Shown: positions 1-62,776 of the stretch, one piece after another
How positions within the stretch are numbered: the first letter of the stretch is position 1
How the letters are laid out: the number at the start of each line of letters is the position of its first letter
Assembly: GCA_020849095.1 (NCBI GenBank)
Contig: JADLGX010000320.1
Coordinates: forward strand, 1-62,776
Length of the DNA: 62,776 bases
Reading direction: 5' to 3'
Source of the DNA: Candidatus Eiseniibacteriota bacterium
GTDB taxonomy: Bacteria; Eisenbacteria; RBG-16-71-46
The notes under the pieces: generated by a model
What the model saw: only the letters and a program-made list of their open reading frames with translations
Database searches by the model: none
What the model was told of the DNA's origin: nothing
Translations under genes and position numbers: made by a program

Positions 1-107
1 CCCGATACCGCGATACCTTCCCTCGCATCCGTCCACCTCCGCGTGGTTCCTCCAGCGTCCAACTGGGCCCACGCGGAGAACGGACGGACTTCGTTGGTTA
101 TTTCCAT
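1..107 (-). CDS. 5' end of an unidentified CDS running off the left edge (MEITNEVRPFSAWAQLDAGG...)
   Basis: An ATG at 105-107 (minus strand) opens a stop-free frame to position 1. It is incomplete, so it is absent from the ORF track. No motif recognised. It lies outside the island. Confidence 0.2.
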   Translation of the reverse strand, partial: MEITNEVRPFSAWAQLDAGGTTRRWTDAREGIAVS

Positions 108-252
108 GGAATCGCACTCAGCGATCGCTACTTCTGGGACGCAGCACTAGATCGACAATTTGATGCGATGTTCCCGTAGGGCGTACTCTGCGGCGCAGGC
201 TTCGCTGCTCGACTCGGAGCGCTGGGACTCACCATGACTTGAATCAAACCCC

Positions 253-337
253 GGAGGAGTGGCCGAGTGGTCTAAGGCAGCGGTTTTGAAAACCGCCGTG
301 GGGCAACCCACCAGGGGTTCGAATCCCTTCTCCTCCG
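253..337 (+). tRNA. tRNA-Ser (anticodon UGA), class II with long variable arm
   Basis: Hand-folded cloverleaf. Acceptor GGAGGAG/CTCCTCC plus discriminator G. D-arm GCC/GGC. Anticodon stem GCGGT/ACCGC with loop TTTGAAA (TGA central). Variable arm GTGGG-GCAA-CCCAC. T-arm AGGGG-TTCGAAT-CCCTT. CCA is not encoded. Confidence 0.9.
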
Positions 338-432
338 CTGATAGTTCCTGAAGTTTCGCGAAGAACGGTGTCCTACACGGCGGTCAAGCACGTGGTCAGG
401 AGATGACTCGAATGGCCGGTTCGGGACGCTGG

Positions 433-453
433 TTCTGGCAAAATCCTGGCAAG
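433..453 (+). repeat. Left arm-type-like site TTCTGGCAAAATCCTGGCAAG (two CTGGCAA units)
   Basis: 18/21 identical to 62335-62355, same orientation. It starts 93 nt after the left att block (ends 339). Confidence 0.55.
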
Positions 454-626
454 TGTTCCCGGCCAAGCCCAACCCGTTGCCCGGGAGATGCAACTCAGGC
501 GCTCGGGCCTGTAGCGCTCCAGGCGGTGCAACCGGGCGGCCCACATTGCGCCCCACAAAATCGTGCAAGTTGCTTCGTGACCAGCGCGGCTTGTCAGACC
601 TACCGAGCTGACTGACCATCGCACGC

Positions 627-1499
627 ATGGCCCTGACCTACACGAAGCCCGAGCGGATCAGCCTTCGGGCTCACGCCGACCTCAACGAGAAATGGCTCCA
701 AGATCGGATCGCCGAGGACCCCGCCATTCTGGGCCTCGGCGACGTCAGCCTCCTGGGGCGCGAGCGCACGACCGGGCAGGCAGGGCGGCTCGACCTTCTC
801 CTATCCGACCCCGAAGAGAACCGCCGCTACGAGGTCGAGATCATGCTCGGTCCCACGGACCCGAGCCACATCGTCCGAACGATCGAGTACTGGGACATCG
901 AGCGGCGCCGATACCCCGCGTACGAGCACGTTGCCGTCTTGGTCGCCGAAGACATCACCTCCCGCTTCCTGAATGTCATGAGCTTGCTGTCGGGAACCAT
1001 TCCCTTCGTCGCCATCCAGCTCAACGCGCTGAAGGTCGGTGAACAAGTCGTGCTCGACTTCGTGAAGGTCCTGGACCAGACCGAGCTGCGGACGGACGAC
1101 GAGGACGAGGCCGGCGAAACGGCGCCAGCAGACCGGGCCTACTGGGTTCAACGATCGAGCGAAGACATCGTGCGGATGGCGGACATCATCCTGAAGGTGA
1201 TCTGCGCGAAGACGTCGGTCGGGTACGCGCTGAAGTACAACCGGCAGTTCATCGGTCTGAGCGACGGCGTTCGGGCTCGCAGGTTCGTCCACTTCACGCC
1301 CAGAAGGAAACACATGGCGTTCCTCGCACGGGTGGCCGATCCGAAGGCATGGACCACGCGTCTGCAGGAGGCGGGAGTCGACGCCGGCGTACGCCGGCGA
1401 TCGGTGCGCGTCAGCATCAGCGCTTCCGAACTCGAAGAGTTCCGACCGCTCATCGAGGAGCTCATGGCTGATGCGGTGGAGCATCAAGAGGTGGACTGA
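627..1499 (+). CDS. Restriction-endonuclease-fold (NucS/DUF91-like) nuclease family protein, 290 aa
   Basis: Clean long ORF after 290 nt of non-coding DNA. The N-half has a PD-(D/E)XK-like core (GRLDLLL ... YEVEIMLG). The C-half (YALKYNRQFIGL...FVHFTPRRKHMAFL) resembles a small module often fused to such nucleases; this call is from memory. Confidence 0.55.
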   Translation: MALTYTKPERISLRAHADLNEKWLQDRIAEDPAILGLGDVSLLGRERTTGQAGRLDLLLSDPEENRRYEVEIMLGPTDPSHIVRTIEYWDIERRRYPAYEHVAVLVAEDITSRFLNVMSLLSGTIPFVAIQLNALKVGEQVVLDFVKVLDQTELRTDDEDEAGETAPADRAYWVQRSSEDIVRMADIILKVICAKTSVGYALKYNRQFIGLSDGVRARRFVHFTPRRKHMAFLARVADPKAWTTRLQEAGVDAGVRRRSVRVSISASELEEFRPLIEELMADAVEHQEVD

Positions 1500-1507
1500 T
1501 CGTTGGC

Positions 1508-2140
1508 CTACGCCCAGGTCGGAAGATCCGCCGGTAGCTTCTTCTCGTCCCAACCGTCGTGAAGCGATAGCAATGGGTCGACTACGAGTCGAACCAGATC
1601 ATCCGCGCTCTCCAAGTCGGTCAGGTGCAGGTAGTAGCCACAGGCCCGGACAGGCACCTTCTTCTCGTCACTCGGGGAAGACCACGCGAAGGCTTGGTCC
1701 TCTCTCCCGGGAACCCAATTCCATCGCAGGACATTGGCATCGCCGAGGCGCCAGATCCAGCTCCACCATGCTCCAAGCCCCGTGTCCCCCAGCCCTTGTT
1801 CGTCGAGTGTCTCGAGCAGCGCGCAGAGAACCCATGGCTCGGGCTGTTCGTCGTGTGCTTGCACATAAAGCGCCACCGCGCGATTCCAGTTCTCATCTCC
1901 GTCGCGACGCAGCCACGCGCGCCCGAACAGTCGGGGCACCCACTTCCTGGGCTGGCCGAGGCTGGCGGAATTGTCCCATGTCACGGCGCTGTAGTTGCAG
2001 ATCCACGGAGGCTCACGCTGCTGGAGGATGGCGTCGAAAGAGCGCAGCATTTGGGAGATGCTCTCGTGCGTGTCCGCCATCGCTTGGTAGAGCGACTTGA
2101 AGTTCCGCCCGGCCTTTCGTCGTTCGTCGGGAGTTGTCAT
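1508..2140 (-). CDS. Hypothetical Trp-rich protein, 210 aa, coupled to the upstream nuclease gene
   Basis: The ATG at 2138-2140 overlaps the upstream stop (ATGA). The longer track ORF (to 2473) adds an Arg/Ala-rich tail that overlaps the upstream CDS. No motif recognised. Confidence 0.55.
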   Translation of the reverse strand: MTTPDERRKAGRNFKSLYQAMADTHESISQMLRSFDAILQQREPPWICNYSAVTWDNSASLGQPRKWVPRLFGRAWLRRDGDENWNRAVALYVQAHDEQPEPWVLCALLETLDEQGLGDTGLGAWWSWIWRLGDANVLRWNWVPGREDQAFAWSSPSDEKKVPVRACGYYLHLTDLESADDLVRLVVDPLLSLHDGWDEKKLPADLPTWA

Positions 2141-3027
2141 CTTTCGAATCTCCAGTTCGGTTCCAGGTGCGGGATCGCGACCGGCCAGAGAAGCCGCCCG
2201 CCGACGGGAAGGACACGATCGAAACGCCAGCCCGCTCCGGCCACGGGATCTGTCGGCCAGCGCCAACCCGTGGGCGGCGAAGCCACCATCGGAGTCTGGA
2301 ACAGCCACGGCCCCGGTTGCCGCACCGAGGGCCAGCGCGCCGAGAAGTACCCCAGGCCGCGTCTCTGCAGCAAAGCGCGCAAATCGTCCAACGCGGCCAG
2401 GTGCTGTCGCGGCCCGCTCGCTTCGCTGCGACAGCGTGCGAGGACTCGGTCGAGCTCCATCCAACCGACCCAATAGATCTCGTCGGCGGCCGACTTGGAG
2501 GCGTCGGCCAGCGCAGCCACTGACTCCTGAAGTTGCTCCGTAGGCATGGTCAGGTGCGCCGTGAGGTACACGACGCTCACGTGCACGCCGCTCGCGCCCA
2601 CCTCACGTCGCGCGTCTTCGAGGAGATCTGAAAGCTGGTCACCGCTCACACGGGCGGGGCATACCGGGTCGTCCTCAGGGAGCGTCGAAGCGTCGGTTCG
2701 ATTCGACTTCCCGGATCGATACTTCACCTCGACGACCACCAGCTGTCTGACGGCACTCGTGAATCGGTCGCGTCCGGTGACCACCACGTCGGGTTCGCGC
2801 ACCCACCCGAGGCGATTTGGCCAGAAGTCCAGGTCCCACGCCGTGTCGTCGGCGATGGCCAAGTGCTTCCCGCGCAGGTTGCGCGCTGCACGAAGACACG
2901 CACACAGCACGTCGTCGGAGAGGTAGCGAAGCGTGCCAAACACCGATGACGTGAGAACGTCCTCCCAGCGCTCTGCCCTCTCCAGGCTGGTGGTTGCACT
3001 CAGCTTTCCGCGAAGCTCGGCCCACAT
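2137..3027 (-). CDS. PD-(D/E)XK nuclease family protein, 296 aa
   Basis: Readable core EPDVVV ... VVVEVKYRSGK (D ... E-x-K). Start set at ATG 3025-3027 (MWAELRGK); the track ORF starts 17 codons earlier. Confidence 0.65.
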   Translation of the reverse strand: MWAELRGKLSATTSLERAERWEDVLTSSVFGTLRYLSDDVLCACLRAARNLRGKHLAIADDTAWDLDFWPNRLGWVREPDVVVTGRDRFTSAVRQLVVVEVKYRSGKSNRTDASTLPEDDPVCPARVSGDQLSDLLEDARREVGASGVHVSVVYLTAHLTMPTEQLQESVAALADASKSAADEIYWVGWMELDRVLARCRSEASGPRQHLAALDDLRALLQRRGLGYFSARWPSVRQPGPWLFQTPMVASPPTGWRWPTDPVAGAGWRFDRVLPVGGRLLWPVAIPHLEPNWRFER

Positions 3028-3290
3028 GACACACCCGCTCTGGATTCTACCCCGGCGAGGCGTCACCCCGCCGGGCAATCAGACGCTGCCAAGCTGGCGC
3101 ATACCCTTGAACCAACCTCACCGAAGGCGCGGCGACCGCCTGGGTGAGCGCTCCGCCGCGCTTCCCAGGGATCACAGCAGTCGAACTACGCGCTGGGCCT
3201 GTACCGCACAAGGATCAGGCTGAAACACCAGCCTGGTCGCACGATGAGGCTCAGGAGAGTCAAGGCTGAAGATGTCCCCGGCGTGGTCTC

Positions 3291-3515
3291 TCACCCGCGC
3301 TCGATCTCCCTCACATCCCCGACGACCTTCACGTACCCCACGCGAAACGACCGCGTCTCCCCGCTGCCATCGGCCACCTCGACGTTCTCCCCGACCACGT
3401 CGATCACCACCGCTGGCACCACCTCCGACCCCACCCGGAAGCGTACGACCGTCCCCTTGCGGACGGAGGCTCCTGCGCGCGGCGCCGTGCCTGGGACGAC
3501 GTCAGCATCCGACAT
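3291..3515 (-). CDS. Small beta-rich hypothetical protein, 74 aa
   Basis: The ATG at 3513-3515 overlaps the last codons of the 2077-aa gene. Sequence GTVVRFRVGSEVVPAVVIDVVGENVEV. No motif recognised; it may be a shadow ORF. Confidence 0.35.
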   Translation of the reverse strand: MSDADVVPGTAPRAGASVRKGTVVRFRVGSEVVPAVVIDVVGENVEVADGSGETRSFRVGYVKVVGDVREIERG

Positions 3516-6500
3516 ACACCGGCACGACCCCCGTCGATTCGACGTCGAACTGCATGCCGAGCAGTGCTCTGGCCTGCTGCTCTGGCGGCGCGTCGAAGTT
3601 GAAGAGTACTCCACGGCGTGGTGTGCGAAGGAATCCGACCCCCTGGTCAAAGCGAAGTACGAGCACGTGGCCGCTCGCGTACTCGAGGCGCATCTCGCGC
3701 GCGTGCGGAAGCTCGTTGCGCCACGTCTTGATCGCGATCGTGGCCGGTAGGTTCGCAACCTTGAAGCAGTGCTCGAGGACTTCACGGTACTGACTGCCGC
3801 CTTGGAAATTGTGGGTGAGGAGCCGTGAAAGCTCGCGCGCATCCGGGTCCAGCGCGAGCAGGTTCACCTCGGAAGTATCTGCCATGCCCCCGGGGCGGGC
3901 TCGCGTGGCATGGAGCAACTCGATCAGGGTTCGAACTGCCAGCGGCGACACCAGGTAGCGGTCCGTGTAGCAAACGCGCGTCACGCGAGCTTCGCCGCCA
4001 AGCAGGTTCTTCGCTAGCTGAGACTTGCTGCAAACGAGATCCCAGAAACGCTCTCCGACGCCACGAATCGAAGCGTTGAGCTCATTCGTGATTCGAACTT
4101 CGGTGTACTGGCCCGGTATGGGCTTGCGCACCGACGCCGCGGGGACGGTCCTCGCGTGCAGCGGCGGTAAGGGACCGGCAGCGCGGACTCGGACATACCT
4201 AGCGTCGTCGGCGTTCCCGGCCCAGATTCCGCCTGGCATCAGGCCTTCCGGGCTCGTGCTCGCCCACCGAATAGACCGCTCGCTGCCGCCCATTTCGACG
4301 AGCAACCATCCGCTACCGACGCGCTCGCCACGGCCGGGGACGAGGGCAACGGTAATCCCGTCTGCTTCCAGGAAATTCGCGAGCGCGTGGGTTTCCTGCC
4401 AGTTCATGTCGGCTAGGCACTCCTCCGGGAGCACCAGCGTCACCGTCGTGTCCCCCCTGGCCCAGGTCGACAACCTGTCGCGTAGCTTCCATTCCCGGAG
4501 ATCCCAGTCCTCAACTCGCCCACCGAGGTGAACGCGAACCTCCGCGACCCCAGAACGTTGCGCATGAACGAGCATGGCCACAGGTATTGGCATGGCTTCG
4601 AACTGCGAGTCGGGCCCGAAGAACCGAAGCTGGTCCGGAAGCTCGAGCGCCAAAAGCAGCGACTCGCTCAGTGCTTGCTGCGCGACACGTCGATCGAGGT
4701 GCTCGACAGCGTCTTGAGTCTCGTACGAAAGCAGGCACCCGTGGCACGCCCGATCGCACCCCCGCGGGCAGTCCAGTATCCGGGCTGCATCGCGCAAGAG
4801 GGCATGCAGGTTTTCGCCGACGTAGCTGACATAGCCGGCACCACCGTCGGCCAGGTCGAAGAGCATGATGGATCGCCGGAGGACTCCGTCGGCGCTCTTG
4901 TTTCGCCCAACCGCCCACCCTACCTCGCGAGGCTCGACACCCAGCTTGCGCGCCAGCGCTTCGCGAAGGGCGACCGCTATGGATGCGCATGCTGGGGCGC
5001 TGTCGATGGGTTGACCCGTCGCCGGGTCCTTGAGCTGGATCTCGACGACGTCTGTGTGGCTCGCGCCGCCGAACGCAAGCCACCGCTGGACTCCAAAGCC
5101 GCCATCGGCTCCTTGGCAGGGACTGCCCTTACGTCCCCCGCGAAGCCGGCGATGCTGGAGGAACTGCGTGGACAGGTCAGCCATCGGTGCCGGTGAACCC
5201 GCTGGGGCGCTCTCCGACTCGGCATACCCACAATGGAGGCAGAGCGCGTAGCCGTGGCCGTGCTCGCCCATACTGTGGTGGTAGACGAAGCCGTTAGGGT
5301 CGTACCGGTAATGCCCGGCGCGTGGGTCGGGCAAGACTTGCCAGGGGCCTCCGCCGGCCGAGATCCACGGCGCGATACGAGGGATGTACCGCTCGAGGGA
5401 AAGGTCGTTGCTGGGCTGGCTCCGAATGTCGACAGCGAATCCCGCCGGCTCTAGGTATCGCCGAGTTTTTACGGTGCTCCCACACGCGTGGCACAGCTGT
5501 TGTCGAAGAGTCGACGTGCCTGCCGCTCCACATTCGGCGCACCTCCACGCAAATCGAAGAGCTTGAACCTCTCGATGGTCTCGATCATCCGGGCGAATCA
5601 GCCAGTTGAGACTGACCCCGCGGGACTCGTACACCATCCCGTCGATGATGACGCCGCTCCCCGGTGCGTACTCGACGATGGCACGCTCGAGCTGTCGGCT
5701 GGGGTAGCCGCGATCGCGCTGAAAGCCTTCGTCACGCTCCTCTTCTTTCTCCTGTGCAAGCTGCTCGGCAGTGGTCGTGATGAACGGGACGACGTGCAGC
5801 GGGAACCCGTAGGCCGGCAGGAAGCCCTCGCTAGCCAGGGTCTTCAGCAAGTACTCGTTGGTCAGGCGCTTCAGTTGGATCGCTAGCGCCCGCTGAACGG
5901 CCTTCGCATCTTCGTCCTGCCGTGGCTCGCCGCCGACACCATCTAGCTCGACGCGAACAGCTTCGTGCTCTGCACACCAGCGGTCACGGATGACTCGAAT
6001 TCGGTCGCGCGCAAGGTCGATCTTTTGATCGGGGTTTCCATCGAGTGGAGTACCCCTCGTGACGGTGCCCACAGCCGACAGAACTTCAGCATCCCCTGAC
6101 GCCTCGTCGCTGAGCCACGCCACGAACCGATCCGCGATCGGTGCGACCCCGTCCTTTTCCAGAAAGAACCACCCACACGTCAGGCGGTGAGCGTCGGTTG
6201 CCCCGACTCTTCGAAGGAAAGCGGCTAGCAGCACAGAGTGAACATGCCGCTGGCAGATCCGGTCACTCTCGAGTGCGACGCGTGGAACGTGGACTGGCTG
6301 CTCGAAAGGCCACTTCGTGTTCTCGAACACCGCCGTTCCATGCGGAGACGCCTGGCAGAGCGTGAGCACCACGGCGCGAAGCTCACCGCGGCGACCCGCT
6401 CGACCCGCTCGCTGCTGGTAGTTCGCTGGCCCCGGGGGCGCGTTGTTCATGGCAACCGCCGACAGACCTCCGATGTCGACGCCCATTTCCATGGTCGTCG

Positions 6501-9500
6501 AGCAACTCAACACGTTCACTTTGCCCGACTTGAAGTCGGCCTCGACGCGCGCCAGACGTGACTTGGAGACCTGTGCGGAGTGCTCGGCGGTCTGATAGTA
6601 GAGCGTCGATGGGAAAGCCGCGAGCCGATCCGAGAACTCCGTCCAGACGCCCTTGCCTCGCAGCACCTCGATCGCCGGGCTGCCCAACCACGCGCGGATC
6701 TCTTCAGCGCTCGCCCGCTCTCTGGTGATGGGATTCCGGCCGCGTGGAAATGCGAGGCGCGGCATCTCAATCCGCTCACACTTCGCTCCTGTCATCCAAC
6801 GCTCGGTCTGATAGGGAGAAACTCCGAGCAGCGTTCTCGAAAGAACTCGCCGAGTGACCGGGCAGATGTGGGCAACTCCCACAGTCTCGAGCACGGTGCG
6901 GCTCAAATCCAAACGGAACCCGTCGTCGTGACTCGTCAAGACCCCAGACACGGTCGCCCAGGCGCGTCGAAGCAAGCAGTTGATCTCCTCGCGGTCGGAC
7001 GACTCCTCGAGCGAGAGTCCAAGCGCTAACGCCAGAAGCCGGCCCATGCGCGGGACTCGCCGTCCTTCGGAGACACTCGGCCAGGGATAGCGGCGGTTCT
7101 TTTGTCCCTGCTCCCCCGGCGGGAGAACGATTGGAGTGCTCAAGCGAGTCCCCATCCACCGGATCATCGCGCGATCAGGAACGAGCACGGCGGTGTGGCT
7201 GCGCACGAAGAAGTCGACCATCACGGCCAGCAGCTCGCGCCAATCCTCCTCAGTCTTGCCCCTTGCCAACCACTCGCGCGGGATGTCGCGGCAGGCTGCC
7301 AATCCTGGGTAGTGCAATCGAACCAAGCCGAGCGTCTCGAGTGAGTTCTCCCGTTTTGGACGCCGCATCAACTCCCGCAAGAGCACAAGCTCCGCCATGC
7401 GTTGGCCTGTTAGACTGGCGGGCGCGTACCGGGCGCGAAGGCTCTGCGGCATCCATTCGCCCACGACCTGCTCTTGAGCCAACCGCGCCACCATCGTGGG
7501 CCACGGAACTGCAGCGCCGCTGCCTGCCTGCTCCAAGGCTTTCAGCTTGGTCTCGTGGCTCTTGGCAATCGATGCGAACTCCGGACCCAGCGCTTTGAGC
7601 TTCTCGAGCTCAGCTCGAGTGGTCTCGATCGCGCCCTCGTCGCGCATCCCGGCTTCCGCCCAGAGCTGGTGATAGATGCTCGCGCGGACGTAGTTCCGCT
7701 CCGCGTCCATTTGGCTGCGGAGCGCGAAGCGGGCCGTGCCCTGGCGACTGTCGGTGAACGTGATCAGCCTTCGACCCTCCGCCGGCAATCTCTCTATCCG
7801 CGCCGCCGCCGCAGGCAGTTGTTCGAGAACGGCTGGGATTCCGACGCTGAGGTAGAACGGGGCGCCGAGCCGAACGGCTCGAAACCCCCGCCCGCCGACA
7901 CCGTCGGTCTGGCCGCATCGGCCGCAGCGGAACCTTCCGTCCGTGCTCTCGGCGAAGTGCAAGCGTGCCGCGCCTTCCCCCAAGGTTCCGCTGGAGGGAT
8001 CGAACGGTGTCGGCTCGAGGCGGGTGGCGCCATCGGGATCGCGTGCGCCCCCGTGCGGCCCAGCCACTAGCCGTATGAACCCAGTACCCGGAGACCCGGA
8101 CTGGGAGTCGTCCTCGTCGTCCTCGACCGTGTCCTCCTCCACGTCAGCATCAGCGGTCCACGGGTGCGGCGCCAGGCGCCCGTTGCGATCTTCGACGCTG
8201 AGATAGGCTTCACCGCAGCCGTGACAGAAGACGATATCAACGACGGGGGCACTGCAATGAGGACACTGAGTGCGCCGATCAAAGAAGACATCGCCGAACG
8301 GCCAGTCCGGCCCAGCGAGCGGCGTATCGGACCGGCCCGGACACGTGGGATTGGTGCATGACCACATGCCTGCCTGCGTTCTGAGGAAGAAGTGTCCGCG
8401 GAGTGGAAGGAGCGGAACGTCTTCCTTTCGAGCTCGGCTGATCTGATCGAGGACTTCCAGCGTCTGCTTCGGTCGACCCTCGAGGCCAAGCGTCGCTGCG
8501 ATTGCCTGCAACGACTTTGCACCGGCGCCGAGCTGTTCGCGCAAGTCACGCACCAAGGGGACGCGGGCGAGCACCTCGAAGAGCTGGTCCTCACCGAGCG
8601 CGGCAAGCGCGGGCCCCGCCGGCAGTGGGTCTCGGCTGCCGGCGAGCGCTGCTTCGATGGCCGGGACGACTCGGCGCCCACCAATGACGACGACTTGTGA
8701 CGGGTCAACTCCTGCGAGATCTGCGAGAAACGAAGCGAGCCGCTGATCGGCGTCTCCGCTTCCGATGGTTGCGGATGTGGCCACAAACCGCACGTCCTTC
8801 GCATCGACACGGAACGCGTGCATCACGCGACGAAGAAGCAGTGCAATCTCCGCGGCGCTAGAGCCCAAGTAGGTGTGAGCCTCGTCAAGGACGATCCAAC
8901 GCAGGAGCCCGGCCGATTGATCAATGATCGGCGCGTCGCTGGCGCGCACCATCATGAACTCCAGCATGGTTGCGTTCGTCACCAAGATCGGCGGCGGCGC
9001 TGACCGCAGTTGTCGCCGACCCAAGATCTCGTTTGGACTTCGTTCCTGCTCGCCAGCCGGGACTTCTTCAGGCGTGTTTCCGTTGTAGAGGCAGAATCGA
9101 AGGTTCTTCCCGAAATGCGCCGTCCATGCCAGCAGCCGTTCCCGCTGACTGTTGATGAGCGCATTGAGCGGATACAAGAACAGCGCGCGCGTGCCCACGA
9201 GCGGGCTGCCCCCGAGCGCGGCGACCTCTGCGGCGAGGTCGTTCAAGATGGGAACCAAGAAGCACTCAGTCTTCCCGCTGGCCGTGCCCGTTCGCACCAC
9301 GATGGACTTGCGATCGTTCAGTAGCGAGCTCCAGGCTTGATACTGATGAACGTAGGGCAGGCGCTCGCGTGGAAAGCGGCACTCCGATTGCGCTGCCGGC
9401 GGCGCATTGAGGGCATCGACAACGTCACGCCGCAACAGCTCGAGCTTACCCATGGGTTGGTGGTGGCGCTCCCAGTCGAACAACGCCTCGAAGACAGGCG

Positions 9501-9660
9501 TCGATACGAAGCCACCCGGTTCGCCAGCACCTGCCTGGAGCTTCTGAAGGAGGTGGGTTCGGAGCGCACTGCTGGCCGGACCAACCTGGCTCACGGTGGC
9601 TCGCGCGGCCCTCTCCGCCAATTCCACTGCCAGGCGCGAAAAGAACGGTTCAGTCGTCAT
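3502..9660 (-). CDS. druE: DruE-like giant SF2 helicase with DUF1998/MrfA-type zinc-ribbon domain and ~480-aa C-terminal extension
   Basis: Walker A RTGTASGKTECF, motif II VLDEAHTY and C-lobe QRAGRAGRRG. Cys clusters CLHCGY and CPRGCDRACHGCLLSYETQ. Start set at ATG 9658-9660, an 11-nt overlap with the upstream stop. Size and architecture fit Druantia DruE. Confidence 0.7.
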   Translation of the reverse strand: MTTEPFFSRLAVELAERAARATVSQVGPASSALRTHLLQKLQAGAGEPGGFVSTPVFEALFDWERHHQPMGKLELLRRDVVDALNAPPAAQSECRFPRERLPYVHQYQAWSSLLNDRKSIVVRTGTASGKTECFLVPILNDLAAEVAALGGSPLVGTRALFLYPLNALINSQRERLLAWTAHFGKNLRFCLYNGNTPEEVPAGEQERSPNEILGRRQLRSAPPPILVTNATMLEFMMVRASDAPIIDQSAGLLRWIVLDEAHTYLGSSAAEIALLLRRVMHAFRVDAKDVRFVATSATIGSGDADQRLASFLADLAGVDPSQVVVIGGRRVVPAIEAALAGSRDPLPAGPALAALGEDQLFEVLARVPLVRDLREQLGAGAKSLQAIAATLGLEGRPKQTLEVLDQISRARKEDVPLLPLRGHFFLRTQAGMWSCTNPTCPGRSDTPLAGPDWPFGDVFFDRRTQCPHCSAPVVDIVFCHGCGEAYLSVEDRNGRLAPHPWTADADVEEDTVEDDEDDSQSGSPGTGFIRLVAGPHGGARDPDGATRLEPTPFDPSSGTLGEGAARLHFAESTDGRFRCGRCGQTDGVGGRGFRAVRLGAPFYLSVGIPAVLEQLPAAAARIERLPAEGRRLITFTDSRQGTARFALRSQMDAERNYVRASIYHQLWAEAGMRDEGAIETTRAELEKLKALGPEFASIAKSHETKLKALEQAGSGAAVPWPTMVARLAQEQVVGEWMPQSLRARYAPASLTGQRMAELVLLRELMRRPKRENSLETLGLVRLHYPGLAACRDIPREWLARGKTEEDWRELLAVMVDFFVRSHTAVLVPDRAMIRWMGTRLSTPIVLPPGEQGQKNRRYPWPSVSEGRRVPRMGRLLALALGLSLEESSDREEINCLLRRAWATVSGVLTSHDDGFRLDLSRTVLETVGVAHICPVTRRVLSRTLLGVSPYQTERWMTGAKCERIEMPRLAFPRGRNPITRERASAEEIRAWLGSPAIEVLRGKGVWTEFSDRLAAFPSTLYYQTAEHSAQVSKSRLARVEADFKSGKVNVLSCSTTMEMGVDIGGLSAVAMNNAPPGPANYQQRAGRAGRRGELRAVVLTLCQASPHGTAVFENTKWPFEQPVHVPRVALESDRICQRHVHSVLLAAFLRRVGATDAHRLTCGWFFLEKDGVAPIADRFVAWLSDEASGDAEVLSAVGTVTRGTPLDGNPDQKIDLARDRIRVIRDRWCAEHEAVRVELDGVGGEPRQDEDAKAVQRALAIQLKRLTNEYLLKTLASEGFLPAYGFPLHVVPFITTTAEQLAQEKEEERDEGFQRDRGYPSRQLERAIVEYAPGSGVIIDGMVYESRGVSLNWLIRPDDRDHREVQALRFAWRCAECGAAGTSTLRQQLCHACGSTVKTRRYLEPAGFAVDIRSQPSNDLSLERYIPRIAPWISAGGGPWQVLPDPRAGHYRYDPNGFVYHHSMGEHGHGYALCLHCGYAESESAPAGSPAPMADLSTQFLQHRRLRGGRKGSPCQGADGGFGVQRWLAFGGASHTDVVEIQLKDPATGQPIDSAPACASIAVALREALARKLGVEPREVGWAVGRNKSADGVLRRSIMLFDLADGGAGYVSYVGENLHALLRDAARILDCPRGCDRACHGCLLSYETQDAVEHLDRRVAQQALSESLLLALELPDQLRFFGPDSQFEAMPIPVAMLVHAQRSGVAEVRVHLGGRVEDWDLREWKLRDRLSTWARGDTTVTLVLPEECLADMNWQETHALANFLEADGITVALVPGRGERVGSGWLLVEMGGSERSIRWASTSPEGLMPGGIWAGNADDARYVRVRAAGPLPPLHARTVPAASVRKPIPGQYTEVRITNELNASIRGVGERFWDLVCSKSQLAKNLLGGEARVTRVCYTDRYLVSPLAVRTLIELLHATRARPGGMADTSEVNLLALDPDARELSRLLTHNFQGGSQYREVLEHCFKVANLPATIAIKTWRNELPHAREMRLEYASGHVLVLRFDQGVGFLRTPRRGVLFNFDAPPEQQARALLGMQFDVESTGVVPVYVGC

Positions 9661-12600
9661 CGAGCACCCCCGAGTTCGTTGCCAACAACAATGCGAGCGA
9701 GACAGCGTGTGCGAAGTCGAAGTACTTTGGATCAAAGGCCCGCGCGCGTCGTAGCCCGAACAGCGCTTCGATTCCCGCCTCTTCCCCCGTCAGACTGATC
9801 GCTGCCAGGAGCGCCGGCGCCTGTAGGACGCTGGTGCGGTAGCCCTGCGAAACCACCGAGCATGCGGTAGCGGCCATGCGCATCGTCTCTTCCCGCAGCA
9901 GGTGTTGCCATTCGAACTCAGGCCATCGCGCGTCTGCATTTCGACGGAAGAAATCCTGCCGCTCCTCGTCCATTTGGTGGTTCAGGTGCTGCGCACCCAC
10001 AGGCGTCGCCGCCAGGTCGAGCACAGGTTGGCTCGGTGGCGAGAAATGCGGGACGCTCCGAGACAAGACCTCGCGCACGACCTGCATGAACGGTTGCTGC
10101 TGCACTGCGTGTTGCGCGAAGGCGTCCGTCAGTGTCGACAGGGCCTGAAGTTTCGTCCAGCCAAGGGTTGGCTCCACAAGCGCGACGACGTCGTCAGCTC
10201 GCCTGCTGGCCGCTTGGGCGGCCTGCAGCCACGCGCGAAGTGGAACGGCGCCCCACAGAAATGGCATCTGCTCGAGTGACCGCCAGAGCACGCTGATCGC
10301 CGTAGGGTCGGACGTCCGCATGAGAGCCGAGGCGGCAGCCGCGGGAACCTGGGTAACGTGACGCACGATGTCGAACGTCGTTGGGGGAAGGTCGCGCAAC
10401 GCGCCAAGAATCGCATCAATCCGCGGCCAGGATTCGTGGGACCAGTCGTTCGCGCAGCTTTCGGCGACGTGGCGGAGCGCGGCCCAGCGCTCGTCCCCCT
10501 CAACGCGCATGGCACGCTGGAGCTCATCGAGCTCCGCAGAAGGCTCACCGTGCTGCGTGATCAACAGTGGGCGAAGCCGCGCCCAGTTGTCCTGCCAACC
10601 GATGACCAGCCAAGGTCCGGCAGGAGCCTGCTCCGCGGGCCAAGCCCAGGAGGTCTCATCTATGCGCCAGAGCTCGAGCGCCGCCCCGTCCGGCTGGTCG
10701 AGCGGACGCGCATCGACCCTCAGCAGGCCCAACGCATCCTCCCCGAGAACCGCCCGACTCGCGTCGTCAATCTCCACTCGAATCACGTGCCCGTGCTCAT
10801 CTCGGATCGGGCACAGCTCCGAGTCGTAGCGCTTCACCTGAATTGGGGTTCCACCGGGATGGATGGAGCCGTGCTCCGCGGCAACTTGGACTTGCACCGC
10901 CGAATCCAGCTTGGAGGTGGTCGCGAGCATCGCGGAAAGCTGGCTCTCGACCAGGTCGAGCCATAGCTCACTCAAACCACCGGCATGCTGCGGCTGAAGC
11001 CAGGCGACGATTCGCCAGTGCGCATTGGGCGGCTTTGCCTCGAGGACGAACCGCTCGTTTCGAGGGCTCTGGGCACGGGCACGCACCGTACCCAATCGAT
11101 CGATGGCGACGACAAAGCTCGAGACCACCGGGCGCCCACCGCGGTCCACGAACCCGCGCCATCGAACGGGACATGGTGAAACAAAGCGCGCTTCCGCGCC
11201 GCGGTGAAAGAGTAGATCGACAGTCATTGACGCGCCCGGCTGAGCGTTTTCGATCTGTAGTCGAAACGCGCCATTCGATTCGCGCATCGAAGTGGCCGAG
11301 AACCCTTCGGCGGTCGAATCGCACCGAACGCCACGCAATCGGGACGAGCGGAGGACCATCGAACCGGCGCGCTGCTCGACCGCGGGCAGCGAAAGCTCGA
11401 AGTCAGGCGGCATGATGCAGGTGCGTGTGCGATGCCGCGTTTCCCCATCGACGCGAACTCGAAGGTCGATGTCTCCAGTCGGTTCGTCGGACCAAGGGAG
11501 CCAATGCGAAGGCGTTGCACACGGGCGCCACTCGAGCTGAAGTGGTAGGACTTCGCGACGCGCGTCTCCAAGCAGCTCGATGACACGTGGGCGGCCGGAC
11601 CAATACTCCGAGCCGGCGTACCCAAAGCGGACGAGTCGGCCGACAAATTCATAGTGTCGTTCGGGCGTTTCCGCCGAACCCGTGCGAAACCGGAACACGT
11701 CGTCGGCCGACCGGTACTCAGCCTCGCCGAGAATTCTCCAAACACGCCACCCTTCGGGCGCGACTCCTTCGCAGCGCTCGACCTGGCCACCGGACACCGA
11801 TGTCGGGCGGTCAGAGGCCGGGAGTGCCACGAGCACGGCGTTGCCCGCCGAGCTGATTGAGCCAAACGCTCGCACACGGTGAGTGCTGCGCAACTCGGTG
11901 CCCTCCAAAACGCGGGGCAGATCCTCGGGTATCGGCTGGCCTCCTGGCGGCTCCGTGATGCCAAGCTCGCGACTCCCAATGCTCGCCGCGAGGAGGACGC
12001 GACCGGTAACCCCGGGGCCTCGGACGATCGGACGTGGCGGTAAGGCCGGCTCGAGCCTGAACCGATCGGTCCCCTCGACCCGGGTCGCTATCGCAACTGG
12101 GCGGGCGACGCCGTCGGGCTCAACGAGCTGCAGGTAGAAGGAAGACGGAAGGGTCGATCCGTCGAGACCGAAGAGCCGCGCGAGGTCGCCTTCGGTCGCC
12201 ACCGGTGCAACGAGCGCGCGTCGCTCAAATCGAGCACCGCCTTCGAGGGAAAGCGTGAGGGCAAGCTCAATTGGAGCTCGCTGCTCTTGACTCTCCCCTC
12301 GCCGTTCTCGCAGCAGACCTCTCAGAAGCGAGAGCGCGACGTCGTCGTCGAGGCGGACCGGAATCTCGTCACGCCACGCCGGACGCACCCGATCGAGCTC
12401 GACGACCGGGTCGGCCACCTCGGGCGGCAGGAGCAGGCGTAGCTGAACAACGCTATCGACGAGCTCGGCGGTCAGGGCGAACACGGTTTCGTTGCGCAGA
12501 GTTCTCGGCAGCCAGCCAGCGAAGCGCTCAACAAGCTCGGTCGCGCCCATTCCATAGCGTTCGGCGGCCCTCAGCACGTCCGTGAAATACAAGCGCAGGC

Positions 12601-13033
12601 TCGTGCGCCTGCTGCTGTCTGCCAGCAGGCCCAGGGGAAGCCCGCCCTCGCAAGCGAGAGTGCGCAAGTACTCTCGACGTGCACCTTCCGACAACGGCCG
12701 ACCCCAGAATCGCAGGCCGCGATCGAGAACGTTGTAGAACTGGACGCTGAGCCCCTCGGTCCAGCCCACGGCAGCCAGGACATCATCCCAGCTCCAAGTA
12801 CCGCTGTCGTACCTCCTGCAAAACTCGCGCGCAGCGAACATGCAGAAGGCCGCTGAGACATGCGCGTCGATCGGACCGAACGGACGAAGCTCGGCGCGGC
12901 ATGCTTGTTGGAGCGCCTCGTGCTCGTCCCGCGTGACCCGGTGACCCCAGAGCGGCCGCCCATCAGGTCGCTGTAGGCCGTTTCGCTCCAGAATCTCCCG
13001 GACGACATGCACGCAAGTGGACATGGCTTGCAC
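9650..13033 (-). CDS. Large protein of unknown function, 1127 aa, in the DruH position of a type III Druantia-like pair
   Basis: Uninterrupted ORF (GTG 13033 or ATG 13024), translationally coupled to the DruE-like gene. No domain recognisable by eye, so the call is positional. Confidence 0.5.
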   Translation of the reverse strand: MQAMSTCVHVVREILERNGLQRPDGRPLWGHRVTRDEHEALQQACRAELRPFGPIDAHVSAAFCMFAAREFCRRYDSGTWSWDDVLAAVGWTEGLSVQFYNVLDRGLRFWGRPLSEGARREYLRTLACEGGLPLGLLADSSRRTSLRLYFTDVLRAAERYGMGATELVERFAGWLPRTLRNETVFALTAELVDSVVQLRLLLPPEVADPVVELDRVRPAWRDEIPVRLDDDVALSLLRGLLRERRGESQEQRAPIELALTLSLEGGARFERRALVAPVATEGDLARLFGLDGSTLPSSFYLQLVEPDGVARPVAIATRVEGTDRFRLEPALPPRPIVRGPGVTGRVLLAASIGSRELGITEPPGGQPIPEDLPRVLEGTELRSTHRVRAFGSISSAGNAVLVALPASDRPTSVSGGQVERCEGVAPEGWRVWRILGEAEYRSADDVFRFRTGSAETPERHYEFVGRLVRFGYAGSEYWSGRPRVIELLGDARREVLPLQLEWRPCATPSHWLPWSDEPTGDIDLRVRVDGETRHRTRTCIMPPDFELSLPAVEQRAGSMVLRSSRLRGVRCDSTAEGFSATSMRESNGAFRLQIENAQPGASMTVDLLFHRGAEARFVSPCPVRWRGFVDRGGRPVVSSFVVAIDRLGTVRARAQSPRNERFVLEAKPPNAHWRIVAWLQPQHAGGLSELWLDLVESQLSAMLATTSKLDSAVQVQVAAEHGSIHPGGTPIQVKRYDSELCPIRDEHGHVIRVEIDDASRAVLGEDALGLLRVDARPLDQPDGAALELWRIDETSWAWPAEQAPAGPWLVIGWQDNWARLRPLLITQHGEPSAELDELQRAMRVEGDERWAALRHVAESCANDWSHESWPRIDAILGALRDLPPTTFDIVRHVTQVPAAAASALMRTSDPTAISVLWRSLEQMPFLWGAVPLRAWLQAAQAASRRADDVVALVEPTLGWTKLQALSTLTDAFAQHAVQQQPFMQVVREVLSRSVPHFSPPSQPVLDLAATPVGAQHLNHQMDEERQDFFRRNADARWPEFEWQHLLREETMRMAATACSVVSQGYRTSVLQAPALLAAISLTGEEAGIEALFGLRRARAFDPKYFDFAHAVSLALLLATNSGVLDDD

Positions 13034-13286
13034 CTGAATTCGCGGTCTACACGCTGTAGCCCGTAGAGTTCAGCGAGAGCAACGTAGCTGGGTCACCTCG
13101 CCACACGAGAACACCATCCGCCCCTTCCGCACCACCAGAACGACCGACCCATCCCGTCGCGCCCCGGCAGCTTACCTCGCGGCCCCGGAAGCTGCTGTGC
13201 CGAGTGCGGACACGTTTGGTGCGACCGTTTCTGTCGCAAGGGCGCGCGGCGGAGCCGAGAGCGGCCCGCACACTGAACCTGCTCCT

Positions 13287-14408
13287 TCACCCCGCCGCCG
13301 CCTTGATCCTCGCCACCTCGTGCACGAATCCAGCGACGTCTCGCGCGAAGTCAGGCGCGCCCACCCTGCCGACCACGACGACCCGGCTCGGCTCGTCCGC
13401 GCCCGGCTCGCGCATGTTGGCGCCACCGCGGAAGCGGCTCCAGAAGAGCTGCGATCCAATCCCCTTCTGTCCGCCACCGATTCGTCCCCGATGAACGAAG
13501 TAGACGTTGCCGGTGTGAGGGTCGCTCGCGAACGCCCCGCCAATCTTGCGGTCCAGGCCCTCGAACGGTGGGTTGACCTGAACGGTGATTTGCAGCGACT
13601 TCTCGGGGTCGGGCCGCGCGATGCCGAAGCAGTTCCAGTACCGGTTGTCGAGGTCCTGGAACAGCGCCCAGAGCTTCAGCGCCGGGCACCAGTGGATCGT
13701 GAAGGTGTCGTTGCCGCCATGGAAACCGATGCGCTGTCGTCGGCGTACTGTGGCAACTTCGAGCAGCTGCTTGCGGGCCGTCTTCATCGCGCGGGCGGCC
13801 GACTTCTTGTCCTCCACGAGGAAGAGCTCGGGCATGTCGGCGTCGCGCGCTGTCGTGCGCATGAACGGGGCGCCGAGCTCGAACAACTGGTCCCAGAGCT
13901 CGGCCCCGGAGTAGAAGGCGCGCGAGTAGTCTGCGAGCTCTTCGGCCGAAGGCACGTGCGCCTTCTCCTTTGCACGCGCCAGCAAAGCGTCGATCGAGAC
14001 TGCAAATGGATCGAGCGTAGCGCCCTCCCACAGGACCACCGCGTCGAGCGGCGCCATGAAACCTGGCGGCGTGAGCTGACCCGCCCCCAAGATGACTCGC
14101 ACGTCGGTGCCCTTCTGGAACCGAAAGACGTTGGCGCGGAAAGAACCGTCGGCAGCGGGGACCAGCCGCAGGCAGTCGTGCTCCTGGAGCCACGCGAGTG
14201 CCGCCGGCTCGGAGCGCATCCCGTCGAGCGCGACGTAGGCTAACCGAATCTTCGCTGCGCTACGCTCGAGGATTTGCCACAGCGGCCACTTCCCTCCACT
14301 TGAGGCGGCTGCCGGTGTTGCGAATGTCAACGCTTCGCACCAGCCGCAGGCGTCCTCGATCGCGGCCTGAAGCACGCTCGGTTCGCTCAGAACACGCGCA
14401 TCGGCCAC
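13287..14408 (-). CDS. Two-domain protein: degenerate PLD/NgoFVII-like N-domain plus unrecognised C-domain, 373 aa
   Basis: GTG start 2 nt after the helicase stop. The N-domain follows the PLD layout, but FRANVFRF...LGAGQLT replaces HxK...GSxNLT. The C-domain (RYWNCFG...ITVQVNPPFEGLDRKIGGAFASDPHTGNVYFVHRGRIGGGQKG) is not recognised. Confidence 0.6.
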   Translation of the reverse strand: MADARVLSEPSVLQAAIEDACGWCEALTFATPAAASSGGKWPLWQILERSAAKIRLAYVALDGMRSEPAALAWLQEHDCLRLVPAADGSFRANVFRFQKGTDVRVILGAGQLTPPGFMAPLDAVVLWEGATLDPFAVSIDALLARAKEKAHVPSAEELADYSRAFYSGAELWDQLFELGAPFMRTTARDADMPELFLVEDKKSAARAMKTARKQLLEVATVRRRQRIGFHGGNDTFTIHWCPALKLWALFQDLDNRYWNCFGIARPDPEKSLQITVQVNPPFEGLDRKIGGAFASDPHTGNVYFVHRGRIGGGQKGIGSQLFWSRFRGGANMREPGADEPSRVVVVGRVGAPDFARDVAGFVHEVARIKAAAG

Positions 14409-14410
14409 GA

Positions 14411-16765
14411 CTACAGGTCCATTCCTGTCCCCGGATTCTTCGGGGCGAAGTAGCGCTCGAACGTATCGAAGAACATGTCGGCCCGGACACGCCAGAAGTC
14501 GGCGCTGGCATTGGGCCCAGGCTTGACGCCGCGCTTGGCGGCATCTTCGAGCGCATCAATGGAGGGCGAGTACGAGCGTTCACGCGCACGGAAGTCCCGG
14601 TTGTGTCCAGCGCTTGGCATGTCTGCGTGCAGCATCTCGTGGAACATCAGGAACTCGACCACGAAGAGCGGGACGTCGGGCGAGTTGAGCACGCAGTTGA
14701 GCGTGATGCTCTTGTCGGAGTACCGGCAGAATCCCCAGAGGCGCGTGGAGACTCGGGTGGACCAGCGCAGGTCTCCGATGAGCGGCGAGCCGTTTGGGAA
14801 GTGCTTCTTCACGCCGAGCACTCCGTCCCGGAGGGCAGTCAGTGAGTGTCCGCGTTCACCCGAGGGCCATGGGTTCGGCGGCCCCTTCGGGACCACCTTC
14901 GCGACCTCGGGCACCACAGGCGGTTTTGGCGGGCTGAGGATGTCGTTCAGCTCGCGTGTCACGTCGTCCACGAAGGCGCGTTGATCGTCGCGGTACACAT
15001 TTCGGCAGGCCGGCTTCCCGTCCCAGATGTCTTGCAGGTGCTTCTGCTGCGCGAGAAGCGGGAGGTTGCCGTCGACCACTGCGCGCGCAATCGTGCGTGG
15101 GTCGAACGAGCTCTTCTCTTCGAAGGTGTAGTGATGGATCGAACACCCCTTGCGCGTCGCATCGAGCAGAGCCTTGATGTCGGCCCAGCGCGGCAGCGGG
15201 TCCGGCACGTCCGCGAAGTAGGTGCGGAGCAGATCTCGCGCCAGGTCCTCCGTCACCTCGCTGGGCACAGACTCCGGCGTCGGAAACGCAGCAAGGAGCG
15301 CTTTGAGCTGCTCGTGCTGATTGTCGAAGACCATGACGGTCCTCCGCTGCAGGTCGTCCTCGAATGCCTCCTCCCAGGCGTACCAACTGTGCGGCAGACA
15401 CTGGAACACGCCCACGAGCTGCCCACGGACGTTGCTCTGAAGCAGTCGGTACGCTTCACGGACAAGCTCGATCGGAATCGAAATCCGCTGCACGTCGGTC
15501 GGTGCCGCAGCCTCCCTCGGAACGTCCAGTGGCTCGGACAGAACGTACTCGGCGTCGAGGACGTTGAACTGCTCCCAAGTGTCGAGGAAGGTCACCAAGT
15601 AGGCGGTGTCGTTGCCGCCGGACTGCTTGCCACGTAGGGCGCGGCCAACCATCTGGGTCAGCAGGCTCTCCGAACGCGTCGGCCGCGCGATGAACACGGT
15701 GCGTGTGTGCGGAGCGTCGAAGCCCTCGGTGAGCATCTCGACGTTCACGAGGACGTCCGGCTTCCTCTGCTCCTGGTACCGCTGGATGACGGCCTGTGCG
15801 TCGTCGCGGCTGTAGGCGACGTAGTCCGCGTCGACGCCCTTCTTCTTGAACTCGCCCGCCAACGTTTGGGCATGGAGCGTGTCTGCCGCGAATACGATGG
15901 TTGGACCGTACGTTCCCCGCTGCTTCAGGTAATGATCGACGATTAGCCCGTTGCGAGATGCGTTTTTCGCAAGTCGCGCCAAGACGTGGGGCCCGAGCTC
16001 GCCGAACCGCTCGAGGTATTTGTAGTCGTCGGGGGTGAAGTCCTTCTCCAAGTTCACGTTCGTCTTGACGGTCTCGAAGCTCGGCGCAGCCAGAACGTCG
16101 CGGTCGGTGAGCTCTCGACGGGTGACCTGGTAGATGACGGAATGGTCGAAGACCGCGCTGAGACGTTTCTCGTCGTCCTCGTCTGCGCGCACAGGAGTTG
16201 CCGTCAGCCCGAGCAAGGGGCATCCCCACTTCTTCAGCCGTTTCAATAGCTCGAAAGACCGCGGTGCCGGCGCATGGTGGGCCTCGTCGAGGACGACGAA
16301 CAACCCGCCCGGCGAGCCGTCGTGTAGCTCCGCAATGAATCCCGCATTGGCGTCCAAGACAGCGCTCTGCATCGAAGAGAAGATCACTTCGTGGTCGGGG
16401 CTCACGTTGGACCACTTGGCGAACGCAGATGAGAGAGCGATGAGATTCAGTGCCTCCTTGCGCGGATGCGCGACGTTCGCAATTCGCGCGAAGGTCGAGA
16501 ACGCCTGGCGGAGAAGGCTGCGGCGATGCGCGAGCCACAGTACGCGCCCACCGGCCGCGATGTGGTGGGCCAAGAGCCAGTGCGCCGCGAGCAGGGTCTT
16601 GCCCCCTCCCGTGGGGACGACGACGAGGCCGGCCTTCTTGCCCGCGTCGACGAAGTGCGCCGTCAGCCGGTCGTGAGCTGCGGTCTGATGGTCGCGCAGG
16701 GTGACGGGGCTTGCCTGCGCAGTCAGCTTCAAGTGAACGTCGGGGGTCCAGGCGGTCGTGGCCAT
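14411..16765 (-). CDS. SF2 (ResIII/DEAH-type) helicase fused to C-terminal COG1451/DUF45 SprT-like HExxH metallopeptidase
   Basis: Helicase motifs VVVPTGGGKT, VVLDEAHH and QMVGRALRG. The C-terminus LWGFCRYSDKSITLNCVL...FLMFHEMLHAD...GHNRDF fits the WGxC / I-x-LN / HExxH / H-x-x-F signature. Start set at ATG 16763-16765; the track start 16834 is a TTG. Confidence 0.75.
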   Translation of the reverse strand: MATTAWTPDVHLKLTAQASPVTLRDHQTAAHDRLTAHFVDAGKKAGLVVVPTGGGKTLLAAHWLLAHHIAAGGRVLWLAHRRSLLRQAFSTFARIANVAHPRKEALNLIALSSAFAKWSNVSPDHEVIFSSMQSAVLDANAGFIAELHDGSPGGLFVVLDEAHHAPAPRSFELLKRLKKWGCPLLGLTATPVRADEDDEKRLSAVFDHSVIYQVTRRELTDRDVLAAPSFETVKTNVNLEKDFTPDDYKYLERFGELGPHVLARLAKNASRNGLIVDHYLKQRGTYGPTIVFAADTLHAQTLAGEFKKKGVDADYVAYSRDDAQAVIQRYQEQRKPDVLVNVEMLTEGFDAPHTRTVFIARPTRSESLLTQMVGRALRGKQSGGNDTAYLVTFLDTWEQFNVLDAEYVLSEPLDVPREAAAPTDVQRISIPIELVREAYRLLQSNVRGQLVGVFQCLPHSWYAWEEAFEDDLQRRTVMVFDNQHEQLKALLAAFPTPESVPSEVTEDLARDLLRTYFADVPDPLPRWADIKALLDATRKGCSIHHYTFEEKSSFDPRTIARAVVDGNLPLLAQQKHLQDIWDGKPACRNVYRDDQRAFVDDVTRELNDILSPPKPPVVPEVAKVVPKGPPNPWPSGERGHSLTALRDGVLGVKKHFPNGSPLIGDLRWSTRVSTRLWGFCRYSDKSITLNCVLNSPDVPLFVVEFLMFHEMLHADMPSAGHNRDFRARERSYSPSIDALEDAAKRGVKPGPNASADFWRVRADMFFDTFERYFAPKNPGTGMDL

Positions 16766-16779
16766 TTCGTAACGTGCTC

Positions 16780-16795
16780 TGCGAATGCCGTGCCA
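16780..16795 (-). promoter_or_regulatory. sigma54-type promoter candidate TGGCACG-GCAT-TCGCA
   Basis: Matches TGGCACG-N4-TTGCW at 7/7 and 4/5 with exact GG-N10-GC spacing. Predicted +1 near 16769, 4 nt before the helicase ATG at 16765. Confidence 0.5.
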
Positions 16796-16854
16796 CCACT
16801 TCGCCTCACGTCTCGGCGCGCAATGCCGGGACAAGCCGCCGCGGCCACACAGAA

Positions 16855-16864
16855 GGAACGTTCC
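16855..16864. promoter_or_regulatory. Perfect 10-bp palindrome GGAACGTTCC (possible activator site)
   Basis: Centred about 90 nt upstream of the predicted +1 of the 16780-16795 element. The GGAAC half-site also occurs in both elements flanking the activator gene. Confidence 0.35.
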
Positions 16865-16870
16865 CCCGGC

Positions 16871-16884
16871 AGAAGGAGCCTTCT
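16871..16884. promoter_or_regulatory. Palindrome AGAAGG-AG-CCTTCT (possible UAS)
   Basis: 6-bp arms. Same family as AGAAGA-GA-TCTTCT at 29499-29512. Centred about 108 nt upstream of the predicted +1. Confidence 0.4.
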
Positions 16885-16897
16885 TCTCGGGCGAACG

Positions 16898-17371
16898 CTA
16901 CCTATCCCACCCCGCTTCACGGCGGTACTTCCTGAGGAGGGCGCCGAGCCGCTTGAGGGTGGCGCTTGCGTCCTTCGGCAACGCGGTCTGATGGACCGCC
17001 AGGTTGCGAAGGCCAACCACCGCGCCCAGGACGGACCTTCGAGAGCGCGCATCCTCGACGCAGGCGCGGACGCTAGGGTCGAGCACCAGGCCTTCGGCAG
17101 CGTCCCCGATAGACTGTAGTAGTTGACCTGCGGTCGCCCTCCGAAGCGAGACGGTCCTCTTGCCGACCTGCGGCAGCAAGTCCGCTGGATCGCGGCGCGC
17201 GGCGAGCGCGACCGCGATCAACAGCTCCCGCAGAAAGTCGTCGAGCTTGGACCCAACCACGGTGATGCCTCCAATCAGGTGGCTCTTCGCCGTCGTGGGC
17301 GCGCGGGCGTCTTCCTTATCGATGCGCTCGAGAAGCGCAGCCGAAGTCTCGTCAAGCGGGTGCCTAGCCAT
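16898..17371 (-). CDS. Minimal HEPN-like (DUF4145-like) helical protein, 157 aa
   Basis: The ATG at 17369-17371 lies 1 nt after the kinase stop. Predicted helical. An R-x4-H motif, RNLAVH (nt 16991-17008), sits near the C-terminus, as in HEPN RNases. Confidence 0.5.
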   Translation of the reverse strand: MARHPLDETSAALLERIDKEDARAPTTAKSHLIGGITVVGSKLDDFLRELLIAVALAARRDPADLLPQVGKRTVSLRRATAGQLLQSIGDAAEGLVLDPSVRACVEDARSRRSVLGAVVGLRNLAVHQTALPKDASATLKRLGALLRKYRREAGWDR

Positions 17372-17372
17372 T

Positions 17373-19106
17373 CTACCCCCTCCCCAACGCCGCCGCGAAG
17401 TCGGAGCACGTCTCGAAGCGCTCCGAGGGAGCATCGCGAAGGGCCCGAGCGACCGCTGTATTCTGACGATTCGAAAGGCGCCCGAACTCACGCGGCTTGT
17501 AACGTCGTTTGAACACGAGCCCCTCCAGCATAGAGCAGAAAACGAGCGCGAGCGCGTACTGGTCCGTCTTCCGTTGCGCTTTCTCTCCGCGGAGCTGCTC
17601 CGGCGCCGCGTACGCCCGCGTGTACGCGACCGGAGCGGTGGCAAAGACCGTGGTGTTTCCGACCGTGTTCTTGCCGGTGCGTCCCTGGACCGCAATGCCG
17701 AAGTCGCCCAGGCGCACCTCCCAGGGGCTAGTGGTCGTCTTCACGAGCACGTTACCCGGTTTCACATCTTGGTGGAGAACGCCCTTCTTGTGCGCGTAGT
17801 CGAGACCGGCCGCCGCCTGACGAACGACCTCGATGGCGACGGCGAGCGCAAGCGAGTCGCCGCTTTCGATGATTCGTTCCAGCGATGTGCCGCCGTGGTC
17901 CATCACCAGGTACGTCCCGACGGTAGGATCGCAACCGTAGTCGATGTAGGTGCAGATGTTCTGGTGACGCAGGTCCCACGCGATGCCCATCTCCTCGCGG
18001 AGACGGGCCCGGGCTGGGTCCGACGAGGTCTTCAGCACGACCAACTTGCGCGGGTGCTCGAGCCGCATCGCTTCCCAGGCAACGCCGAAACCGCCTTCGC
18101 CGAGGCGACGGCGCAGCTCGTAGCGGCCGCTGACAATCCGCCTAGTTCTCTGGGAGGGCGGCAGCTCCGAGTCTTCGGTCTTGCGTCGCCTTTCCGGGGC
18201 GGGTGTCTTGCGCTCTTTTTCCTCCTCCTCCTCGCCCTCGGCCTCGCTGGTCGCTTCACCCACGAGTTCGGGTATCACGCGAGCCAACTTGGTGTTCCCG
18301 TTTGCTGCTTCCAGCCGGCGGACCACTTCTTTAGGCTCCACGTCGGCAACGTCGGCAACCCACCGTAGAAGTGACGGTGCGCGCATGGCGGTCGCGACCC
18401 TGAGCTCCGAGAGCATGGCGCGCGACGGTCCAAGCGCGCTGATCGGTTGCCCGGGCAGGAGGGTACTGAGCAGCGTCCTCCCGTTCGCCGCGCGAGCCTT
18501 GGCCGACAAGCTTCTGGCGGACAGGTCAACGCGACGAGCAAGCCAATTCAGAAGCGGCGGAGCGCGGCGGAGCGCTGCGGCAGGAATCGCACCCACGAGC
18601 TCGAAGACGGCAAAATCCCTCTCCGCATCCAGGAACCGCCGCTGGCTCCCGGGACGAACGGCATCATCGTGCTCTTCCTGTTCGTGGTCGCCGTTCTCGT
18701 CGTCCGCTTCCTCTAGCTCTTCCTGTTCATCGTCCTCGTCGTCGTTGTCGTCGTTGTCGTCGCTCTCGTCCTCCCCTTCCACGAGCTCTTGGAAGACGTT
18801 CGCAAGGAGGCTCTTGCCGTGCTCCTTGTTGAGTCGCGCTCGCACGGTGCGGAGTGAAAGGCCCGTTGCAGCGACAAGTTCCTGCTCGAGGTTCGCGTCG
18901 CGTGCGGCAGCTACAGTGATCCCCTCGAGCCTTGCGGAATCCTCGGGCCACTCATCCGAAAAGATGCGGCCTGCGAGCGTGTTGCCGTGAGCTCGAGTGA
19001 CGCGTGCCGTCACCTGGCGCGCCGAAAGCCCGGTGATTGCGACGAGCAGGCGCAGGTCGCGCTCGCCGAGCATGGAGACGCGGACGTCAGCGAGGCGCTC
19101 GGTCAT
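17373..19106 (-). CDS. Hanks-type Ser/Thr protein kinase with repeat-containing N-terminal region and acidic tract, 577 aa
   Basis: Kinase motifs LGEGGFG, VVLK, HQDVKPGNVL, GDFG and APE in the C-half. The N-half has four ~29-aa HTH/SAP-like repeats and a D/E-rich tract (nt 18663-18779). Confidence 0.85.
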   Translation of the reverse strand: MTERLADVRVSMLGERDLRLLVAITGLSARQVTARVTRAHGNTLAGRIFSDEWPEDSARLEGITVAAARDANLEQELVAATGLSLRTVRARLNKEHGKSLLANVFQELVEGEDESDDNDDNDDEDDEQEELEEADDENGDHEQEEHDDAVRPGSQRRFLDAERDFAVFELVGAIPAAALRRAPPLLNWLARRVDLSARSLSAKARAANGRTLLSTLLPGQPISALGPSRAMLSELRVATAMRAPSLLRWVADVADVEPKEVVRRLEAANGNTKLARVIPELVGEATSEAEGEEEEEKERKTPAPERRRKTEDSELPPSQRTRRIVSGRYELRRRLGEGGFGVAWEAMRLEHPRKLVVLKTSSDPARARLREEMGIAWDLRHQNICTYIDYGCDPTVGTYLVMDHGGTSLERIIESGDSLALAVAIEVVRQAAAGLDYAHKKGVLHQDVKPGNVLVKTTTSPWEVRLGDFGIAVQGRTGKNTVGNTTVFATAPVAYTRAYAAPEQLRGEKAQRKTDQYALALVFCSMLEGLVFKRRYKPREFGRLSNRQNTAVARALRDAPSERFETCSDFAAALGRG

Positions 19107-19171
19107 CGCGAAACTCTATCGCAGTGCGCGACGGTAGGGGGCGTGAAGCGCGGCCCCAAGGAGGTCCGGGG

Positions 19172-20065
19172 CTAACTGCACTTGGCAGCTCGGCCCGGTA
19201 CGGCATGGCGGTCGACGAGCTTGAATGTCGCGGTGCCCGCGTCAAAGTCAGATCGCACTCGGTGCCAGATGTCCGGGTCGAGGAGCGACACGTCGGTCTG
19301 CTGCCCCGGCGGCTTCTCGTCTAATCCCCCATCGACACGGACGCCGCCAAGGTCCGTCACGATGTAGCGAGCGTGAAATTGATCGCCGTCCGGAAGTTCG
19401 TTCCAGCGAAACAGCTCAACCTTGATTCCCCTCGGGATGAGTCGCGCAAGCTGGCTGTCGCACGAACTGCGGAAGAAGCGCTCGTCTGCCCTCGCGGTAA
19501 GGTGGACTTCGCATCGCCGCAGCCCACGTCCGTCCCGCGCGGCTTCGGTCAGAAGCGCCTCAAAGACCTTTCGGAAGCGCGGTGTCTCCGGGCCGAAATA
19601 CGGGTCGACCAGCTGAAGCTCGCGCGAGCACCTGAGGAGAGGCGACAAGAGCCCCGCAAGCGCGCGTCCCGTCTGGGCCACTCTGCACTCTCGAGCGACT
19701 CTCCAAGGTTCGGCGTCGGGGTCTAGGTCATCACGATTGACCACCTTGGGATGCGCTCTCGGGTTATCGAGGGCCACAATCGCCTTGAACAGCTCGGCCT
19801 CGCGCTCGGTTTCGACCAGCCAATCCCCCGCTGAGAAGTCGCGGGCTACGTCGCACACGGCCAGTGCTGTTGCCCTTCGGAGCCGATCCACAATGCGGAG
19901 CCTCTGCACAGGCTTCCAAGGCGCGGCCTCGAGGACGAGGTCCTGCCACTTCCTCGGACATCTTGCGATGAAGCGCCCAGTGCGGGGACCACACTGATCC
20001 ACGATTCGGCCGAAGTTGGCCTCATCTGCGATCGCAGATGGATCAACGGCAAAAACCTCGAACAT
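19172..20065 (-). CDS. Partner protein of the ATPase, 297 aa, with a C-terminal HxR(x)4D motif (PLD-like?)
   Basis: The ATG at 20063-20065 shares one nt with the ATPase stop (TGATG). C-terminal LVDPYF ... FHARYIVTDLGGVRVDGGLD resembles an HKD motif with K replaced by R. Confidence 0.6.
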   Translation of the reverse strand: MFEVFAVDPSAIADEANFGRIVDQCGPRTGRFIARCPRKWQDLVLEAAPWKPVQRLRIVDRLRRATALAVCDVARDFSAGDWLVETEREAELFKAIVALDNPRAHPKVVNRDDLDPDAEPWRVARECRVAQTGRALAGLLSPLLRCSRELQLVDPYFGPETPRFRKVFEALLTEAARDGRGLRRCEVHLTARADERFFRSSCDSQLARLIPRGIKVELFRWNELPDGDQFHARYIVTDLGGVRVDGGLDEKPPGQQTDVSLLDPDIWHRVRSDFDAGTATFKLVDRHAVPGRAAKCS

Positions 20066-21723
20066 CAAAAGAGCTCCCGCGACCGCTCCTCGAAGAAGCC
20101 TTTCGGCCATTGGTCAATGAACTCGCCCTGATCGTCTACACGGAGCTGATGCACGATCGTACCACCCAGGCCGCGCTCCAAATAGACGACGGCAAGCTGA
20201 GCTGGGCGCAGGCCGGGGTGGCCTTCAGGTAGCTCGCCTCCTGCGGTTTCGCGGATTCGCCGGAGAAGTCGGAGGATGAGGTGCTCGCTGTGGGTCTCAA
20301 CGATGAAGCGGTGCGCCTTGCCCGGTTGAATTCCTGCAACCAGGAGATCCGCAATGTCCGCCTGAAGGCGAGGGTGAACGTGGACCTCGGGCTGCTCGAT
20401 CGTGATGGTCTGCTCGTCTGATGCAAGCACTTGCACGACGAACGGCAGGAGCTGACTGATCCCGAAACCCACGTCCGGCAGTGCAACCGAGGTTGCGGCC
20501 GATCGCTTCTTGTCTTGAAGCCGCACTTCGAACAGATCATTGGAGCGACTACCCACCGGTTCGATGGCAATGCGATATCCAACATCAAGGCGAGTGAGCC
20601 AGTCGTTCGTCTCTTCGACCAGCTTCGGCCGACGAAAGAGAAGGTCCGGAAGCAGGTTCCCCGAGTAGCCAACATCAGGCGGCGTCGTCCCGGTGAAGAT
20701 GTACAGGCGCTGGGGAGCTTTCCTATAGGGCCCCAGCGGAAAGAGACGCTCGAGCGCCATCTCCAACGACACCCCCGCTTCCATCAATGTGTCCGCAGCT
20801 TCGATGAAGTGCGTCCGTAGCGGCAATCTGGATCGCCGGTGGTACGTCGCGGCGGTCCGCTCGGGGTATTCCCCCCCCGCATCTGGACTCACGGCAAACG
20901 GGATGAATCCGTCCAACGCGACAACTCCGCCGTGCGATGCGGATCGCCTCCGCGCTGCGTACGCGGCGAGGGAGAACTCAGAGTTGTAGAACCTGATCGC
21001 TGCGTCAACGGATTCGACCGTGAACTCCTCGTCCGGAAACAGCCGCCCTTGCCGATCCGGGTGTTGTCGCGCGATCTCTTCTCGCATCGCTGCGAGTGAC
21101 TCCAGAATCTCCGTGCGCAGTTGAAGGGTTCGACTGTATTCAGCCTCCCAGTAGTGGTCGTCGGCTACGACCTCCGTACACACGGCACCGCGCGGTCTTC
21201 CTGGGCCCTTCCTATCCCGTCGCATGCCGTACGGTCCAAAGGGTGAGAAACGGCGACTGTGCTGTAGCTGTGCACCGTGCAGATCCTGCGGTTCGAACTG
21301 GGCGACTGATTCAAGTCGTTGCCCATCAAAGACACGAAAGCCCGCTAGAGCGACGTCACCTGCCCCTTTTTGCCGGAACGATACCTCCAGACCAATGGCC
21401 CGCCCGGTCTCACCTTCGTCGCGTGTGCGGAGCATCCTTGACGAGCCTCGCAAGTCGAGCCGAAGAGACAATGTCCGCTCGGCATCGTGGTCGTACAAGA
21501 GCTCGTGAAAGCTCCCAAGATCCACCAACCCGCCCTCCGCGCGCGGCAGGAGCAGCGCTCCGTGTTCACGGCTGAAGCGTGTTTGCTTCAGAAGGTTGAG
21601 CGCATTCAAGATCGAGCTCTTCCCCGCGCTGTTCTCGCCGTAGATGAGGGTGATGGGAGCGAAGTCCAAGCGCACCCTGTTGCCGAAGGCCTTGAAGTTC
21701 TCCAGCTCAATTGCGTGAATCAT
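20065..21723 (-). CDS. AAA_15/ABC-type ATPase with DUF3696-like C-terminus, 552 aa
   Basis: N-terminus MIHAIELENFKAFG...GENSAGKSS (Walker A). Walker B/D-loop region ITIEQPEVHVHP, then ETHSEHL. C-terminal tail EFIDQWPKGFFEE. GGAGG lies 6 nt before the ATG at 21721-21723. Confidence 0.75.
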   Translation of the reverse strand: MIHAIELENFKAFGNRVRLDFAPITLIYGENSAGKSSILNALNLLKQTRFSREHGALLLPRAEGGLVDLGSFHELLYDHDAERTLSLRLDLRGSSRMLRTRDEGETGRAIGLEVSFRQKGAGDVALAGFRVFDGQRLESVAQFEPQDLHGAQLQHSRRFSPFGPYGMRRDRKGPGRPRGAVCTEVVADDHYWEAEYSRTLQLRTEILESLAAMREEIARQHPDRQGRLFPDEEFTVESVDAAIRFYNSEFSLAAYAARRRSASHGGVVALDGFIPFAVSPDAGGEYPERTAATYHRRSRLPLRTHFIEAADTLMEAGVSLEMALERLFPLGPYRKAPQRLYIFTGTTPPDVGYSGNLLPDLLFRRPKLVEETNDWLTRLDVGYRIAIEPVGSRSNDLFEVRLQDKKRSAATSVALPDVGFGISQLLPFVVQVLASDEQTITIEQPEVHVHPRLQADIADLLVAGIQPGKAHRFIVETHSEHLILRLLRRIRETAGGELPEGHPGLRPAQLAVVYLERGLGGTIVHQLRVDDQGEFIDQWPKGFFEERSRELF

Positions 21724-21799
21724 GGTTGACCTCCGAGCCTCCTGTGCAAGCGTCGGGCCATGCGAGACAAGCACCAGTCCGATCGATGTTTGGCGGTCG

Positions 21800-21838
21800 G
21801 ATGCCCTTCAAGTTCTCCAGCTCGATGCGTGTGATCAT
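21800..21838 (-). pseudogene. Vestigial 5' end of an AAA ATPase gene ([13 protein letters not shown]...) coupled to the hsdS stop
   Basis: The ATG overlaps the hsdS stop (ATGA). 39 nt are about 77% identical to the start of the functional ATPase gene 115 nt downstream. The frame then degenerates. Confidence 0.45.
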
Positions 21839-23013
21839 GCTCGTCCCAGTTCCCCGCGAAACGCCTGCTGCGTGAGAGCGTCGAACAAGTCGGCCGCGAT
21901 CCTGTCGTGCGCTCTCTGCGTGGCTTCCACCTTCGCGCAACGCCCAGCGACCGTTTCCAGCGTGCGCTGAAGCGCGAGCGGGGGAACCGGTAGCGCCAAC
22001 TCGCGAATTCCCGGGCCACTGAAGTTTTGCTGCGCCGATTGCCGCGAGCGGCGCGCGATGAACGCCTGGACACGTTCACTGGCGATCACCATCCGCGCAT
22101 AGCGCGGCAGCACGCGCTTCTTCAGTTGCAGGCGAATAAAGTAGGCGCCCGCGACACACTCGGGCGCCTCTTCCTCGACGAGTGCCGTCTTGCCGACTGT
22201 CGCCCCGGTTCTTGCGAAAATGATCTCGCCCGGCTTGAGCGCGTACCGGGCACGGTCCGCCTCGGACATCGAGAGGCGGGGCATCGATTCGAAGTCCAGC
22301 GCCCCCCCCGCGCTGAGGTCAGTGATGCGCACGATGCGCACTCCGTCACTCGAGTACTTCTCGTTGTAGAAGCGAGGTCCGTACTCCATTTTCTGCAGCT
22401 CGGCGCCGAACGTTGACACCGGCCACCCCTTCGGATTCGTCACCGGGTCCCCGAACATCTCCAAGAACGCCGACCGCAGCAGCTCCTCGGTGAGCGCGAT
22501 GGCGTGCTTCCGCTTGCGCCGAACCGCGTCGGCATTGTCGAGGATGTCGGCGATGCGGCGCTGCTCGGGAAGCGGGGGCAGCGGCAGCTCCAGTGCCTCG
22601 AGGTCACGAGGGCTCAGACGTGGAAGATTTGCGCCGGCGCACCTGAGCACGGCCTCTTCGACCGTCTTGGGGTGACGCAGGAAATGGAACAGGAATCCGC
22701 GGTCAACCCGCGGGCCAGGAAGTATCGGCACAATGTCCGTGCTGCAGATGCCGTAGAAATCCGGGCGCGCGGTCTTCTTCAGGTAGGGTCGCAACTTCCC
22801 AAACAGGATGTGCTTCGGCCCAAAGCGAAACTTGTTGCTGGCCAGCACGCCCGATACCACGGGCGACATCCCGACGAAGTTTCCGTCACTGTCGATATGC
22901 TCAAGCCCGACGTAGTTCGTCCCCGTCGCGATGTCTCCGGGCAGAACAGCGTCGCGCTCGATGCTCGCGACGTCGTCAACACGCACGCGCTGCCAGGCGG
23001 CGCCGGTCGTCAC
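21835..23013 (-). CDS. hsdS: Type I restriction-modification specificity subunit
   Basis: Two target-recognition halves separated by the conserved [24 protein letters not shown] spacer. ATGA overlap with hsdM. Confidence 0.85.
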
Positions 23014-24512
23014 AACATCCCCTCCAGCGCCTTCAGGTCCTTCGCAATCTCCGCCTCCAGCGCCCGCAGCTTGCCGATGATCACCTTCGGCGACTCGTAC
23101 TTCACCTCTTCGTGCACTGTCTCCTTGTATCGGTTGATGGAGAGGTCGAAGTTCTTCTCCCGAATGTCAGCGACCGGCACCATGAAGTGCTTGGCCGTGC
23201 GGTCCGCGTCCTGCTTCGGGTTCCTTTTTCGCCAGCGCTCGAGCGCATCCGGCAGGTCGTTCTCCTTGACCGGGTCGCGCTTGTCGTCGAGCGAGAAACC
23301 GTCGGCGCCGACGTCGTGGAAGAAGACGTGATCCGTCTCGCCATTCTTCGTGAATACGAGGATGGCGGTCGACACGCCCGCGTACGGTCGGAACACGCCC
23401 GACGGGAGTGAGATGACAGCCTCGAGCTGGTTGTCGTCGACCAGCATCTTGCGGAGCGCGACGTGGGCTTTCGACGATCCGAAGAGAACGCCGTCAGGCA
23501 CGATGGTCGCGCTGCGGCCGCCCTTTTTAAGCATCCGCAGAATGAGCGCGACGAACAAGAGCTCCGTCTTCTTCGTCTTCACCTTCTGAGTGAGCGACGG
23601 GTGCACATCCTCGGCGTCGAGGCTCCCCTTGAACGGCGGGTTCGCCAGCACCACGTCGAAGCAGCCGCTGGCCTGCTTGGGGAAACGCTCCGGGAAGGAG
23701 TTCGAGAGCGTGTCCTGGTAGTGGATGTCGGGGTTGTCCACGCCATGGAGCATCAGGTTCATCGACGCGATACGGAGCATGGTGCTGTCGAAGTCGAAGC
23801 CATGGAACATGTCGTTCTGGATGTGGCTCCGGTGCTGCTCCAGCTTGTCGCCCGTGTAAACCCTCTCGCCGCTCTCGGCCTTGTAGGTACCCTTGGCGGA
23901 GCTGTGCTTCTCGAGCAAGTACAGCATTGTCCCAACAAGGAAGCCGGCCGTGCCGCACGCCGGATCGCCCACGGTCTCGGTCGGCTTCGGCTCGAGCATC
24001 TCGACCATGAAGCGGATGATGTGGCGTGGAGTCCGGAACTGTCCGTTGATGCCGGCCGTCGTCAGCTTGCTCAGCAAGTACTCGTAGAGGTCGCCCTTGG
24101 TGTCGCCCTCGGTGATGGGCAGGGCATCAATCCTGTTCACGGCGGAAACGAGCAGGCTCGGCCTCTGAATCATGAGCTGTGCGTCGGCCATGTACTCGCC
24201 GAAGGTCGTGCCGCCGTTGAGGCTGCGGAAGTGCGGGAACACCTTGTCGCGCACGATGCCGAGCATCTTCTCAGCCTTGAGGTGCCGGAAATGCGACCAG
24301 CGCAGATCCTGCTCCTTCGGGCCGAAGACGGGCTTGAACGGCTTCTTCGTCCGCGCGGCACGCGCCTCGTTGCGCGTCTCGGCGACGTCGAGCAAGCGCG
24401 CGAACATCAAGAACGAGATTTGCTCGATGACCGTCAGCGGATTGGTGATACCGCCGGTCCAGAACTCCTCCCAGAGCTTGTCGATGTCGTTCTTGAGCTT
24501 TCCAGTGATCAT
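23010..24512 (-). CDS. hsdM: Type I restriction-modification N6-adenine DNA methyltransferase
   Basis: HsdM-type N-terminus ([21 protein letters not shown]), AdoMet motif [10 protein letters not shown] and catalytic NPPF (VLANPPFKG). ATGA overlap with hsdR. Confidence 0.9.
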
Positions 24513-27500
24513 GCTTGCTTGCTCTCAGGGGGTGGGCTCGACGGGTCTGCCTTGCGCGGTTGGAACGCCTCGAGGATTCCGAGGAGCTCGTCGAGCTGAC
24601 CCTTCTCGGTGAACAGGCCATCGACACCGTTGGCGTGAAGGTCGGTGAAGGGAGGGTCGTAGAGGCGCTCGAGCTCGATGCCGCCGTTCTGTGCGATGTG
24701 ATTCTTCAGTAGCTGCAGAAACCTGAGCTGCTGGGCCGAAAGGTGCAGGTGCTTGTGGACGAAGCCAGTGAACGCGGCATCGACCGCTTCGGGATCGAGG
24801 CCCACGAGACCGCGAAGCGCGTCAGTCAGCGATTGCCTCGTCTCCGGCTGGATCAGGTGCTTGAGGTTCGCCTTGTCGTCGACCTGGAGCACCAGCTTCG
24901 CGAGTGCGTCCAGGTCCTCGTCCCGGACTGTCTTGCCGGCGCGAATGCGCTGGAGGGTGGGGTCATTCATGAAGTGCTCGCGCAGGACTCTTTCCACGCG
25001 ATGCCGGTACTCGATCAGATCCAGGCCATCGAGCGTGGGCGTGCGATCGTAGCTGTGCACCACTTGCTCTGCGACGTCGTACACCTTGGGTACGAGGCGA
25101 GAGGGATTCGTCTGCGCCTGGTACTTCATGATGCCGCGGAGCTCGGTTCGGATCTCTTCGAGCTTGGCGGCGGTCACGGTGGCCCAGAGCTCCTTGCTCT
25201 GGACCGCGCGAATGGCCTCGGCCTTCGCCTTGACCGGGTTCTGGTTCTTCATGAGCAGCGCGACCTCGGCTTCGACGGCAGCCTTCAGATCCGCCACCCT
25301 GGGCGACCCCTTGATCACCGCCTCCTCGAGGCGCGTCATGAGCAGATCGAACCGGTAGGCATCCTCGTCACCTCGGATGTTGCGCCACTGCATGAGCGGC
25401 GCGGCGATGGATAGCAAGTCTGCCTTGGTCGCTGCCGCGAACTGGGCGACGGTGTCCCGGTTGGACAGGAGCTCGAGCTCCCGCCGCCGGTCGCGCACGT
25501 CGATGCTCCTCGAGTCCATCGCGTCGCGGACGTCCCTGACCAGGAGGTCCACGGTTGACTGGAAGTCAGGCTCGCTCATGGCGTCGAGCGCCGCCTGAGC
25601 GACAGCCATGCGCGCTTCGAACAAGTGTTGAAGCAGGGACTTCTGGGGAGCCGGCTGCTTCTCCTGGTACTCCTCTTCGAAGAACCAGAAGTTCTTGCCG
25701 TGGTCGAAGATGAGGAACTCGGACTTGTCGTTGCCGGGACCAAACAGGTCTCGACATAGCCGGGTCCCGCGCCCAATCATCTGCCAGAACTTCGCCGGCG
25801 TCTTGACCGCCTTTGCGAAGACGAGGTTCACGACCTCGGGGACGTCGATGCCCGTGTCGAGCATGTCGACAGAGATGGCGATGACGGGCTCCGAGTCCTT
25901 GGTCTTGAAGTCGTCGATGAGCTGATCGGCCCGCGGTTCCTGGTGGTCGATGACTCGGCAGAAAGCGCCGCCGTACTGCGGGTACATCTCCGCGAAGAGC
26001 TCGGCGAGGTGGACTGCGTGCAAGTGACTCTTCGCGAAGACGATCGTCTTGCCGACGCGGCTGCCCGTGGCGTCGCGGATGCCCTCTTGCATCAAGCTCC
26101 GGAGGACGACACGGCTCGTGTCCTTGTTGAAGACATCGCGATCGAGTTGTGCGGGCGTGAATTCAACGCTGTCTGGCTGGTCTTCCTGCGCCTCCAGCTC
26201 CGTCTGCTGGTCCGCCGACATCTGCGAGTACCTGAACCCCTCCTCGCGGAACCGCGTCTGAAACTCGCGCACCCGGAACGGCACGAGGTACGGAGGAATC
26301 GAGCTCACCGCCTCCTCGTAGGTGAAGTTCGCTGTCGGGTCGTTGTGCTCGCACCCAAACAGCTTGAAGGTGTCTCGGTCGGCGTACCTGAGCGGCGTAG
26401 CCGTCAGGCCCACCTGGAACGCATCGAAGTACATCACCAGCTCGCGGTACTTCTTGTAGATGCTCCGGTGCGACTCGTCGAAGATGACTAGGTCGAAGAA
26501 CCCGACGTCGAACGTCTCGTAGCACTTCAGCATCGCTGGGTAAGTCGCGAGGTAGATGCGCTTGTCTCGGTCGGACGAGGTCGTGCTGTCGACTACCACT
26601 CGAGGCTCGTCCGGGAGGAACTCCTTGAAGACGTTGTTGGCTTGCTTGCGAAGCTCGCGCCGGTCGCAGAGGAAGAGAATGCGTTTGGCCCAACCCGCAC
26701 GCATGAGCAGATCGCAGAGCGACACGGCGACGCGAGTCTTGCCAGTGCCGGTTGCCTGGACCAGCAGCGCACGGCGAAACTTCTGCTCGAAGCGCTCGTT
26801 CACGCGCTTCATCGCCTCGAGCTGGTACATGCGCTCGGCGATGGTGATGTCCGGGGCCATGGTGGCCAGCGGTTTCTTGTTCTTTCGCTGGTGCAGGAGG
26901 TATTCGAGACTGTCTTTCGAGTAGAAGCCGTAGACCTTTCGCGGGGTGAACCCCTGCGAGTCGTCCCATACATAGATGTCGATGCCGTTGCTGTAGAAGA
27001 TGACCGGCCGCTGTCCGGTTTCTTTCTCGAGGCAAGTGGCGTAGATGCGTGCTTGTTCCTGACCGATGCGGGCGTCCTTGGCGGTCTTCTTCGCCTCGAC
27101 CACGGCCAACGGCTTGCCGTCATCGCCGTAGAGCACGTAGTCGGCATAACCTTCTCGCGACTCGGTGGGCATCGTCGAGAGCTGGATCTCTTGACCCACC
27201 TGATCGTTGCTCTTCCCGCCAGCGCCGACGTTCCAGCCCGCCTCGACCAGTGCTTGGTCGATGAGGCGGCGGCGCGTTGCCTCCTCGCTCAGATGGAGGA
27301 CGTTCGCCGCTTTCTGTCCCTCGCTGCGGAGCGCCTCGAGCTGTTCCTGGGTGTGTGCGACGAAATTCTCGGCCGCCTCGCGCTTCCGCCGTTCGTCTTC
27401 GAGGTCGGCGAGCACCTTCTGGAGTTGCGCGTCCTGCTGGGCCAGCTTCTCCAGGGCGTCCTTCTTCGCCTTCTGGAGCGCCGCGCTGTCGGTCGCTGCC

Positions 27501-27940
27501 GTCGCCGGAGGGTCTGAGTAAGCCGGGCACTGAGCGCGGTTGCCCTGATCGATGCGGAGGAAGACCCACTGCGCGATGTCGAAGGCGTCACGAAGCGCCT
27601 GGAGCGCGGCCTGCGCGCTCGGAGGGTCGTGGTGAGCAGCCTTGTTGCCTGCTTTGCGGATTGTGTGGAGCTTGCCGAGCACCACATCGGGGACGGCGGT
27701 CCGAAACGGCGTCTCGTTCAGGAGATCGAAGACGCTATCGGTGTACGGCCGTGGCAGTCGGTAGGTCTCGTAGATGATGGCGACGACGGTCTCCATGAAG
27801 GAGCGCAGCTTCACGAGCGCGCTTGCGGGGTCCGGACGCGCGTAGACCTCGGCGAACCCACCGAGGTCGGCGAGCTCGGGATGCCTCGGTCGCAGGAACT
27901 CGAAGTTCCTCGACTTCATCAGCGCGTCCTCGGGGAGCAT
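24509..27940 (-). CDS. hsdR: Type I restriction enzyme R subunit with N-terminal DUF4145/HEPN-like module and EcoEI-type C-terminal domain
   Basis: N-terminal NFEFL...[10 protein letters not shown], helicase motifs VQATGTGKT and DESH, long helical C-domain. The alternative start ATG 27919 (MKSRNFEFL) has a GAGGA 7 nt upstream. Confidence 0.85.
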
Positions 27941-27972
27941 GCTCGCCCCAGCAGCACGTTCCGTTCCATCAT
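27938..27972 (-). promoter_or_regulatory. 35-nt element ATGATGGAACGGAACGTGCTGCTGGGGCGAGCATG (sigma54-like TGGAAC-N5-GTGC) ending at the hsdR ATG
   Basis: GG-N10-GC spacing. It overlaps the activator's TGA stop. 27/35 identical, ungapped, to the element at 29563-29597 on the other strand. Confidence 0.45.
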
Positions 27973-29465
27973 TCCTTCACCCCGTACCTCGTGAGCCAGC
28001 CTTTGAGCGTTTGGTAGCTGGCGAGGCCGACCAACGATGCCGCCAGGGTCTTGTTGCCCTGGGCCTCCTGCATGGCGCGAGACAGGTAGTGGCGCGCCAC
28101 GTCCGCCATCAAGTCCGACAGGTTGAAACCGCCGCCCAAGGGGCGGCCGAGGACTTCGGGAGTCAACGACCTTGGCGCGGCGAGTAGCGCATCGCGCGCC
28201 TCGCCCTCATCGATGACCGCGCCCCTCGACCAGATGAACGCCCGCCGAAGGGTGGACTCGAGCTCCCGCACGTTGCCAGGCCAATCGTACCGGAGAAGAA
28301 GATTTCTTGCGCCGACAGAAACCTTCTTCTGGACGGCGCCGGGCCGGCTGGCCATCTCCGCGTTGAGCTTGTCGAGCAGCCTATCGAGCAGAAAACTAAC
28401 GTCGCCCTCGCGCTCCCTGAGCGGCGGCGTCTTGAGGACCAACACCGCCAGCCGAAAGTAGAGGTCTTCTCGGAATCTTCCTTCGCGCACCTCTTGGAGG
28501 AGGTTGCGGTTGGTCGCGGCGATGACACGCACGTCTACGGGCACGTCGGCCCGGCCGCCAATGGGCCGTACTCTTCGCTGCTGCAGAGCTCTCAGCAGCT
28601 TGGCCTGGTGCTCGACCGCGAGCTCACCGACTTCGTCCAGGAAGAGCGAGCCGCCGTCCGCTTGCTCGAAGAACCCCTTGTGGTCGCGGTCCGCGCCGGT
28701 GAAGGCGCCCCGGGTGTGCCCGAAGAACTGCGACTCGAAGAGCTCCTTTGGGATAGCGCCGCAGTTCACTTCGACGAAGGGCTTGCCCTTCCGCGGACTT
28801 TCCCCGTGAATGGCCTCGGCGAGCAACTGCTTGCCAGTGCCGGATTCACCTTCGATGAAGACGGACTCGGAGAACGGGGCGGCTTGCCGGGCACGGCGGA
28901 CCAAGCGCTTCATCACCTCGCTTCGGTGCAGAATATCACCGAATTTTGGCTCTTCCGGGCGAACACCGTCAGCAAGCTTCGCCAGGTCCGCGCTGGTCTG
29001 TTGGACGGCGGCCGGGATGAACTCCGCAGCCAGCTCGAACGGAACGTTGACCGTCGCGACGCCCTTCTCCCTCGAGGACTCTATGAGCTCCGCCCCGAAC
29101 CGGGTCTTGGCGACGATGATCCAGATCGCCGCCATCGCGGGGGTGCCGGGGCTGAGGTGGAAAGTGAGCCTGGTCTTGGCGCCGTGCTTCTCGAGCGTCC
29201 AGGCGACAGTGCTGCTCACCGCGCGGTAGATGTCGGCGTGGTCAGTGGGAGACGACAGCACATGTTGCTGAACGACCACTTCCGCGTCGGTCTGCTTCGC
29301 AACCCAACGCACGTACGGGTTGATCTGCTCTTTGGGGAAGTTGTTCAGCAGAACGACCTGGTCGAACTTGCGCGCCGCCAGGGCCTCCGCGATGGGGCCC
29401 GCGCCGCCACCCTCAGCGGCCTTGAGATCGGTCAGGCCGATCCACGCCAGGAGCACACGAGCCAT
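27969..29465 (-). CDS. CARF-like (RtcR-type) sensor domain fused to a sigma54-dependent AAA+ activator and Fis-type HTH, 498 aa
   Basis: GESGTGKQ Walker A, GAFTGA loop (HTRGAFTGA), RFREDLYFRL, C-terminal HTH. The N-domain MARVLLAWIGLTD...TFHLSPGTPAMAAIWIIV resembles the RtcR CARF pattern. Start set at ATG 29463-29465; the 151-aa upstream extension in the track was rejected. Confidence 0.75.
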   Translation of the reverse strand: MARVLLAWIGLTDLKAAEGGGAGPIAEALAARKFDQVVLLNNFPKEQINPYVRWVAKQTDAEVVVQQHVLSSPTDHADIYRAVSSTVAWTLEKHGAKTRLTFHLSPGTPAMAAIWIIVAKTRFGAELIESSREKGVATVNVPFELAAEFIPAAVQQTSADLAKLADGVRPEEPKFGDILHRSEVMKRLVRRARQAAPFSESVFIEGESGTGKQLLAEAIHGESPRKGKPFVEVNCGAIPKELFESQFFGHTRGAFTGADRDHKGFFEQADGGSLFLDEVGELAVEHQAKLLRALQQRRVRPIGGRADVPVDVRVIAATNRNLLQEVREGRFREDLYFRLAVLVLKTPPLREREGDVSFLLDRLLDKLNAEMASRPGAVQKKVSVGARNLLLRYDWPGNVRELESTLRRAFIWSRGAVIDEGEARDALLAAPRSLTPEVLGRPLGGGFNLSDLMADVARHYLSRAMQEAQGNKTLAASLVGLASYQTLKGWLTRYGVKE

Positions 29466-29498
29466 CGGCCCTGGGAGGGTAACAACTCCTCTGGCGCC

Positions 29499-29512
29499 AG
29501 AAGAGATCTTCT
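29499..29512. promoter_or_regulatory. Palindrome AGAAGA-GA-TCTTCT (possible UAS) in the divergent intergenic region
   Basis: 6-bp arms, extended imperfectly to CCAGAAGAGATCTTCTTGG. Centred about 88 nt upstream of the predicted +1 of the 29563-29597 element. Confidence 0.4.
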
Positions 29513-29562
29513 TGGGCGGGGGGATTCGACCCATGGAAGAACCGAATGATCCGGCGACTGCG

Positions 29563-29597
29563 ATGATGGAACGGTTCGTGAAGAAGGGACGTGCATG
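29563..29597 (+). promoter_or_regulatory. 35-nt element ATGATGGAACGGTTCGTGAAGAAGGGACGTGCATG ending at the ATG of the coiled-coil nuclease gene
   Basis: Twin of 27938-27972. -24-like TGGAAC; the -12 position reads GTGA (GA instead of the canonical GC). Same 28-nt distance from TGG to ATG. Confidence 0.4.
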
Positions 29598-31298
29598 ACC
29601 ACGCAAGCTCCCCTCACGGTTCTCGTCGGCGTCGAAGCCGACGTCGTCGAAGCGCATATCCGAGACCGCCGCACCGACGCGGTGTCCGTTTTTGAGCCAC
29701 TGAACGAAGCCCAGCGGGTGGGTCTTGTCACCGACGCCTGGACCGTCGGCCTTCGCGCTCTCATGAACGCCTACAAGCAAGCCGAGGAAGCTCGCTTGCA
29801 GGACATCGGTCGCACGCTGAGCGAGGACCTGGAGCGGCAGCTCGCCGCGTACGTCGAGCGGCAGCAGGCGACGTTCGTCCAGGTGCTGGCGCGGTACTTC
29901 GACCCCCGCGACGGGCAAGTTGTCGCTCGGCTCGAGGGATTCCTCCGCGACGGTGGCGAGCTCGCACAGACCATGGACCAGTTCCTGGCGCCAGGGCGGG
30001 GCGCTCTGGCACAGACGCTGGCCCGCGAGCTCGGAGAGAACAGCTTGCTGCTCAAGCGCCTGAGCCCGACGGACAGCGAGGGAGTGATCTTTTTGCTGGA
30101 GTCCAAGCTGCGCGAGGCGCTGGCTTCAAGCCAGGTGGAGGTTGCCCGTGCGCTCGATCCGAGCGCCGAAGACGGTGCCGTCGCCAGGTTCCTGCGCGCT
30201 CTCCGCCAGGAGCTCGAGAAGGCCGACAGCGACCGGAGCAAGCAGCTCGCGTTGGCCACCAAGGCATTGGACGCCAACGACGAGACGTCGCTCTTGAGCC
30301 GAATGATGCGCGAGGTTTCCGACGCCCGAACCGCGTTCGTCACTTCGATGAACCCGGACCTGCCCGACTCCCCGATGGCGGTGCTCAAGACGGCGCTCTC
30401 GACCCTGCTCGAGCAGCACGTCCAATCGCAGCAGGAAGCCATGGAGCGCATGCAGGAGCGCCAGCAGAAGTTCGAGGCGGACGTCCGCGAGGCACTCGTC
30501 CGTATCGAAGAGCGCAAGCGCGGCGAGCTCAAGTCACCTCGAGGCGGCATTGCCTTCGAGGACGCGGTAACCCGCTTCGTCCAGCGGTCCGTTCAAGGCG
30601 CGCCCGTCACCGTTGACGCGACCGGCAATACCGTTGGCGCCAAGGCGGGCTGCAAGGTCGGCGACCAGGTGCTCCGCTTCACGGCCGAGAGCGCGTACTC
30701 CGGGTGCGCGCTCGTGGTAGAGGCCAAACGAGAGGCCGGGTACACGGTGACCCAGGCGCTGGCGGAGCTCGAGCTGGCTCGCGGTAACCGCTCGGCGGGA
30801 ACGGGTCTGTTCGTAATGTCCAAGAGCCACGCGCCGAAGGGGTTCCCGAACTTCGCGCGTTACGGCAGCGACATCCTCGTCGTCTGGGACGACGAGGACG
30901 AAGGGACTGATCCCTACCTTCACGCAGCAGTCGTCTTGGGCCTCGCACTGGCGAGCCAGCAGAGGCGTAGTGAGGACGAGGGCGACATCAGCGCCCTCGC
31001 CGACATCGAACATCGCATCCAGAAAGAGGTCGACCGTCTGGGCAGAATGCGGGGTCTGGCCGAGTCCATCCAGGGCGACGCCGAGAAGCTGGCTGACGAA
31101 ATCCGGAAGGGTGGCAAAGGCCTGGACCTGCTGCTCCGCAAAGCGAAGTCCACGCTGAAGGCGCTGAACGTGGAGTTGACCGAAGCCGAGGAAGCAAGGG
31201 CCGAGCCGGTCGGGCTGGCGGCGGGGTCGCTGGTGGAGGCGAGGGGGGCGCTGGCTGGTGGCGACGACGGCACGGGCGACGCAGACGCGCGACACTGA
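29595..31298 (+). CDS. Coiled-coil protein with C-terminal PD-(D/E)XK-like domain (RmuC/DUF2130-like), 567 aa
   Basis: About 330 aa of heptad-like Q/E/A/L/R-rich sequence, then SPRGGIAFEDAV...KVGDQVLRF...CALVVEAKRE (D ... E-x-K) ...GLFVMSK. Confidence 0.65.
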   Translation: MTTQAPLTVLVGVEADVVEAHIRDRRTDAVSVFEPLNEAQRVGLVTDAWTVGLRALMNAYKQAEEARLQDIGRTLSEDLERQLAAYVERQQATFVQVLARYFDPRDGQVVARLEGFLRDGGELAQTMDQFLAPGRGALAQTLARELGENSLLLKRLSPTDSEGVIFLLESKLREALASSQVEVARALDPSAEDGAVARFLRALRQELEKADSDRSKQLALATKALDANDETSLLSRMMREVSDARTAFVTSMNPDLPDSPMAVLKTALSTLLEQHVQSQQEAMERMQERQQKFEADVREALVRIEERKRGELKSPRGGIAFEDAVTRFVQRSVQGAPVTVDATGNTVGAKAGCKVGDQVLRFTAESAYSGCALVVEAKREAGYTVTQALAELELARGNRSAGTGLFVMSKSHAPKGFPNFARYGSDILVVWDDEDEGTDPYLHAAVVLGLALASQQRRSEDEGDISALADIEHRIQKEVDRLGRMRGLAESIQGDAEKLADEIRKGGKGLDLLLRKAKSTLKALNVELTEAEEARAEPVGLAAGSLVEARGALAGGDDGTGDADARH

Positions 31299-31314
31299 CA
31301 CCCAGGGATTCGGC

Positions 31315-32175
31315 GTGAACACGAAGCAACACTTCCTCCCGGCGGGCTTTCTCAAGAACTTCTCAGCTAGTCCATCGGCAGGCCGCGAGGCTCCCGTCTG
31401 GGCGTTCGACGGGCAGCGGTCCTTCCAGACCGCAGTGAAGAACGTCTGCGTTGAGGGCGACTTCTACACCTTCGACCGCGAGCAGGAGTTCAACGTGCAC
31501 GGGGAGCTGGAGACCGGGCTGTTCGACGTGCTGCCAAAGCTACTCGACGGTGATCGGACAGACCGTGTGCTCGTTTCGATGCTGTTCCACGCGTGTTACT
31601 TGCACATTCGGGGACGCGAGTTCGAGAACGCGTCGGGCGTGGCCCGATTGAACGCAATCCAGACGCACGGAGTGACGTTCATCTGCCGGCACGTTCTTCG
31701 GATGAGCCTGGAGGAGCAGCCGCTCGGCCGAGCGACTGCGCGTCTCATGGTCAGTACCGCTCTCACGGACTTCCACTTCGAAGTCGTTCGAGCCGACACA
31801 TCCTCCGGTGACACGGACTTGTACTGCTCCGATAACCCGGTGGCGATCTTCACACGGGACGGGAGGCCGGATCTCTTGGTGTTGCCGCTAACCGCGACCC
31901 AGCTCTTCGTGGCAGCACGCGCATCTGCGTTCGAGACCCGTGGGAACAAGTACGACGAGACCGACGCCGCGTGGGCGAACAGCGCCCAGTGCTACTTCAC
32001 TCACCGCCAAGTGTTCTCGCGTCACGAGATGCCCGAACAGGACAGGATGCAAGCCGCGGCGCTGATGCGGAGAAGACCGAAGACCAACTCTGCGCTCGAA
32101 CCGGATTCGCTTACGGTCACGCCGTCCAGCATCCCGAAGCCCCTTCCCTCTTTTCTGGTAGCGCGGGTCGAATGA
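31315..32175 (+). CDS. DUF4238-like protein, 286 aa
   Basis: The N-terminal KQHFLPAGFLKNFS matches the H-[YF]-[LIV]-P-x-x-[YF]-L-x-x-F hallmark of DUF4238, as I recall it. GTG 31315 lies 6 nt after AGGGA and 16 nt after the upstream stop; the track start 31258 overlaps the upstream gene. Confidence 0.55.
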   Translation: MNTKQHFLPAGFLKNFSASPSAGREAPVWAFDGQRSFQTAVKNVCVEGDFYTFDREQEFNVHGELETGLFDVLPKLLDGDRTDRVLVSMLFHACYLHIRGREFENASGVARLNAIQTHGVTFICRHVLRMSLEEQPLGRATARLMVSTALTDFHFEVVRADTSSGDTDLYCSDNPVAIFTRDGRPDLLVLPLTATQLFVAARASAFETRGNKYDETDAAWANSAQCYFTHRQVFSRHEMPEQDRMQAAALMRRRPKTNSALEPDSLTVTPSSIPKPLPSFLVARVE

Positions 32176-32262
32176 CCGACATTCCGCTCCCTGACCCGAC
32201 CCTTCGGTTGGATATGCTCGAGGAGATCGGCACGCGAGCCCGGCCTTGCACGGGATTGGCGA

Positions 32263-34473
32263 TCAGTCGTCTGCAGCAGCTATCGTAGCCAAGCCGTTTG
32301 CGCCCAGGCTTGCAGCCGTCACGGTGTTGACCGTCAGGATCACGGTGACCACGACCCCTTCGCCGCACAGCTCGAGGCCGGAAGGCAACGTCCTGGATTC
32401 CCGATAGCTTCCCACCCGGAAGCCTGTCTCGAAATCTGCCGTGACCACCGACAGCATTTCTGCATCGTCCGTGCCCTTCCCCGAAATACTCACCGGTACC
32501 CGCACCTCGAGCGGCTTCCCGGTCCCGCCCGGCCATACACGCAGGGAAACGCTCGCGGACACGCCGGCCGCAAGATCTAGCAACACGACGCCGGGACCCA
32601 TCGACACGCAGTTGCCGCCAGCCACTGCGCGACGAATTGCCTGCCAGAGCTGCGCCGCTTGGGCGCGAATGCCTTCCCACCCGACGGTCCCGCGCTCCTT
32701 GTAAACCCTTCCGCGAACTGGGCCCCGGGATGAGTGGGAGCCTTCGATCCGATTGAAGTCCGGCTCGATGGGCGCCATGCCGAACGCGGGTGAGTGCTCG
32801 ACCATCGAGAGCCACGTGTCTTCGTCAGTTGGCGTCCACCTGTCAGGCGGGAAGTGCAGTGGGCGGGCCTCCCGGATTTGGGGCTCGTACGAAAGGCGTC
32901 CGCTCTGCTCGTCGCCGTGCCACTCCTCAAGGCTGACCCACACGATGCGGTCGGACTCCGTGGCCACAACGTCGTCCAGCCACCGTGGCCGCCCTGACAA
33001 CCACGGTTCGTCCGAGCTGAGCTGAGAGCGAACCTTCTCCAGGACCGCCACGAATTGCACCGGGCGGCCTTCGGATCGCTTCGGCACGAGGCGAGCGGTC
33101 ACAGGCGGCAGAGCTGGGCCGAGCAACGCGCCGAGCACCACCAGCGGATCAGGGACCAGGTCACCGTGCCGCTCGGGCGGCTTCGCGGGGCAGCGCAAGA
33201 GCGAAGTCCTTGCATGGACAACGAGACGCTCGTCCTCACCAGGCACCGCAAGTGCCGGCAGTGCGCTTTCGAGGAAGGGATCGCGAAGGTAGTCCTCGTG
33301 GACCCAAGTGCTGAGCAAGCCCAGCACGCGGGCCAGCGGCGAGGAGGGCGCCTTCACCGCGTGCACTCTCACAATCGGCTCGTTCGCGAACTGCTCCGCG
33401 ACCTCCGCGGGGATGTTGATCAGATGTAGCGATCCGTCGACTCGCAAGACCGTTGGTCCTGTCTCTCGTGTCTTCGCGCGAAGCAGCACCCTGGCGAGCT
33501 CGTCCGTGCTGCAGGACGCGACTCCCCTGACCCCCTGGGCCGCGAGCTGTCGCCCCAGCATTGCCAGTCGTGCATCAACTCGTTCGGATTCGGTCGATGC
33601 CACGGAGATGCCGAGTCGTCGCCCCAGCGCAAGCCGGTCCCCCGCACTCCATCCAAGGTCCCGCGCACCCTGCTCTGTCGACAGCTCCCACATCAAGCGT
33701 CTCAGGCGCAGCGGGTCGTCGGGCAGTTCCAGTTCGTGGCCACCGCCATCACCGTCCACGTCGTCGCCAACAGGTGCGTCGATGCGTGGCAGTGGGGCGA
33801 GGGCGCCGCGCTTCTGGAACACTTCGAACGCATCCGGAGGCTCCAAGACCAGGCTGCCGCTACGCACCGCGATGGCAGCCCACCGGGAGTAGTCTGGGAA
33901 TCGCGTCGGGGAAAGAACGAGTCCTTCCACCCCCGCTTCGTCTTCGAGGACGGAGTCGGCTTCTTCCGGGGTCACCCGGCAGATGCGCACCCGGGCCTTC
34001 CAGTCGTCGAACGTCCTGGGCAGGGCGCGGTATTGCTCCTCGGTGAGCACGAGGACTGCAGGGAAGAGGCCATGCTCGCGGAGGACCACTGACTCGACCG
34101 CGCGGAAGACTTGGTCGAGCTCGTCGCGCGTGCCATGCCAAGGCGTGATGTTCACGAGAAGTCGGGCGGGTTGCTGCTCCACTGGCACCAGCAACTCGTT
34201 CGCCATCTTGCGGATGTGTCGTCGCTGGTCGTGTGGCACGTCGAGTAGGTCGAAGAGTGGCTCGCCCTTCTCAGGCGTCAGGAAGAAGAACCGAATGCCA
34301 ACTGGATCGTTCTTCATGAGGCGGCTGAGGCTCGATGCAAGGTGTGAGGCGGTGTAGGTCTTTCCGGTCAATTCAGCCCATTTCTGGCCCCACTCGAGCG
34401 CGACCGCCTTCTGCTGCTGATCGCCAAAGTAGCCCCTGAGGATCTCTCCAATGCCCATCGCTTCGTTCTCCAT
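32263..34473 (-). CDS. Large hypothetical protein, 736 aa, no recognisable domain
   Basis: Uninterrupted ORF with coding-like composition. Start set at ATG 34471-34473 (MENEAMGIGEIL). No P-loop or catalytic motif seen. Confidence 0.6.
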   Translation of the reverse strand: MENEAMGIGEILRGYFGDQQQKAVALEWGQKWAELTGKTYTASHLASSLSRLMKNDPVGIRFFFLTPEKGEPLFDLLDVPHDQRRHIRKMANELLVPVEQQPARLLVNITPWHGTRDELDQVFRAVESVVLREHGLFPAVLVLTEEQYRALPRTFDDWKARVRICRVTPEEADSVLEDEAGVEGLVLSPTRFPDYSRWAAIAVRSGSLVLEPPDAFEVFQKRGALAPLPRIDAPVGDDVDGDGGGHELELPDDPLRLRRLMWELSTEQGARDLGWSAGDRLALGRRLGISVASTESERVDARLAMLGRQLAAQGVRGVASCSTDELARVLLRAKTRETGPTVLRVDGSLHLINIPAEVAEQFANEPIVRVHAVKAPSSPLARVLGLLSTWVHEDYLRDPFLESALPALAVPGEDERLVVHARTSLLRCPAKPPERHGDLVPDPLVVLGALLGPALPPVTARLVPKRSEGRPVQFVAVLEKVRSQLSSDEPWLSGRPRWLDDVVATESDRIVWVSLEEWHGDEQSGRLSYEPQIREARPLHFPPDRWTPTDEDTWLSMVEHSPAFGMAPIEPDFNRIEGSHSSRGPVRGRVYKERGTVGWEGIRAQAAQLWQAIRRAVAGGNCVSMGPGVVLLDLAAGVSASVSLRVWPGGTGKPLEVRVPVSISGKGTDDAEMLSVVTADFETGFRVGSYRESRTLPSGLELCGEGVVVTVILTVNTVTAASLGANGLATIAAADD

Positions 34474-34769
34474 ACCGGCGAGGTTGGTGCTTGCTGGCGC
34501 GGGATGCACGCTTGCACGCTTGCTCTGCAATCGATGGAACGTCGTCCCCGCCTTGAGCCTTCCTTCTCTGCCCATCAGGGTAGGACGCCCCCCTTGCACC
34601 GGCGCGCAGCGTGTTCATGTTGCGCCAATTGCGCGGGCTCCGGCCCCGAGAGTGTCAGCGACACCTTTGCCCATGTTGGGCAACGCCGCGCGGGTCACGG
34701 CTGACCCATCCGACATGACGCGGGGGCGCTGCGAAGGACCGCTTTCAGGTCCAGAGTGGAGTCTGCGTC

Positions 34770-35084
34770 ATGTCCAATAACACCAGTAACATCAACACGT
34801 TCAGCCGCGGCACATTGCCTTCGTTCTTCCGAGGCGTGGTCATCGAAGCGTCGAGGACCACCTACGAACATGCCGGCTTCGCGTTGGCCCGTCACCTGCG
34901 CGACTACCTGGACGAGCCCGAGGTCGAAGAGCTCGATCGAGCGCTGGCGAGCGACGACCCCGCTGAAGCGGTGTGGGAGCTCATCAAAGACGCGCTTCCG
35001 AGGTGTGCCGCGCTGGTTCCCCGTCGGCGCCGCGTGACCTTCACGCGCGGCATTCGGCGCGCCATCGAAGAGCTCCAGATCTAG
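34770..35084 (+). CDS. Hypothetical protein, 104 aa
   Basis: ATG-initiated ORF at the start of a plus-strand gene block. No motif. Confidence 0.45.
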   Translation: MSNNTSNINTFSRGTLPSFFRGVVIEASRTTYEHAGFALARHLRDYLDEPEVEELDRALASDDPAEAVWELIKDALPRCAALVPRRRRVTFTRGIRRAIEELQI

Positions 35085-35511
35085 GCGCTCGTCAAGTGAA
35101 CGGACGGAGCTGGGCGTGGCCGGCGGCGGCTGGCGCGCCCGGCTCTGCGCGCGCAATTCTTCTGGCTGCCAAGGGATAACAACTACGGAGGCGCCAACAC
35201 GCTTGCGTTTCCGAGGAGGCGCATGGGCGAGTATCTGCCCAAGGTCCTGCAGACCATCGCGATCATTGTAATGGCCGTCGCGCAGCTCATCCTGATCTGG
35301 CGAGCTCGGTCCGCGGCGATCGACTGAACGATCACCGAATCGGTGTTCAAGCGCGCCCTTCGCGGCGCAGAAGGAGAAGTGGAACCATGACTATCGACAG
35401 CGACAGCGACAAGCTCGCGTTCATCACCCGCGTCTGGCGCAACGACGCCACCCGAAGGGGACTGGCCGCCGCTGCGGCCGGCGTCTTGATTGCAGCCATC
35501 GGCGAGGCCAT

Positions 35512-35892
35512 TTGGCCGTCGACGTAGTCGCCGAGTTCATTGGCGAAGAGCTGCTGCGCGCCGTCGAGCGCGGCCGAGGTGAGATCTCAGGGCAGGCTTC
35601 ACGTGCGCTCGACTGGCTGCGCGAAACCTCGGAGCCACCGCGTGGTCTCGAGCTCCGCGCCACCGACGGCTCCCGCTACACCGGCGTGCTCATCGTGCAG
35701 GGCAACGCCGTCAAGTTCGCCTGGCTGATCAGGCACCCGGCGCTGCCACCTGGCCCGGCCTCGCCTCCAGCGTCACCGACCTTCGGGTCGCGGATGAATG
35801 CACCCCTCGTGCCTCGACACGGGCAGTTCGATTTCGATCCCGACGATCCACGATGGGACCGCGACTGGAGTCCGTACGACGCCGGTCGCTGA
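35512..35892 (+). CDS. Hypothetical protein, 126 aa
   Basis: ORF in the same block. Two shorter peptide ORFs (35222-35326 and 35388-35528, both hydrophobic) precede it. No motif. Confidence 0.35.
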   Translation: MAVDVVAEFIGEELLRAVERGRGEISGQASRALDWLRETSEPPRGLELRATDGSRYTGVLIVQGNAVKFAWLIRHPALPPGPASPPASPTFGSRMNAPLVPRHGQFDFDPDDPRWDRDWSPYDAGR

Positions 35893-35972
35893 CCCTCGAA
35901 CATCCACGACACCAACCAGCGGGCGTCTCGCATCAGCGCGGGACGCCCGCTCCTCTTTCAGGAGTACTCTTC

Positions 35973-36272
35973 ATGCGAATCAACGGACGAACCCTGCGAC
36001 CCAGTGATCTGGAAGAGCGCCGACTGCTGTTGAACGAGTTCGGCACGCTCAGCCTTCGGGTCCCCCGGGGCGCCAACCCGTACCTGATTGCCCGCCGTCT
36101 CCGGCGCGCAGCGCACAACGAAAGCCCGGACCTGCTGTTCGTGCGGGAACGCCTGTCTTGCCGTCGACCGAAGACCGGTGAACCGCACCCGTCCCCGGAC
36201 ATCGACGTTCCCGAGCCGGTTCACGGTCCCGTCGAGGCAGCCGATGGCGAGCGCGACGACCAGGCTGCGTGA
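35973..36272 (+). CDS. Hypothetical protein, 99 aa
   Basis: ATG 35973 preceded by AGGAG at 35959-35963. Confidence 0.45.
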   Translation: MRINGRTLRPSDLEERRLLLNEFGTLSLRVPRGANPYLIARRLRRAAHNESPDLLFVRERLSCRRPKTGEPHPSPDIDVPEPVHGPVEAADGERDDQAA

Positions 36273-36891
36273 GCTGGTCGCCGACGATGCCGACGCCCTC
36301 CGAGATGCCTTGCGTGACGACGCCGGGTGTCTCGGGGCCGCGCTCGGCGTGTCCGCCGTCCAGCTTGAGGAGCTTGCGCGACGCGACGACGTGGTCGACC
36401 GGTTTCGGCGTCTGGTTGTTCGTGCGCGGCACCGGGAAGCTGCGCTCCGGGATGACGGGCGGAGTCGGCGAGCGCTCGCTGCAGCTGAGCGGCTCGTAGC
36501 CGGCGCCCGCTGGTCGGATGGCGGGGTCGAGCTCGAGCCGCAGGTGCTGCTTGGCGACCTCCTGGCCGACACCGCAAGACCGTGGCTGGGCCTGTTGGTC
36601 GACGGCAGCGACGTCGTGGTCAGTCGGTCTCGTCTGCGGCGCGCGGCCCTGGCGCTCCGGCCTTTCGGGGATGTGCGAGCGTTCGCGGACAGCCAGGACC
36701 TCCGACTTCGCTGGCGTGGCGGTCGCGGCGGATTGAACTTCACCTCCCAGGCCGCGCATGTCCACGACCACGCGCTGGTCCTGCGTGTCGTGCTGGACCG
36801 GCCAGTTTCGCAGCCGGTGGAGCGATGTCGGCCACGGCCGCCTGAGCGCCAGAGCTGGCTCACGGACGTGCTCGCAGACGTCATCGGCTGA
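36244..36891 (+). CDS. Hypothetical protein, 215 aa; has a partial paralogue at the right window edge
   Basis: ATG 36244 (MASATTRLRELV). Its nt 36644-36771 recur inverted at 62649-62776. Confidence 0.55.
   Translation: MASATTRLRELVADDADALRDALRDDAGCLGAALGVSAVQLEELARRDDVVDRFRRLVVRARHREAALRDDGRSRRALAAAERLVAGARWSDGGVELEPQVLLGDLLADTARPWLGLLVDGSDVVVSRSRLRRAALALRPFGDVRAFADSQDLRLRWRGGRGGLNFTSQAAHVHDHALVLRVVLDRPVSQPVERCRPRPPERQSWLTDVLADVIG
36644..36771. repeat. 128-bp segment repeated in inverted orientation at 62649-62776 (127/128 identical)
   Basis: Direct comparison of the reverse complement. The single mismatch is T versus C in CCGACTTCGCTGG. Confidence 0.85.
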
Positions 36892-36953
36892 GCCGCCAAC
36901 AACCCGGACTGCGGCGAGACCGCGTCCATCACCCGCTTCTTCGCCGAGGAGAC

Positions 36954-38030
36954 ATGAACGCATCCATTCAACAACCCGAGCCGGGGCTCCCGCCCCCGCT
37001 CACCACCACGCCCGACATGACTGCCGTGTGGTCTGACGTCGAGACCGACTTCGACACGGCCGCCGAGATGTTCGTGGCGCGCCACCGAACCGACGGGGCG
37101 GCTTCCGATCATCCGGTCACTGACCTGCGGGTCTGGGGCGTCAAGCCGCACGACGGTCACTTCGCGCTCCAGCCCTTGCTGCAACACCGTGATCCGATCT
37201 TGCTGCGCCACAACGCGCTCCAGAACCTGTGCACTCGCCTGAACGTTCCGGTCGAGTTCTTGCGGCGACTGCCGGGACCGCTCCAGCTCACGATCGTGAA
37301 TTGGGCGCTCGGCTCAGTCGATCGACCGATGCCTGCAACGCTTCGGCTGCGAGGAACAGAAGCCGCCGCGCTGGTCAGCGACCGGTACGCCGCGCTCGAC
37401 GCCGACGAGTTGATCACGACCCTGCGGTCGGTGCTGGCTCAGCACGGGATGCTCGGCGAGGTTCGGGTCAGGGCCGTCGCGACTGGACTGACCGACGCGC
37501 TCCGGATCACGTTTCCGGGACGTGCGGTCGAGCCGAAGGTCGGCGACATCACGCACGCCGGTCTCGACATCTCGACCAGTTCGTTCGGTCGGTCCGCGCT
37601 TCACGTGCGTGGCCTGTTGTTCAGACTGGTCTGCACGAACGGCCTGCGCGTTCCCCAACGGATGGGTGAGTACTCGGCCCGGCACGTCGGTGAATCGGGG
37701 CGGCTGCGTGAGTTCCTGGCTGATGCAGTCCCGACCGTGCTCACGCACTCGAGCGGCCTGATGGACGCTTGGAGGCGTTCGGTCAACGTGCAAGTCGAGA
37801 GGCTCGCCGAGCTCATCGAGTCGATGCGCGAGCTCACGGCCGGTGAGCGCGAGGGCGTCGAACGCGAGGTCACGGCGGATGCAGGCCTGACCGAGCTGCC
37901 CGAGAGGACCAGCGCGTACACGCTCGTCAACGCCATCACGGCCACGGCCCGAGCCGCCGAGCCCGCGCGTCGACTCGAGCTCGAGGGTCTGGCCGGCCAA
38001 CTGCTGGACCGACACGTGAGGGCATCGTGA
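36954..38030 (+). CDS. DUF932 family protein (phage/plasmid-associated)
   Basis: Central GLDISTSSFGRSALHVRGLLFRLVCTNGL segment with the CTNG motif typical of DUF932. Confidence 0.65.
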   Translation: MNASIQQPEPGLPPPLTTTPDMTAVWSDVETDFDTAAEMFVARHRTDGAASDHPVTDLRVWGVKPHDGHFALQPLLQHRDPILLRHNALQNLCTRLNVPVEFLRRLPGPLQLTIVNWALGSVDRPMPATLRLRGTEAAALVSDRYAALDADELITTLRSVLAQHGMLGEVRVRAVATGLTDALRITFPGRAVEPKVGDITHAGLDISTSSFGRSALHVRGLLFRLVCTNGLRVPQRMGEYSARHVGESGRLREFLADAVPTVLTHSSGLMDAWRRSVNVQVERLAELIESMRELTAGEREGVEREVTADAGLTELPERTSAYTLVNAITATARAAEPARRLELEGLAGQLLDRHVRAS

Positions 38031-38668
38031 CGTTCCCGTACGACGAGCTCGGCGCGCCGGAGCTCGTGCAGCTCACGACGGTGCTGGGCCGGGAGATCGC
38101 GCTTCGACTGTCCACGCACCCCGGCGGCTGGCGAACCCTCAGCATTCGCGAGCTCGAAGCACTGGGTCTTTCCGATACGAACCTCCACTCGGTCCTCGCG
38201 CTTCAAGATCTGGTGCGCCGCGGCTACCCGGAGCTGCCACGCCATCGGTTCGCGCGGTCCGAGGAGGTCGCGCGGGTGTACGAGCACCGGCTTGGTGGGT
38301 TCGACCGCGAGGTCATGGTGGCGGTCGCGCTCGACGGACGCATGAACGTCATCGCCGAGCTCGAGCTGGCCAGCGGCGGTCATCACGGCATCGCGATCGC
38401 GCCGCCTGACATCTTCAGGCCGCTCATCCGTTGCGGGGCCAGCGCGTTCGTAATGGTCCACAACCATCCCTCCGGCGATCCGAGCCCGAGCCGCGAGGAC
38501 ATCACCATGACCGGCGCGCTGGTCAGCCTGGCCGACATCGTGGGCGTGCAGCTCGTCGATCACGTCATCGTCGCAGCCCGCGGCGGTGGGTGGACGTCAC
38601 TGGCTGATCTCGGGCTCCTTGGAGGAAACGATGAAGAAAGACCTACTCACGCGACCGTTTCGAGCTGA
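38027..38668 (+). CDS. radC: RadC-like JAB/MPN domain protein
   Basis: HNHPSGDPSPSREDI JAMM motif. The GTG start overlaps the upstream stop (GTGA). Confidence 0.85.
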   Translation: MTFPYDELGAPELVQLTTVLGREIALRLSTHPGGWRTLSIRELEALGLSDTNLHSVLALQDLVRRGYPELPRHRFARSEEVARVYEHRLGGFDREVMVAVALDGRMNVIAELELASGGHHGIAIAPPDIFRPLIRCGASAFVMVHNHPSGDPSPSREDITMTGALVSLADIVGVQLVDHVIVAARGGGWTSLADLGLLGGNDEERPTHATVSS

Positions 38669-39251
38669 CCAGATCAAGCAGCGCAAGGGCCACCACGGGC
38701 AGGCGCTCAAGTACATCGATGTCGCGGCCGTCATCGAACGGCTCAACGAAGCGTTCGAGCACGAGTGGTCGTTTGAGGTGCTTCAGCACGAGATCCAGCA
38801 GGGCGAGGTCATCGTGCTCGGTAAGCTCACGGCCGGCGTCGTCGTCAAGACAGCGTTCGGCGGCTCCGATATCACGACCGACAAGGTCGGCGATGTGCTG
38901 AGCGTCGCTGATGACCTGAAGGCCGCGAGCTCCGACGCGCTCAAGAAGTGCGCGTCCATGCTCGGCGTCGCGCTCGAGCTCTACGGGGGATCGAAGGACC
39001 GGCCACCCGAGAGGGAGTCGGCTCCGTCGGCGGCGGTACGTCCTCGACCGCTGATGCCCCAAGAGCGCGCCACGAGCCGCCAGCTCGCCGCGCTTCACTC
39101 GGCTGCTCGCCGAACGGGCCTGGAAAAGCGCGACCTCGAGGTGTTCCTCGAAGAGCGAGTCGGTCACGCGGTCCTGAACGAGCTGAGCAGGGCCGACGCG
39201 AGCCGCATCATCAGCGAGCTCAGCGGCAACGGCGACGACCACCGCGCCTGA
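38631..39251 (+). CDS. Rad52/22-family single-strand annealing protein
   Basis: LTRPFRADQIKQRKGHHGQALKYIDVAAVIERLNEAF..WSFEV pattern. GGAGGA lies 5 nt before ATG 38631. Confidence 0.7.
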   Translation: MKKDLLTRPFRADQIKQRKGHHGQALKYIDVAAVIERLNEAFEHEWSFEVLQHEIQQGEVIVLGKLTAGVVVKTAFGGSDITTDKVGDVLSVADDLKAASSDALKKCASMLGVALELYGGSKDRPPERESAPSAAVRPRPLMPQERATSRQLAALHSAARRTGLEKRDLEVFLEERVGHAVLNELSRADASRIISELSGNGDDHRA

Positions 39252-39321
39252 ACGACAACCCCCAACAGATGGCCCGCAGCACCGAGATGGGGTTGCGGGT
39301 CATCGCCTTTTCGAGGTTCAG

Positions 39322-40119
39322 ATGAACGTTCGTAGCTCCACCGTCGCGCCGACCGTGACCGACTACCTTTCGTGGTCGCGGATCAGCGCCTACCTGCGCT
39401 GCCCTCACCAGTACGCCATGCGGTACATCGGTCGGGTTCCTGCCGAGCACCGCCCCGTGGCGCTGCTCTTCGGTACGGCCTGGCACGACACCGTCGGCGT
39501 CTACCTGGAAGGGTCAGGCAACGCGACCACACCCGAGCTCGTCGATGTGTTCGCCGAGTCCTTCGACCACGAGATCGCCGAGGGCGACGTCCCCGTCCAC
39601 TTCGACGAAGACCAGACCCGCGACACCATCCTCGAGACGGCTCGCGGCATGGTCGAAGCATTCCGAAAGTCCGTGAAACCGTCGTTCGAGCTGATCGACC
39701 GCGAGCGCTCGTTCTCGATCGAGCTGGCCCATCCGGTGACCGGTGAGATCCTGCCCGTGCCCGTCGTCGGATCGATCGACGCGGTGATCTCGAGGAACGG
39801 CGAGAAGCTGTTGTGGGAGCTGAAGTCCAGCAAGCGCAGGTGGACGGCCGACCAACTCGACAACGACGGCCAGGTCACGCTCTACCAGATCGCCGCCCGC
39901 TCGCTCGGCCACGTTGACGCAAAGCTCGAGCTCGTCGCCACGACCAAGACCAAGAAGCCGGACGTGCAGATCGAGCGCCTAGTTCGCCACCGGCGGGACG
40001 AGCAGGAGCTGACCGAGCTGGCGTTCGGAGTCCTGACGGCCATCGAGGCCGGCGTCGACTACCGGGTTCGAGGTTGGCAGTGTCGGTCGTGTCAGTGGGC
40101 CGGGAGCTGCTCGCCGTGA
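39322..40119 (+). CDS. Cas4/RecB-like PD-(D/E)XK exonuclease with Cys cluster
   Basis: N-terminal Cys (RCPHQY), catalytic GSIDAVI ... WELKSSK, and C-terminal CRSCQWAGSC. Confidence 0.75.
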   Translation: MNVRSSTVAPTVTDYLSWSRISAYLRCPHQYAMRYIGRVPAEHRPVALLFGTAWHDTVGVYLEGSGNATTPELVDVFAESFDHEIAEGDVPVHFDEDQTRDTILETARGMVEAFRKSVKPSFELIDRERSFSIELAHPVTGEILPVPVVGSIDAVISRNGEKLLWELKSSKRRWTADQLDNDGQVTLYQIAARSLGHVDAKLELVATTKTKKPDVQIERLVRHRRDEQELTELAFGVLTAIEAGVDYRVRGWQCRSCQWAGSCSP

Positions 40120-40379
40120 GCCGGCGCATCAACCTCGACCCGTTGGCCGTCACCAGCGCCGGGACGGTGCTGGTCAACGTCGCGCACTTCGACGTGGCCC
40201 GCCGGCCTGAACGGCTGCTCGCGCTGGCCAGCTCCAAGCGGGGTCGATTGTTCGTCGGGGTGGAGTTGTCAGCAGCCGAAAGCCGAGACGCGGTGGAGCG
40301 CCTTCGGGCCGGTCACGCCGAGGCCGTTGCGTACATTGTGGGCGAGCAGCAGAAGCCGTCGCGGGGGAGCAAGCGGTAG
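40116..40379 (+). CDS. Hypothetical protein, 87 aa
   Basis: The GTG at 40116 overlaps the upstream TGA (GTGA). No motif. Confidence 0.35.
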   Translation: MSRRINLDPLAVTSAGTVLVNVAHFDVARRPERLLALASSKRGRLFVGVELSAAESRDAVERLRAGHAEAVAYIVGEQQKPSRGSKR

Positions 40380-40382
40380 CCG

Positions 40383-40670
40383 CTACTCGGTCTCGCCGCG
40401 ACGCTTGGGTGGGCGTCCGCGGCGGACCGTTGTGCTCGCCGGGGCAGTGAACAGCTCGGCGACGGAGACTCGAAGCGCCTTGGCCAGTTTGCCGAGGCTC
40501 TCGACGGACAGGTTCTCGCGGCCCGCCTCGATGCTCTGAATGTACCGCAACGAGACATTCAGGCGCTCCGAATACTCCTGCTGTGTAAGCCCACGTGCGT
40601 CACGCAGCTCAGCAACTCGACGCCCGAGGTCTCGGAGCAGCTTGCTTCGCGCGGGAGTGCGGGTTCGCAC
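40383..40670 (-). CDS. XRE-family HTH transcriptional regulator, 95 aa
   Basis: GLTQQEYSERLNVSLRYIQSIEAGRENLSVESLGKLAKAL. Confidence 0.85.
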   Translation of the reverse strand: MRTRTPARSKLLRDLGRRVAELRDARGLTQQEYSERLNVSLRYIQSIEAGRENLSVESLGKLAKALRVSVAELFTAPASTTVRRGRPPKRRGETE

Positions 40671-40769
40671 CCCTGATCTCTTTGCTTATTCGAATGATCC
40701 TGAATACGTATCGTAAACATCGTAATATGACCCGCTCGCCTCGGGCGGAGGGGCAGAAGGAGCTGAGGA
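40671..40769. promoter_or_regulatory. AT-richer divergent promoter/operator region
   Basis: Local drop in GC. Tandem ATCGTAA units (TATCGTAAACATCGTAATAT) and TTGCTT / TAATAT hexamers lie between the XRE gene and the lipoprotein operon. Confidence 0.3.
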
Positions 40770-42065
40770 ATGGGATCGGTATTGAACACCCTGGCGGCCG
40801 CGGCATGGACCGCCGGACTCATTGCGGGGCTGGGAGCGGCGGCTTGCGGAGGGACGGCCGCGCCTGTCGAACACCCGAAGGCGTCGGCCGAAGTCTCGTC
40901 GCTGCGCATCTTCATCAAGAACGAGGCGAAGGCAGAGTCGGTCATCCAAGCTGCCGTCGAGGCGCAGCTCACGCAAGCTGGCCTTCAGCTCGTTGCGGAA
41001 AGGGACGCGGACGTCATTGGGACCCTTCGCGTCCAGAAGACCGAGAAGGCCGGCTTCCTGAAAATCGTTCGCAATGGGCAGCCCGTCGTCAACTACAACT
41101 ACGTGGTCACGGTCCAGCTTGCCGGCGGCGGCAGCGTCATCGACGTGGCGACCACCGAGTTCACCGGCGAAGCCAACGAAGTCGACGGCGAAAAGATCGC
41201 AGCGCTTGCCGGCGCGGTCGCCGGGTCCGACAAGCTCAAACGCCACTCGCTGCGACTCAAGAGTCAGCGCGCGGCCGCGGCCACCGAAGCCAAGCAGGCC
41301 GAGGAGGACCGCAAGGTGAAGGACGCCCAGGCGGAGAAAGAGTCCAAAGAGAAGGCAGAGGCCCTCGCGTGGGTCGATGCGGACGCGGCTGCGTGTCGTG
41401 AACCGGCGGGGATCGACGCCTGCAAGAAGCTGGAACTCTACGTCGCCAAGTTCCCGGAGGGCCAGCACGCGGTCGAGGGCAAGGCAATCTTGAGCGGTGC
41501 GGCTCCGAAGCTCGAGAAGTTGCGCGAGGACGACAGCGCCTGGAAGAAAGCAGGGGCCGCCGCGTGTGTGCCCGGTGCATCTGTGGACGACTGCGCGGGC
41601 GTCGAGATCTACTTGGTCAAGTACCCGGCTGGGCTCCATTCGGACGAGGCGCGGAACACTCTCAAGAAGGCCAAGGGCAAGACCACGGACGAATCGAGCG
41701 CGTCAAGGGGATCACTCGCCGAGCATTTGGCCTTCCTGAAGAAGATCAAGGCGAAGCCCGGGCCCTACTTCCAGCGCGGACAGAAGGCGATCCGAGAAAC
41801 GCGGAAGCGGAACGGTCACACCACGAACCTGCAGTTCAAGCGCCAAGAGGTCGTGATCGCTTGCTTGAGTGGCAAGTGGGTCTACACGCACCACGAGTAC
41901 ACCTGGCGAAACCAGATGAACTACGCGGTGGACGACATCGAGAGCGTCGTCCATCTGGAAGACGGAACTTCCACCGTGAGCTCGGGTCTGCTGCCTCGTG
42001 GAGCAGAGAACAGCGAGGTTCAGGCGCAGCGACTCGACAAGCTCTGCGCGGAGATCAACCCGTGA
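40770..42065 (+). CDS. Lipoprotein, 431 aa
   Basis: Signal peptide with lipobox LGAAAC. Two tandem C-x..DC..(L/V)E.Y(V/L).K(F/Y)P.G.H motifs. Confidence 0.65.
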   Translation: MGSVLNTLAAAAWTAGLIAGLGAAACGGTAAPVEHPKASAEVSSLRIFIKNEAKAESVIQAAVEAQLTQAGLQLVAERDADVIGTLRVQKTEKAGFLKIVRNGQPVVNYNYVVTVQLAGGGSVIDVATTEFTGEANEVDGEKIAALAGAVAGSDKLKRHSLRLKSQRAAAATEAKQAEEDRKVKDAQAEKESKEKAEALAWVDADAAACREPAGIDACKKLELYVAKFPEGQHAVEGKAILSGAAPKLEKLREDDSAWKKAGAAACVPGASVDDCAGVEIYLVKYPAGLHSDEARNTLKKAKGKTTDESSASRGSLAEHLAFLKKIKAKPGPYFQRGQKAIRETRKRNGHTTNLQFKRQEVVIACLSGKWVYTHHEYTWRNQMNYAVDDIESVVHLEDGTSTVSSGLLPRGAENSEVQAQRLDKLCAEINP

Positions 42066-43246
42066 ACCGGAACCGCCGGGGGCCGGGGAGAATCGGTCGC
42101 TCGTTCGCGGTGATAGTTGCCCTCTTCGGGTCGTGGGGCTGCAGAAAGTCGACTTCTTCGCCTACCCCGGCGGATGGTGCGCCGAGCGCCAAGACCGCCG
42201 CGCCCTACACCTCCGCCGGCATCGCGCCGGCGGCTTCGGCGGATTCCGACGCTGCGGCAAAGGCCCCGACGACGGACACGCCGAAGACCAGGCTACAAGC
42301 GGTTGCGCAGCAGGCAGTTGCCCAGGAGGAATTCGAGAAACTGGTCGAAGAGAACGCCTGGTCGGTGTACGACCCGGGCACCGTAGGTTGCCAGTTCGCC
42401 GGCGAGAATGTTCGCCTGGACAAGCCCGCGGACGCGGTGCGCGAGTTCGACCGTGCCAAGCACCGTGCCAGTCTCGTCGACCGCCTGGTCGTGATGCGAG
42501 GGGGGCAAGATGCTGTCAAGCCCGACGACAGCGCGGCAGGCGCCCTATCGCTCTATGATCACGCGCTCGGTGCATTCACGTTGACCCTGCGGTTCGTGGA
42601 CTCGAAGTGGCCCGCACTCGGAGGCAGCCCGACCATCAGGGTCGACAAGGAACTCTCTGACGTCGAAGACGTCTTCGTGGCTGACCGGGGTGGCGGGTAC
42701 GTGATCACCACTCCGCAACGAGTCCCTTTCTACGTCTTCGGGACCTCCGTATCGTTCAAGGTGAAGGTCGATACCGAGACCGCCAAGACCTGGACCCAAG
42801 ATGGTGTCGCGCTTCGATACGCCGTCGTTCAGCGCTTCAAGAAGCTCGGGTTTCACAAGGATTGTCGCCGGGTCTGCAAGCGAGTCGACAAGAGCACGGT
42901 CGACTGCCCGGACGACCCGGAGAACCAAGGGCTCGGGCAGTTCTTCGTGACCGAGCCGGTCGGGCACGAGATCTACCTGGCCGGGAAGCTCGTTTCAGAA
43001 CGACAGCCACCTGATGGGATCGTGCAGATGCCGGTCGGCGAGGAAATGGCTCCGACGCCCGAAGGGGCCGCCAAGCAACCCGAGAGCGTCCCACCCAAGG
43101 TCGCACCTACCGCGGCTGGAAGACCGGCCGCACCACCGCAGAAAGCGAAGGCTGACCGGGCCAAGTGCCTCGCGGCTTGCGTCGCGGGGTGCAGCAACGA
43201 CGCGAACTGTGAGCGGTCATGCGCGGTGCAGAAGTGTGTCAGATGA
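42062..43246 (+). CDS. Lipoprotein, 394 aa, Cys-rich C-terminus
   Basis: The GTG at 42062 overlaps the upstream TGA. Lipobox LFGSWGC. C-terminal KCLAACVAGCSNDANCERSCAVQKC. Confidence 0.6.
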   Translation: MNRNRRGPGRIGRSFAVIVALFGSWGCRKSTSSPTPADGAPSAKTAAPYTSAGIAPAASADSDAAAKAPTTDTPKTRLQAVAQQAVAQEEFEKLVEENAWSVYDPGTVGCQFAGENVRLDKPADAVREFDRAKHRASLVDRLVVMRGGQDAVKPDDSAAGALSLYDHALGAFTLTLRFVDSKWPALGGSPTIRVDKELSDVEDVFVADRGGGYVITTPQRVPFYVFGTSVSFKVKVDTETAKTWTQDGVALRYAVVQRFKKLGFHKDCRRVCKRVDKSTVDCPDDPENQGLGQFFVTEPVGHEIYLAGKLVSERQPPDGIVQMPVGEEMAPTPEGAAKQPESVPPKVAPTAAGRPAAPPQKAKADRAKCLAACVAGCSNDANCERSCAVQKCVR

Positions 43247-43264
43247 AGTGATCAGGGCGATGAG

Positions 43265-43987
43265 ATGACGAGCGGCCGGAACCAGAACGAAGGGCTGTCA
43301 TGGGGATGCCTGGGCGCCACCGTGCTCCCCCTGGTGCATGCGATCATCTTCCTCGTCATCGCCGGCCTGACGATGCCGCAAGCCTGGCCGTCCAGCTGGG
43401 AAGCGTGGTTGTCGGCCATCGTGGGCAGTATCGGCCTGCTGATCGGCTACGGCGTGACGTTTGCTCTGCTGCTACCGGTCATCGTGGTCCTCGCTCTGAA
43501 GGACCGAGATGCGAAGGCGTTCTGGAGGCGGAACTGGCCGATTATCGTGGGGGTTTCCTTCCCGCTCTGGGGAGGGTGGGTGATTCCGGGTCCGTTCGAC
43601 GAGGTCTTCGTATTCGGGATTGGGAGCTGCTTGCAGATCTGGTTCGTGGCAGCGAGGTACCGGCTCGCGAAGGAACTGAGACGCGGGCTCGACGAAGGGC
43701 AGCGAGGGCAGCTCATGGATCAGGCTGTCCAGATGCCACAACTCCCTGGGGCTCACATGCCTGGGCGAGGGACTGATGCGGCACCGGCGGGCCTACTTGA
43801 CGGCCGGAAAGGGCCGACAAAGAGCACGAAGGGAGCGTTCGGTACGACGCCCGTAGAGGAACTGGCCGAGCGGGTGCTGCCGGCGCAGACGCCGGTCGTC
43901 ATTGCCGGGGCGGCCTGCCGCGCCTGCGGTCACCACCTTGAGCAGGGACAACGATTCTGCGCCGCCTGTAGAGCGACGCAGTTTTAG
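43265..43987 (+). CDS. Integral membrane protein with C-terminal zinc-ribbon, 240 aa
   Basis: Several hydrophobic spans. C-terminal CRACGHHLEQGQRFCAAC. Confidence 0.6.
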   Translation: MTSGRNQNEGLSWGCLGATVLPLVHAIIFLVIAGLTMPQAWPSSWEAWLSAIVGSIGLLIGYGVTFALLLPVIVVLALKDRDAKAFWRRNWPIIVGVSFPLWGGWVIPGPFDEVFVFGIGSCLQIWFVAARYRLAKELRRGLDEGQRGQLMDQAVQMPQLPGAHMPGRGTDAAPAGLLDGRKGPTKSTKGAFGTTPVEELAERVLPAQTPVVIAGAACRACGHHLEQGQRFCAACRATQF

Positions 43988-44211
43988 TCGTGCCGGGGCA
44001 CGGAACGCACAGGGGGAGGCCCACGGCCTGAAGTTCCCCCGCTTCCGTGGGTGGTCTTCATGAGTAGGTCGAGACAGCCATGACCGCGGACACCAAGCGA
44101 TGCCGAGACGCGCGAATCCTGGTGATGGACTACCGGTGCGGCAGGGACCAATCGTCTGCCTCGCCATTCGTTTGGCTGTTTGGCTGAAGAATGCAGCCAT
44201 CCCTCCCAATA

Positions 44212-44718
44212 TCAAGTGTCGCGCACGATGGAAAGATGCGTCTGCGGTGTGCGGGGCATTTGTGGTGGCTGCATTTTTGGCGGCGGCATTGGTTGTGGGC
44301 GCTTACTGAATTTCGCCTCGTAGACTGCACGAAGCCATTGGACGTCCGCTTCCGCCGCTTCCTGGGTCCGGAAACAGCGGCTGAGAAAGGCGAACAGCGG
44401 CATGTGATAATGCATCACCTCCAGAGCGTTTGCCCGGACCGCGAGGACGACGCCTTCATAGGGTTCATCAGGCACTAGCCCATCAAAGTTGGAGACCCAG
44501 CACTTGTCACCGGGTCGCCACTCATTCGCAGCCCGCAGAAGCCGCTCACTGACAGCCTTGATGGACTCTTGAAGGCCGGCGAGCGTGCCGTTCATCTTCG
44601 TTACCTCGGACCTGAGCGCCTCAACCTGCATCGGCAGCGACGAGGCTTCATCCGCGCGCTTTCGGCCCGAGAGTTTCGGAGTGTTCTTGCCGTTCTTCTT
44701 CTGCTCGGTGTTGCTCAT
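44212..44718 (-). CDS. Hypothetical protein, 168 aa
   Basis: ATG-initiated ORF with a Lys-rich N-terminus and a short coiled-coil. No motif. Confidence 0.5.
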   Translation of the reverse strand: MSNTEQKKNGKNTPKLSGRKRADEASSLPMQVEALRSEVTKMNGTLAGLQESIKAVSERLLRAANEWRPGDKCWVSNFDGLVPDEPYEGVVLAVRANALEVMHYHMPLFAFLSRCFRTQEAAEADVQWLRAVYEAKFSKRPQPMPPPKMQPPQMPRTPQTHLSIVRDT

Positions 44719-44771
44719 TGCGCATTCCTCTCGTTCGTTCAGTCACATTGCTTGCCGCTTGTCGTGGGCAC

Positions 44772-45620
44772 TCAGTGCCGACTGGGCTCGCCAAGTAGGT
44801 CAGTGGTGTGTGTGCCACCGAGCTCGCTCACGTGGGGCACGGTCTCAGTTGAGGTCCCCAACATCAGCGCCCTCAGCTCGTGCTGCAAATGCCCGCCCGG
44901 GTCGCCGATGGCTTGCAACGTCTCGGTCAGGTTCTTCGCGACGCTAGAGAACGCCAGGGCTCGCGCTGCCTCCCCTCCGAGCGTCGCCTCTACGCACCCA
45001 GCTGCTGCTGCTATCCGCGCCGCCTCGAACAGTCTCGAGATCTGGACACCTGCCGGCATGGAGCCGGCGCGCAGCATCTCGAGTAGCAACGCGAGACCAC
45101 TGCCGCGGGAATGAGCAGCACGAAGCCGCGGATCCTCAGCCTCGGGCGGTACGTCCTCGCCGCGTCGGCGCGCTAGGAACTGGCGCAACTCTCTTGAGTC
45201 GAGTGGTGAGATGTCGAAGAAGCACGACCGGAACAGCCTGATAGCTCGCTCGGACACCGGAGTACCTCGTCGTTCGAGCGCATGCGCGAGCCAGGCGTTG
45301 TCGGCGCCCGCAACGATCAGCGTCTCCATGAACTCGCGCTCGAGCGGCCGATTCAGAAGTTCCGCGGCGGCGTCCATCTCCGCGTCGCGTTGGAAGTACA
45401 ACCGCACGCCACGCTGGAGCAGGTAGCGCTGGCTCGTGAGGTGCGTCCGGTCGCGCGGATCGAATCCGGTGGGCGGAGCGAGCTCGGCCTGCAGCTGGGC
45501 AACGTACTCGATCGGGACGACGTCCAGCTGCCGATCCGCTAGATCCTGGACAGCGTCGCCGACCGTCGCACCCTCGAGCAACCGGCAGACGGCGTACCGC
45601 TCGGCTGGACTACGGTGCAC
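44772..45620 (-). CDS. Hypothetical protein, 282 aa
   Basis: ORF (GTG start) overlapping the upstream stop by 11 nt. No motif. Confidence 0.5.
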   Translation of the reverse strand: MHRSPAERYAVCRLLEGATVGDAVQDLADRQLDVVPIEYVAQLQAELAPPTGFDPRDRTHLTSQRYLLQRGVRLYFQRDAEMDAAAELLNRPLEREFMETLIVAGADNAWLAHALERRGTPVSERAIRLFRSCFFDISPLDSRELRQFLARRRGEDVPPEAEDPRLRAAHSRGSGLALLLEMLRAGSMPAGVQISRLFEAARIAAAAGCVEATLGGEAARALAFSSVAKNLTETLQAIGDPGGHLQHELRALMLGTSTETVPHVSELGGTHTTDLLGEPSRH

Positions 45621-45945
45621 GCGACACCGACAGCATCAACAGGTCTCGCGCCCGGTTGCCCGCCTCGACCCCGCGCTCGGCGAGCAGACGTCGCACCCGC
45701 GAGAGCACGCGGTCCCGCGGAGTGTGGCGCTGGCCATCCAGGTAAAGGAAGCGGCTTGGTGGGCGGCCGGGCCGGGCCGCGAACTCACCGAGCACGCGAC
45801 CCAGCTCGAACAAGAGGAGCACCTCCTCCGTCGCAACCTCATGAGCCTCGAGCACCTCGGCGACGCTGACCACCGGCTCTGCTGCAGCAGAAGGCGAAGG
45901 GTGGGCACCGTTCTTGTTCTTTCCTGTCGTCGCCATGGTGTTCAT
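45610..45945 (-). CDS. Hypothetical protein, 111 aa
   Basis: 4-nt overlap with the upstream gene. No motif. Confidence 0.45.
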   Translation of the reverse strand: MNTMATTGKNKNGAHPSPSAAAEPVVSVAEVLEAHEVATEEVLLLFELGRVLGEFAARPGRPPSRFLYLDGQRHTPRDRVLSRVRRLLAERGVEAGNRARDLLMLSVSRAP

Positions 45946-46370
45946 CTCCTCGCCGGCGCTCGCGACGTAACAGCAGCGGCTGGCACGACCCGTGCCGTGA
46001 ACCGGTCCAGGTCCTTCGTGTCGCTGTCCGGGTCGGAGCTTGCGCTGCCCGGCAGCTCTAGCTCGAGTATCTCCTGCACACGCGCCCGAGCGGCGTCGGC
46101 CGCTTGCGCGAGCATCGCCCCGATCTCGAGGAGCGAGTCGGTGTCGGCTGATGTCGTTACCCCGTCGCTGGTCATCACCATGAACCGCGGCTCGCCATCC
46201 TCGTCTGTGAACTCCGTGAGTCGTCCGGCGATGAAGTCCAGCACGGCATGCCGATGCTGCGCCCGTCGTAACTCGAACAGCACACTTGCGAGACGCGCAC
46301 CTCGAGCCGGGGTGGCCGGATGTTGCTCAGGAGCCGGGCGTGTCGCCGGTTGTCGTCGCCTGCGACTCAT
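45942..46370 (-). CDS. Hypothetical protein, 142 aa
   Basis: 4-nt overlaps on both sides, in an operon chain. No motif. Confidence 0.45.
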   Translation of the reverse strand: MSRRRRQPATRPAPEQHPATPARGARLASVLFELRRAQHRHAVLDFIAGRLTEFTDEDGEPRFMVMTSDGVTTSADTDSLLEIGAMLAQAADAARARVQEILELELPGSASSDPDSDTKDLDRFTARVVPAAAVTSRAPARR

Positions 46371-46804
46371 GCGACACGAGCTCCGATCCGGCGGAACTGC
46401 TCGCGGAGTTCCACCGGGTCAACGAGGCGAGCGTCATAGACGCGTACCTCGGGTGCGTTGGTGAAGTCGGCGAAGGTCCGCGGTGCAGGGGAGTGGAGCG
46501 CGGCTGCCAAAACACGAGAACCGTCCTCACGCCTGCCGAAGAACAACCAGCCGTCGCTCGTTTTCTCACGTGAAGGACCGGTGAGGACGCGCTCGACCCC
46601 CCGGATAGCCGCCGCGATGACGGTGCAACGGTGCTGGTAGCGACGACGCCAACGAAGCCGGTTCTGCATCCGCGTCAGCACACGGTCGAGCTGGCTTAAA
46701 TCGCTTGAGGTTGTGGACCAGAGATCAGCCAACTTGCCCTCGCGCGCGCGTAAGGCGCGAACGGCCAGAAGCGGGAACGGCGTCGCGGCGGAAGCATGGC
46801 GCAT
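46367..46804 (-). CDS. Hypothetical protein, 145 aa
   Basis: Member of the operon chain. No motif. Confidence 0.45.
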   Translation of the reverse strand: MRHASAATPFPLLAVRALRAREGKLADLWSTTSSDLSQLDRVLTRMQNRLRWRRRYQHRCTVIAAAIRGVERVLTGPSREKTSDGWLFFGRREDGSRVLAAALHSPAPRTFADFTNAPEVRVYDARLVDPVELREQFRRIGARVA

Positions 46805-46807
46805 GCA

Positions 46808-47047
46808 TCACCTGAATGGGAAGCTGCCGGAGGCAGGCAGTGCTTCGGGTCCGATGATACTAGCTCCGGCAATGTCCTCCCCGGCGACGCCAAGAAGCTC
46901 ACTCAAGCGCGCTGTCTCGGCCGGCGTCGGTTCTATCCGCCCTCGGATGATCCGGCTCAAACGTGTCTCCGAGACCCCCATCTTTCGCGCGATGACGTAC
47001 TGGGGACCACCGTTCTCGAGCAGGGCAAGCTTCAGCTTCAAGTTCAT
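46808..47047 (-). CDS. Small HTH (XRE/Cro-like) DNA-binding protein, 79 aa
   Basis: QYVIARKMGVSETRLSRIIRGRIEPTPAE. Confidence 0.7.
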   Translation of the reverse strand: MNLKLKLALLENGGPQYVIARKMGVSETRLSRIIRGRIEPTPAETARLSELLGVAGEDIAGASIIGPEALPASGSFPFR

Positions 47048-47125
47048 GGCGGTTGCGCCACCGGCGGTGGCACCCGATCGACGCTCGAAGCTGATCCGTT
47101 TGCCTTACCGGCGGGAGCCCGGTCG

Positions 47126-48628
47126 TCAATCCGCACCCTCGTCGTCGTCCGTGGTCTCGTTGTCGATCCCGTGCATGGGAATGTCACCACGTTCACGGAG
47201 CTCCTCGATGACGAACGCGGCGCGCTCGCGCGGGTCAGTCATCGGTGGCCCGGCCGCATCAATCTCGCGCAGCTCGTCGACGTCCCGCTCCAGCGCCATC
47301 GCCAGTTGCTGAAGCCAGTCCTCGGGCGGCGGAACCAGCCGGGCCGTGATCGCAGCCTCCCAATCAGGGTCGAGCCGGAGCGGGCGGTTTCTCCGCTCGT
47401 GTGGTGCAGACTCATCGCGCGGTGCAACCCTGCCGGTGGCGCGTTCTTCGTCGCGAATGGCGTTGTTGATCTTGCGCAAACTCACACCGAGCTTCTCGGA
47501 AAGCTGGCGTGTCGTCAGACAGCCAGGCACGCGATGCTGCTTCGCGAGCTCGGCTGGTTTCCGGTGGGCGAGAATCTGCCCGCGGGTCGCTCCCTTCGGC
47601 AGGCGCCCTTCGGCGATCCATCTCCGGATGGTCTGGGGTGGCGGCATGTCCGGGTCGCGCACGTTCTGGACCTCGTACCGGAGTGCCCCGTAGACATAGC
47701 CGCCCGCTTTTTCCGGATCCCCGACGGGCGGCCGAACCGCAATCAGGCTTAGCTCTCGCAGCCGGGAAACGCCCCCTTCCGCCATGTCGGCGATTCTGCC
47801 GCCGCTCGGCGTCGGCGTCCCCTTCCGGAGAAGGCAGAACGCGATCGACCGCGCCATCTCCAGCATCCGAGGGTGAAGACCTTTCGAACCTTGCGCAAGC
47901 AGAAGTACGGCAGCTTCCTCCCAGAGTCGATCCGCCACGTCCGTACGGTCTGCTCGGTTCCTTGCAGCTCGTCTGAAGGGCTTCGGGCTGGTTCCCAGGA
48001 GGTCGTCCTCCGCCCACACCAGCTCGATGACGCCGTCGGGATCCTCGACCATGAGCCGATCGAGCACGAGGTACGGGACCGCAGGCCACATCCTGATCAC
48101 GTACTCGGCATAGTGGACAGCCAACTCGTGCGCCTGCTCCGGGCTGAAGACGACCTGGTCGCAGAACTCGTAGGCGGAAATCACGGCCGCCAGCTCTGGC
48201 TCCAGCAACAGCGCCGACGGCACTGGTACCCTCAACCAAGTGCGGTGCTGGTAGACGCCCTCGAACAGAAAGTTGTCGACGACCCCACGGATTATGTGGG
48301 CCATGAACCAGCGGACCTGGACATCTTCCCAAGGCTCCTCTGCCGACCGGATCAAGGCTCGAGCGCGGAAGAGCGGTTCGAGAAGTGGCTCATCCCGCGC
48401 CACGTCAGGTCGCTGGAGTATTGTACGCACCTTCGCAAGGAGGCTGCTGGTGGTGTCGGCCACTCCTTCGGTGCCCACAGCCGGGGATGGCTGCGCTCGA
48501 GCGGCCGGACGAGACTGCTGGTGCACGCGGCTGAGTCTAGCGCCGACGACCCGTCCGGCAACGCGGCCGTAGCCAGTGGTGGGGACGGTGTTCCGCGAAC
48601 TGGACAGTCGTGGAGGACGACAAAACAA
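47126..48628 (-). CDS. Hypothetical protein with a C-proximal HTH, up to 500 aa (start uncertain)
   Basis: Long ORF. HTH-like LTTRQLSEKLGVSLRKINNAIRDE. The first ~60 codons look non-coding. Confidence 0.5.
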   Translation of the reverse strand: MFCRPPRLSSSRNTVPTTGYGRVAGRVVGARLSRVHQQSRPAARAQPSPAVGTEGVADTTSSLLAKVRTILQRPDVARDEPLLEPLFRARALIRSAEEPWEDVQVRWFMAHIIRGVVDNFLFEGVYQHRTWLRVPVPSALLLEPELAAVISAYEFCDQVVFSPEQAHELAVHYAEYVIRMWPAVPYLVLDRLMVEDPDGVIELVWAEDDLLGTSPKPFRRAARNRADRTDVADRLWEEAAVLLLAQGSKGLHPRMLEMARSIAFCLLRKGTPTPSGGRIADMAEGGVSRLRELSLIAVRPPVGDPEKAGGYVYGALRYEVQNVRDPDMPPPQTIRRWIAEGRLPKGATRGQILAHRKPAELAKQHRVPGCLTTRQLSEKLGVSLRKINNAIRDEERATGRVAPRDESAPHERRNRPLRLDPDWEAAITARLVPPPEDWLQQLAMALERDVDELREIDAAGPPMTDPRERAAFVIEELRERGDIPMHGIDNETTDDDEGAD

Positions 48629-48695
48629 CCCGGGCTCTATCGCTGGACCTACGGGTCGTTAACCAGGCCCTGATCCAACATCTTAGAGAGCGAGG

Positions 48696-50822
48696 TTAAT
48701 TCCCGTCACCCTCCAGAAGATCCTCGATCTCCTTCCAGATCAAGGACGACCCGTACGTCTTCTTCGCCTTGCTGATCGCAGCTCCGCTGACCTGCAGTAT
48801 CCCAGCGAGCTCTCGCTGGGTAATCCGGTTCTTTTCTTGTCCACTGCCACGGATCTCCCTGAGCAGATCTCTTGCCCGGACAAGGAGCTCAGGCTCCTCG
48901 TCCAGCAGATCCGCTTCCTTCACCAGCTCGGTGCCGATCAGGTCGAGCGGCACGCTCGACATGAAGAACGCCATCTTCTCGTCGGCCGCGTCGTCGAAAG
49001 GACGGATCCGGAAAATGGCTTGCTGGTATTCGCCACCATGGAGCTCGTAGAAGATCAGGTGCCGCAACCCGTGGGCGTAGCCACGGTCGGGCTGGCGGAA
49101 CTCTTCACCGTCCTGGGTGACGACAGCATGGTGGGAATCGTCGCCCCTGGCCGGAACGATCTCGTAGTTGAACGGCTCTTCGCCTGGCATCGGCGGTACC
49201 AACGACATGAACGCGCGGGTCCTCGCCTCCATCTCGAGCTGGTTGATCTCGGGCGCACCGATGACGAACAACGCGTCGTAGTCGGCGAACCGGTTCTGGC
49301 CCCGCTCGGCCCAGTAGTGTCCGATGTCGGCGAGGGCGAACTGTTCCAGCACCTCCTGTCGGACGTGGTGCAGCTCCATCAGCCCCTTCTTGATGATCAG
49401 CCCCACCCGGTCGGACGGGTTCTCTTTCTTGTACCTGGCGACGACCCGCATCAACCGCTTGCTCGCCGCCCCGCCCGGCGTCGCCAGCGTACTGGCGGGG
49501 TACCGGTGGTCCACGGCCTGGACGACACGGGTGCGCTGTTCAGGGTCCGCCGTCACGCAGATGACGCGGCGCCCGCCGAACAGGCGGCTGTAGACCGCGG
49601 GGAAGCCCGTGGCATCCAGCAGAACGACGGGGATCTGGGGCGGGATCGGCGGGGCGATGTATCGACCGGCCACAATGCCGCCGGCACCACGCTCGCTCGG
49701 CAGCACGAGTACGCACGTCGGCCGCTCGGCCGTGTCCTCCGCCAGTGCGTCGAAAAGCTGATGAACCTTTCCGCGGAGTGTGGACGGGACACTCTTCGGC
49801 AGCATCTGGAGGGTCATCCGAATCGCTCGGGGATCCAGCCTGGTCTTGCCGGGCTCCAGTACGGGCTGCAACACGGCAGCGTTCCCGGCAATGACGTCGT
49901 CGGCGCTGGGGATCACGTTCAACAACTCGAGCCCCAGGTCCCGCATGAGGCTTCGCAGGGCAATGCGACGACGACTCAGGGGCGGCGGCGAGAGCAGGGT
50001 CTGGCACGCACCGAAGAACTGCAACAATGCGGCGACGGTAGTGGCAGTCGATTGTGTGGGCAGCGGAGCGAGCGCAGACACAATTGCGTCGACCTCGGCC
50101 GGGGAGAGGGTGATGCTCTGAAGCATCACCGAAGTGGGCGATTCGTCGATCACGACGATGTCTCGCCCGGCGTACAGGTCTGGCTTCTCGACCTTCAACG
50201 CGAGCCACACGTGCGGGGCAAACAACCACTGCGTCGCGGGGCGCCACTGGAGATACCGGCAGCGCGGTCGGTCCGGGCACGTGCGGCACGCTAGCGCCTT
50301 CTCGAATCGACCCAGGTTCTGTTCGCGCAAGGGCGCGACCCTGGCGTCGTACTGTGTGCATGCGCCGGGATCGGCCCTCGCAAGTCGCTTCTCGACCGTC
50401 GGCACCACCATAGTCGCATTCTGTGGTGCGTGGGGCGTGACCAGCGGGCCAACATCCGGTACCGGAGCACCGAGGAATTCCCGCAGCTGGTCCATCATCT
50501 CGTTGCGCTCCGCGTGCCAGACCACCGAGTGGTTGCGCAGCAGGTGCGCGGTCATGCGCGTCTTGCCAACCCCACCCGGTGCCGTGACCAGCACGAGCGG
50601 CGCGGGGCTTTCGGCCGAGCTCAACGCTTCGGCGAGCGCCCCGCGGAGCCCGATGGCGAACGAGCGACGTACCTCTGCAAGTCCCGACATCTGATCTGTG
50701 GCGGGAGTAGCCGGGCAGCGATTGGCGACGGACACTCGGCGCGGCTCGCTGGCCGACATACACCCTGGCGAGCTGAAGCCCGGTCGGGTGGCTGCCCGAC
50801 GGGGCTCGTCTATCTTGGTCAC
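48696..50822 (-). CDS. P-loop NTPase, putative replication/primase-helicase-like protein with C-terminal HTH, 708 aa
   Basis: Walker A VTAPGGVGKT, Walker B-like VVIDESPT, C-terminal ITQRELAGILQVSGAAISKAKK. ATGA overlap with the upstream gene. Confidence 0.6.
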   Translation of the reverse strand: MTKIDEPRRAATRPGFSSPGCMSASEPRRVSVANRCPATPATDQMSGLAEVRRSFAIGLRGALAEALSSAESPAPLVLVTAPGGVGKTRMTAHLLRNHSVVWHAERNEMMDQLREFLGAPVPDVGPLVTPHAPQNATMVVPTVEKRLARADPGACTQYDARVAPLREQNLGRFEKALACRTCPDRPRCRYLQWRPATQWLFAPHVWLALKVEKPDLYAGRDIVVIDESPTSVMLQSITLSPAEVDAIVSALAPLPTQSTATTVAALLQFFGACQTLLSPPPLSRRRIALRSLMRDLGLELLNVIPSADDVIAGNAAVLQPVLEPGKTRLDPRAIRMTLQMLPKSVPSTLRGKVHQLFDALAEDTAERPTCVLVLPSERGAGGIVAGRYIAPPIPPQIPVVLLDATGFPAVYSRLFGGRRVICVTADPEQRTRVVQAVDHRYPASTLATPGGAASKRLMRVVARYKKENPSDRVGLIIKKGLMELHHVRQEVLEQFALADIGHYWAERGQNRFADYDALFVIGAPEINQLEMEARTRAFMSLVPPMPGEEPFNYEIVPARGDDSHHAVVTQDGEEFRQPDRGYAHGLRHLIFYELHGGEYQQAIFRIRPFDDAADEKMAFFMSSVPLDLIGTELVKEADLLDEEPELLVRARDLLREIRGSGQEKNRITQRELAGILQVSGAAISKAKKTYGSSLIWKEIEDLLEGDGN

Positions 50823-51787
50823 AGCGGCTCTGGTTCAGCCACCGAAAACAAGACCGGTGGCCTGTAGATTTGGTCGGGGTCAACGCCCCCGAGGCGCCCG
50901 TCTCCGTCACTCACGAAAACACCAAGGCGTCCATTCCACTCCGGCAACACGAAGCGGGTGGGCGCGCGGCTCACGTCGACGGGGATGTGCCGCCGGTGAT
51001 CTCGCAGGATGATCCGCGTGAACGTGCACTCGTGCTCGGCCAGGTCGAGTCCCGCGATGCACGCGGCAAGCCCGCCGCTCCGGTAGCGCGGCTTGCGCGC
51101 CCGGTTGCGCATCGGCCGCTGCTGCATGGCGATCCAGACGGTCGCTACCGCCGCGCAGATGGGTGCCAACACCGGCTGTTCTTCGAGTCGGCGGGCGCCG
51201 CCGATCGTCTCCTGCATCCTTGGCGCAAGGTGCACGGCGAGCGCCATGACCTCCCGGTCCACCGCGGGCGATGCACCATAGGGCAGAACCGGTTTCGGAA
51301 ACGCTTCTTTGCAAGTGTCGAACGTCGCGGTGACCGCAGCGGGCGGGGGCACAACGCACAACCCCAGCGTGTAGACGGGCGGGAGCACGAAGCCCGCAGC
51401 GGATTGCGGATCAGTCTGCCGAGCGAGACCTGCGGCTAGCTGCCAATCGTTGTCGAGGTCGTATCCGTCGAGTTCGTGCACGAGTGCGAATCCGGCGTGA
51501 TTCCGCGCACGGACGCGCTTCACCAACTCGACGCGCCGGCCTGCGGCGTCGCCAACGCCGTAGGGCACGAGCCACTGCTCGATCGGCCCCGGCCGGAGTC
51601 CGGGTCCAGCCAGCGCCAGCGCGGTTCCCAGTCCGGGTTCCGTGTCCTCCGCCTCGTCATATGCGAACGCCCCGGCCGTCATCTCGATTGCGATGTCCGC
51701 CAGCGCGTCGCGCTCTACGTCGTCAATCTCGGCGAGCACATCTGCCGCGAAGACCTGCGGGTAGATCTGGACGGACTTCACGCACAA
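50819..51787 (-). CDS. Hypothetical protein, 322 aa
   Basis: ORF (TTG start in the track, so the start is uncertain) coupled to the P-loop gene. No motif. Confidence 0.45.
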   Translation of the reverse strand: MCVKSVQIYPQVFAADVLAEIDDVERDALADIAIEMTAGAFAYDEAEDTEPGLGTALALAGPGLRPGPIEQWLVPYGVGDAAGRRVELVKRVRARNHAGFALVHELDGYDLDNDWQLAAGLARQTDPQSAAGFVLPPVYTLGLCVVPPPAAVTATFDTCKEAFPKPVLPYGASPAVDREVMALAVHLAPRMQETIGGARRLEEQPVLAPICAAVATVWIAMQQRPMRNRARKPRYRSGGLAACIAGLDLAEHECTFTRIILRDHRRHIPVDVSRAPTRFVLPEWNGRLGVFVSDGDGRLGGVDPDQIYRPPVLFSVAEPEPL

Positions 51788-52453
51788 CTCCTATCGCACC
51801 AGCGCGGAAACCGCGAAGACCACGCGGCGCGAAGACGCCCCACGGCGTCTCCGCGGCTCCCGTGCCCACTGAGGGCCGGACCGGCCGGGCGCGGCACAAC
51901 GTGAGGGCGGATCACCTTCGAGCGTCGTTCAGATGACGCCACAGGCGGCGTCGCCAGGAGCCTGCATGAGCCGACGGACCGCGTGTGCCACGACCGCTAC
52001 TGTCAACAAGTGGGGCGGGGGTGGGAGCCAACAGCCGCTCGGCCCTTCGAACGCGCCCCGCACGGTCCCTCAACTCGCCAAGTTGCCGAGGACTACTCGC
52101 TACCGACTCGCATGCCGACTGGGCCTCGACGACAGCCAGCCGAACTTCCTCGAGTTGACGGCGCAGGAGCAGGGCGAGATCCTCGCCGACTCGCTGGCTG
52201 CTCTCGACCGCAAGCGCGGTTGAGGCGCGATGTCTCCCTTACTGGAGTGTCACCGCCGACACGACGGCGACCATTCGGAATGCGTACGGTTGCGTACTCA
52301 CGAAGGTGATGCCCGGCATCGCGCTCCAGGTCGTGCAGTTTGTCGTTTCGCACTTCGACTAGATAGCGCTCGCTGTCGCAGCAGTCAGCCGAGCCACTCG
52401 AAGCACGGTATCGGTAATAACAACTCTGAGGACGCGCTTCGCGGGGCTTCTCC

Positions 52454-52867
52454 ATGACCCCGGTGCTTCTCACCGTTGCCGAGACGAGCGCGCTCCTCCG
52501 CGTCAGCACGCGGACCGTGCGCCGGCTGATCGCTGATCGCCAGCTCGTCGCGCACCGCATTGGTCGATTGATTCGCGTCGATGCTTCGAGCGTGACGCGC
52601 TTGCTCACGACCACCGTGATGGTGGCCGCCGTGGAGGCAAATACGTGTCCACCAAGAAACGAAAGGGGCGCCGGAAGTACGCCCCGCATGTCCCACACCT
52701 CGTCCGTCAACGCGGCAAGAACCGCTACTGGACGGGGTGGCTCGAAGGCAAGGAATTCAACCTGCACACCGCCGATGCCCAAGAAGCACAGCGACGGCTC
52801 GATGCGCTGGCCGGCGAGCGCAGCCGAGCTGAAGACGATGGTGAAACAAATCAGAAGACCCCACTGA
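52454..52867 (+). CDS. xis: Excisionase-family (MerR-like HTH_17) DNA-binding protein; the ORF runs 223 nt into the integrase gene
   Basis: LLTVAETSALLRVSTRTVRRLIADRQLVAHRIGRLIRVDASSV occupies the first ~50 codons. The remaining ~85 codons look like out-of-frame read-through. Confidence 0.7.
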   Translation: MTPVLLTVAETSALLRVSTRTVRRLIADRQLVAHRIGRLIRVDASSVTRLLTTTVMVAAVEANTCPPRNERGAGSTPRMSHTSSVNAARTATGRGGSKARNSTCTPPMPKKHSDGSMRWPASAAELKTMVKQIRRPH

Positions 52868-53715
52868 CCGAGCTTGCCGCTCGGTACATCGAGCACATCC
52901 AACCGCCCCGAAACACCCCGAAGACATCCAAGACCTACGCAAACCGAATCTTGACGTTCGTCACCAGGGCCGAAACGCTGGGCGTCCATCAAGCGTCCGA
53001 GGTGAGCTTCAAGTTCATGTCTGACTTCGTCCGTGAGCGAGCGAAGTCCGGCGTCTCTGGAACTACGATCAATCGCGACGTCGCCCCGGTGAAACGCATG
53101 TTCGACTTTGGGAAGCGAGAAGGTCTGCTCGCGTCGAACCCATTCAATCACCCCGACTTCAAGGAGCTCAGGATGCGGGAGGCCAGGCCGAGGCCGAACT
53201 CCGTCACGCTGTCCCTGGAGCTGGTCGATCGCTTCATTTCGAGAGCGCACGAGATGCTGCACCTTGGCTACGCAGCGCTCTTCGAGGTCACAGCCGGAAG
53301 CGCGATTCGCGTTGATGAAGCGCGGCACCTTGACCACGCAGACCTCGACACAACTGGCGGATACCTCGGCGTCACGCCCAAGAAGAACTGGACGACCAAG
53401 AACTACCGGTACAGGACCATCCCAGTGTCGAAGGCGACGCTGGCGGCGGCGGCGAAGTTCATCGCCAATCGGCACGAGGTGAGGCTGGACGACAAGGCAA
53501 CCTGGACCGCCATCAAGACGGTCTGCGAGGCGATGGGGGTCAAGCCCTTCACCATGCACGACCTGCGGCGCTTCTGGGGCAGCGCCATGCACGCGAATGG
53601 GGCCAGCCTGAAGCAGGTCAGCGTGCTACTCGGTCACTCTGGCGTGGCTGTCACAGAGCGCTACCTACGTGTGCTGGATGGCCAGGTGGTGGCCCACGCC
53701 TTCCTGCCCCGCTAG
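52645..53715 (+). CDS. int: Tyrosine recombinase / phage-type integrase, 356 aa
   Basis: GTG start. Catalytic region ...AIRVDEARHL..., HDLRRFWGSAM, LLGHSGVAVTERYL (R, H-x-x-R, H, Y). Confidence 0.9.
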   Translation: MSTKKRKGRRKYAPHVPHLVRQRGKNRYWTGWLEGKEFNLHTADAQEAQRRLDALAGERSRAEDDGETNQKTPLTELAARYIEHIQPPRNTPKTSKTYANRILTFVTRAETLGVHQASEVSFKFMSDFVRERAKSGVSGTTINRDVAPVKRMFDFGKREGLLASNPFNHPDFKELRMREARPRPNSVTLSLELVDRFISRAHEMLHLGYAALFEVTAGSAIRVDEARHLDHADLDTTGGYLGVTPKKNWTTKNYRYRTIPVSKATLAAAAKFIANRHEVRLDDKATWTAIKTVCEAMGVKPFTMHDLRRFWGSAMHANGASLKQVSVLLGHSGVAVTERYLRVLDGQVVAHAFLPR

Positions 53716-53989
53716 GACGTCCCGCCCGTGGCCAGCGGCCACAGTGGGGTGGCTCGCGGGTCGAAGATCCGTAAGTATTCCATGTTGTTCCACTAATCGG
53801 CGGGACTGTCCATCGGCTGAGAAATGCGGAAGTCTACGAGCACCACGAGGGGCTAACCTCAGGGCCTGGGCACAACGCACGCAGCAGCCTCATCAAAAGG
53901 CTCGTTCCCGCTGCCTTACCCTAGGAAGCAACCAGAAGGGGCCGGCGACCGAAGTCCGCCTGGTCGATTGATAGAGAAGGAATCGTCGC

Positions 53990-54835
53990 GTGGCACGAGC
54001 AGAGAAGGTTCTTCAGTTCGCGACCGTCCCGCGTGATCTTGATCGAGACGCGGCACTGGTGGTGGCACATCACCCGGAACGGTCGCGCGGAGATATCGTC
54101 CTTGCGCCCGACATGCAGGGTCGCCTGGAGCGCGTCATCGATGAGTTCCGCGCACAGACTGACCTCGCCCGCCACGGCCTTTCGCCCAAGAGCAGGCTGC
54201 TGTTCGTCGGACCGCCGGGATGCGGCAAGACGCTCTGCGCAGATATCTTGGCCGGCGAGCTCGGACTCGATCTCCTGCACGCGCGGTTTGATGGCATCGT
54301 CTCCTCATACTTAGGCGAGACAGCGAACAACCTTCGCCGTGTCTTCGCCTACGCCAGCCAGCAGAAGGCAGTCCTGTTCTTCGACGAGTTCGATGCGGTC
54401 GGCAAGCGACGCGATGATCCCCAGGAGGTCGGAGAACTAAAGCGTGTGGTGAGCAGTTTTCTCCAGATCCTTGACGCTCACCCGCGAGATCGCATGGTCG
54501 TTGCCGCCACGAACCACGAGGGAATGCTCGACGATGCGCTCTGGCGTCGGTTCGACGAGATCCTCTATTTCGGGCGACCCGTCCACGCTCAGCTCGTGGA
54601 GTTGATAGAGCTGCGGCTCAAGAGCGTGCGAAAGAGGGGCGTCGACGTCGATGCTCTGGCGACCGAGATGGCGGGCTTCTCGTATGCCGATGCCGAGCGC
54701 GTCTGTCTCGAGGCCACCAAGGCAATGCTGCTTCGGGGCGCGAAGGAGATGACTCGGGACGTTCTTGACCGGGAACTTTCGGAGCAGCGTGTGCGGCTGG
54801 CGCTTGCCAAGGGGCTGCACGACAAGACAACGTAG
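53990..54835 (+). CDS. ietA: Classic-clade AAA+ ATPase, IetA-like, 281 aa
   Basis: GPPGCGKT Walker A, LFFDEFD Walker B, second region of homology ATNHEGMLDDALWRRF. GTG start after GAAGGA. Confidence 0.65.
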   Translation: MARAEKVLQFATVPRDLDRDAALVVAHHPERSRGDIVLAPDMQGRLERVIDEFRAQTDLARHGLSPKSRLLFVGPPGCGKTLCADILAGELGLDLLHARFDGIVSSYLGETANNLRRVFAYASQQKAVLFFDEFDAVGKRRDDPQEVGELKRVVSSFLQILDAHPRDRMVVAATNHEGMLDDALWRRFDEILYFGRPVHAQLVELIELRLKSVRKRGVDVDALATEMAGFSYADAERVCLEATKAMLLRGAKEMTRDVLDRELSEQRVRLALAKGLHDKTT

Positions 54836-54841
54836 CGTCCC

Positions 54842-57184
54842 ATGGTGGACGAGGGCGCACCTCTGCTTCGACTCGCTCCCCCTCGGACGCTCACGCGCAA
54901 GAAGGGCAAAGCGAAGTTCCCCCCGCCGCCGGTTCGCAAGCCTGGCGTGCACGGTCTAGATATCGGTCGAGGCCTTGACGACGTCCGCAGGCACTTCGAC
55001 GAAGCAGTGGCCCGTCTTCCGGAACTTGCGACCGACGTCCCGTATGTGAGGCTCGAGCTTGCGCCGGGGGCGTACGTGACGGACGCGGAGCTTTCGTCGA
55101 TCGGGCTCGTCCCGGTCTATCGGCGGGGGGACGCCATCCTCGCCGCCTACTCGCCCGAGCGCGACCTCCGCACGTTCGAGAGCCAGCTCGCGTCGTACGT
55201 GCAGCTCAAGAAGAAGCTGGCGGTCCTGGCCAAGATTCAAACCCTGAAGCCGTGGACTCGGGATGACCGCACTGGTGCACGACTAAAGGACGTGACGATC
55301 AACCCCGGCGACGAATACACGGTGGACCTCCTCCTCATGCCCTTCAAGGACGAGGAACCCAATCCAGCGGCGGCCCGGGCGATCGAGCATTTCGTCACGT
55401 CGAGCGAGGGGCGTGTCGTGGATCGGGCGATGGAGCCCACCTTCTCGGCGCTCCGGGTCCGGCTACGGGGCCAGGCGCTCGAGCAGATGTTGGACTATCG
55501 CGACGACCTCGCGCTTATCGAGCTCCCACCCGCCGCGCACGTGATCGTTCCAGAGGCGCTGTCGCTGAAGCTGGACGAACTTCCTGAGGTCCAGGCGCCG
55601 CCAGGAACGGCGCCAGCAGTTTGCATCGTGGATTCGGGCGTACTCGAGGGACACCCTCTTCTCGAGTCCGCAGTCGTCGGCTCCAGGTCGCGCTCTTTCC
55701 CCGCCGATCTCGGACCGCCAGTCCCTGCGGGTTCGGCGACAAAGGCAGGGCACGGTACCCAGGTCTCGGGAATTGCCCTCTATGGCGACGTTGCCTCGTG
55801 CACGATCGCCAAGTCGTTCATCCCGGCCATCCGCCTCATCAACGCGCGGATGCTGGATGACCACAACGAGCTCCATCCCGATCGGATGCCGTTCCTTCGA
55901 GAGGTCGTCGAGCACGTCAAGACCGACAGCAGGATCTTGAACCTCTCGTTCGGCCTCGAGCCCCACGACGGCTTCCTCTCGATGCACGCAGCTGAGCTGG
56001 ACGCCCTTGCGCGCGAGTTTGGAGTTCTCTTCATCGTCGCGTCGGGGAATGTGAACCCTCGGGAGTACTTCGCGGGTGGGCCGCCACCAACAAAGTATCC
56101 CGAGTTCCTTCTCGGTGGCGCTTGGCGAGTCCGGTGCCCTGCGGAAGCACTGAACGTGCTCACGGTTGGCGGCATAACGCCGGACAGCGATCCCTTCGCG
56201 CGACATTCGTCCCGGGATGTGATCGCGCCGAAGCGTGCCCCGTCTCCGTTCTCGTGCAGCGGTGGAATCAAGAACGTGATCAAGCCCGAGTTGGTCGAAG
56301 TCGCCGGCAATCTCGCATTCGACAATCTCGTCAAGACGTGGGTCGAGAATGACGGAGGCCTCCGTGTGCTGACGACGAGCCCGAGGTTCGCGACGGACTC
56401 CCTCCTGGGCTTCGTTCACGGGACCAGCTTCTCCGCGCCAAAGGTGACGAACCTGGCTGCTCGCCTGATCGAGCGCTACGCCGACGCGAGTCCAAACCTT
56501 CTCCGCGCCCTTCTCGTTCAGTCCGCCCGTTTTCCCGAGGGTGTGACTGGCTGGAAGCCGGCAGCGGCCATGCGTCTCTGCGGCTTCGGCGTGCCTGACT
56601 TGGAGCGCGCCCTGTTCTGCCGCCCTCAGCGCGTGACTCTATTTCACGAGGGCGAAATAGTTCCCGACCAAGTGAAGCTGTTCGACATCCCCGTGCCTCC
56701 CGAGTTCGCAAAAGGAGAGGGGCGGAAGGCAATGACGATCACCATCGCGTTCGATCCGCCCGTTTCCGTCGTTCACCGCGACCGACCCGCTGGCGTTCAC
56801 CTGACCTGGCGTCTCGCTCGTGGCGACGTCCCCGTCGCAAAAGTCGAGGATGCGATCGCCGCGGAAGCAGAGCGTGAAGCCGAAACGACGGCGAGCACCA
56901 GCAAGAAGGCGAAGTCGCCCTTTCGAACGGGTGGCCTGCCGAGCCGTATCCAGCAAGGCGGCACGGTCCAGAAGAACGTGTTCTCGTGGAAACGTGGTGA
57001 GTACGGCGACACGTATCAGCTCGCCGTGATCGCCAAGGCGACCCGCCCGGCCTACGCCGCCGTCCCGCAGAGATTCGCGGTCGTGGTGTCGCTGGAAGGG
57101 GAGGACGAGAGCGTCAACGTGTTCAACCTCGTGCGAGCCCGGCTGGCGGCCGGTCGCGTGAGGGTTCGCGTCCGAGCACGGTAG
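54842..57184 (+). CDS. ietS: Subtilisin-like S8 serine peptidase, IetS-like, 780 aa
   Basis: Catalytic triad contexts CIVDSGV, GHGTQVSG and GTSFSAPKV. Starts 6 nt after the ATPase stop. Confidence 0.7.
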   Translation: MVDEGAPLLRLAPPRTLTRKKGKAKFPPPPVRKPGVHGLDIGRGLDDVRRHFDEAVARLPELATDVPYVRLELAPGAYVTDAELSSIGLVPVYRRGDAILAAYSPERDLRTFESQLASYVQLKKKLAVLAKIQTLKPWTRDDRTGARLKDVTINPGDEYTVDLLLMPFKDEEPNPAAARAIEHFVTSSEGRVVDRAMEPTFSALRVRLRGQALEQMLDYRDDLALIELPPAAHVIVPEALSLKLDELPEVQAPPGTAPAVCIVDSGVLEGHPLLESAVVGSRSRSFPADLGPPVPAGSATKAGHGTQVSGIALYGDVASCTIAKSFIPAIRLINARMLDDHNELHPDRMPFLREVVEHVKTDSRILNLSFGLEPHDGFLSMHAAELDALAREFGVLFIVASGNVNPREYFAGGPPPTKYPEFLLGGAWRVRCPAEALNVLTVGGITPDSDPFARHSSRDVIAPKRAPSPFSCSGGIKNVIKPELVEVAGNLAFDNLVKTWVENDGGLRVLTTSPRFATDSLLGFVHGTSFSAPKVTNLAARLIERYADASPNLLRALLVQSARFPEGVTGWKPAAAMRLCGFGVPDLERALFCRPQRVTLFHEGEIVPDQVKLFDIPVPPEFAKGEGRKAMTITIAFDPPVSVVHRDRPAGVHLTWRLARGDVPVAKVEDAIAAEAEREAETTASTSKKAKSPFRTGGLPSRIQQGGTVQKNVFSWKRGEYGDTYQLAVIAKATRPAYAAVPQRFAVVVSLEGEDESVNVFNLVRARLAAGRVRVRVRAR

Positions 57185-57396
57185 GCTCTCCGGCGGAGCT
57201 CGAGGGAACGCAACCAGGGTGCACCTGCCCGGGCGGTTACAACTCAACAGCGGTCAGGCCACTGGCTTTCCAGCGCTCGACTCGCTTCGCCCAGGCCTCG
57301 CGCTTCGTCCTCGCCATGGCCCCAAGACGTACGCGAGTGCGGTCCTGGCGTCAGGAACGCGGTTGGCCGGACGGGTGGGCCGGCTCACGCCTGAGC

Positions 57397-57672
57397 TCAG
57401 AAGCCGTCGATCGACGTGCACAGCCTCGCGAGCAGGCCGTCGAGCAGATCTTGCTTCTTGCGGCTGCGCGTCGAGTCCATCAGCGCGCCCACGAGATCGT
57501 ACATGTCGTTGAGCTCGCGCCCGCTGGCCTGGACGACCCAGAAGCCACCGAGGTCCGCTCGAACTTCCGCGCGAGCGATCACCGCACGTAGCTCCGGGAT
57601 CTCCGTCGTGGCGTCGATCAGTACCTTTCGAGCCTCGTCGTCGAATCCCCAGAGCCGGCCACGGTTTCCCAT
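57397..57672 (-). CDS. Hypothetical protein, 91 aa
   Basis: Start set at the internal ATG 57670-57672 (MGNRGRLWGFDDE). No motif. Confidence 0.4.
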   Translation of the reverse strand: MGNRGRLWGFDDEARKVLIDATTEIPELRAVIARAEVRADLGGFWVVQASGRELNDMYDLVGALMDSTRSRKKQDLLDGLLARLCTSIDGF

Positions 57673-57806
57673 GCTTCCAGCCCAGCATGGCCGGCGGGGC
57701 GCGTCACCGCCCCGCGAACCAGCCGCCCGCACAAGCTCTCAACTCACGCCGCTCGTGGACGGGTTACGCAGTAGGTGGCTTCAGATGCAATGCCTGGCCG
57801 GTTGGC

Positions 57807-60761
57807 TCATGGCGCTCGGTATTCGACGTGTCTGGCATTAACCGCCGCGAGCAACATTGTTGCGATCTCGATTTCGGAGTCGGATGCGCTGTCGCTTCCT
57901 CCTTTGCCCGGCGGTACCGAGTTGGGTCCTGAATTGCCGCATCCGAACTCGTGCGGGCAGACGAGCCCGGGACAGGCGCGGCTCACGACGCCATCGCCAA
58001 ACGTCGTAGTGGACGCGACAGTTGCGCGGCTGCCGTACACGAACGCGGCGGACATCGGCTCCGCGTTTGCTTTCGCGTTGGCGAGGTTCAGCTTCGTGGC
58101 GAGCAGCTCCGCTCGCAGCTGTGATAGCAAGGCTTCTTTCTTGGGTGGGTTCTTCTTTCCTCCGCCCAAGATTTCCAGCACCTGAACGACTGTCGTGAGG
58201 TTGACACTACCTCCCACTGCCTTGCCACACGAGTTGAGTTCACCGAGCACCAGCGGAAGAAGAGTCGAGATCTCTGCGGGGCTCTTGGCTAGCCACGCCG
58301 TGCGCGTTAGGGCCGACGTGTGCGTGACGCTGAGCCGAGGCAGTGTTCCGTAGAGCGTGAGCCGCGGTCCATCGAACTGGGTAACGATCCCGGCTTGCTG
58401 CTGCGTGGCACCTGCAGCCCCGGCACCTGCAGCCCCGGTACCTGAGCTCGACTCGCAGCCGAGCGGTATCAGGGGGTACCAAGCGTGTATCTCGTTGCCG
58501 GAGTAGACCCTCTTGTTCGACGCGGCATTCTTGTCGCTCCACTGCCAGAAGTAGAAACCGCCCTTGTTCGCACCAACCGTCACCTTCGGTGTCAGTTCAT
58601 GGTCACACACGGGCCCGAGTAGAGGCGAGCACTGGCCAGAAGGATCGCTGTTCGTGTACAGGATCGACGCGCCGTCTTTGCCGAGCAGTGTGTAGAATAG
58701 ATTGCTGGCCACGTTTTCTTGGCTAGGAGCCTTCACATCGTCTGGACCATTGATGAGGACGTCGGCGTCGCTGGCGTTGTCCGCGTCGGTTTCTTCGAAC
58801 TGGAAGCACGACACGTGGTCCGGGACATACATCGGGAAGAGAAATGTGCCGTCGTACGACGTGTCGTACGGTGGTCGCAAGAACGAGACCGCCGGAGCGG
58901 CAGCGCCGACTCGATCTTGACCCCAGAAGGAGAACTCGTCCACGGGTTGTACGGCGCCGTTCGTGCGCACCTTGAATGCGTTGACAGCGTTGGGAATCGC
59001 CGGCTTTGTCCCGGCACAGTCCCCCTGCGTGACTTCCAGACGGTACCAGTAGTCACCGCTGCCGCCGTCCTGCGCTGCTGGATCCTGAGCGTCGTGGTAG
59101 AGTTTTGACCACTCGTTCTCTCGCAGCGTCGAAGCGTTCACTCCACTCACGACCGCCTTCGTACCTGTGCCGTCCGCGAGTTTGTCGGCGAACAACCGGA
59201 AGCATGAATCCGAGATTGCAGCTGCGCCGAAGGGACGATCATACCCGCTGCCGAAATACCCATCGAAGACGTCGACGGACAGCTTCGGGCCCTTCGACCC
59301 GATCGTCATTGTCAGTTTCGGGGCGGGGTACGTCCCGTCACCGGTCCCGGTTATGATCACGAACCTACCGTCGAAGCGATCAGCGGTCGGAAACGCGTTT
59401 GTCGTGTACTTCTCGCTCAGCCCTGGAGTACACGTCGTCGAGGTCTTTGGGCAACCGAAGTAGGTGTCGACCTGGCCGCCGGGAGTGAGCGCCTCAACGT
59501 CGTCGACCGTGTCTCCGTCAATGTCCACGACGTAGAACTTCGAGTACTGGCTGGTGAGAAACGAAAGCTGTGCGTCGACGAGCTTCGAAACGTCGCCTGC
59601 GACCCCGTTGAGGGCGAAGGGGATGTTGTTGATCTGACCGACGAAGTCGATTGCCCCGTCTTTGTTGAAGTCACCGGTCGCGAGGTCCACAGTGGAGATT
59701 GACAGCCCGAGGTCGGGCGCGAAGACCACTTCCATCGTCTCGCAGAGTGGGCTAAATGCCGCAGGCGAATATAGGATCTTCACGGAGTAGCAGAACCCGG
59801 TCGGCGAGAACAAGCCACACGGGACGTGCCGTTTGATGACCACACTGTCGGGCATACCGTCCGGCGGTCCGAAGATCGACGGCATGTCCTCGTTCAGATC
59901 CCAGATCGCGTACTGGTCAGCGACGTGATCCTTCCAACATCGGAACGCCTCGGCGCCGACGACGCGACCGTCCGTCACGGATGAGACTGCGCCCGCATCG
60001 TCGAACGCAATCGCATTGTTTCTCATGATACCAGCGACTGCGCCGTTCAAAAGACACGGGCCCCCGGAGTCGCCTCGCCAATGAATCACTCCAGCCACTG
60101 TCTTGTCGTACTTGAACGCAACTTGGTCCGCGAACCCGCTAACCTGAAAGACCCCGCTCCGAAGGGTATTCGAGCCAGAAGTGAGTGTGTTGTCCCCGTA
60201 GCCGTAGCACGTGATCTGTGCCTTCTGCGCGACGAGATCGGCGTTGTTGACTGCGCTTGGGCCGATGGTGGTCACTCCCGCGAACGGGGTCTCGAGGTGC
60301 AGTATGGCAATATCGCCTTGCGTCTTGCCCTCAAGGTTCTTGAAGAGCGGATGAACTGAGACGCGGTTGGGTATTCTGATGTTGGGGTCGATAAACGGGT
60401 GATTCGTCGTCCCATTGGCTCGCTTCACGACCTGCGAGCCGGCGTTGAACCTACAGACGCGCGAGACGTTGCCATCGACGGTCGGCGTAGACGGGCATTG
60501 CGAAGTATCAAGGCAGTGCGCACAGGTCAGCACCGTTTTGCCGTCGAGGAGCACTCCGCTCGCGGTGTTCAGGGAAGCGGACATGCTCTTCGCCCGGACC
60601 TGCACGAAGCGAGAGATCTCCGGGTTAGCTTCGGGCGTTCCGTTGACGATGGCAGCACTGCCCGACCGCGGCCATTCGGTGCCCCCGTCACCGCAGGCGG
60701 CGGCTGCAACCACGCCACCGACCAAAGCCAGCACGCCCAGAGCACGAGCCTTCCCCAACAT
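57807..60761 (-). CDS. Secreted/lipoprotein trypsin-like S1 serine protease with FG-GAP-like repeats, 984 aa
   Basis: Lipobox AAAC, IVNGT, TCAHC, DIAILHL and GDSGGP. Later DFNKDGAIDFV and DIDGDTVDDV. Confidence 0.8.
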   Translation of the reverse strand: MLGKARALGVLALVGGVVAAAACGDGGTEWPRSGSAAIVNGTPEANPEISRFVQVRAKSMSASLNTASGVLLDGKTVLTCAHCLDTSQCPSTPTVDGNVSRVCRFNAGSQVVKRANGTTNHPFIDPNIRIPNRVSVHPLFKNLEGKTQGDIAILHLETPFAGVTTIGPSAVNNADLVAQKAQITCYGYGDNTLTSGSNTLRSGVFQVSGFADQVAFKYDKTVAGVIHWRGDSGGPCLLNGAVAGIMRNNAIAFDDAGAVSSVTDGRVVGAEAFRCWKDHVADQYAIWDLNEDMPSIFGPPDGMPDSVVIKRHVPCGLFSPTGFCYSVKILYSPAAFSPLCETMEVVFAPDLGLSISTVDLATGDFNKDGAIDFVGQINNIPFALNGVAGDVSKLVDAQLSFLTSQYSKFYVVDIDGDTVDDVEALTPGGQVDTYFGCPKTSTTCTPGLSEKYTTNAFPTADRFDGRFVIITGTGDGTYPAPKLTMTIGSKGPKLSVDVFDGYFGSGYDRPFGAAAISDSCFRLFADKLADGTGTKAVVSGVNASTLRENEWSKLYHDAQDPAAQDGGSGDYWYRLEVTQGDCAGTKPAIPNAVNAFKVRTNGAVQPVDEFSFWGQDRVGAAAPAVSFLRPPYDTSYDGTFLFPMYVPDHVSCFQFEETDADNASDADVLINGPDDVKAPSQENVASNLFYTLLGKDGASILYTNSDPSGQCSPLLGPVCDHELTPKVTVGANKGGFYFWQWSDKNAASNKRVYSGNEIHAWYPLIPLGCESSSGTGAAGAGAAGATQQQAGIVTQFDGPRLTLYGTLPRLSVTHTSALTRTAWLAKSPAEISTLLPLVLGELNSCGKAVGGSVNLTTVVQVLEILGGGKKNPPKKEALLSQLRAELLATKLNLANAKANAEPMSAAFVYGSRATVASTTTFGDGVVSRACPGLVCPHEFGCGNSGPNSVPPGKGGSDSASDSEIEIATMLLAAVNARHVEYRAP

Positions 60762-60831
60762 GCCAGGAAGCTACGTGGTGTGCTCGGGACCTGTCAATGG
60801 CGGGGACCATGAACTCTGGCATACTCAGTGC

Positions 60832-61356
60832 GTGACTCTCCTCGCGCACGCGGTGATTCTCGTCCTCGCGTTGCTGTGGGGCTGTTCGGGGCCGAAGCAC
60901 ACGCGGCACACAGCGGTGTCGGGGTCGCCAAGCGGACGCGCTCAAATGGCGGGGCCTGCGCGAGACGATGCTGGGCCCCCGCTGTCGGAAACGCCCGGTA
61001 AAGGCGAATGTCTAGTCCCTTCCATCAAACTTGGTATCACGGAGGCTGCCCTCCAATTCTCGACCAGATCGACGAACCCCGCCGATGCCGGCACAAGCGC
61101 TGCGGAGGCAGCGTCTGTCATCAGCAGCCGTCACCTCACTGTTGAAGTCGAGGGACATGCCGACCCAGCGGAAGGCGACGCAAGCCTCGCGCGAAAGAGG
61201 GCTCAGCGCGTGATTGATCTGCTCATCCAGCACGGCGTGAATCCGAAGCAGCTCATTCTTGCCGACAAAGGTATGACTGCCCCGCCGGAGGGAGTCGAAC
61301 GGAACTCCCGAGTAACCTTTAGGATCCGATACGACCTGACGTATCCTTGCAGGTGA
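60832..61356 (+). CDS. OmpA-C-like lipoprotein, 174 aa
   Basis: GTG start giving (M)TLLAHAVILVLALLWGC (lipobox). C-terminal EVEGHADP...SLARKRAQRVIDLLIQHGV...NSRVTF. Confidence 0.55.
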   Translation: MTLLAHAVILVLALLWGCSGPKHTRHTAVSGSPSGRAQMAGPARDDAGPPLSETPGKGECLVPSIKLGITEAALQFSTRSTNPADAGTSAAEAASVISSRHLTVEVEGHADPAEGDASLARKRAQRVIDLLIQHGVNPKQLILADKGMTAPPEGVERNSRVTFRIRYDLTYPCR

Positions 61357-61544
61357 ACCAGACCGTATCCCCTCGCATCGCGCTGCGCGCGGATGCACGG
61401 CGAGAGTGGCCCGCAGTGCCGGACAGGACTTGTCACCGCGAGCCCCAACTTTCAAGACCTGCCGCTCGGCATCGAAGTCGGAGTCCTGCGCCAGCCCGGA
61501 GCGCGGATCACCAATCTTTTTCTAGGAAACCCCCCGGCTCAGCA

Positions 61545-61747
61545 GTCAAGCACGTCGGCAGGCTCAAGGGCCTGACTCAGCGCAAGTTGGCCGAGGCGAT
61601 GAAGATGTCCGTGCAGTACCTGCAGCTGTCGAGGGAGGGAAGCAGAACTTGTCGATCGAATCGATCTTGAAGTTCGCGAGGGCTCTCGGCGCCGACCGGC
61701 GCGAGCTCTGGTTACGCCGAGGAATGGGGCCGAGTGTCGTTCAGTAG
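61545..61747 (+). pseudogene. Frameshifted XRE-family HTH gene remnant
   Basis: VKHVGRLKGLTQRKLAEAMKMSVQYLQLSREG continues as KQNLSIESILKFARALGADRRELW only after a +1 shift near 61638-61642 (GGGAGGGAAG). No convincing start codon. Confidence 0.5.
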
Positions 61748-61841
61748 GAGAGCTGCGTGACCCCGCTGCCTTTCTCGAGCACGTCGCCCTGGTCTAGGTC
61801 TCCGCCCGTGACGACCTGGTACCAAGGCCGCCACTCAGCGG

Positions 61842-62129
61842 TCATTCATCGCCTGGATCGAAGTCGAAGTCGCCAGGTCGGGATCTGAAGCGGAGCGGCT
61901 CTCCGATCTCGACTTGGGCGAGAACGCTGCCGACACCGGTCGGACGGAGCTGCATGTGCTCGAGAACGAGCTCCTCCTCACCCTTGGGCACAGACGGCGC
62001 AGGCAACACCGTGGAAACGTTCGATAGGTTCCAGCCCGAACCTCGGCGATCCAAGAAGCGCTCGACAATGGCTGGCACCGGTCGCTGCTCGACAACCTCG
62101 GTGTGCTGCGGAAGAGCTAGGATGGCCAT
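61842..62129 (-). CDS. Hypothetical protein, 95 aa
   Basis: Start set at ATG 62127-62129. The longer track ORF crosses the tRNA fragment. A 34-codon ORF (61744-61845) follows with an ATGA overlap. Confidence 0.35.
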   Translation of the reverse strand: MAILALPQHTEVVEQRPVPAIVERFLDRRGSGWNLSNVSTVLPAPSVPKGEEELVLEHMQLRPTGVGSVLAQVEIGEPLRFRSRPGDFDFDPGDE

Positions 62130-62334
62130 GGGGTCTCCCTGAAGAGCTTGCGAGCGTTGTCGGTGATGGTCAACGCGCCTGGCCGGTTTTCTGCCCGGTG
62201 CAACCAGCCGGGCAGGCCGAATCGTCCCTCGCCTCTGGCCCACCAGCCCTTGGGGGCCCCGCCGGCACCACCCGGGGTCACGAATCCGCAGATGCCCGCG
62301 TCCGGCGAGGACGCTCACGGTAATGCTCGACCCG

Positions 62335-62355
62335 TTCTGGCAACGACCTGGCAAG
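62335..62355 (+). repeat. Right arm-type-like site TTCTGGCAACGACCTGGCAAG
   Basis: 18/21 identical to 433-453, same orientation. It ends 93 nt before the right att block (starts 62449). Confidence 0.55.
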
Positions 62356-62448
62356 CGGCGGAGTCGGCGGTTTTTCTCCGCGCCAAGCGCAGCCGAAGCG
62401 AAGCGCGATCGCCGCAGTTGCCAGAATGGGCGCGGCGGAAGCCGAGCA

Positions 62449-62505
62449 TTTGAAAACCGCCGTACCGGGAACGGTACCAGGGGTTCGAATCCCTTCTCCT
62501 CCGCT
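62449..62505 (+). repeat. Direct repeat of the 3' part of tRNA-Ser (att site remnant)
   Basis: Exact blocks 62449-62463 = 285-299 and 62476-62505 = 310-339, with a different but self-complementary variable arm between them. The 5' half of the tRNA is absent. Confidence 0.85.
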
Positions 62506-62627
62506 AGTTTTCTTTGAATTCTCACCAGTAACGCGCGCCCGCCTTGCGCCGCGACGTGTGGTCACGAGATGCCCCAAGCGGCGCTCGTGGACCCCAATCT
62601 TGGCAAGAATCTTGGCAAGCCGGACGG

Positions 62628-62776
62628 TCACAACGGGAGGAACTCGTGGTGGTCGTGGACATGCGCGGCCTGGGAGGTGAAGTTCAATCCGCCGCGACCG
62701 CCACGCCAGCGGAGTCGGAGGTCCTGGCTGTCCGCGAACGCTCGCACATCCCCGAAAGGCCGGAGCGCCAGGGCCG
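62628..62776 (-). CDS. 3' end of a paralogue of the 36244-36891 gene, running off the right edge
   Basis: The minus-strand frame reads ...GLNFTSQAAHVHDHHEFLPL*, versus ...GLNFTSQAAHVHDHALVLRV... in the internal copy. Confidence 0.5.
   Translation of the reverse strand, partial: ALALRPFGDVRAFADSQDLRLRWRGGRGGLNFTSQAAHVHDHHEFLPL
62649..62776. repeat. Inverted copy of 36644-36771 (truncated by the window end)
   Basis: 127/128 identical to the reverse complement of 36644-36771. Similarity collapses abruptly at 62648. Confidence 0.85.

Follow-up and report, generated by a model that had tools for sequence, protein, structure and literature searches.

Probable outward-facing sigma-54 promoters beside a CARF-AAA+-HTH activator gene lying between a type I restriction operon and a putative nuclease gene

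An activator gene between restriction and putative nuclease genes

In the window (the whole 62,776-nt stretch of DNA analysed), a minus-strand gene at 27969..29465 encodes a 498-aa CARF-AAA+-HTH sigma-54 enhancer-binding protein. Its translation matches the PADLOC model RtcR_PspF2 CARF_AAA_HTH over its full length (E=1.7e-187; residues 3-497 align to positions 2-481 of the 481-position model), is recognised by Pfam Sigma54_activat (E=2e-67), and contains the GAFTGA loop. Assignment of the protein as an RtcR orthologue was rejected, as it scores 315 bits against the NCBIfam RtcR equivalog, whose cut-off is 650, and its gene is neighboured by hsdRMS and a nuclease gene rather than by rtcBA. A -10-like hexamer, TACCCT (29476..29481, minus strand), lies 10 nt upstream of the activator ATG; the family pattern, TAnnCT, is kept in a 10-locus alignment 6-10 nt ahead of that codon, and the activator mRNA may be leaderless.

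Downstream of the activator on the same strand are hsdR (24509..27940), encoding a type I restriction subunit with an N-terminal DUF4145, and, in the same operon, hsdM (23010-24512) and hsdS (21835-23013). The co-directional array continues beyond HsdR/M/S with an AAA_15/21 ATPase, a Ser/Thr kinase, a ResIII helicase, a YjiT-family protein and a DEAD+MZB helicase, the last two of which resemble Druantia type III. Facing away on the plus strand, a gene at 29595..31298 encodes a 567-aa protein with long helices and a PD-(D/E)xK-like domain, and a DUF4238 gene (31258..32175, plus strand) follows it. While searches of the 567-aa protein against Pfam, NCBIfam, PADLOC and PDB sequences returned no match, its AlphaFold2 model (mean pLDDT 69.5) gave McrC, MspJI, PspGI and BamHI as best Foldseek matches (E ~0.02, probability up to 0.97), and residues D357, E376 and K378 are invariant. 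The modelled fold thus bears a weak but consistent resemblance to PD-(D/E)xK nucleases. The gene order 567-aa gene, activator, hsdR, hsdM, hsdS is common to the homologous loci L001, L002, L095, L096 and L097, and in about 50 loci the gene next after the activator is hsdR-like; among the loci compared, the DUF4238 gene is kept only in L001.

Twin elements and the left promoter

The activator gene is bracketed by two 35-nt elements in inverted orientation. The left element (27938..27972), which reads ATGATGGAACGGAACGTGCTGCTGGGGCGAGCATG on the minus strand from 27972 to 27938, takes in the activator stop codon and a predicted sigma-54 promoter (P_L), and hsdR has its first ATG there; the right element (29563..29597), ATGATGGAACGGTTCGTGAAGAAGGGACGTGCATG on the plus strand, combines a sigma-54-type promoter (P_R) with the ATG that opens the 567-aa gene. 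As the earlier note had described, the twins align without gaps and are identical at 27 of 35 positions, among them an uninterrupted run of 12 and the closing GCATG, the T of a TGG lies 28 nt ahead of the A of the ATG in both, and the left copy overlaps the activator stop, TGA at 27969-27971; the intergenic spaces, put there at about 30 and 130 nt, measure 28 nt and 129 nt. The similarity ends at both edges of the 35 nt. The rough judgement that a shared 12-mer is hardly due to chance was borne out by counting: with one mismatch allowed, the 12-mer occurs in the window only at the two twin sites, against an expectation of 0.22, and the twins rank second among the window's 774,390 pairs of ATG-ending 35-mers, with 24 of 32 positions outside the ATG identical. 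The sole higher-ranked pair is an exact duplicate from an unrelated 128-nt repeat, and approximately 3e-6 of random 35-mer pairs attain 24 matches.

The canonical sigma-54 promoter consensus is TGGCACG-N4-TTGCW. Both twins contain a -24 box, TGG(A/C)ACG, and a -12 box, TG(C/A), at the exact spacing GG-N10-G(C/A). The core of P_L, TGGAACGGAACGTGCT (27953..27968, minus strand), begins at the base right after the activator stop codon and resembles the canonical consensus in the GG-N10-GC arrangement, with the two doublets exactly 10 nt apart, and in 10 of the 12 consensus positions. Scored with a matrix built from 46 other loci, P_L reaches 14.7 bits, more than any other site in the window (125 kb with both strands counted), and six matches of at least 12 bits were observed where shuffled sequence gave an expectation of 1.15. 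The flavour of the promoter in this clade is TGGAACGG-N2-CGTGC.

The site is conserved well beyond this clade. Counting as a site at least 10 of the 12 consensus positions within 60 nt of the activator stop codon, 48 of 75 homologous loci from many phyla contain one, versus 0.56% of control windows, and TGG directly follows the stop codon in 28 loci. Cultivable carriers include Sorangium cellulosum So ce26 (L007), Polyangium sp. 15x6 (L005) and Minicystis rosea (L008). L096 and L097 are independent loci of 21 kb; in each, the post-stop site is the top match, with 18.0 bits, and the divergent site ranks second in L096 (12.9 bits) and third in L097 (14.9 bits), there below a 16.4-bit antisense match within a disrupted hsdR. 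The earlier note had also raised the case of flanking genes that stay adjacent in the absence of the element; most loci keep it, and the few that lack the downstream site generally have a canonical divergent one. Of the two readings proposed in that note, outward sigma-54 promoters or the ends of a cassette, the first is strongly supported by this family-wide conservation. The twins are therefore very probably outward-facing sigma-54 (-24/-12) core promoters beside the gene of a CARF-AAA+-HTH enhancer-binding protein, which most likely switches on the type I restriction-modification operon on one side and the coiled-coil nuclease gene on the other.

The analysis establishes the sequences and how well they agree with the consensus, how far they are conserved, what the activator is and which genes adjoin it; sigma-54 binding, activation through CARF, the transcription start, the start codon in use and the upstream sites bound are inferred. 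Sigma-54 RNA polymerase would bind and wait at both promoters as a closed complex until the AAA+ ring is activated by a ligand or partner sensed through the CARF domain. The activator would bind inverted repeats of the AGAAG/CTTCT type, its GAFTGA loop would contact sigma-54, and ATP hydrolysis would open the promoter. P_L would then drive hsdR-hsdM-hsdS, and probably further downstream defence genes, while P_R would drive the divergent gene for the coiled-coil PD-(D/E)xK protein together with the DUF4238 gene.

The right promoter and the start codons

The core of P_R, TGGAACGGTTCGTGAA (29567..29582, plus strand), has an intact -24 box and spacing and differs from the canonical consensus in having A rather than C at -12, where it reads GTGAA; it is therefore filed as a variant, with the GG doublet and GA in place of GC, and not as a canonical sigma-54 promoter. 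The earlier note had taken this GA as weakening the promoter reading. The mismatch is real and, with the nearly invariant C missing at -12, counts against the promoter reading, but the TGAA variant is kept in 10 of the 13 loci with the 567-aa gene. On the comparative sequence evidence, the GA is a conserved variant of the divergent promoter.

One alternative is that only the left copy works. The right copy would then be a relic, either decayed or independent of the activator, with transcription of the 567-aa gene starting from some other promoter within the 129-nt spacer. Characterised sigma-54 promoters nearly always have the C of the -12 GC, P_R scores below P_L (12.9 bits with the 46-locus matrix, rank 5 in the window), and a Shine-Dalgarno-like AAGGGA lies 5 nt ahead of the ATG, where it would be missing from any sigma-54 transcript. 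Decay is nevertheless difficult to reconcile with the retention of the -24 box, the spacing and the TGAA in those 10 of 13 loci, where the spacer around them has diverged, with TGCA at the homologous place in the more distant orthologous loci L067 and L068, and with the recurrence of TGA(A/T) in the divergent sites of unrelated clades (L017, L018, L020, L054 and L070). The spacer moreover contains neither a sigma-70-like site nor another conserved block, and a conserved palindrome sits at a typical enhancer distance, approximately 95 nt. We consider a relic unlikely.

The ATG of either twin comes 13 nt past the -12 base. Of the 26 loci with a long hsdR, 25 have an in-frame ATG at a distance of 11-14 nt downstream of the -12 C. 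The terminal GCATG belongs to the design. Unlike in the canonical arrangement, the start codon here sits at the predicted transcription start (at +3 if transcription starts exactly 12 nt from the -12 C), and therefore the induced hsdR and 567-aa transcripts may be leaderless or nearly so. The earlier note had placed the first ATG of hsdR in the left twin, which is correct for the ATG at 27940, at the predicted transcription start; however, a second in-frame ATG at 27919 (MKSRNFEFL), 21 nt downstream with a Shine-Dalgarno-like GAGGA between the two, is the start conserved at the protein level across the family. G-rich runs between the -12 box and the ATG, GGGGCGAGCATG and AAGGGACGTGCATG, resemble Shine-Dalgarno sequences, and since they would be absent from sigma-54 transcripts they hint at additional upstream starts. 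For P_L this could be read-through from the activator gene; for P_R no source of an upstream start was found.

The same runs, lying 5-6 nt before the ATG in both copies, could be taken to mean that the twins are translation-initiation or 5'-UTR elements (a ribosome-binding site with its start codon and an RNA-level operator) on transcripts that start further upstream, and the left copy would indeed lie inside any read-through transcript from the activator gene, because a terminator scan found no terminator between that gene and hsdR. Across phyla, however, the positions conserved in the sequence logo are the -24 and -12 boxes and not the G-run, which in many loci is just 1-4 nt from the ATG; the two copies have no structure in common, and an Rfam scan of the region gave no match. 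We regard this explanation as very improbable. Sigma-70 and terminator scans of the region returned nothing relevant.

Least probable of all, and barely credible, is the second reading of the earlier note, in which the regulator gene arrived on a mobile cassette of 1.66 kb with the twins as its terminal inverted repeats. In its favour, the copies are inverted and bracket a single gene, the promoter travels with the activator gene ahead of differing downstream genes, and L008 has a degenerate site at the stop codon plus a second site 84 nt downstream, before a different hsdR, which suggests module exchange. Against it, the twins agree only at the ATG and at positions of the promoter consensus, the identity stops exactly at 35 nt, the outer flanks differ (CTCCCCGAGG versus ACCACGCAAG) with no flanking or target-site duplication, the activator is the only gene inside, with no transposase or recombinase, and the left site of distant homologues is plain canonical TGGCACG-N4-TTGCW. 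The divergence of the flanking genes also keeps pace with that of the activator (identities for activator, hsdR and 567-aa protein of 86%, 92% and 83% in L001 and of 79%, 82% and 75% in L003), and left-right similarity within a locus is barely above that between loci (20.1 versus 19.1 of 36 positions; p=0.04, marginal and confounded by relatedness). The twins are a known kind of control element and not the ends of a mobile element.

Candidate activator-binding sites, internal promoters and known systems

Three candidate activator-binding sites were located. The first, R-UAS (29486..29515), consists of the inverted repeats TTCTG-N4-CAGAAG-N4-TCTTCT approximately 95 nt from the predicted P_R start, where it overlaps the activator gene's own -35 region; it is kept at the same place in 9 clade loci and resembles both other candidate sites. 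The TTCTG-N4-CAGAA palindrome is found only beside the activator start codon. The second, int-UAS (CAGAAGAAGGTTTCTGTCGGCGCAAGAAATCTTCTTCTC; 28293..28331, minus strand), lies within the activator coding sequence about 372 nt upstream of the predicted P_L start and is the candidate nearest to P_L. Of 486 codon columns, just 3 (TCT, GCA and CTT) keep A or T as third base in 10 or more of 14 loci, and these fall in a stretch of 7 codons at int-UAS. Local alignments of int-UAS with the remaining two candidates scored above all 500 shuffles. The third, hel-UAS (CGCCCGAGAAGAAGGCTCCTTCTGCCGGGGGAACGTTCCTTCT; 16851..16893, minus strand), is approximately 105 nt upstream of the helicase start. The roughly 350 nt upstream of P_L, which include the distance of about 80-150 nt at which an activator-binding site would be expected, contain no candidate; this counts against the promoter reading. 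Third-codon-position conservation over the last 135 activator codons revealed no embedded element near P_L. Matches to TTCTG-N6-CAGAA near P_L were discarded as coding-sequence coincidences, the correct spacing being N4, and a scan for GAAG-Nx-CTTC palindromes proved non-specific, with 48 matches that fell mostly in coding sequence.

Within the array, a candidate internal sigma-54 promoter, TGGCACGGCATTCGCA (16780..16795, minus strand), lies 15 nt upstream of an in-frame ATG (16765) of the ResIII helicase gene. It is the second-ranked match in the window (13.4 bits with the 46-locus matrix), and a GG-N10-G(C/A) site is kept at its place in the homologous loci L083 and L084. A weaker candidate, TGGCCCGACGCTTGCA (21745..21760, minus strand; 12.3 bits with the same matrix), lies 21 nt upstream of the ATPase ATG (21723) with GGAGG between, and no matching upstream binding site was found for it. 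As no internal sigma-54 promoters were found within 10 kb after hsdS in L095-L097, the candidates in this window are not general. A broader and tentative possibility, which we hold to be less probable than its converse, is that the CARF activator is the master switch of a multi-system defence island, acting through several sigma-54 promoters (P_L, P_R and the candidates at 16795 and 21760), each with AGAAG/CTTCT-type sites, one of them within the activator coding sequence. Start codons would then lie at +1 to +3, leaving the induced transcripts leaderless, and a second in-frame start with a Shine-Dalgarno sequence would serve basal read-through. If so, one restriction enzyme would have two modes of expression.

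Restriction-modification systems are usually treated as constitutive, and sigma-54 promoters are silent until activated. Here a type I system with hsdR as its first gene, a nuclease gene and probably other defence modules appear to be wired to a ligand-sensing CARF activator by way of such promoters.

RtcR-like CARF sigma-54 activators have been described at the head of defence 'superoperons', where they are predicted to switch on downstream genes via an upstream activating sequence, and internal 'RtcR-independent' promoters are expected, with promoters not mapped in that work (Bell et al., eLife 2024, PMC11090510). The present locus is alike in having a CARF-ATPase-HTH activator at the 5' end of a long co-directional array. 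Coiled-coil nuclease tandems (CoCoNuTs) are a subclass of Type IV restriction systems (PMC11090510), and none was identified in this window. With that work, RtcR-like activators at the head of defence superoperons had already been described in 2024, and what is new here is the promoter architecture, with one core promoter abutting the activator stop codon and one divergent, the candidate binding sites, one of which lies in the activator coding sequence, and the possible internal sigma-54 promoters of the operon; a literature search found no report of these promoters. The map is concrete and testable for the superoperons predicted in 2024, and the same promoter architecture is found across many phyla.

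The rtcR-rtcBA unit of E. coli and Salmonella likewise has a CARF-AAA+-HTH activator controlling an adjacent sigma-54 promoter, divergent like P_R, but its targets are RNA repair genes rather than restriction and nuclease genes, and it differs from the present locus, where a second promoter lies directly downstream of the regulator gene. The pspF-pspABCDE unit is a divergent sigma-54 unit. So is myxobacterial pexR-ahpC, in which pexR is proposed to be made from a leaderless mRNA (PMC12754779). Both share with this locus an activator divergent from a sigma-54 promoter, their binding sites overlap the activator's sigma-70-type promoter as the candidate R-UAS would here, and the leaderless pexR mRNA has a parallel in the TAnnCT box 6-10 nt before the ATG of the activator described here. 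Unlike these two units, this locus has a CARF sensor, sigma-54 promoters facing outward on both sides and target genes that are apparently leaderless. For sigma-54 promoter biology, the conserved GA variant at -12 and a start codon placed where transcription is predicted to begin add two small but testable points.

Twin elements bracketing a CARF activator gene

The earlier note described two 35-nt elements in inverted orientation, the left copy at 27938-27972 (- strand) and the right copy at 29563-29597 (+ strand), on either side of an activator gene. Both coordinates and sequences were verified, as were the ungapped identity of 27/35 and the overlap of the left copy with the TGA stop codon of the activator, and the intergenic spaces, put at about 30 and 130 nt, were measured at 28 and 129 nt. 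Similarity stops sharply at either end of the 35 nt. The 12-mer ATGATGGAACGG, with at most one mismatch, occurs in the window only at the two sites (0.22 occurrences expected), and the pair ranks second among the 774,390 pairs of ATG-ending 35-mers in the whole window, the sole better-ranked pair being an exact duplicate within an unrelated 128-nt repeat. The observation of twin elements is thus confirmed.

The bracketed gene (27969-29465, - strand) encodes a 498-aa protein that matches the PADLOC RtcR_PspF2 CARF_AAA_HTH model over its full length (E=1.7e-187) and contains a Pfam sigma-54 interaction domain (E=2e-67) and a GAFTGA loop. Its assignment as an RtcR orthologue was rejected, as it scored 315 bits against the NCBIfam equivalog cut-off of 650. 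A conserved -10-like TAnnCT box lies 6-10 nt before the activator ATG (29466-29481, - strand), and no Shine-Dalgarno sequence was found at normal spacing upstream of this ATG. The activator mRNA may be leaderless; the closeness of the box to the ATG parallels pexR of myxobacteria, for which a leaderless mRNA has been proposed (PMC12754779).

On the same strand, the activator gene is followed by hsdR (with an N-terminal DUF4145), hsdM and hsdS, and then, at 3502-21774, by an AAA_15/21 ATPase gene, an ORF of 312 aa and a Ser/Thr kinase gene. Also in this stretch are genes for a ResIII helicase that has a YgjP-like metallopeptidase domain, a 1127-aa YjiT-family protein and a 2077-aa DEAD+MZB helicase, as well as an ORF of 373 aa. 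The YjiT-family protein and DEAD+MZB helicase resemble Druantia type III, and the co-directional array spans ~26 kb of this Candidatus Eisenbacteria metagenome-assembled genome. The divergent gene beyond the right copy encodes a 567-aa protein for which no family match was found. Its AlphaFold2 model (mean pLDDT 69.5) consists of long helices and an alpha/beta domain whose best structural matches are McrC, MspJI, PspGI and BamHI (E ~0.02, probability up to 0.97), and residues D357, E376 and K378 are invariant. The name "coiled-coil nuclease" used in the earlier note is thus a reasonable one, if weakly supported.

Sigma-54 sites in homologous loci

The twins had been read either as outward-facing sigma-54 promoters or as terminal inverted repeats of a 1.66-kb regulator cassette. 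The order 567-aa gene, activator, hsdR, hsdM, hsdS is kept in the close homologues L001, L002/L095, L096 and L097 (activator identity to the window 86% for L001 and 79% for L002/L095), where the -24 box, -12 box and ATG are conserved in both elements and the intervening positions vary. A scan with a CARF-domain-only alignment, covering one genome per species, gave 80 loci, which belong to Myxococcota, Desulfobacterota, Acidobacteriota, Gammaproteobacteria, Planctomycetota, Latescibacterota and other phyla, with an hsdR-like gene after the activator in about 50 and the 567-aa gene divergent from it in 12. Sites matching at least 10 of the 12 positions of TGGCACG-N4-TTGCW no more than 60 nt from the activator stop codon were present in 48 of the 75 loci with a full-length activator, compared to 0.56% of control windows, and in 28 of those loci TGG starts directly after the stop codon. 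Beyond the clade of the window, the site follows the textbook consensus (for example, TGA followed by TGGCACGGGCATTGCT), while the Polyangia-like and Eisenbacteria clade has the flavour TGGAACG-N4-xTGCT.

When a weight matrix trained on 46 of the loci, a set that included neither the window nor L001, was run over both strands of the whole window, the left copy ranked first (14.7 bits) and the right copy fifth (12.9 bits), with six matches of at least 12 bits observed versus 1.15 in shuffles. Two 13.0-bit matches inside ORFs, at 45981 (+; TGGCACGACCCGTGCC) and 32476 (-; GGGCACGGACGATGCA), may reflect chance or intragenic sigma-54 sites. The post-stop site was also the top match in 21 kb of L096 and L097 (18.0 bits each), with the divergent site second in L096 (12.9 bits) and third in L097 (14.9 bits), where it was outranked also by a 16.4-bit antisense match within a disrupted hsdR. 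The hsdR of L097 is split in the gene calls into two overlapping ORFs (12178-14963), with a ~660-nt gap after the activator stop; its restriction subunit is probably disrupted, although the promoter is intact. Given the sites in homologous loci, the first rank of the left copy and the GAFTGA activator, the promoter reading held up, and both copies are very probably sigma-54 promoters.

GA in place of GC at -12 of the right copy had been taken to weaken this reading, but it proves to be conserved. The divergent site has xTGAA at -12 in 10 of 13 loci with the 567-aa gene, TGGA in L013 and TGCA in L067 and L068, the most distant orthologous loci. In unrelated clades, too, divergent sites carry TGA(A/T) (L017, L018, L020, L054 and L070), as against only 2 of 51 downstream sites. 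The GA is not a random defect; its conservation and this recurrence make a conserved -12 variant of a sigma-54 promoter the best reading of the right copy. That only the left copy works and the right is a relic is unlikely, and an RNA-level or translation-initiation role for the twins is highly improbable.

Scarcely any credence is left for the twins being inverted repeats of a mobile cassette. The promoter does move with the activator gene, ahead of differing downstream genes, and L008 (Minicystis rosea) has a two-site arrangement with a different hsdR downstream. However, the copies are identical only at promoter positions and in the ATG, their outer flanks bear no relation to each other, no recombinase lies inside, the left site in distant loci is a plain sigma-54 consensus, and divergence of the flanking genes runs parallel to that of the activator. 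Left-right likeness is barely higher within than between loci (20.1 versus 19.1 of 36, p=0.04), and thus neither gene conversion nor recent duplication is needed to explain the similarity. In L008 a degenerate site, TGGAACGGGCAACGCG, abuts the activator stop codon, and a fresh second site, TGATGGCACTCCCCGTGCA (TGATGGCAC...GTGCA), lies 84 nt further downstream; the hsdR after it is only about 30% identical to that of the window. This locus suggests modular exchange or a replaced downstream module.

Sigma-54 promoters of this sort belong to a known kind of system, as RtcR-like CARF sigma-54 activators heading defence superoperons with HsdRMS, a Ser/Thr kinase and Druantia III have been described, with activation predicted to proceed via an upstream activating sequence (Bell et al., eLife 2024, PMC11090510). 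On our reading, that paper does not locate promoters, and it expects internal RtcR-independent ones. The details added are a promoter adjoining the regulator's stop codon, the conserved -12 GA variant, a start codon located where transcription is predicted to begin and a candidate binding site embedded in coding sequence.

Start codons and candidate activator-binding sites

The ATG of each copy has its A 14 nt past the -12 base (13 nt in between), which places the ATG at +3 if transcription begins precisely 12 nt beyond the -12 C. An in-frame ATG lies 11-14 nt after this C (mode 13) in 25 of 26 loci with a long hsdR, and a second in-frame ATG, preceded by a GAGG-like motif, follows 4-8 codons on and opens a conserved MKSxNFEFL. 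The same layout recurs in another downstream gene family (L016, L044, L055, L069, L071 and L080; ATGs at 15-16 nt and 34 nt), and in divergent 567-aa genes the ATG is 13-16 nt after the -12 base. On the simplest reading of these spacings, the sigma-54 transcripts would be leaderless or carry a 1-3 nt leader. As no terminator was found between the activator gene and hsdR, read-through into hsdR is conceivable; we infer a scheme in which hsdR may have two starts, the second, Shine-Dalgarno-preceded one serving other transcripts such as activator-gene read-through. Such read-through RNAs might also use G-rich runs just before the first ATG as Shine-Dalgarno sequences.

A candidate activator-binding site at 29486-29515, the palindrome TTCTG-N4-CAGAA followed by TCTTCT, is found 33-37 nt upstream of the activator ATG in nine loci of the clade. 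It lies ~95 nt from the predicted start of the right promoter and overlaps the activator's own -35 region, fitting what is a classic arrangement for divergent activation and autoregulation. Nothing comparable was found within ~350 nt of the left promoter. A second candidate (28293-28331) is inside the activator coding sequence, where only 3 of 486 codon columns keep a third-position A/T in at least 10 of 14 loci; all three (TCT, GCA and CTT) fall within 7 codons, in genes with 84% GC at third positions. The third (16851-16893) precedes by ~105 nt another strong sigma-54 match, TGGCACGGCATTCGCA at 16795, located 15 nt before the in-frame ATG of the ResIII helicase. Every pairwise local alignment of the three candidates beats 499-500 of 500 shuffles, their common core being CGCC..AGAAGA(A)G-N2-5-CTTCTG, and in the helicase homologues L083 and L084 the upstream region retains a GG-N10-G(C/A) site together with an AGAAG...CTTCT inverted repeat.

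A fourth, weaker candidate promoter at 21760 precedes the ATPase gene. No internal sigma-54 promoters were found within 10 kb after hsdS in L095-L097, and judging from these sequences the window's internal candidates are not general. The N-terminal coding sequence of the ATPase (MIHAIELENFK, ATG 21723; 21690-21724) has an out-of-frame copy 115 nt upstream, at 21838 (21805-21839; 23/32 bases), overlapping the hsdS stop codon. The 21760 site lies between the two, an arrangement that suggests past recombination or insertion.

Island and mobile-element context

A tRNA-Ser(tga) gene is located at 253-338. Its last 30 nt, ACCAGGGGTTCGAATCCCTTCTCCTCCGCT, are directly repeated at 62476-62505, which gives nearly the whole 62-kb window the look of a genomic island inserted into tRNA-Ser; an integrase was not located. 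A 128-nt inverted repeat (36644-36771 and 62649-62776, 99% complementary), whose second arm reaches the contig end, may represent insertion-sequence ends or a duplicated gene start. Mobile-element genes neighbour the module in the window (DUF932, 36954-38030), in L095 (a relaxase, 1615-3501) and in L096 (Rad52, RadC, DUF932 and an IS66 transposase, 815-6884), and the module seems to be carried by integrative or conjugative elements.

Follow-up and report, generated by a model that had tools for sequence, protein, structure and literature searches.

A PD-(D/E)XK nuclease gene divergent from an RtcR-like CARF/sigma-54 activator in a type I restriction-modification island, followed by a DUF4238 gene

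Analysis of a contig of Candidatus Eiseniibacteriota (62,776 nucleotides, the window) and of related loci revealed a unit of which, judged from sequence and gene order, the conserved part is a nuclease gene divergent from an RtcR-like CARF/sigma-54 activator gene on a mobile type I restriction-modification (R-M) island. The DUF4238 gene behind the nuclease gene is, by the same comparison of loci, a recent add-on found solely in this lineage and one sister lineage, and not a functional partner that selection has kept throughout the nuclease family. The initial annotation had described a coiled-coil nuclease and a DUF4238 protein as a paired target operon of the activator; its observation is partly confirmed and its interpretation partly supported.

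The nuclease gene was confirmed at 29595-31298 (+). Its product of 567 aa is predicted to be cytosolic and helical with an internal PD-(D/E)XK domain, and both motifs noted beforehand, KVGDQVLRF and LVVEAKRE, are present. No family match was obtained in Pfam, NCBIfam or PHROG, and searches of the PDB with the single sequence or a 34-sequence profile returned coiled-coil noise only. Since the full-length AF2 model is mediocre (pLDDT 70, pTM 0.36) and its Foldseek E-values are weak, with Can2 among the weak fold matches, the domain was modelled alone. Residues 312-462 gave a pLDDT of 90 and a pTM of 0.87 with an alpha-beta-beta-beta-alpha-beta core. With this model, the top PDB match in Foldseek is McrC (E=2.7e-3, probability 1.00, TM 0.56), and further best matches are MspJI, SPO1766, EcoT38I, AspBHI, SgrAI, PspGI and BamHI. 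All of these best matches are PD-(D/E)XK nucleases, in accordance with the restriction fold proposed originally. The catalytic residues D357, E376 and K378 are placed at strands 358-362 and 372-378 of the full-length model and are invariant in 34 full-length homologues and 53 domain sequences. Both the core fold and the D...(D/E)-x-K signature on strands 2 and 3 that define the superfamily are therefore found, and the invariance of the triad in all 53 domain sequences argues for catalysis by the protein. Weak Mrr_cat matches occur in 6 of 34 family members.

The statement that the protein ends in a nuclease holds for the presence of the domain, but not for its position. It covers approximately residues 320-455 (30552-30959, +); in the model, a helix of 60 residues and then a disordered tail come after it. 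The first 310 residues form helices in the full-length model, several of them very long; this part is highly conserved yet poorly modelled (pLDDT about 50-80), and numerous motifs in it that do not follow a heptad pattern, among them YFDPxDGQV and ALDANDExSL, are invariant. No transmembrane segment was found, the highest 19-residue Kyte-Doolittle mean being 0.98, and a membrane-protein reading was rejected. By sequence and comparison, the product is soluble and helical, and its PD-(D/E)XK nuclease domain is intact.

The RmuC/DUF2130-like architecture suggested earlier could not be substantiated by profile searches. RmuC (PF02646) is matched neither by the window protein at E<=0.1 nor by any of 34 members at E<=0.05, and DUF2130 (PF09903) reaches no match above threshold, with a single one of the 34 members matching at E=0.012; membership in both families was rejected. 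Membership in ShdA was rejected as well, as neither an N-terminal membrane anchor nor an RmuC match is present. Among PADLOC models, nothing but LeoBC (0.033) was matched at E<=0.1. At least 508 homologues were found at E<=1e-3 among 8000 candidates scored, all annotated as hypothetical with the exception of one JGI label, 'gas vesicle protein'. The protein is one of a large family that has no name.

Divergent from the nuclease gene lies the activator gene (27969-29465, -), encoding 498 aa with an RtcR-like CARF domain, an AAA+ domain containing GAFTGA, and an HTH. It is matched over its whole length by PADLOC RtcR_PspF2 (E=2.1e-187); in Pfam, Sigma54_activat (E=2.3e-67) and AAA_lid_14 are matched and HTH_8 weakly. 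These properties place it among the RtcR-like CARF enhancer-binding proteins. An assignment to RtcR proper (NCBIfam NF038308) was rejected, with 314.9 bits against an equivalog cut-off of 650. The CARF domain matches PADLOC CARF4--CARF_PDDEXK with E=5.8e-15, and the genome contains rpoN. Type I R-M genes identified by Pfam and PADLOC extend over 21835-27940 on the activator's strand (-): hsdR with a DUF4145 N-terminus (24509-27940, -), hsdM (23010-24512, -) and hsdS (21835-23013, -). The co-directional block behind the activator contains, in addition to hsdRMS, genes for an AAA_15/DUF3696 ATPase, a Ser/Thr kinase, a helicase-peptidase, DruH3 and DruE3.

The pair of nuclease and activator is widespread. 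In about 46 of 58 other species-level loci the activator divergently adjoins the nuclease gene; these loci come from Myxococcota, Acidobacteriota, Planctomycetota, Gemmatimonadota, Eiseniibacteriota and Lysobacterales MAGs, and hsdR-hsdM-hsdS follow behind the activator in most of them. The pair is retained even where another type I system, with no more than 30-35% identity, takes the place of the R-M genes (loci L013, L023, L028, L032, L047 and L055). Within the phylum, the nuclease family was found in 2 of 206 genomes and in none of 15 congeners. In the Sorangium class (201 genomes), the nuclease gene adjoins 10 of 17 activator copies, with 3-4 more copies at contig ends, and is missing beside about 4 of the 17. 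Members of the nuclease family are also found beside R-M genes where the activator is missing. As both activator copies without nuclease and nuclease genes without activator exist, the coupling is frequent but not obligatory. Downstream of the nuclease gene nothing is conserved across the related loci.

The element facing the activator, described initially as sigma54-like, is a candidate -24/-12 promoter (TGGAACGGTTCGTGA, 29567-29581, +) located 13 nt before the nuclease ATG. Such an element (TGGCACG-N5-TGC/A), with the nuclease ATG 12-17 nt further on, is shared by 44 of 45 activator-bearing loci. At least 9 of 10 consensus positions are matched in 34 of the 45 loci, compared to 5 of 900 shuffles. 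Full-length activator-less loci lack the element and have ordinary leaders with GGAGG. This comparison strengthens the proposed sigma-54/CARF-activator wiring of the plus-strand unit. The copy in the window itself deviates: it keeps GG at -24 but carries A at -22 and TGA instead of the canonical TGC at -12, and its 8 of 10 consensus positions are also reached by about 9% of shuffles. Its credibility therefore derives from orthology and not from the window alone. A strict scan of the window for TGGCAC-N5-TTGC was no better than chance (69 matches, 60 expected). The full sigma-54-type pattern occurs in the window solely before the nuclease gene and before hsdR. The latter element (TGGAACGGAACGTGC, 27954-27968, -) abuts the activator stop codon and ends 13 nt before the first hsdR ATG. 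At least 9 of 10 positions are matched by this twin in 36 of 46 loci (shuffles: 1 of 920), and it stands directly after a TGA in 36 loci.

The spacing of 13 nt between element and ATG predicts a leaderless or near-leaderless nuclease mRNA; the message is probably leaderless. Putative activator-binding sites (29481-29512, unstranded) are located about 55-85 nt upstream of the -24 element and comprise two sites, a degenerate one and then the perfect palindrome AGAAGAGATCTTCT (29499-29512), which occurs twice in the whole window and is 100% conserved in the sister contig L061. Two palindromes of the type ACAAG-N4-CTTGT or AGAAG-N4-CTTCT are found at the same position in related loci, with AGAAG/CTTCT half-sites in the clade of the window and ACAAG/CTTGT in the other loci.

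The second gene of the plus-strand unit (31315-32175, +) begins with GTG 16 nt after the nuclease stop, is preceded by a Shine-Dalgarno-like AGGGA and encodes 286 aa. Its earlier assignment to DUF4238 proved correct: Pfam PF14022 is matched with E=2.7e-13 and 50.4 bits (cut-off 27) over positions 1-279 of the 281-position profile, above the gathering threshold and at full length. A profile search of the genome gave a single copy with 44.9 bits. The protein is a divergent member of its family. A word-based search found one relative only, and an exhaustive search yielded only 91 cluster representatives at E<=1e-3, with about 25-31% identity to most of them. In the phylum, DUF4238 is sporadic (4 of 206 genomes, none of 15 congeners). 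Also correct was the earlier statement that a DUF4238 gene protects E. coli on its own, as a single such protein from a P2 hotspot is reported to confer strong T7 resistance (Rousset et al. 2022, PMC9122126).

The proposal of a dedicated two-component defence system in which nuclease and DUF4238 depend on each other is, in our judgement, very improbable. It could draw on the 15-16-nt gap between genes on the same strand and on a pattern scan in which 29300-32500 showed no sigma-70-like promoter and the stretch between the two genes no terminator-like site. A sister lineage, detected in six metagenome samples, also has the arrangement, with 83-86% protein identity. That lineage is, however, collinear at 85% nucleotide identity, so that this sole other co-occurrence reflects shared descent. 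The DUF4238 gene is the last of the block common to both lineages, the homology with the sister contig ending at 32233, 58 nt past its stop codon. A tblastn search with the DUF4238 protein of the window found nothing in the 58 other nuclease loci with their 10-kb flanks, although a very divergent copy could escape it, and none of the three other DUF4238 loci of the phylum has a neighbour from the nuclease family. Apart from the sister lineage, the two families, which the initial annotation had put forward as a pair, were essentially not found together elsewhere. The absence of any conserved gene downstream of the nuclease and the protection by DUF4238 alone in E. coli point in the same direction.

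As the explanation we consider somewhat better supported than not, the nuclease would be an activator-gated, probably leaderless, cytosolic effector of the type I R-M island, with DUF4238 as a co-transcribed passenger. The sigma-54 promoter, the leaderless start and the co-transcription are all predicted. The activator would bind the palindromes beside its own start codon, and its CARF domain would receive a signal, probably derived from infection or RNA damage by analogy with RtcR. It would then open the sigma-54 promoter upstream of the nuclease gene, 13 nt from the ATG, resulting in a leaderless mRNA. Sigma-54 promoters form no open complex without an activator, and a soluble, potentially genotoxic DNase could therefore stay off until the signal arrives. 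Once induced, the nuclease would act as a second-line effector beside R-M, degrading DNA or aborting infection, and hsdR would be under its own twin sigma-54 promoter. DUF4238, a separate single-gene anti-phage module, may have landed 16 nt behind the nuclease at the island edge before the two sister lineages separated, and would for this reason be co-transcribed and co-induced here. More tentatively, and with rather less than even confidence, the widespread soluble PD-(D/E)XK family as a whole can be regarded as the effector arm of CARF signalling, gated at the level of transcription. The twin promoters would then drive hsdR in parallel with a leaderless nuclease mRNA, restriction and nuclease would be induced by a signal of infection or RNA damage instead of constitutive, and DUF4238 would have been recruited into this inducible unit here.

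Two other roles of the 567-aa protein were considered. It might mainly serve the activator, as its feedback regulator or as a signal adaptor, with the nuclease fold used for nucleic-acid sensing more than for killing. PspA is such a feedback regulator of PspF, and pspA is divergent from pspF. The persistence of the activator-partner pair through an exchange of the R-M cargo fits such a role, as do the many invariant non-coiled-coil motifs in the N-terminal half and the precedent of RtcAB, which according to PMC9650030 bind the CARF domain of RtcR and are required for activation. We nevertheless regard it as unlikely, as the D/E/K triad is invariant in 53 of 53 domain sequences, arguing for catalysis, and the family also exists beside R-M genes without any such activator. 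This latter occurrence would suit an RmuC-like recombination or repair factor that limits or processes type I double-strand breaks on the host chromosome (restriction alleviation or repair) and is no anti-phage effector. The combination of long helices with a PD-(D/E)XK domain, resembling the RmuC/DUF2130 build, and the weak DUF2130 match in 1 of 34 members add to this. An RmuC profile match is lacking, however, and the location on mobile defence islands, with 2 of 206 genomes of the phylum and none of 15 congeners, is unlike that of a housekeeping repair gene. Moreover, ShdA, which comes closest among characterised nucleases encoded within type I R-M loci, is a defence effector with an RmuC domain (PMC10270631). 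A repair function is in our view still a little less probable than the regulatory one, and the activator-gated nuclease effector is preferred.

If this is true, a type I restriction subunit and a companion nuclease would be inducible immune genes, and a function would be gained for a family of 'hypothetical proteins' with over 500 sequences in several phyla. The locus is compact and open to testing: it combines a single activator and palindromic sites with defined targets and two sigma-54 promoters that are almost identical. The specific pair of nuclease and DUF4238 has little importance as a system, but it suggests that insertion at the 3' border of such a unit is enough to make a single-gene module inducible.

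RtcR exerts sigma-54 control over the divergent rtcBA operon in E. coli and Salmonella. The locus shares with it the CARF, AAA+ and HTH architecture of the activator, a divergent target with a sigma-54 promoter, and activator sites in the shared intergenic region. It differs in the score of the activator below the equivalog cut-off (315 versus 650 bits), in a target that is a nuclease instead of RNA-repair enzymes, with rtcA and rtcB not seen among the annotated window genes, and in a second promoter at the activator's own stop codon that faces hsdR. To our knowledge, RtcR-like CARF activators beside R-M genes have been noted but never dissected. The earlier remark that the regulation is undescribed holds only in part: a link between RtcR-like CARF-NtrC-HTH proteins and R-M systems was described by Makarova et al. 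2014 (PMC4012209), and superoperons headed by RtcR homologues with type I R-M, Druantia III and CoCoNuTs by Bell et al. 2024 (PMC11090510). Here, too, such a regulator stands at the 5' end of a long co-directional block. Word searches in the text of Bell et al. found neither a divergent nuclease partner nor mapped promoters, and McrBC/CoCoNuT genes were not found among the annotated window genes. In the literature examined, the nuclease partner and the promoter layout are not described.

ShdA of Shield resembles the 567-aa protein in its restriction-endonuclease fold after long helices and in its gene location, which is inside type I R-M loci or next to them in islands associated with RtcR. 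It is a non-specific DNase, toxic when soluble, with an N-terminal membrane anchor and a Pfam RmuC domain, and cloning without the anchor was not possible (Macdonald et al. 2023, PMC10270631). The 567-aa protein has neither anchor nor RmuC domain, and its control would be transcriptional instead of by membrane tethering. With the DUF4238 protein of Rousset et al., that of the window shares the Pfam family over the full profile, a similar size and the position at the variable edge of a mobile element. It differs as a very divergent member whose gene lies inside a predicted sigma-54-dependent unit instead of standing alone. CARF domains are mainly known as allosteric switches fused to effectors, and Can1, Can2 and Card1 are CARF-fused PD-(D/E)XK effectors of type III CRISPR. 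No cyclase/Cas10 was found among the annotated window genes. A CARF sensor is coupled to a PD-(D/E)XK nuclease output in both cases, but whereas the CRISPR effectors are allosteric fusions, sensor and nuclease are separate proteins here and would be linked via transcription.

The nuclease gene (29595–31298, +; 567 aa) is followed by a 286 aa ORF (31315–32175, +), whose GTG start lies 16 nt past the nuclease stop codon and is preceded by a Shine-Dalgarno-like AGGGA sequence. This arrangement agrees with the initial annotation, as does the assignment of the second protein to DUF4238, since nearly the entire Pfam profile is covered with 50.4 bits (cut-off 27, E=2.7e-13). A genome search revealed this gene as the single DUF4238 copy of the genome. 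The 567-aa protein matched no Pfam, NCBIfam, PHROG or PADLOC family in profile searches. At least 508 homologues exist, nearly all of about 550–600 aa, and the best 120 share 53–86% identity; among the matches listed, the annotation is hypothetical throughout with the exception of one JGI label, "gas vesicle protein".

All 34 full-length and all 53 domain sequences compared retain D357, E376 and K378 (GD...EAK). The AF2 model of the entire protein is mediocre (pLDDT 70) and exhibits an alpha-beta-beta-beta-alpha-beta unit at residues 320–455, which as an isolated domain modelled with 53 sequences reached pLDDT 90 and pTM 0.87. McrC was the top PDB match of the domain model in Foldseek (prob 1.00, TM 0.56), with MspJI, SPO1766, EcoT38I, AspBHI, SgrAI, PspGI and BamHI among the further best matches, all at modest E-values (best 2.7e-3). 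Since the top matches are uniform and the invariant motif falls on strands 2 and 3, the predicted PD-(D/E)XK nuclease fold can be considered a solid assignment. The initial annotation described the protein as mostly coiled-coil; its N-terminal 310 residues are predicted to be helical, with very long helices, but also carry many invariant motifs beyond a generic coiled coil. A hydropathy scan of the protein gave no hydrophobic segment, and it is therefore predicted to be soluble.

For comparison, 58 species-level loci encoding the nuclease family were collected with up to 10 kb of flank on each side and ORF-based gene calls. In about 46 of them, the nuclease gene has the sigma-54 activator (27969–29465, −; CARF, AAA+ with GAFTGA, HTH; PADLOC RtcR_PspF2, E=2e-187) as its divergent neighbour, a count that overstates the independent observations because related loci share ancestry. 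A further set of 201 Sorangium-class genomes contains 17 activator copies, 10 of which adjoin a nuclease gene; of the others, 3–4 lie at contig ends and about four are without one. The same hsdR/hsdM family stands behind the activator in most loci; several carry a replacement type I system of only 30–35% identity and keep the activator-nuclease pair. On these comparative grounds, the conserved unit is the pair together with its predicted promoters. Several module copies are seemingly decayed: in loci L010 and L054 both the R-M and the nuclease match are broken into pieces, in L047 only the nuclease match; the copy in genome G295 (C105:1745-3382) has an in-frame TAG, and genome G403 (C88:14792-15016) retains a short remnant with stops adjoining an intact-looking activator.

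In the window, the activator heads a same-strand (−) block. Behind it follow hsdR, hsdM and hsdS (Pfam and PADLOC), then directly an AAA_15/AAA_21/DUF3696 ATPase (PADLOC PDC-M55A / HEC-03B / NsnB-like), a 312-aa protein and a Ser/Thr kinase matching PD-T4-6 models, all three within 17373–21774. A helicase-peptidase gene (14411–16834, −) comes next, and the far end is formed by a Druantia type III pair (3502–13033, −) of DruH3 (9650–13033, −) and DruE3 (3502–9735, −; 2077 aa, DEAD, Helicase_C and MZB).

Candidate promoters were compared in 45 intergenic regions (44 loci and the window). An element of sigma-54 type, TGGCACG-N5-TG(C/A), is directed towards the nuclease gene. It agrees with the consensus at 9 or more of 10 positions in 34/45 regions, compared to 5/900 shuffles, and at 8 or more in 44/45, which supports the proposed sigma-54-like element towards a divergent target of the CARF activator. 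The window variant TGGAACGGTTCGTGA (29567–29581, +), common to the window and its closest relatives, ends 13 nt before the nuclease ATG. In 44/45 regions, 12–17 nt separate the −12 element from the ATG. Sigma-54 holoenzyme starts about 12 nt past the −12 C; because of this matching distance we infer a leaderless or near-leaderless nuclease mRNA. The genome contains rpoN. The element co-varies with the activator: full-length activator-less loci lack it and instead have an ordinary leader with GGAGG, along with different upstream motifs, and it is present in two short contigs ending before the activator's position. Among the activator-less loci with a nuclease gene, L012 and L021 have TTGTTTAGTGTTAYRCAACA as conserved upstream motif; L039, L043, L044, L046 and L056 have TGTCAGA. 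Several still adjoin R-M genes, such as type IIG-like methylases (L012) or a HindI-type HsdR (L056).

Upstream of the element, two palindromes about 20 bp apart adjoin the activator start codon at a conserved position. Many loci have ACAAG-N4-CTTGT here; the clade of the window has AGAAG-N4-CTTCT, both half-sites changing alike. The exact palindrome occurs in the entire window only at 29499–29512 and at 16871–16884, the latter in the intergenic stretch ahead of the helicase-peptidase gene; due to this copy the activator may act there as well. A second sigma-54-type element, TGGAACGGAACGTGC (27968–27954, −), abuts the activator TGA stop, and 13 nt separate it from the first ATG of hsdR. It reaches at least 9/10 in 36/46 loci (1/920 shuffles) and directly abuts a TGA in 36 loci. 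This conservation suggests that the restriction subunit hsdR is itself activator-dependent. A conserved second hsdR ATG (MKSxNFEFL) lies at 27919, 21 nt beyond the first.

DUF4238 behaves as a local addition. With tblastn, the window's DUF4238 protein and its 778-aa convergent neighbour both gave zero matches in the 58 nuclease loci, although a very divergent DUF4238 could escape this search. When the ORFs following the nuclease gene were clustered all against all, no family was common to more than four loci. A word-based search found one close relative (86% identical); its contigs come from six metagenome samples and share the order hsdR, activator, nuclease, DUF4238. The sister-lineage contig L061 is collinear with 24080–32233 at 85% nucleotide identity, and homology ends 58 nt past the DUF4238 stop codon. 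Beyond 32233, the window continues with the 778-aa orphan (−) and L061 with unrelated genes on the plus strand, PcfJ and DUF2779 among them. With one relative, collinearity and this breakpoint, the position of DUF4238 at the block edge is best read as one acquisition in a common ancestor, not as independent co-occurrence.

Within the phylum, DUF4238 occurs in 4/206 genomes and the nuclease family in 2/206; 15 congeners have neither. Since the nuclease family is this rare and its closest homologues (75–86% identity) belong to Polyangiaceae-type MAGs, the island looks horizontally acquired. The phylum has three further DUF4238 loci, none of which showed a neighbour of the nuclease family. Two adjoin type I R-M genes (L073, L075), L075 with the order hsdR-hsdS-hsdM, 294-aa gene, DUF4238 on one strand. 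DUF4238 may thus tend to settle at R-M operon ends. In E. coli, one such protein alone is reported to protect strongly against T7 (PMC9122126), in line with the initial annotation.

The paired system proposed there is not borne out: judged by gene content, the nuclease-DUF4238 pairing is not conserved, and despite the 16-nt spacing an obligate pair is very improbable. An RmuC-like repair factor would share the nuclease fold, the part of the suggested RmuC/DUF2130-like architecture that stands; the RmuC profile matches 0/34 family members, DUF2130 weakly 1/34 and Mrr_cat weakly 6/34, and we regard this role as quite unlikely. Somewhat less remote, though still doubtful, is a feedback role on the activator in the manner of PspA or RtcB, to which the divergent position would be suited and the invariant nuclease motif less so. 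We favor an effector that is induced and complements the R-M system: the activator would bind the palindromes and open both sigma-54 promoters once its CARF domain senses a signal, the nuclease being a tightly gated soluble DNase and DUF4238 being carried on its transcript in the window's lineage. Tight gating is proposed by analogy, because ShdA, a non-specific DNase, could not be cloned without its membrane anchor (PMC10270631).

Both the regulator class and its association with R-M systems have been described before, so that the supposed novelty of the regulation holds only in part. [quoted passage not shown] Our additions, as predicted from sequence, are a soluble nuclease family as the activator's conserved target, twin leaderless-type sigma-54 promoters and the recruitment of DUF4238. 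ShdA is encoded within the type I R-M loci that RtcR-associated islands carry (PMC10270631; PMC11090510) and is a membrane-anchored RmuC-type nuclease, whereas the 567-aa protein is predicted to be soluble and is without RmuC match. In comparison to RtcR, the activator stays below the NCBIfam equivalog cut-off (315 vs 650 bits), yet its CARF, AAA+ and HTH architecture is alike.
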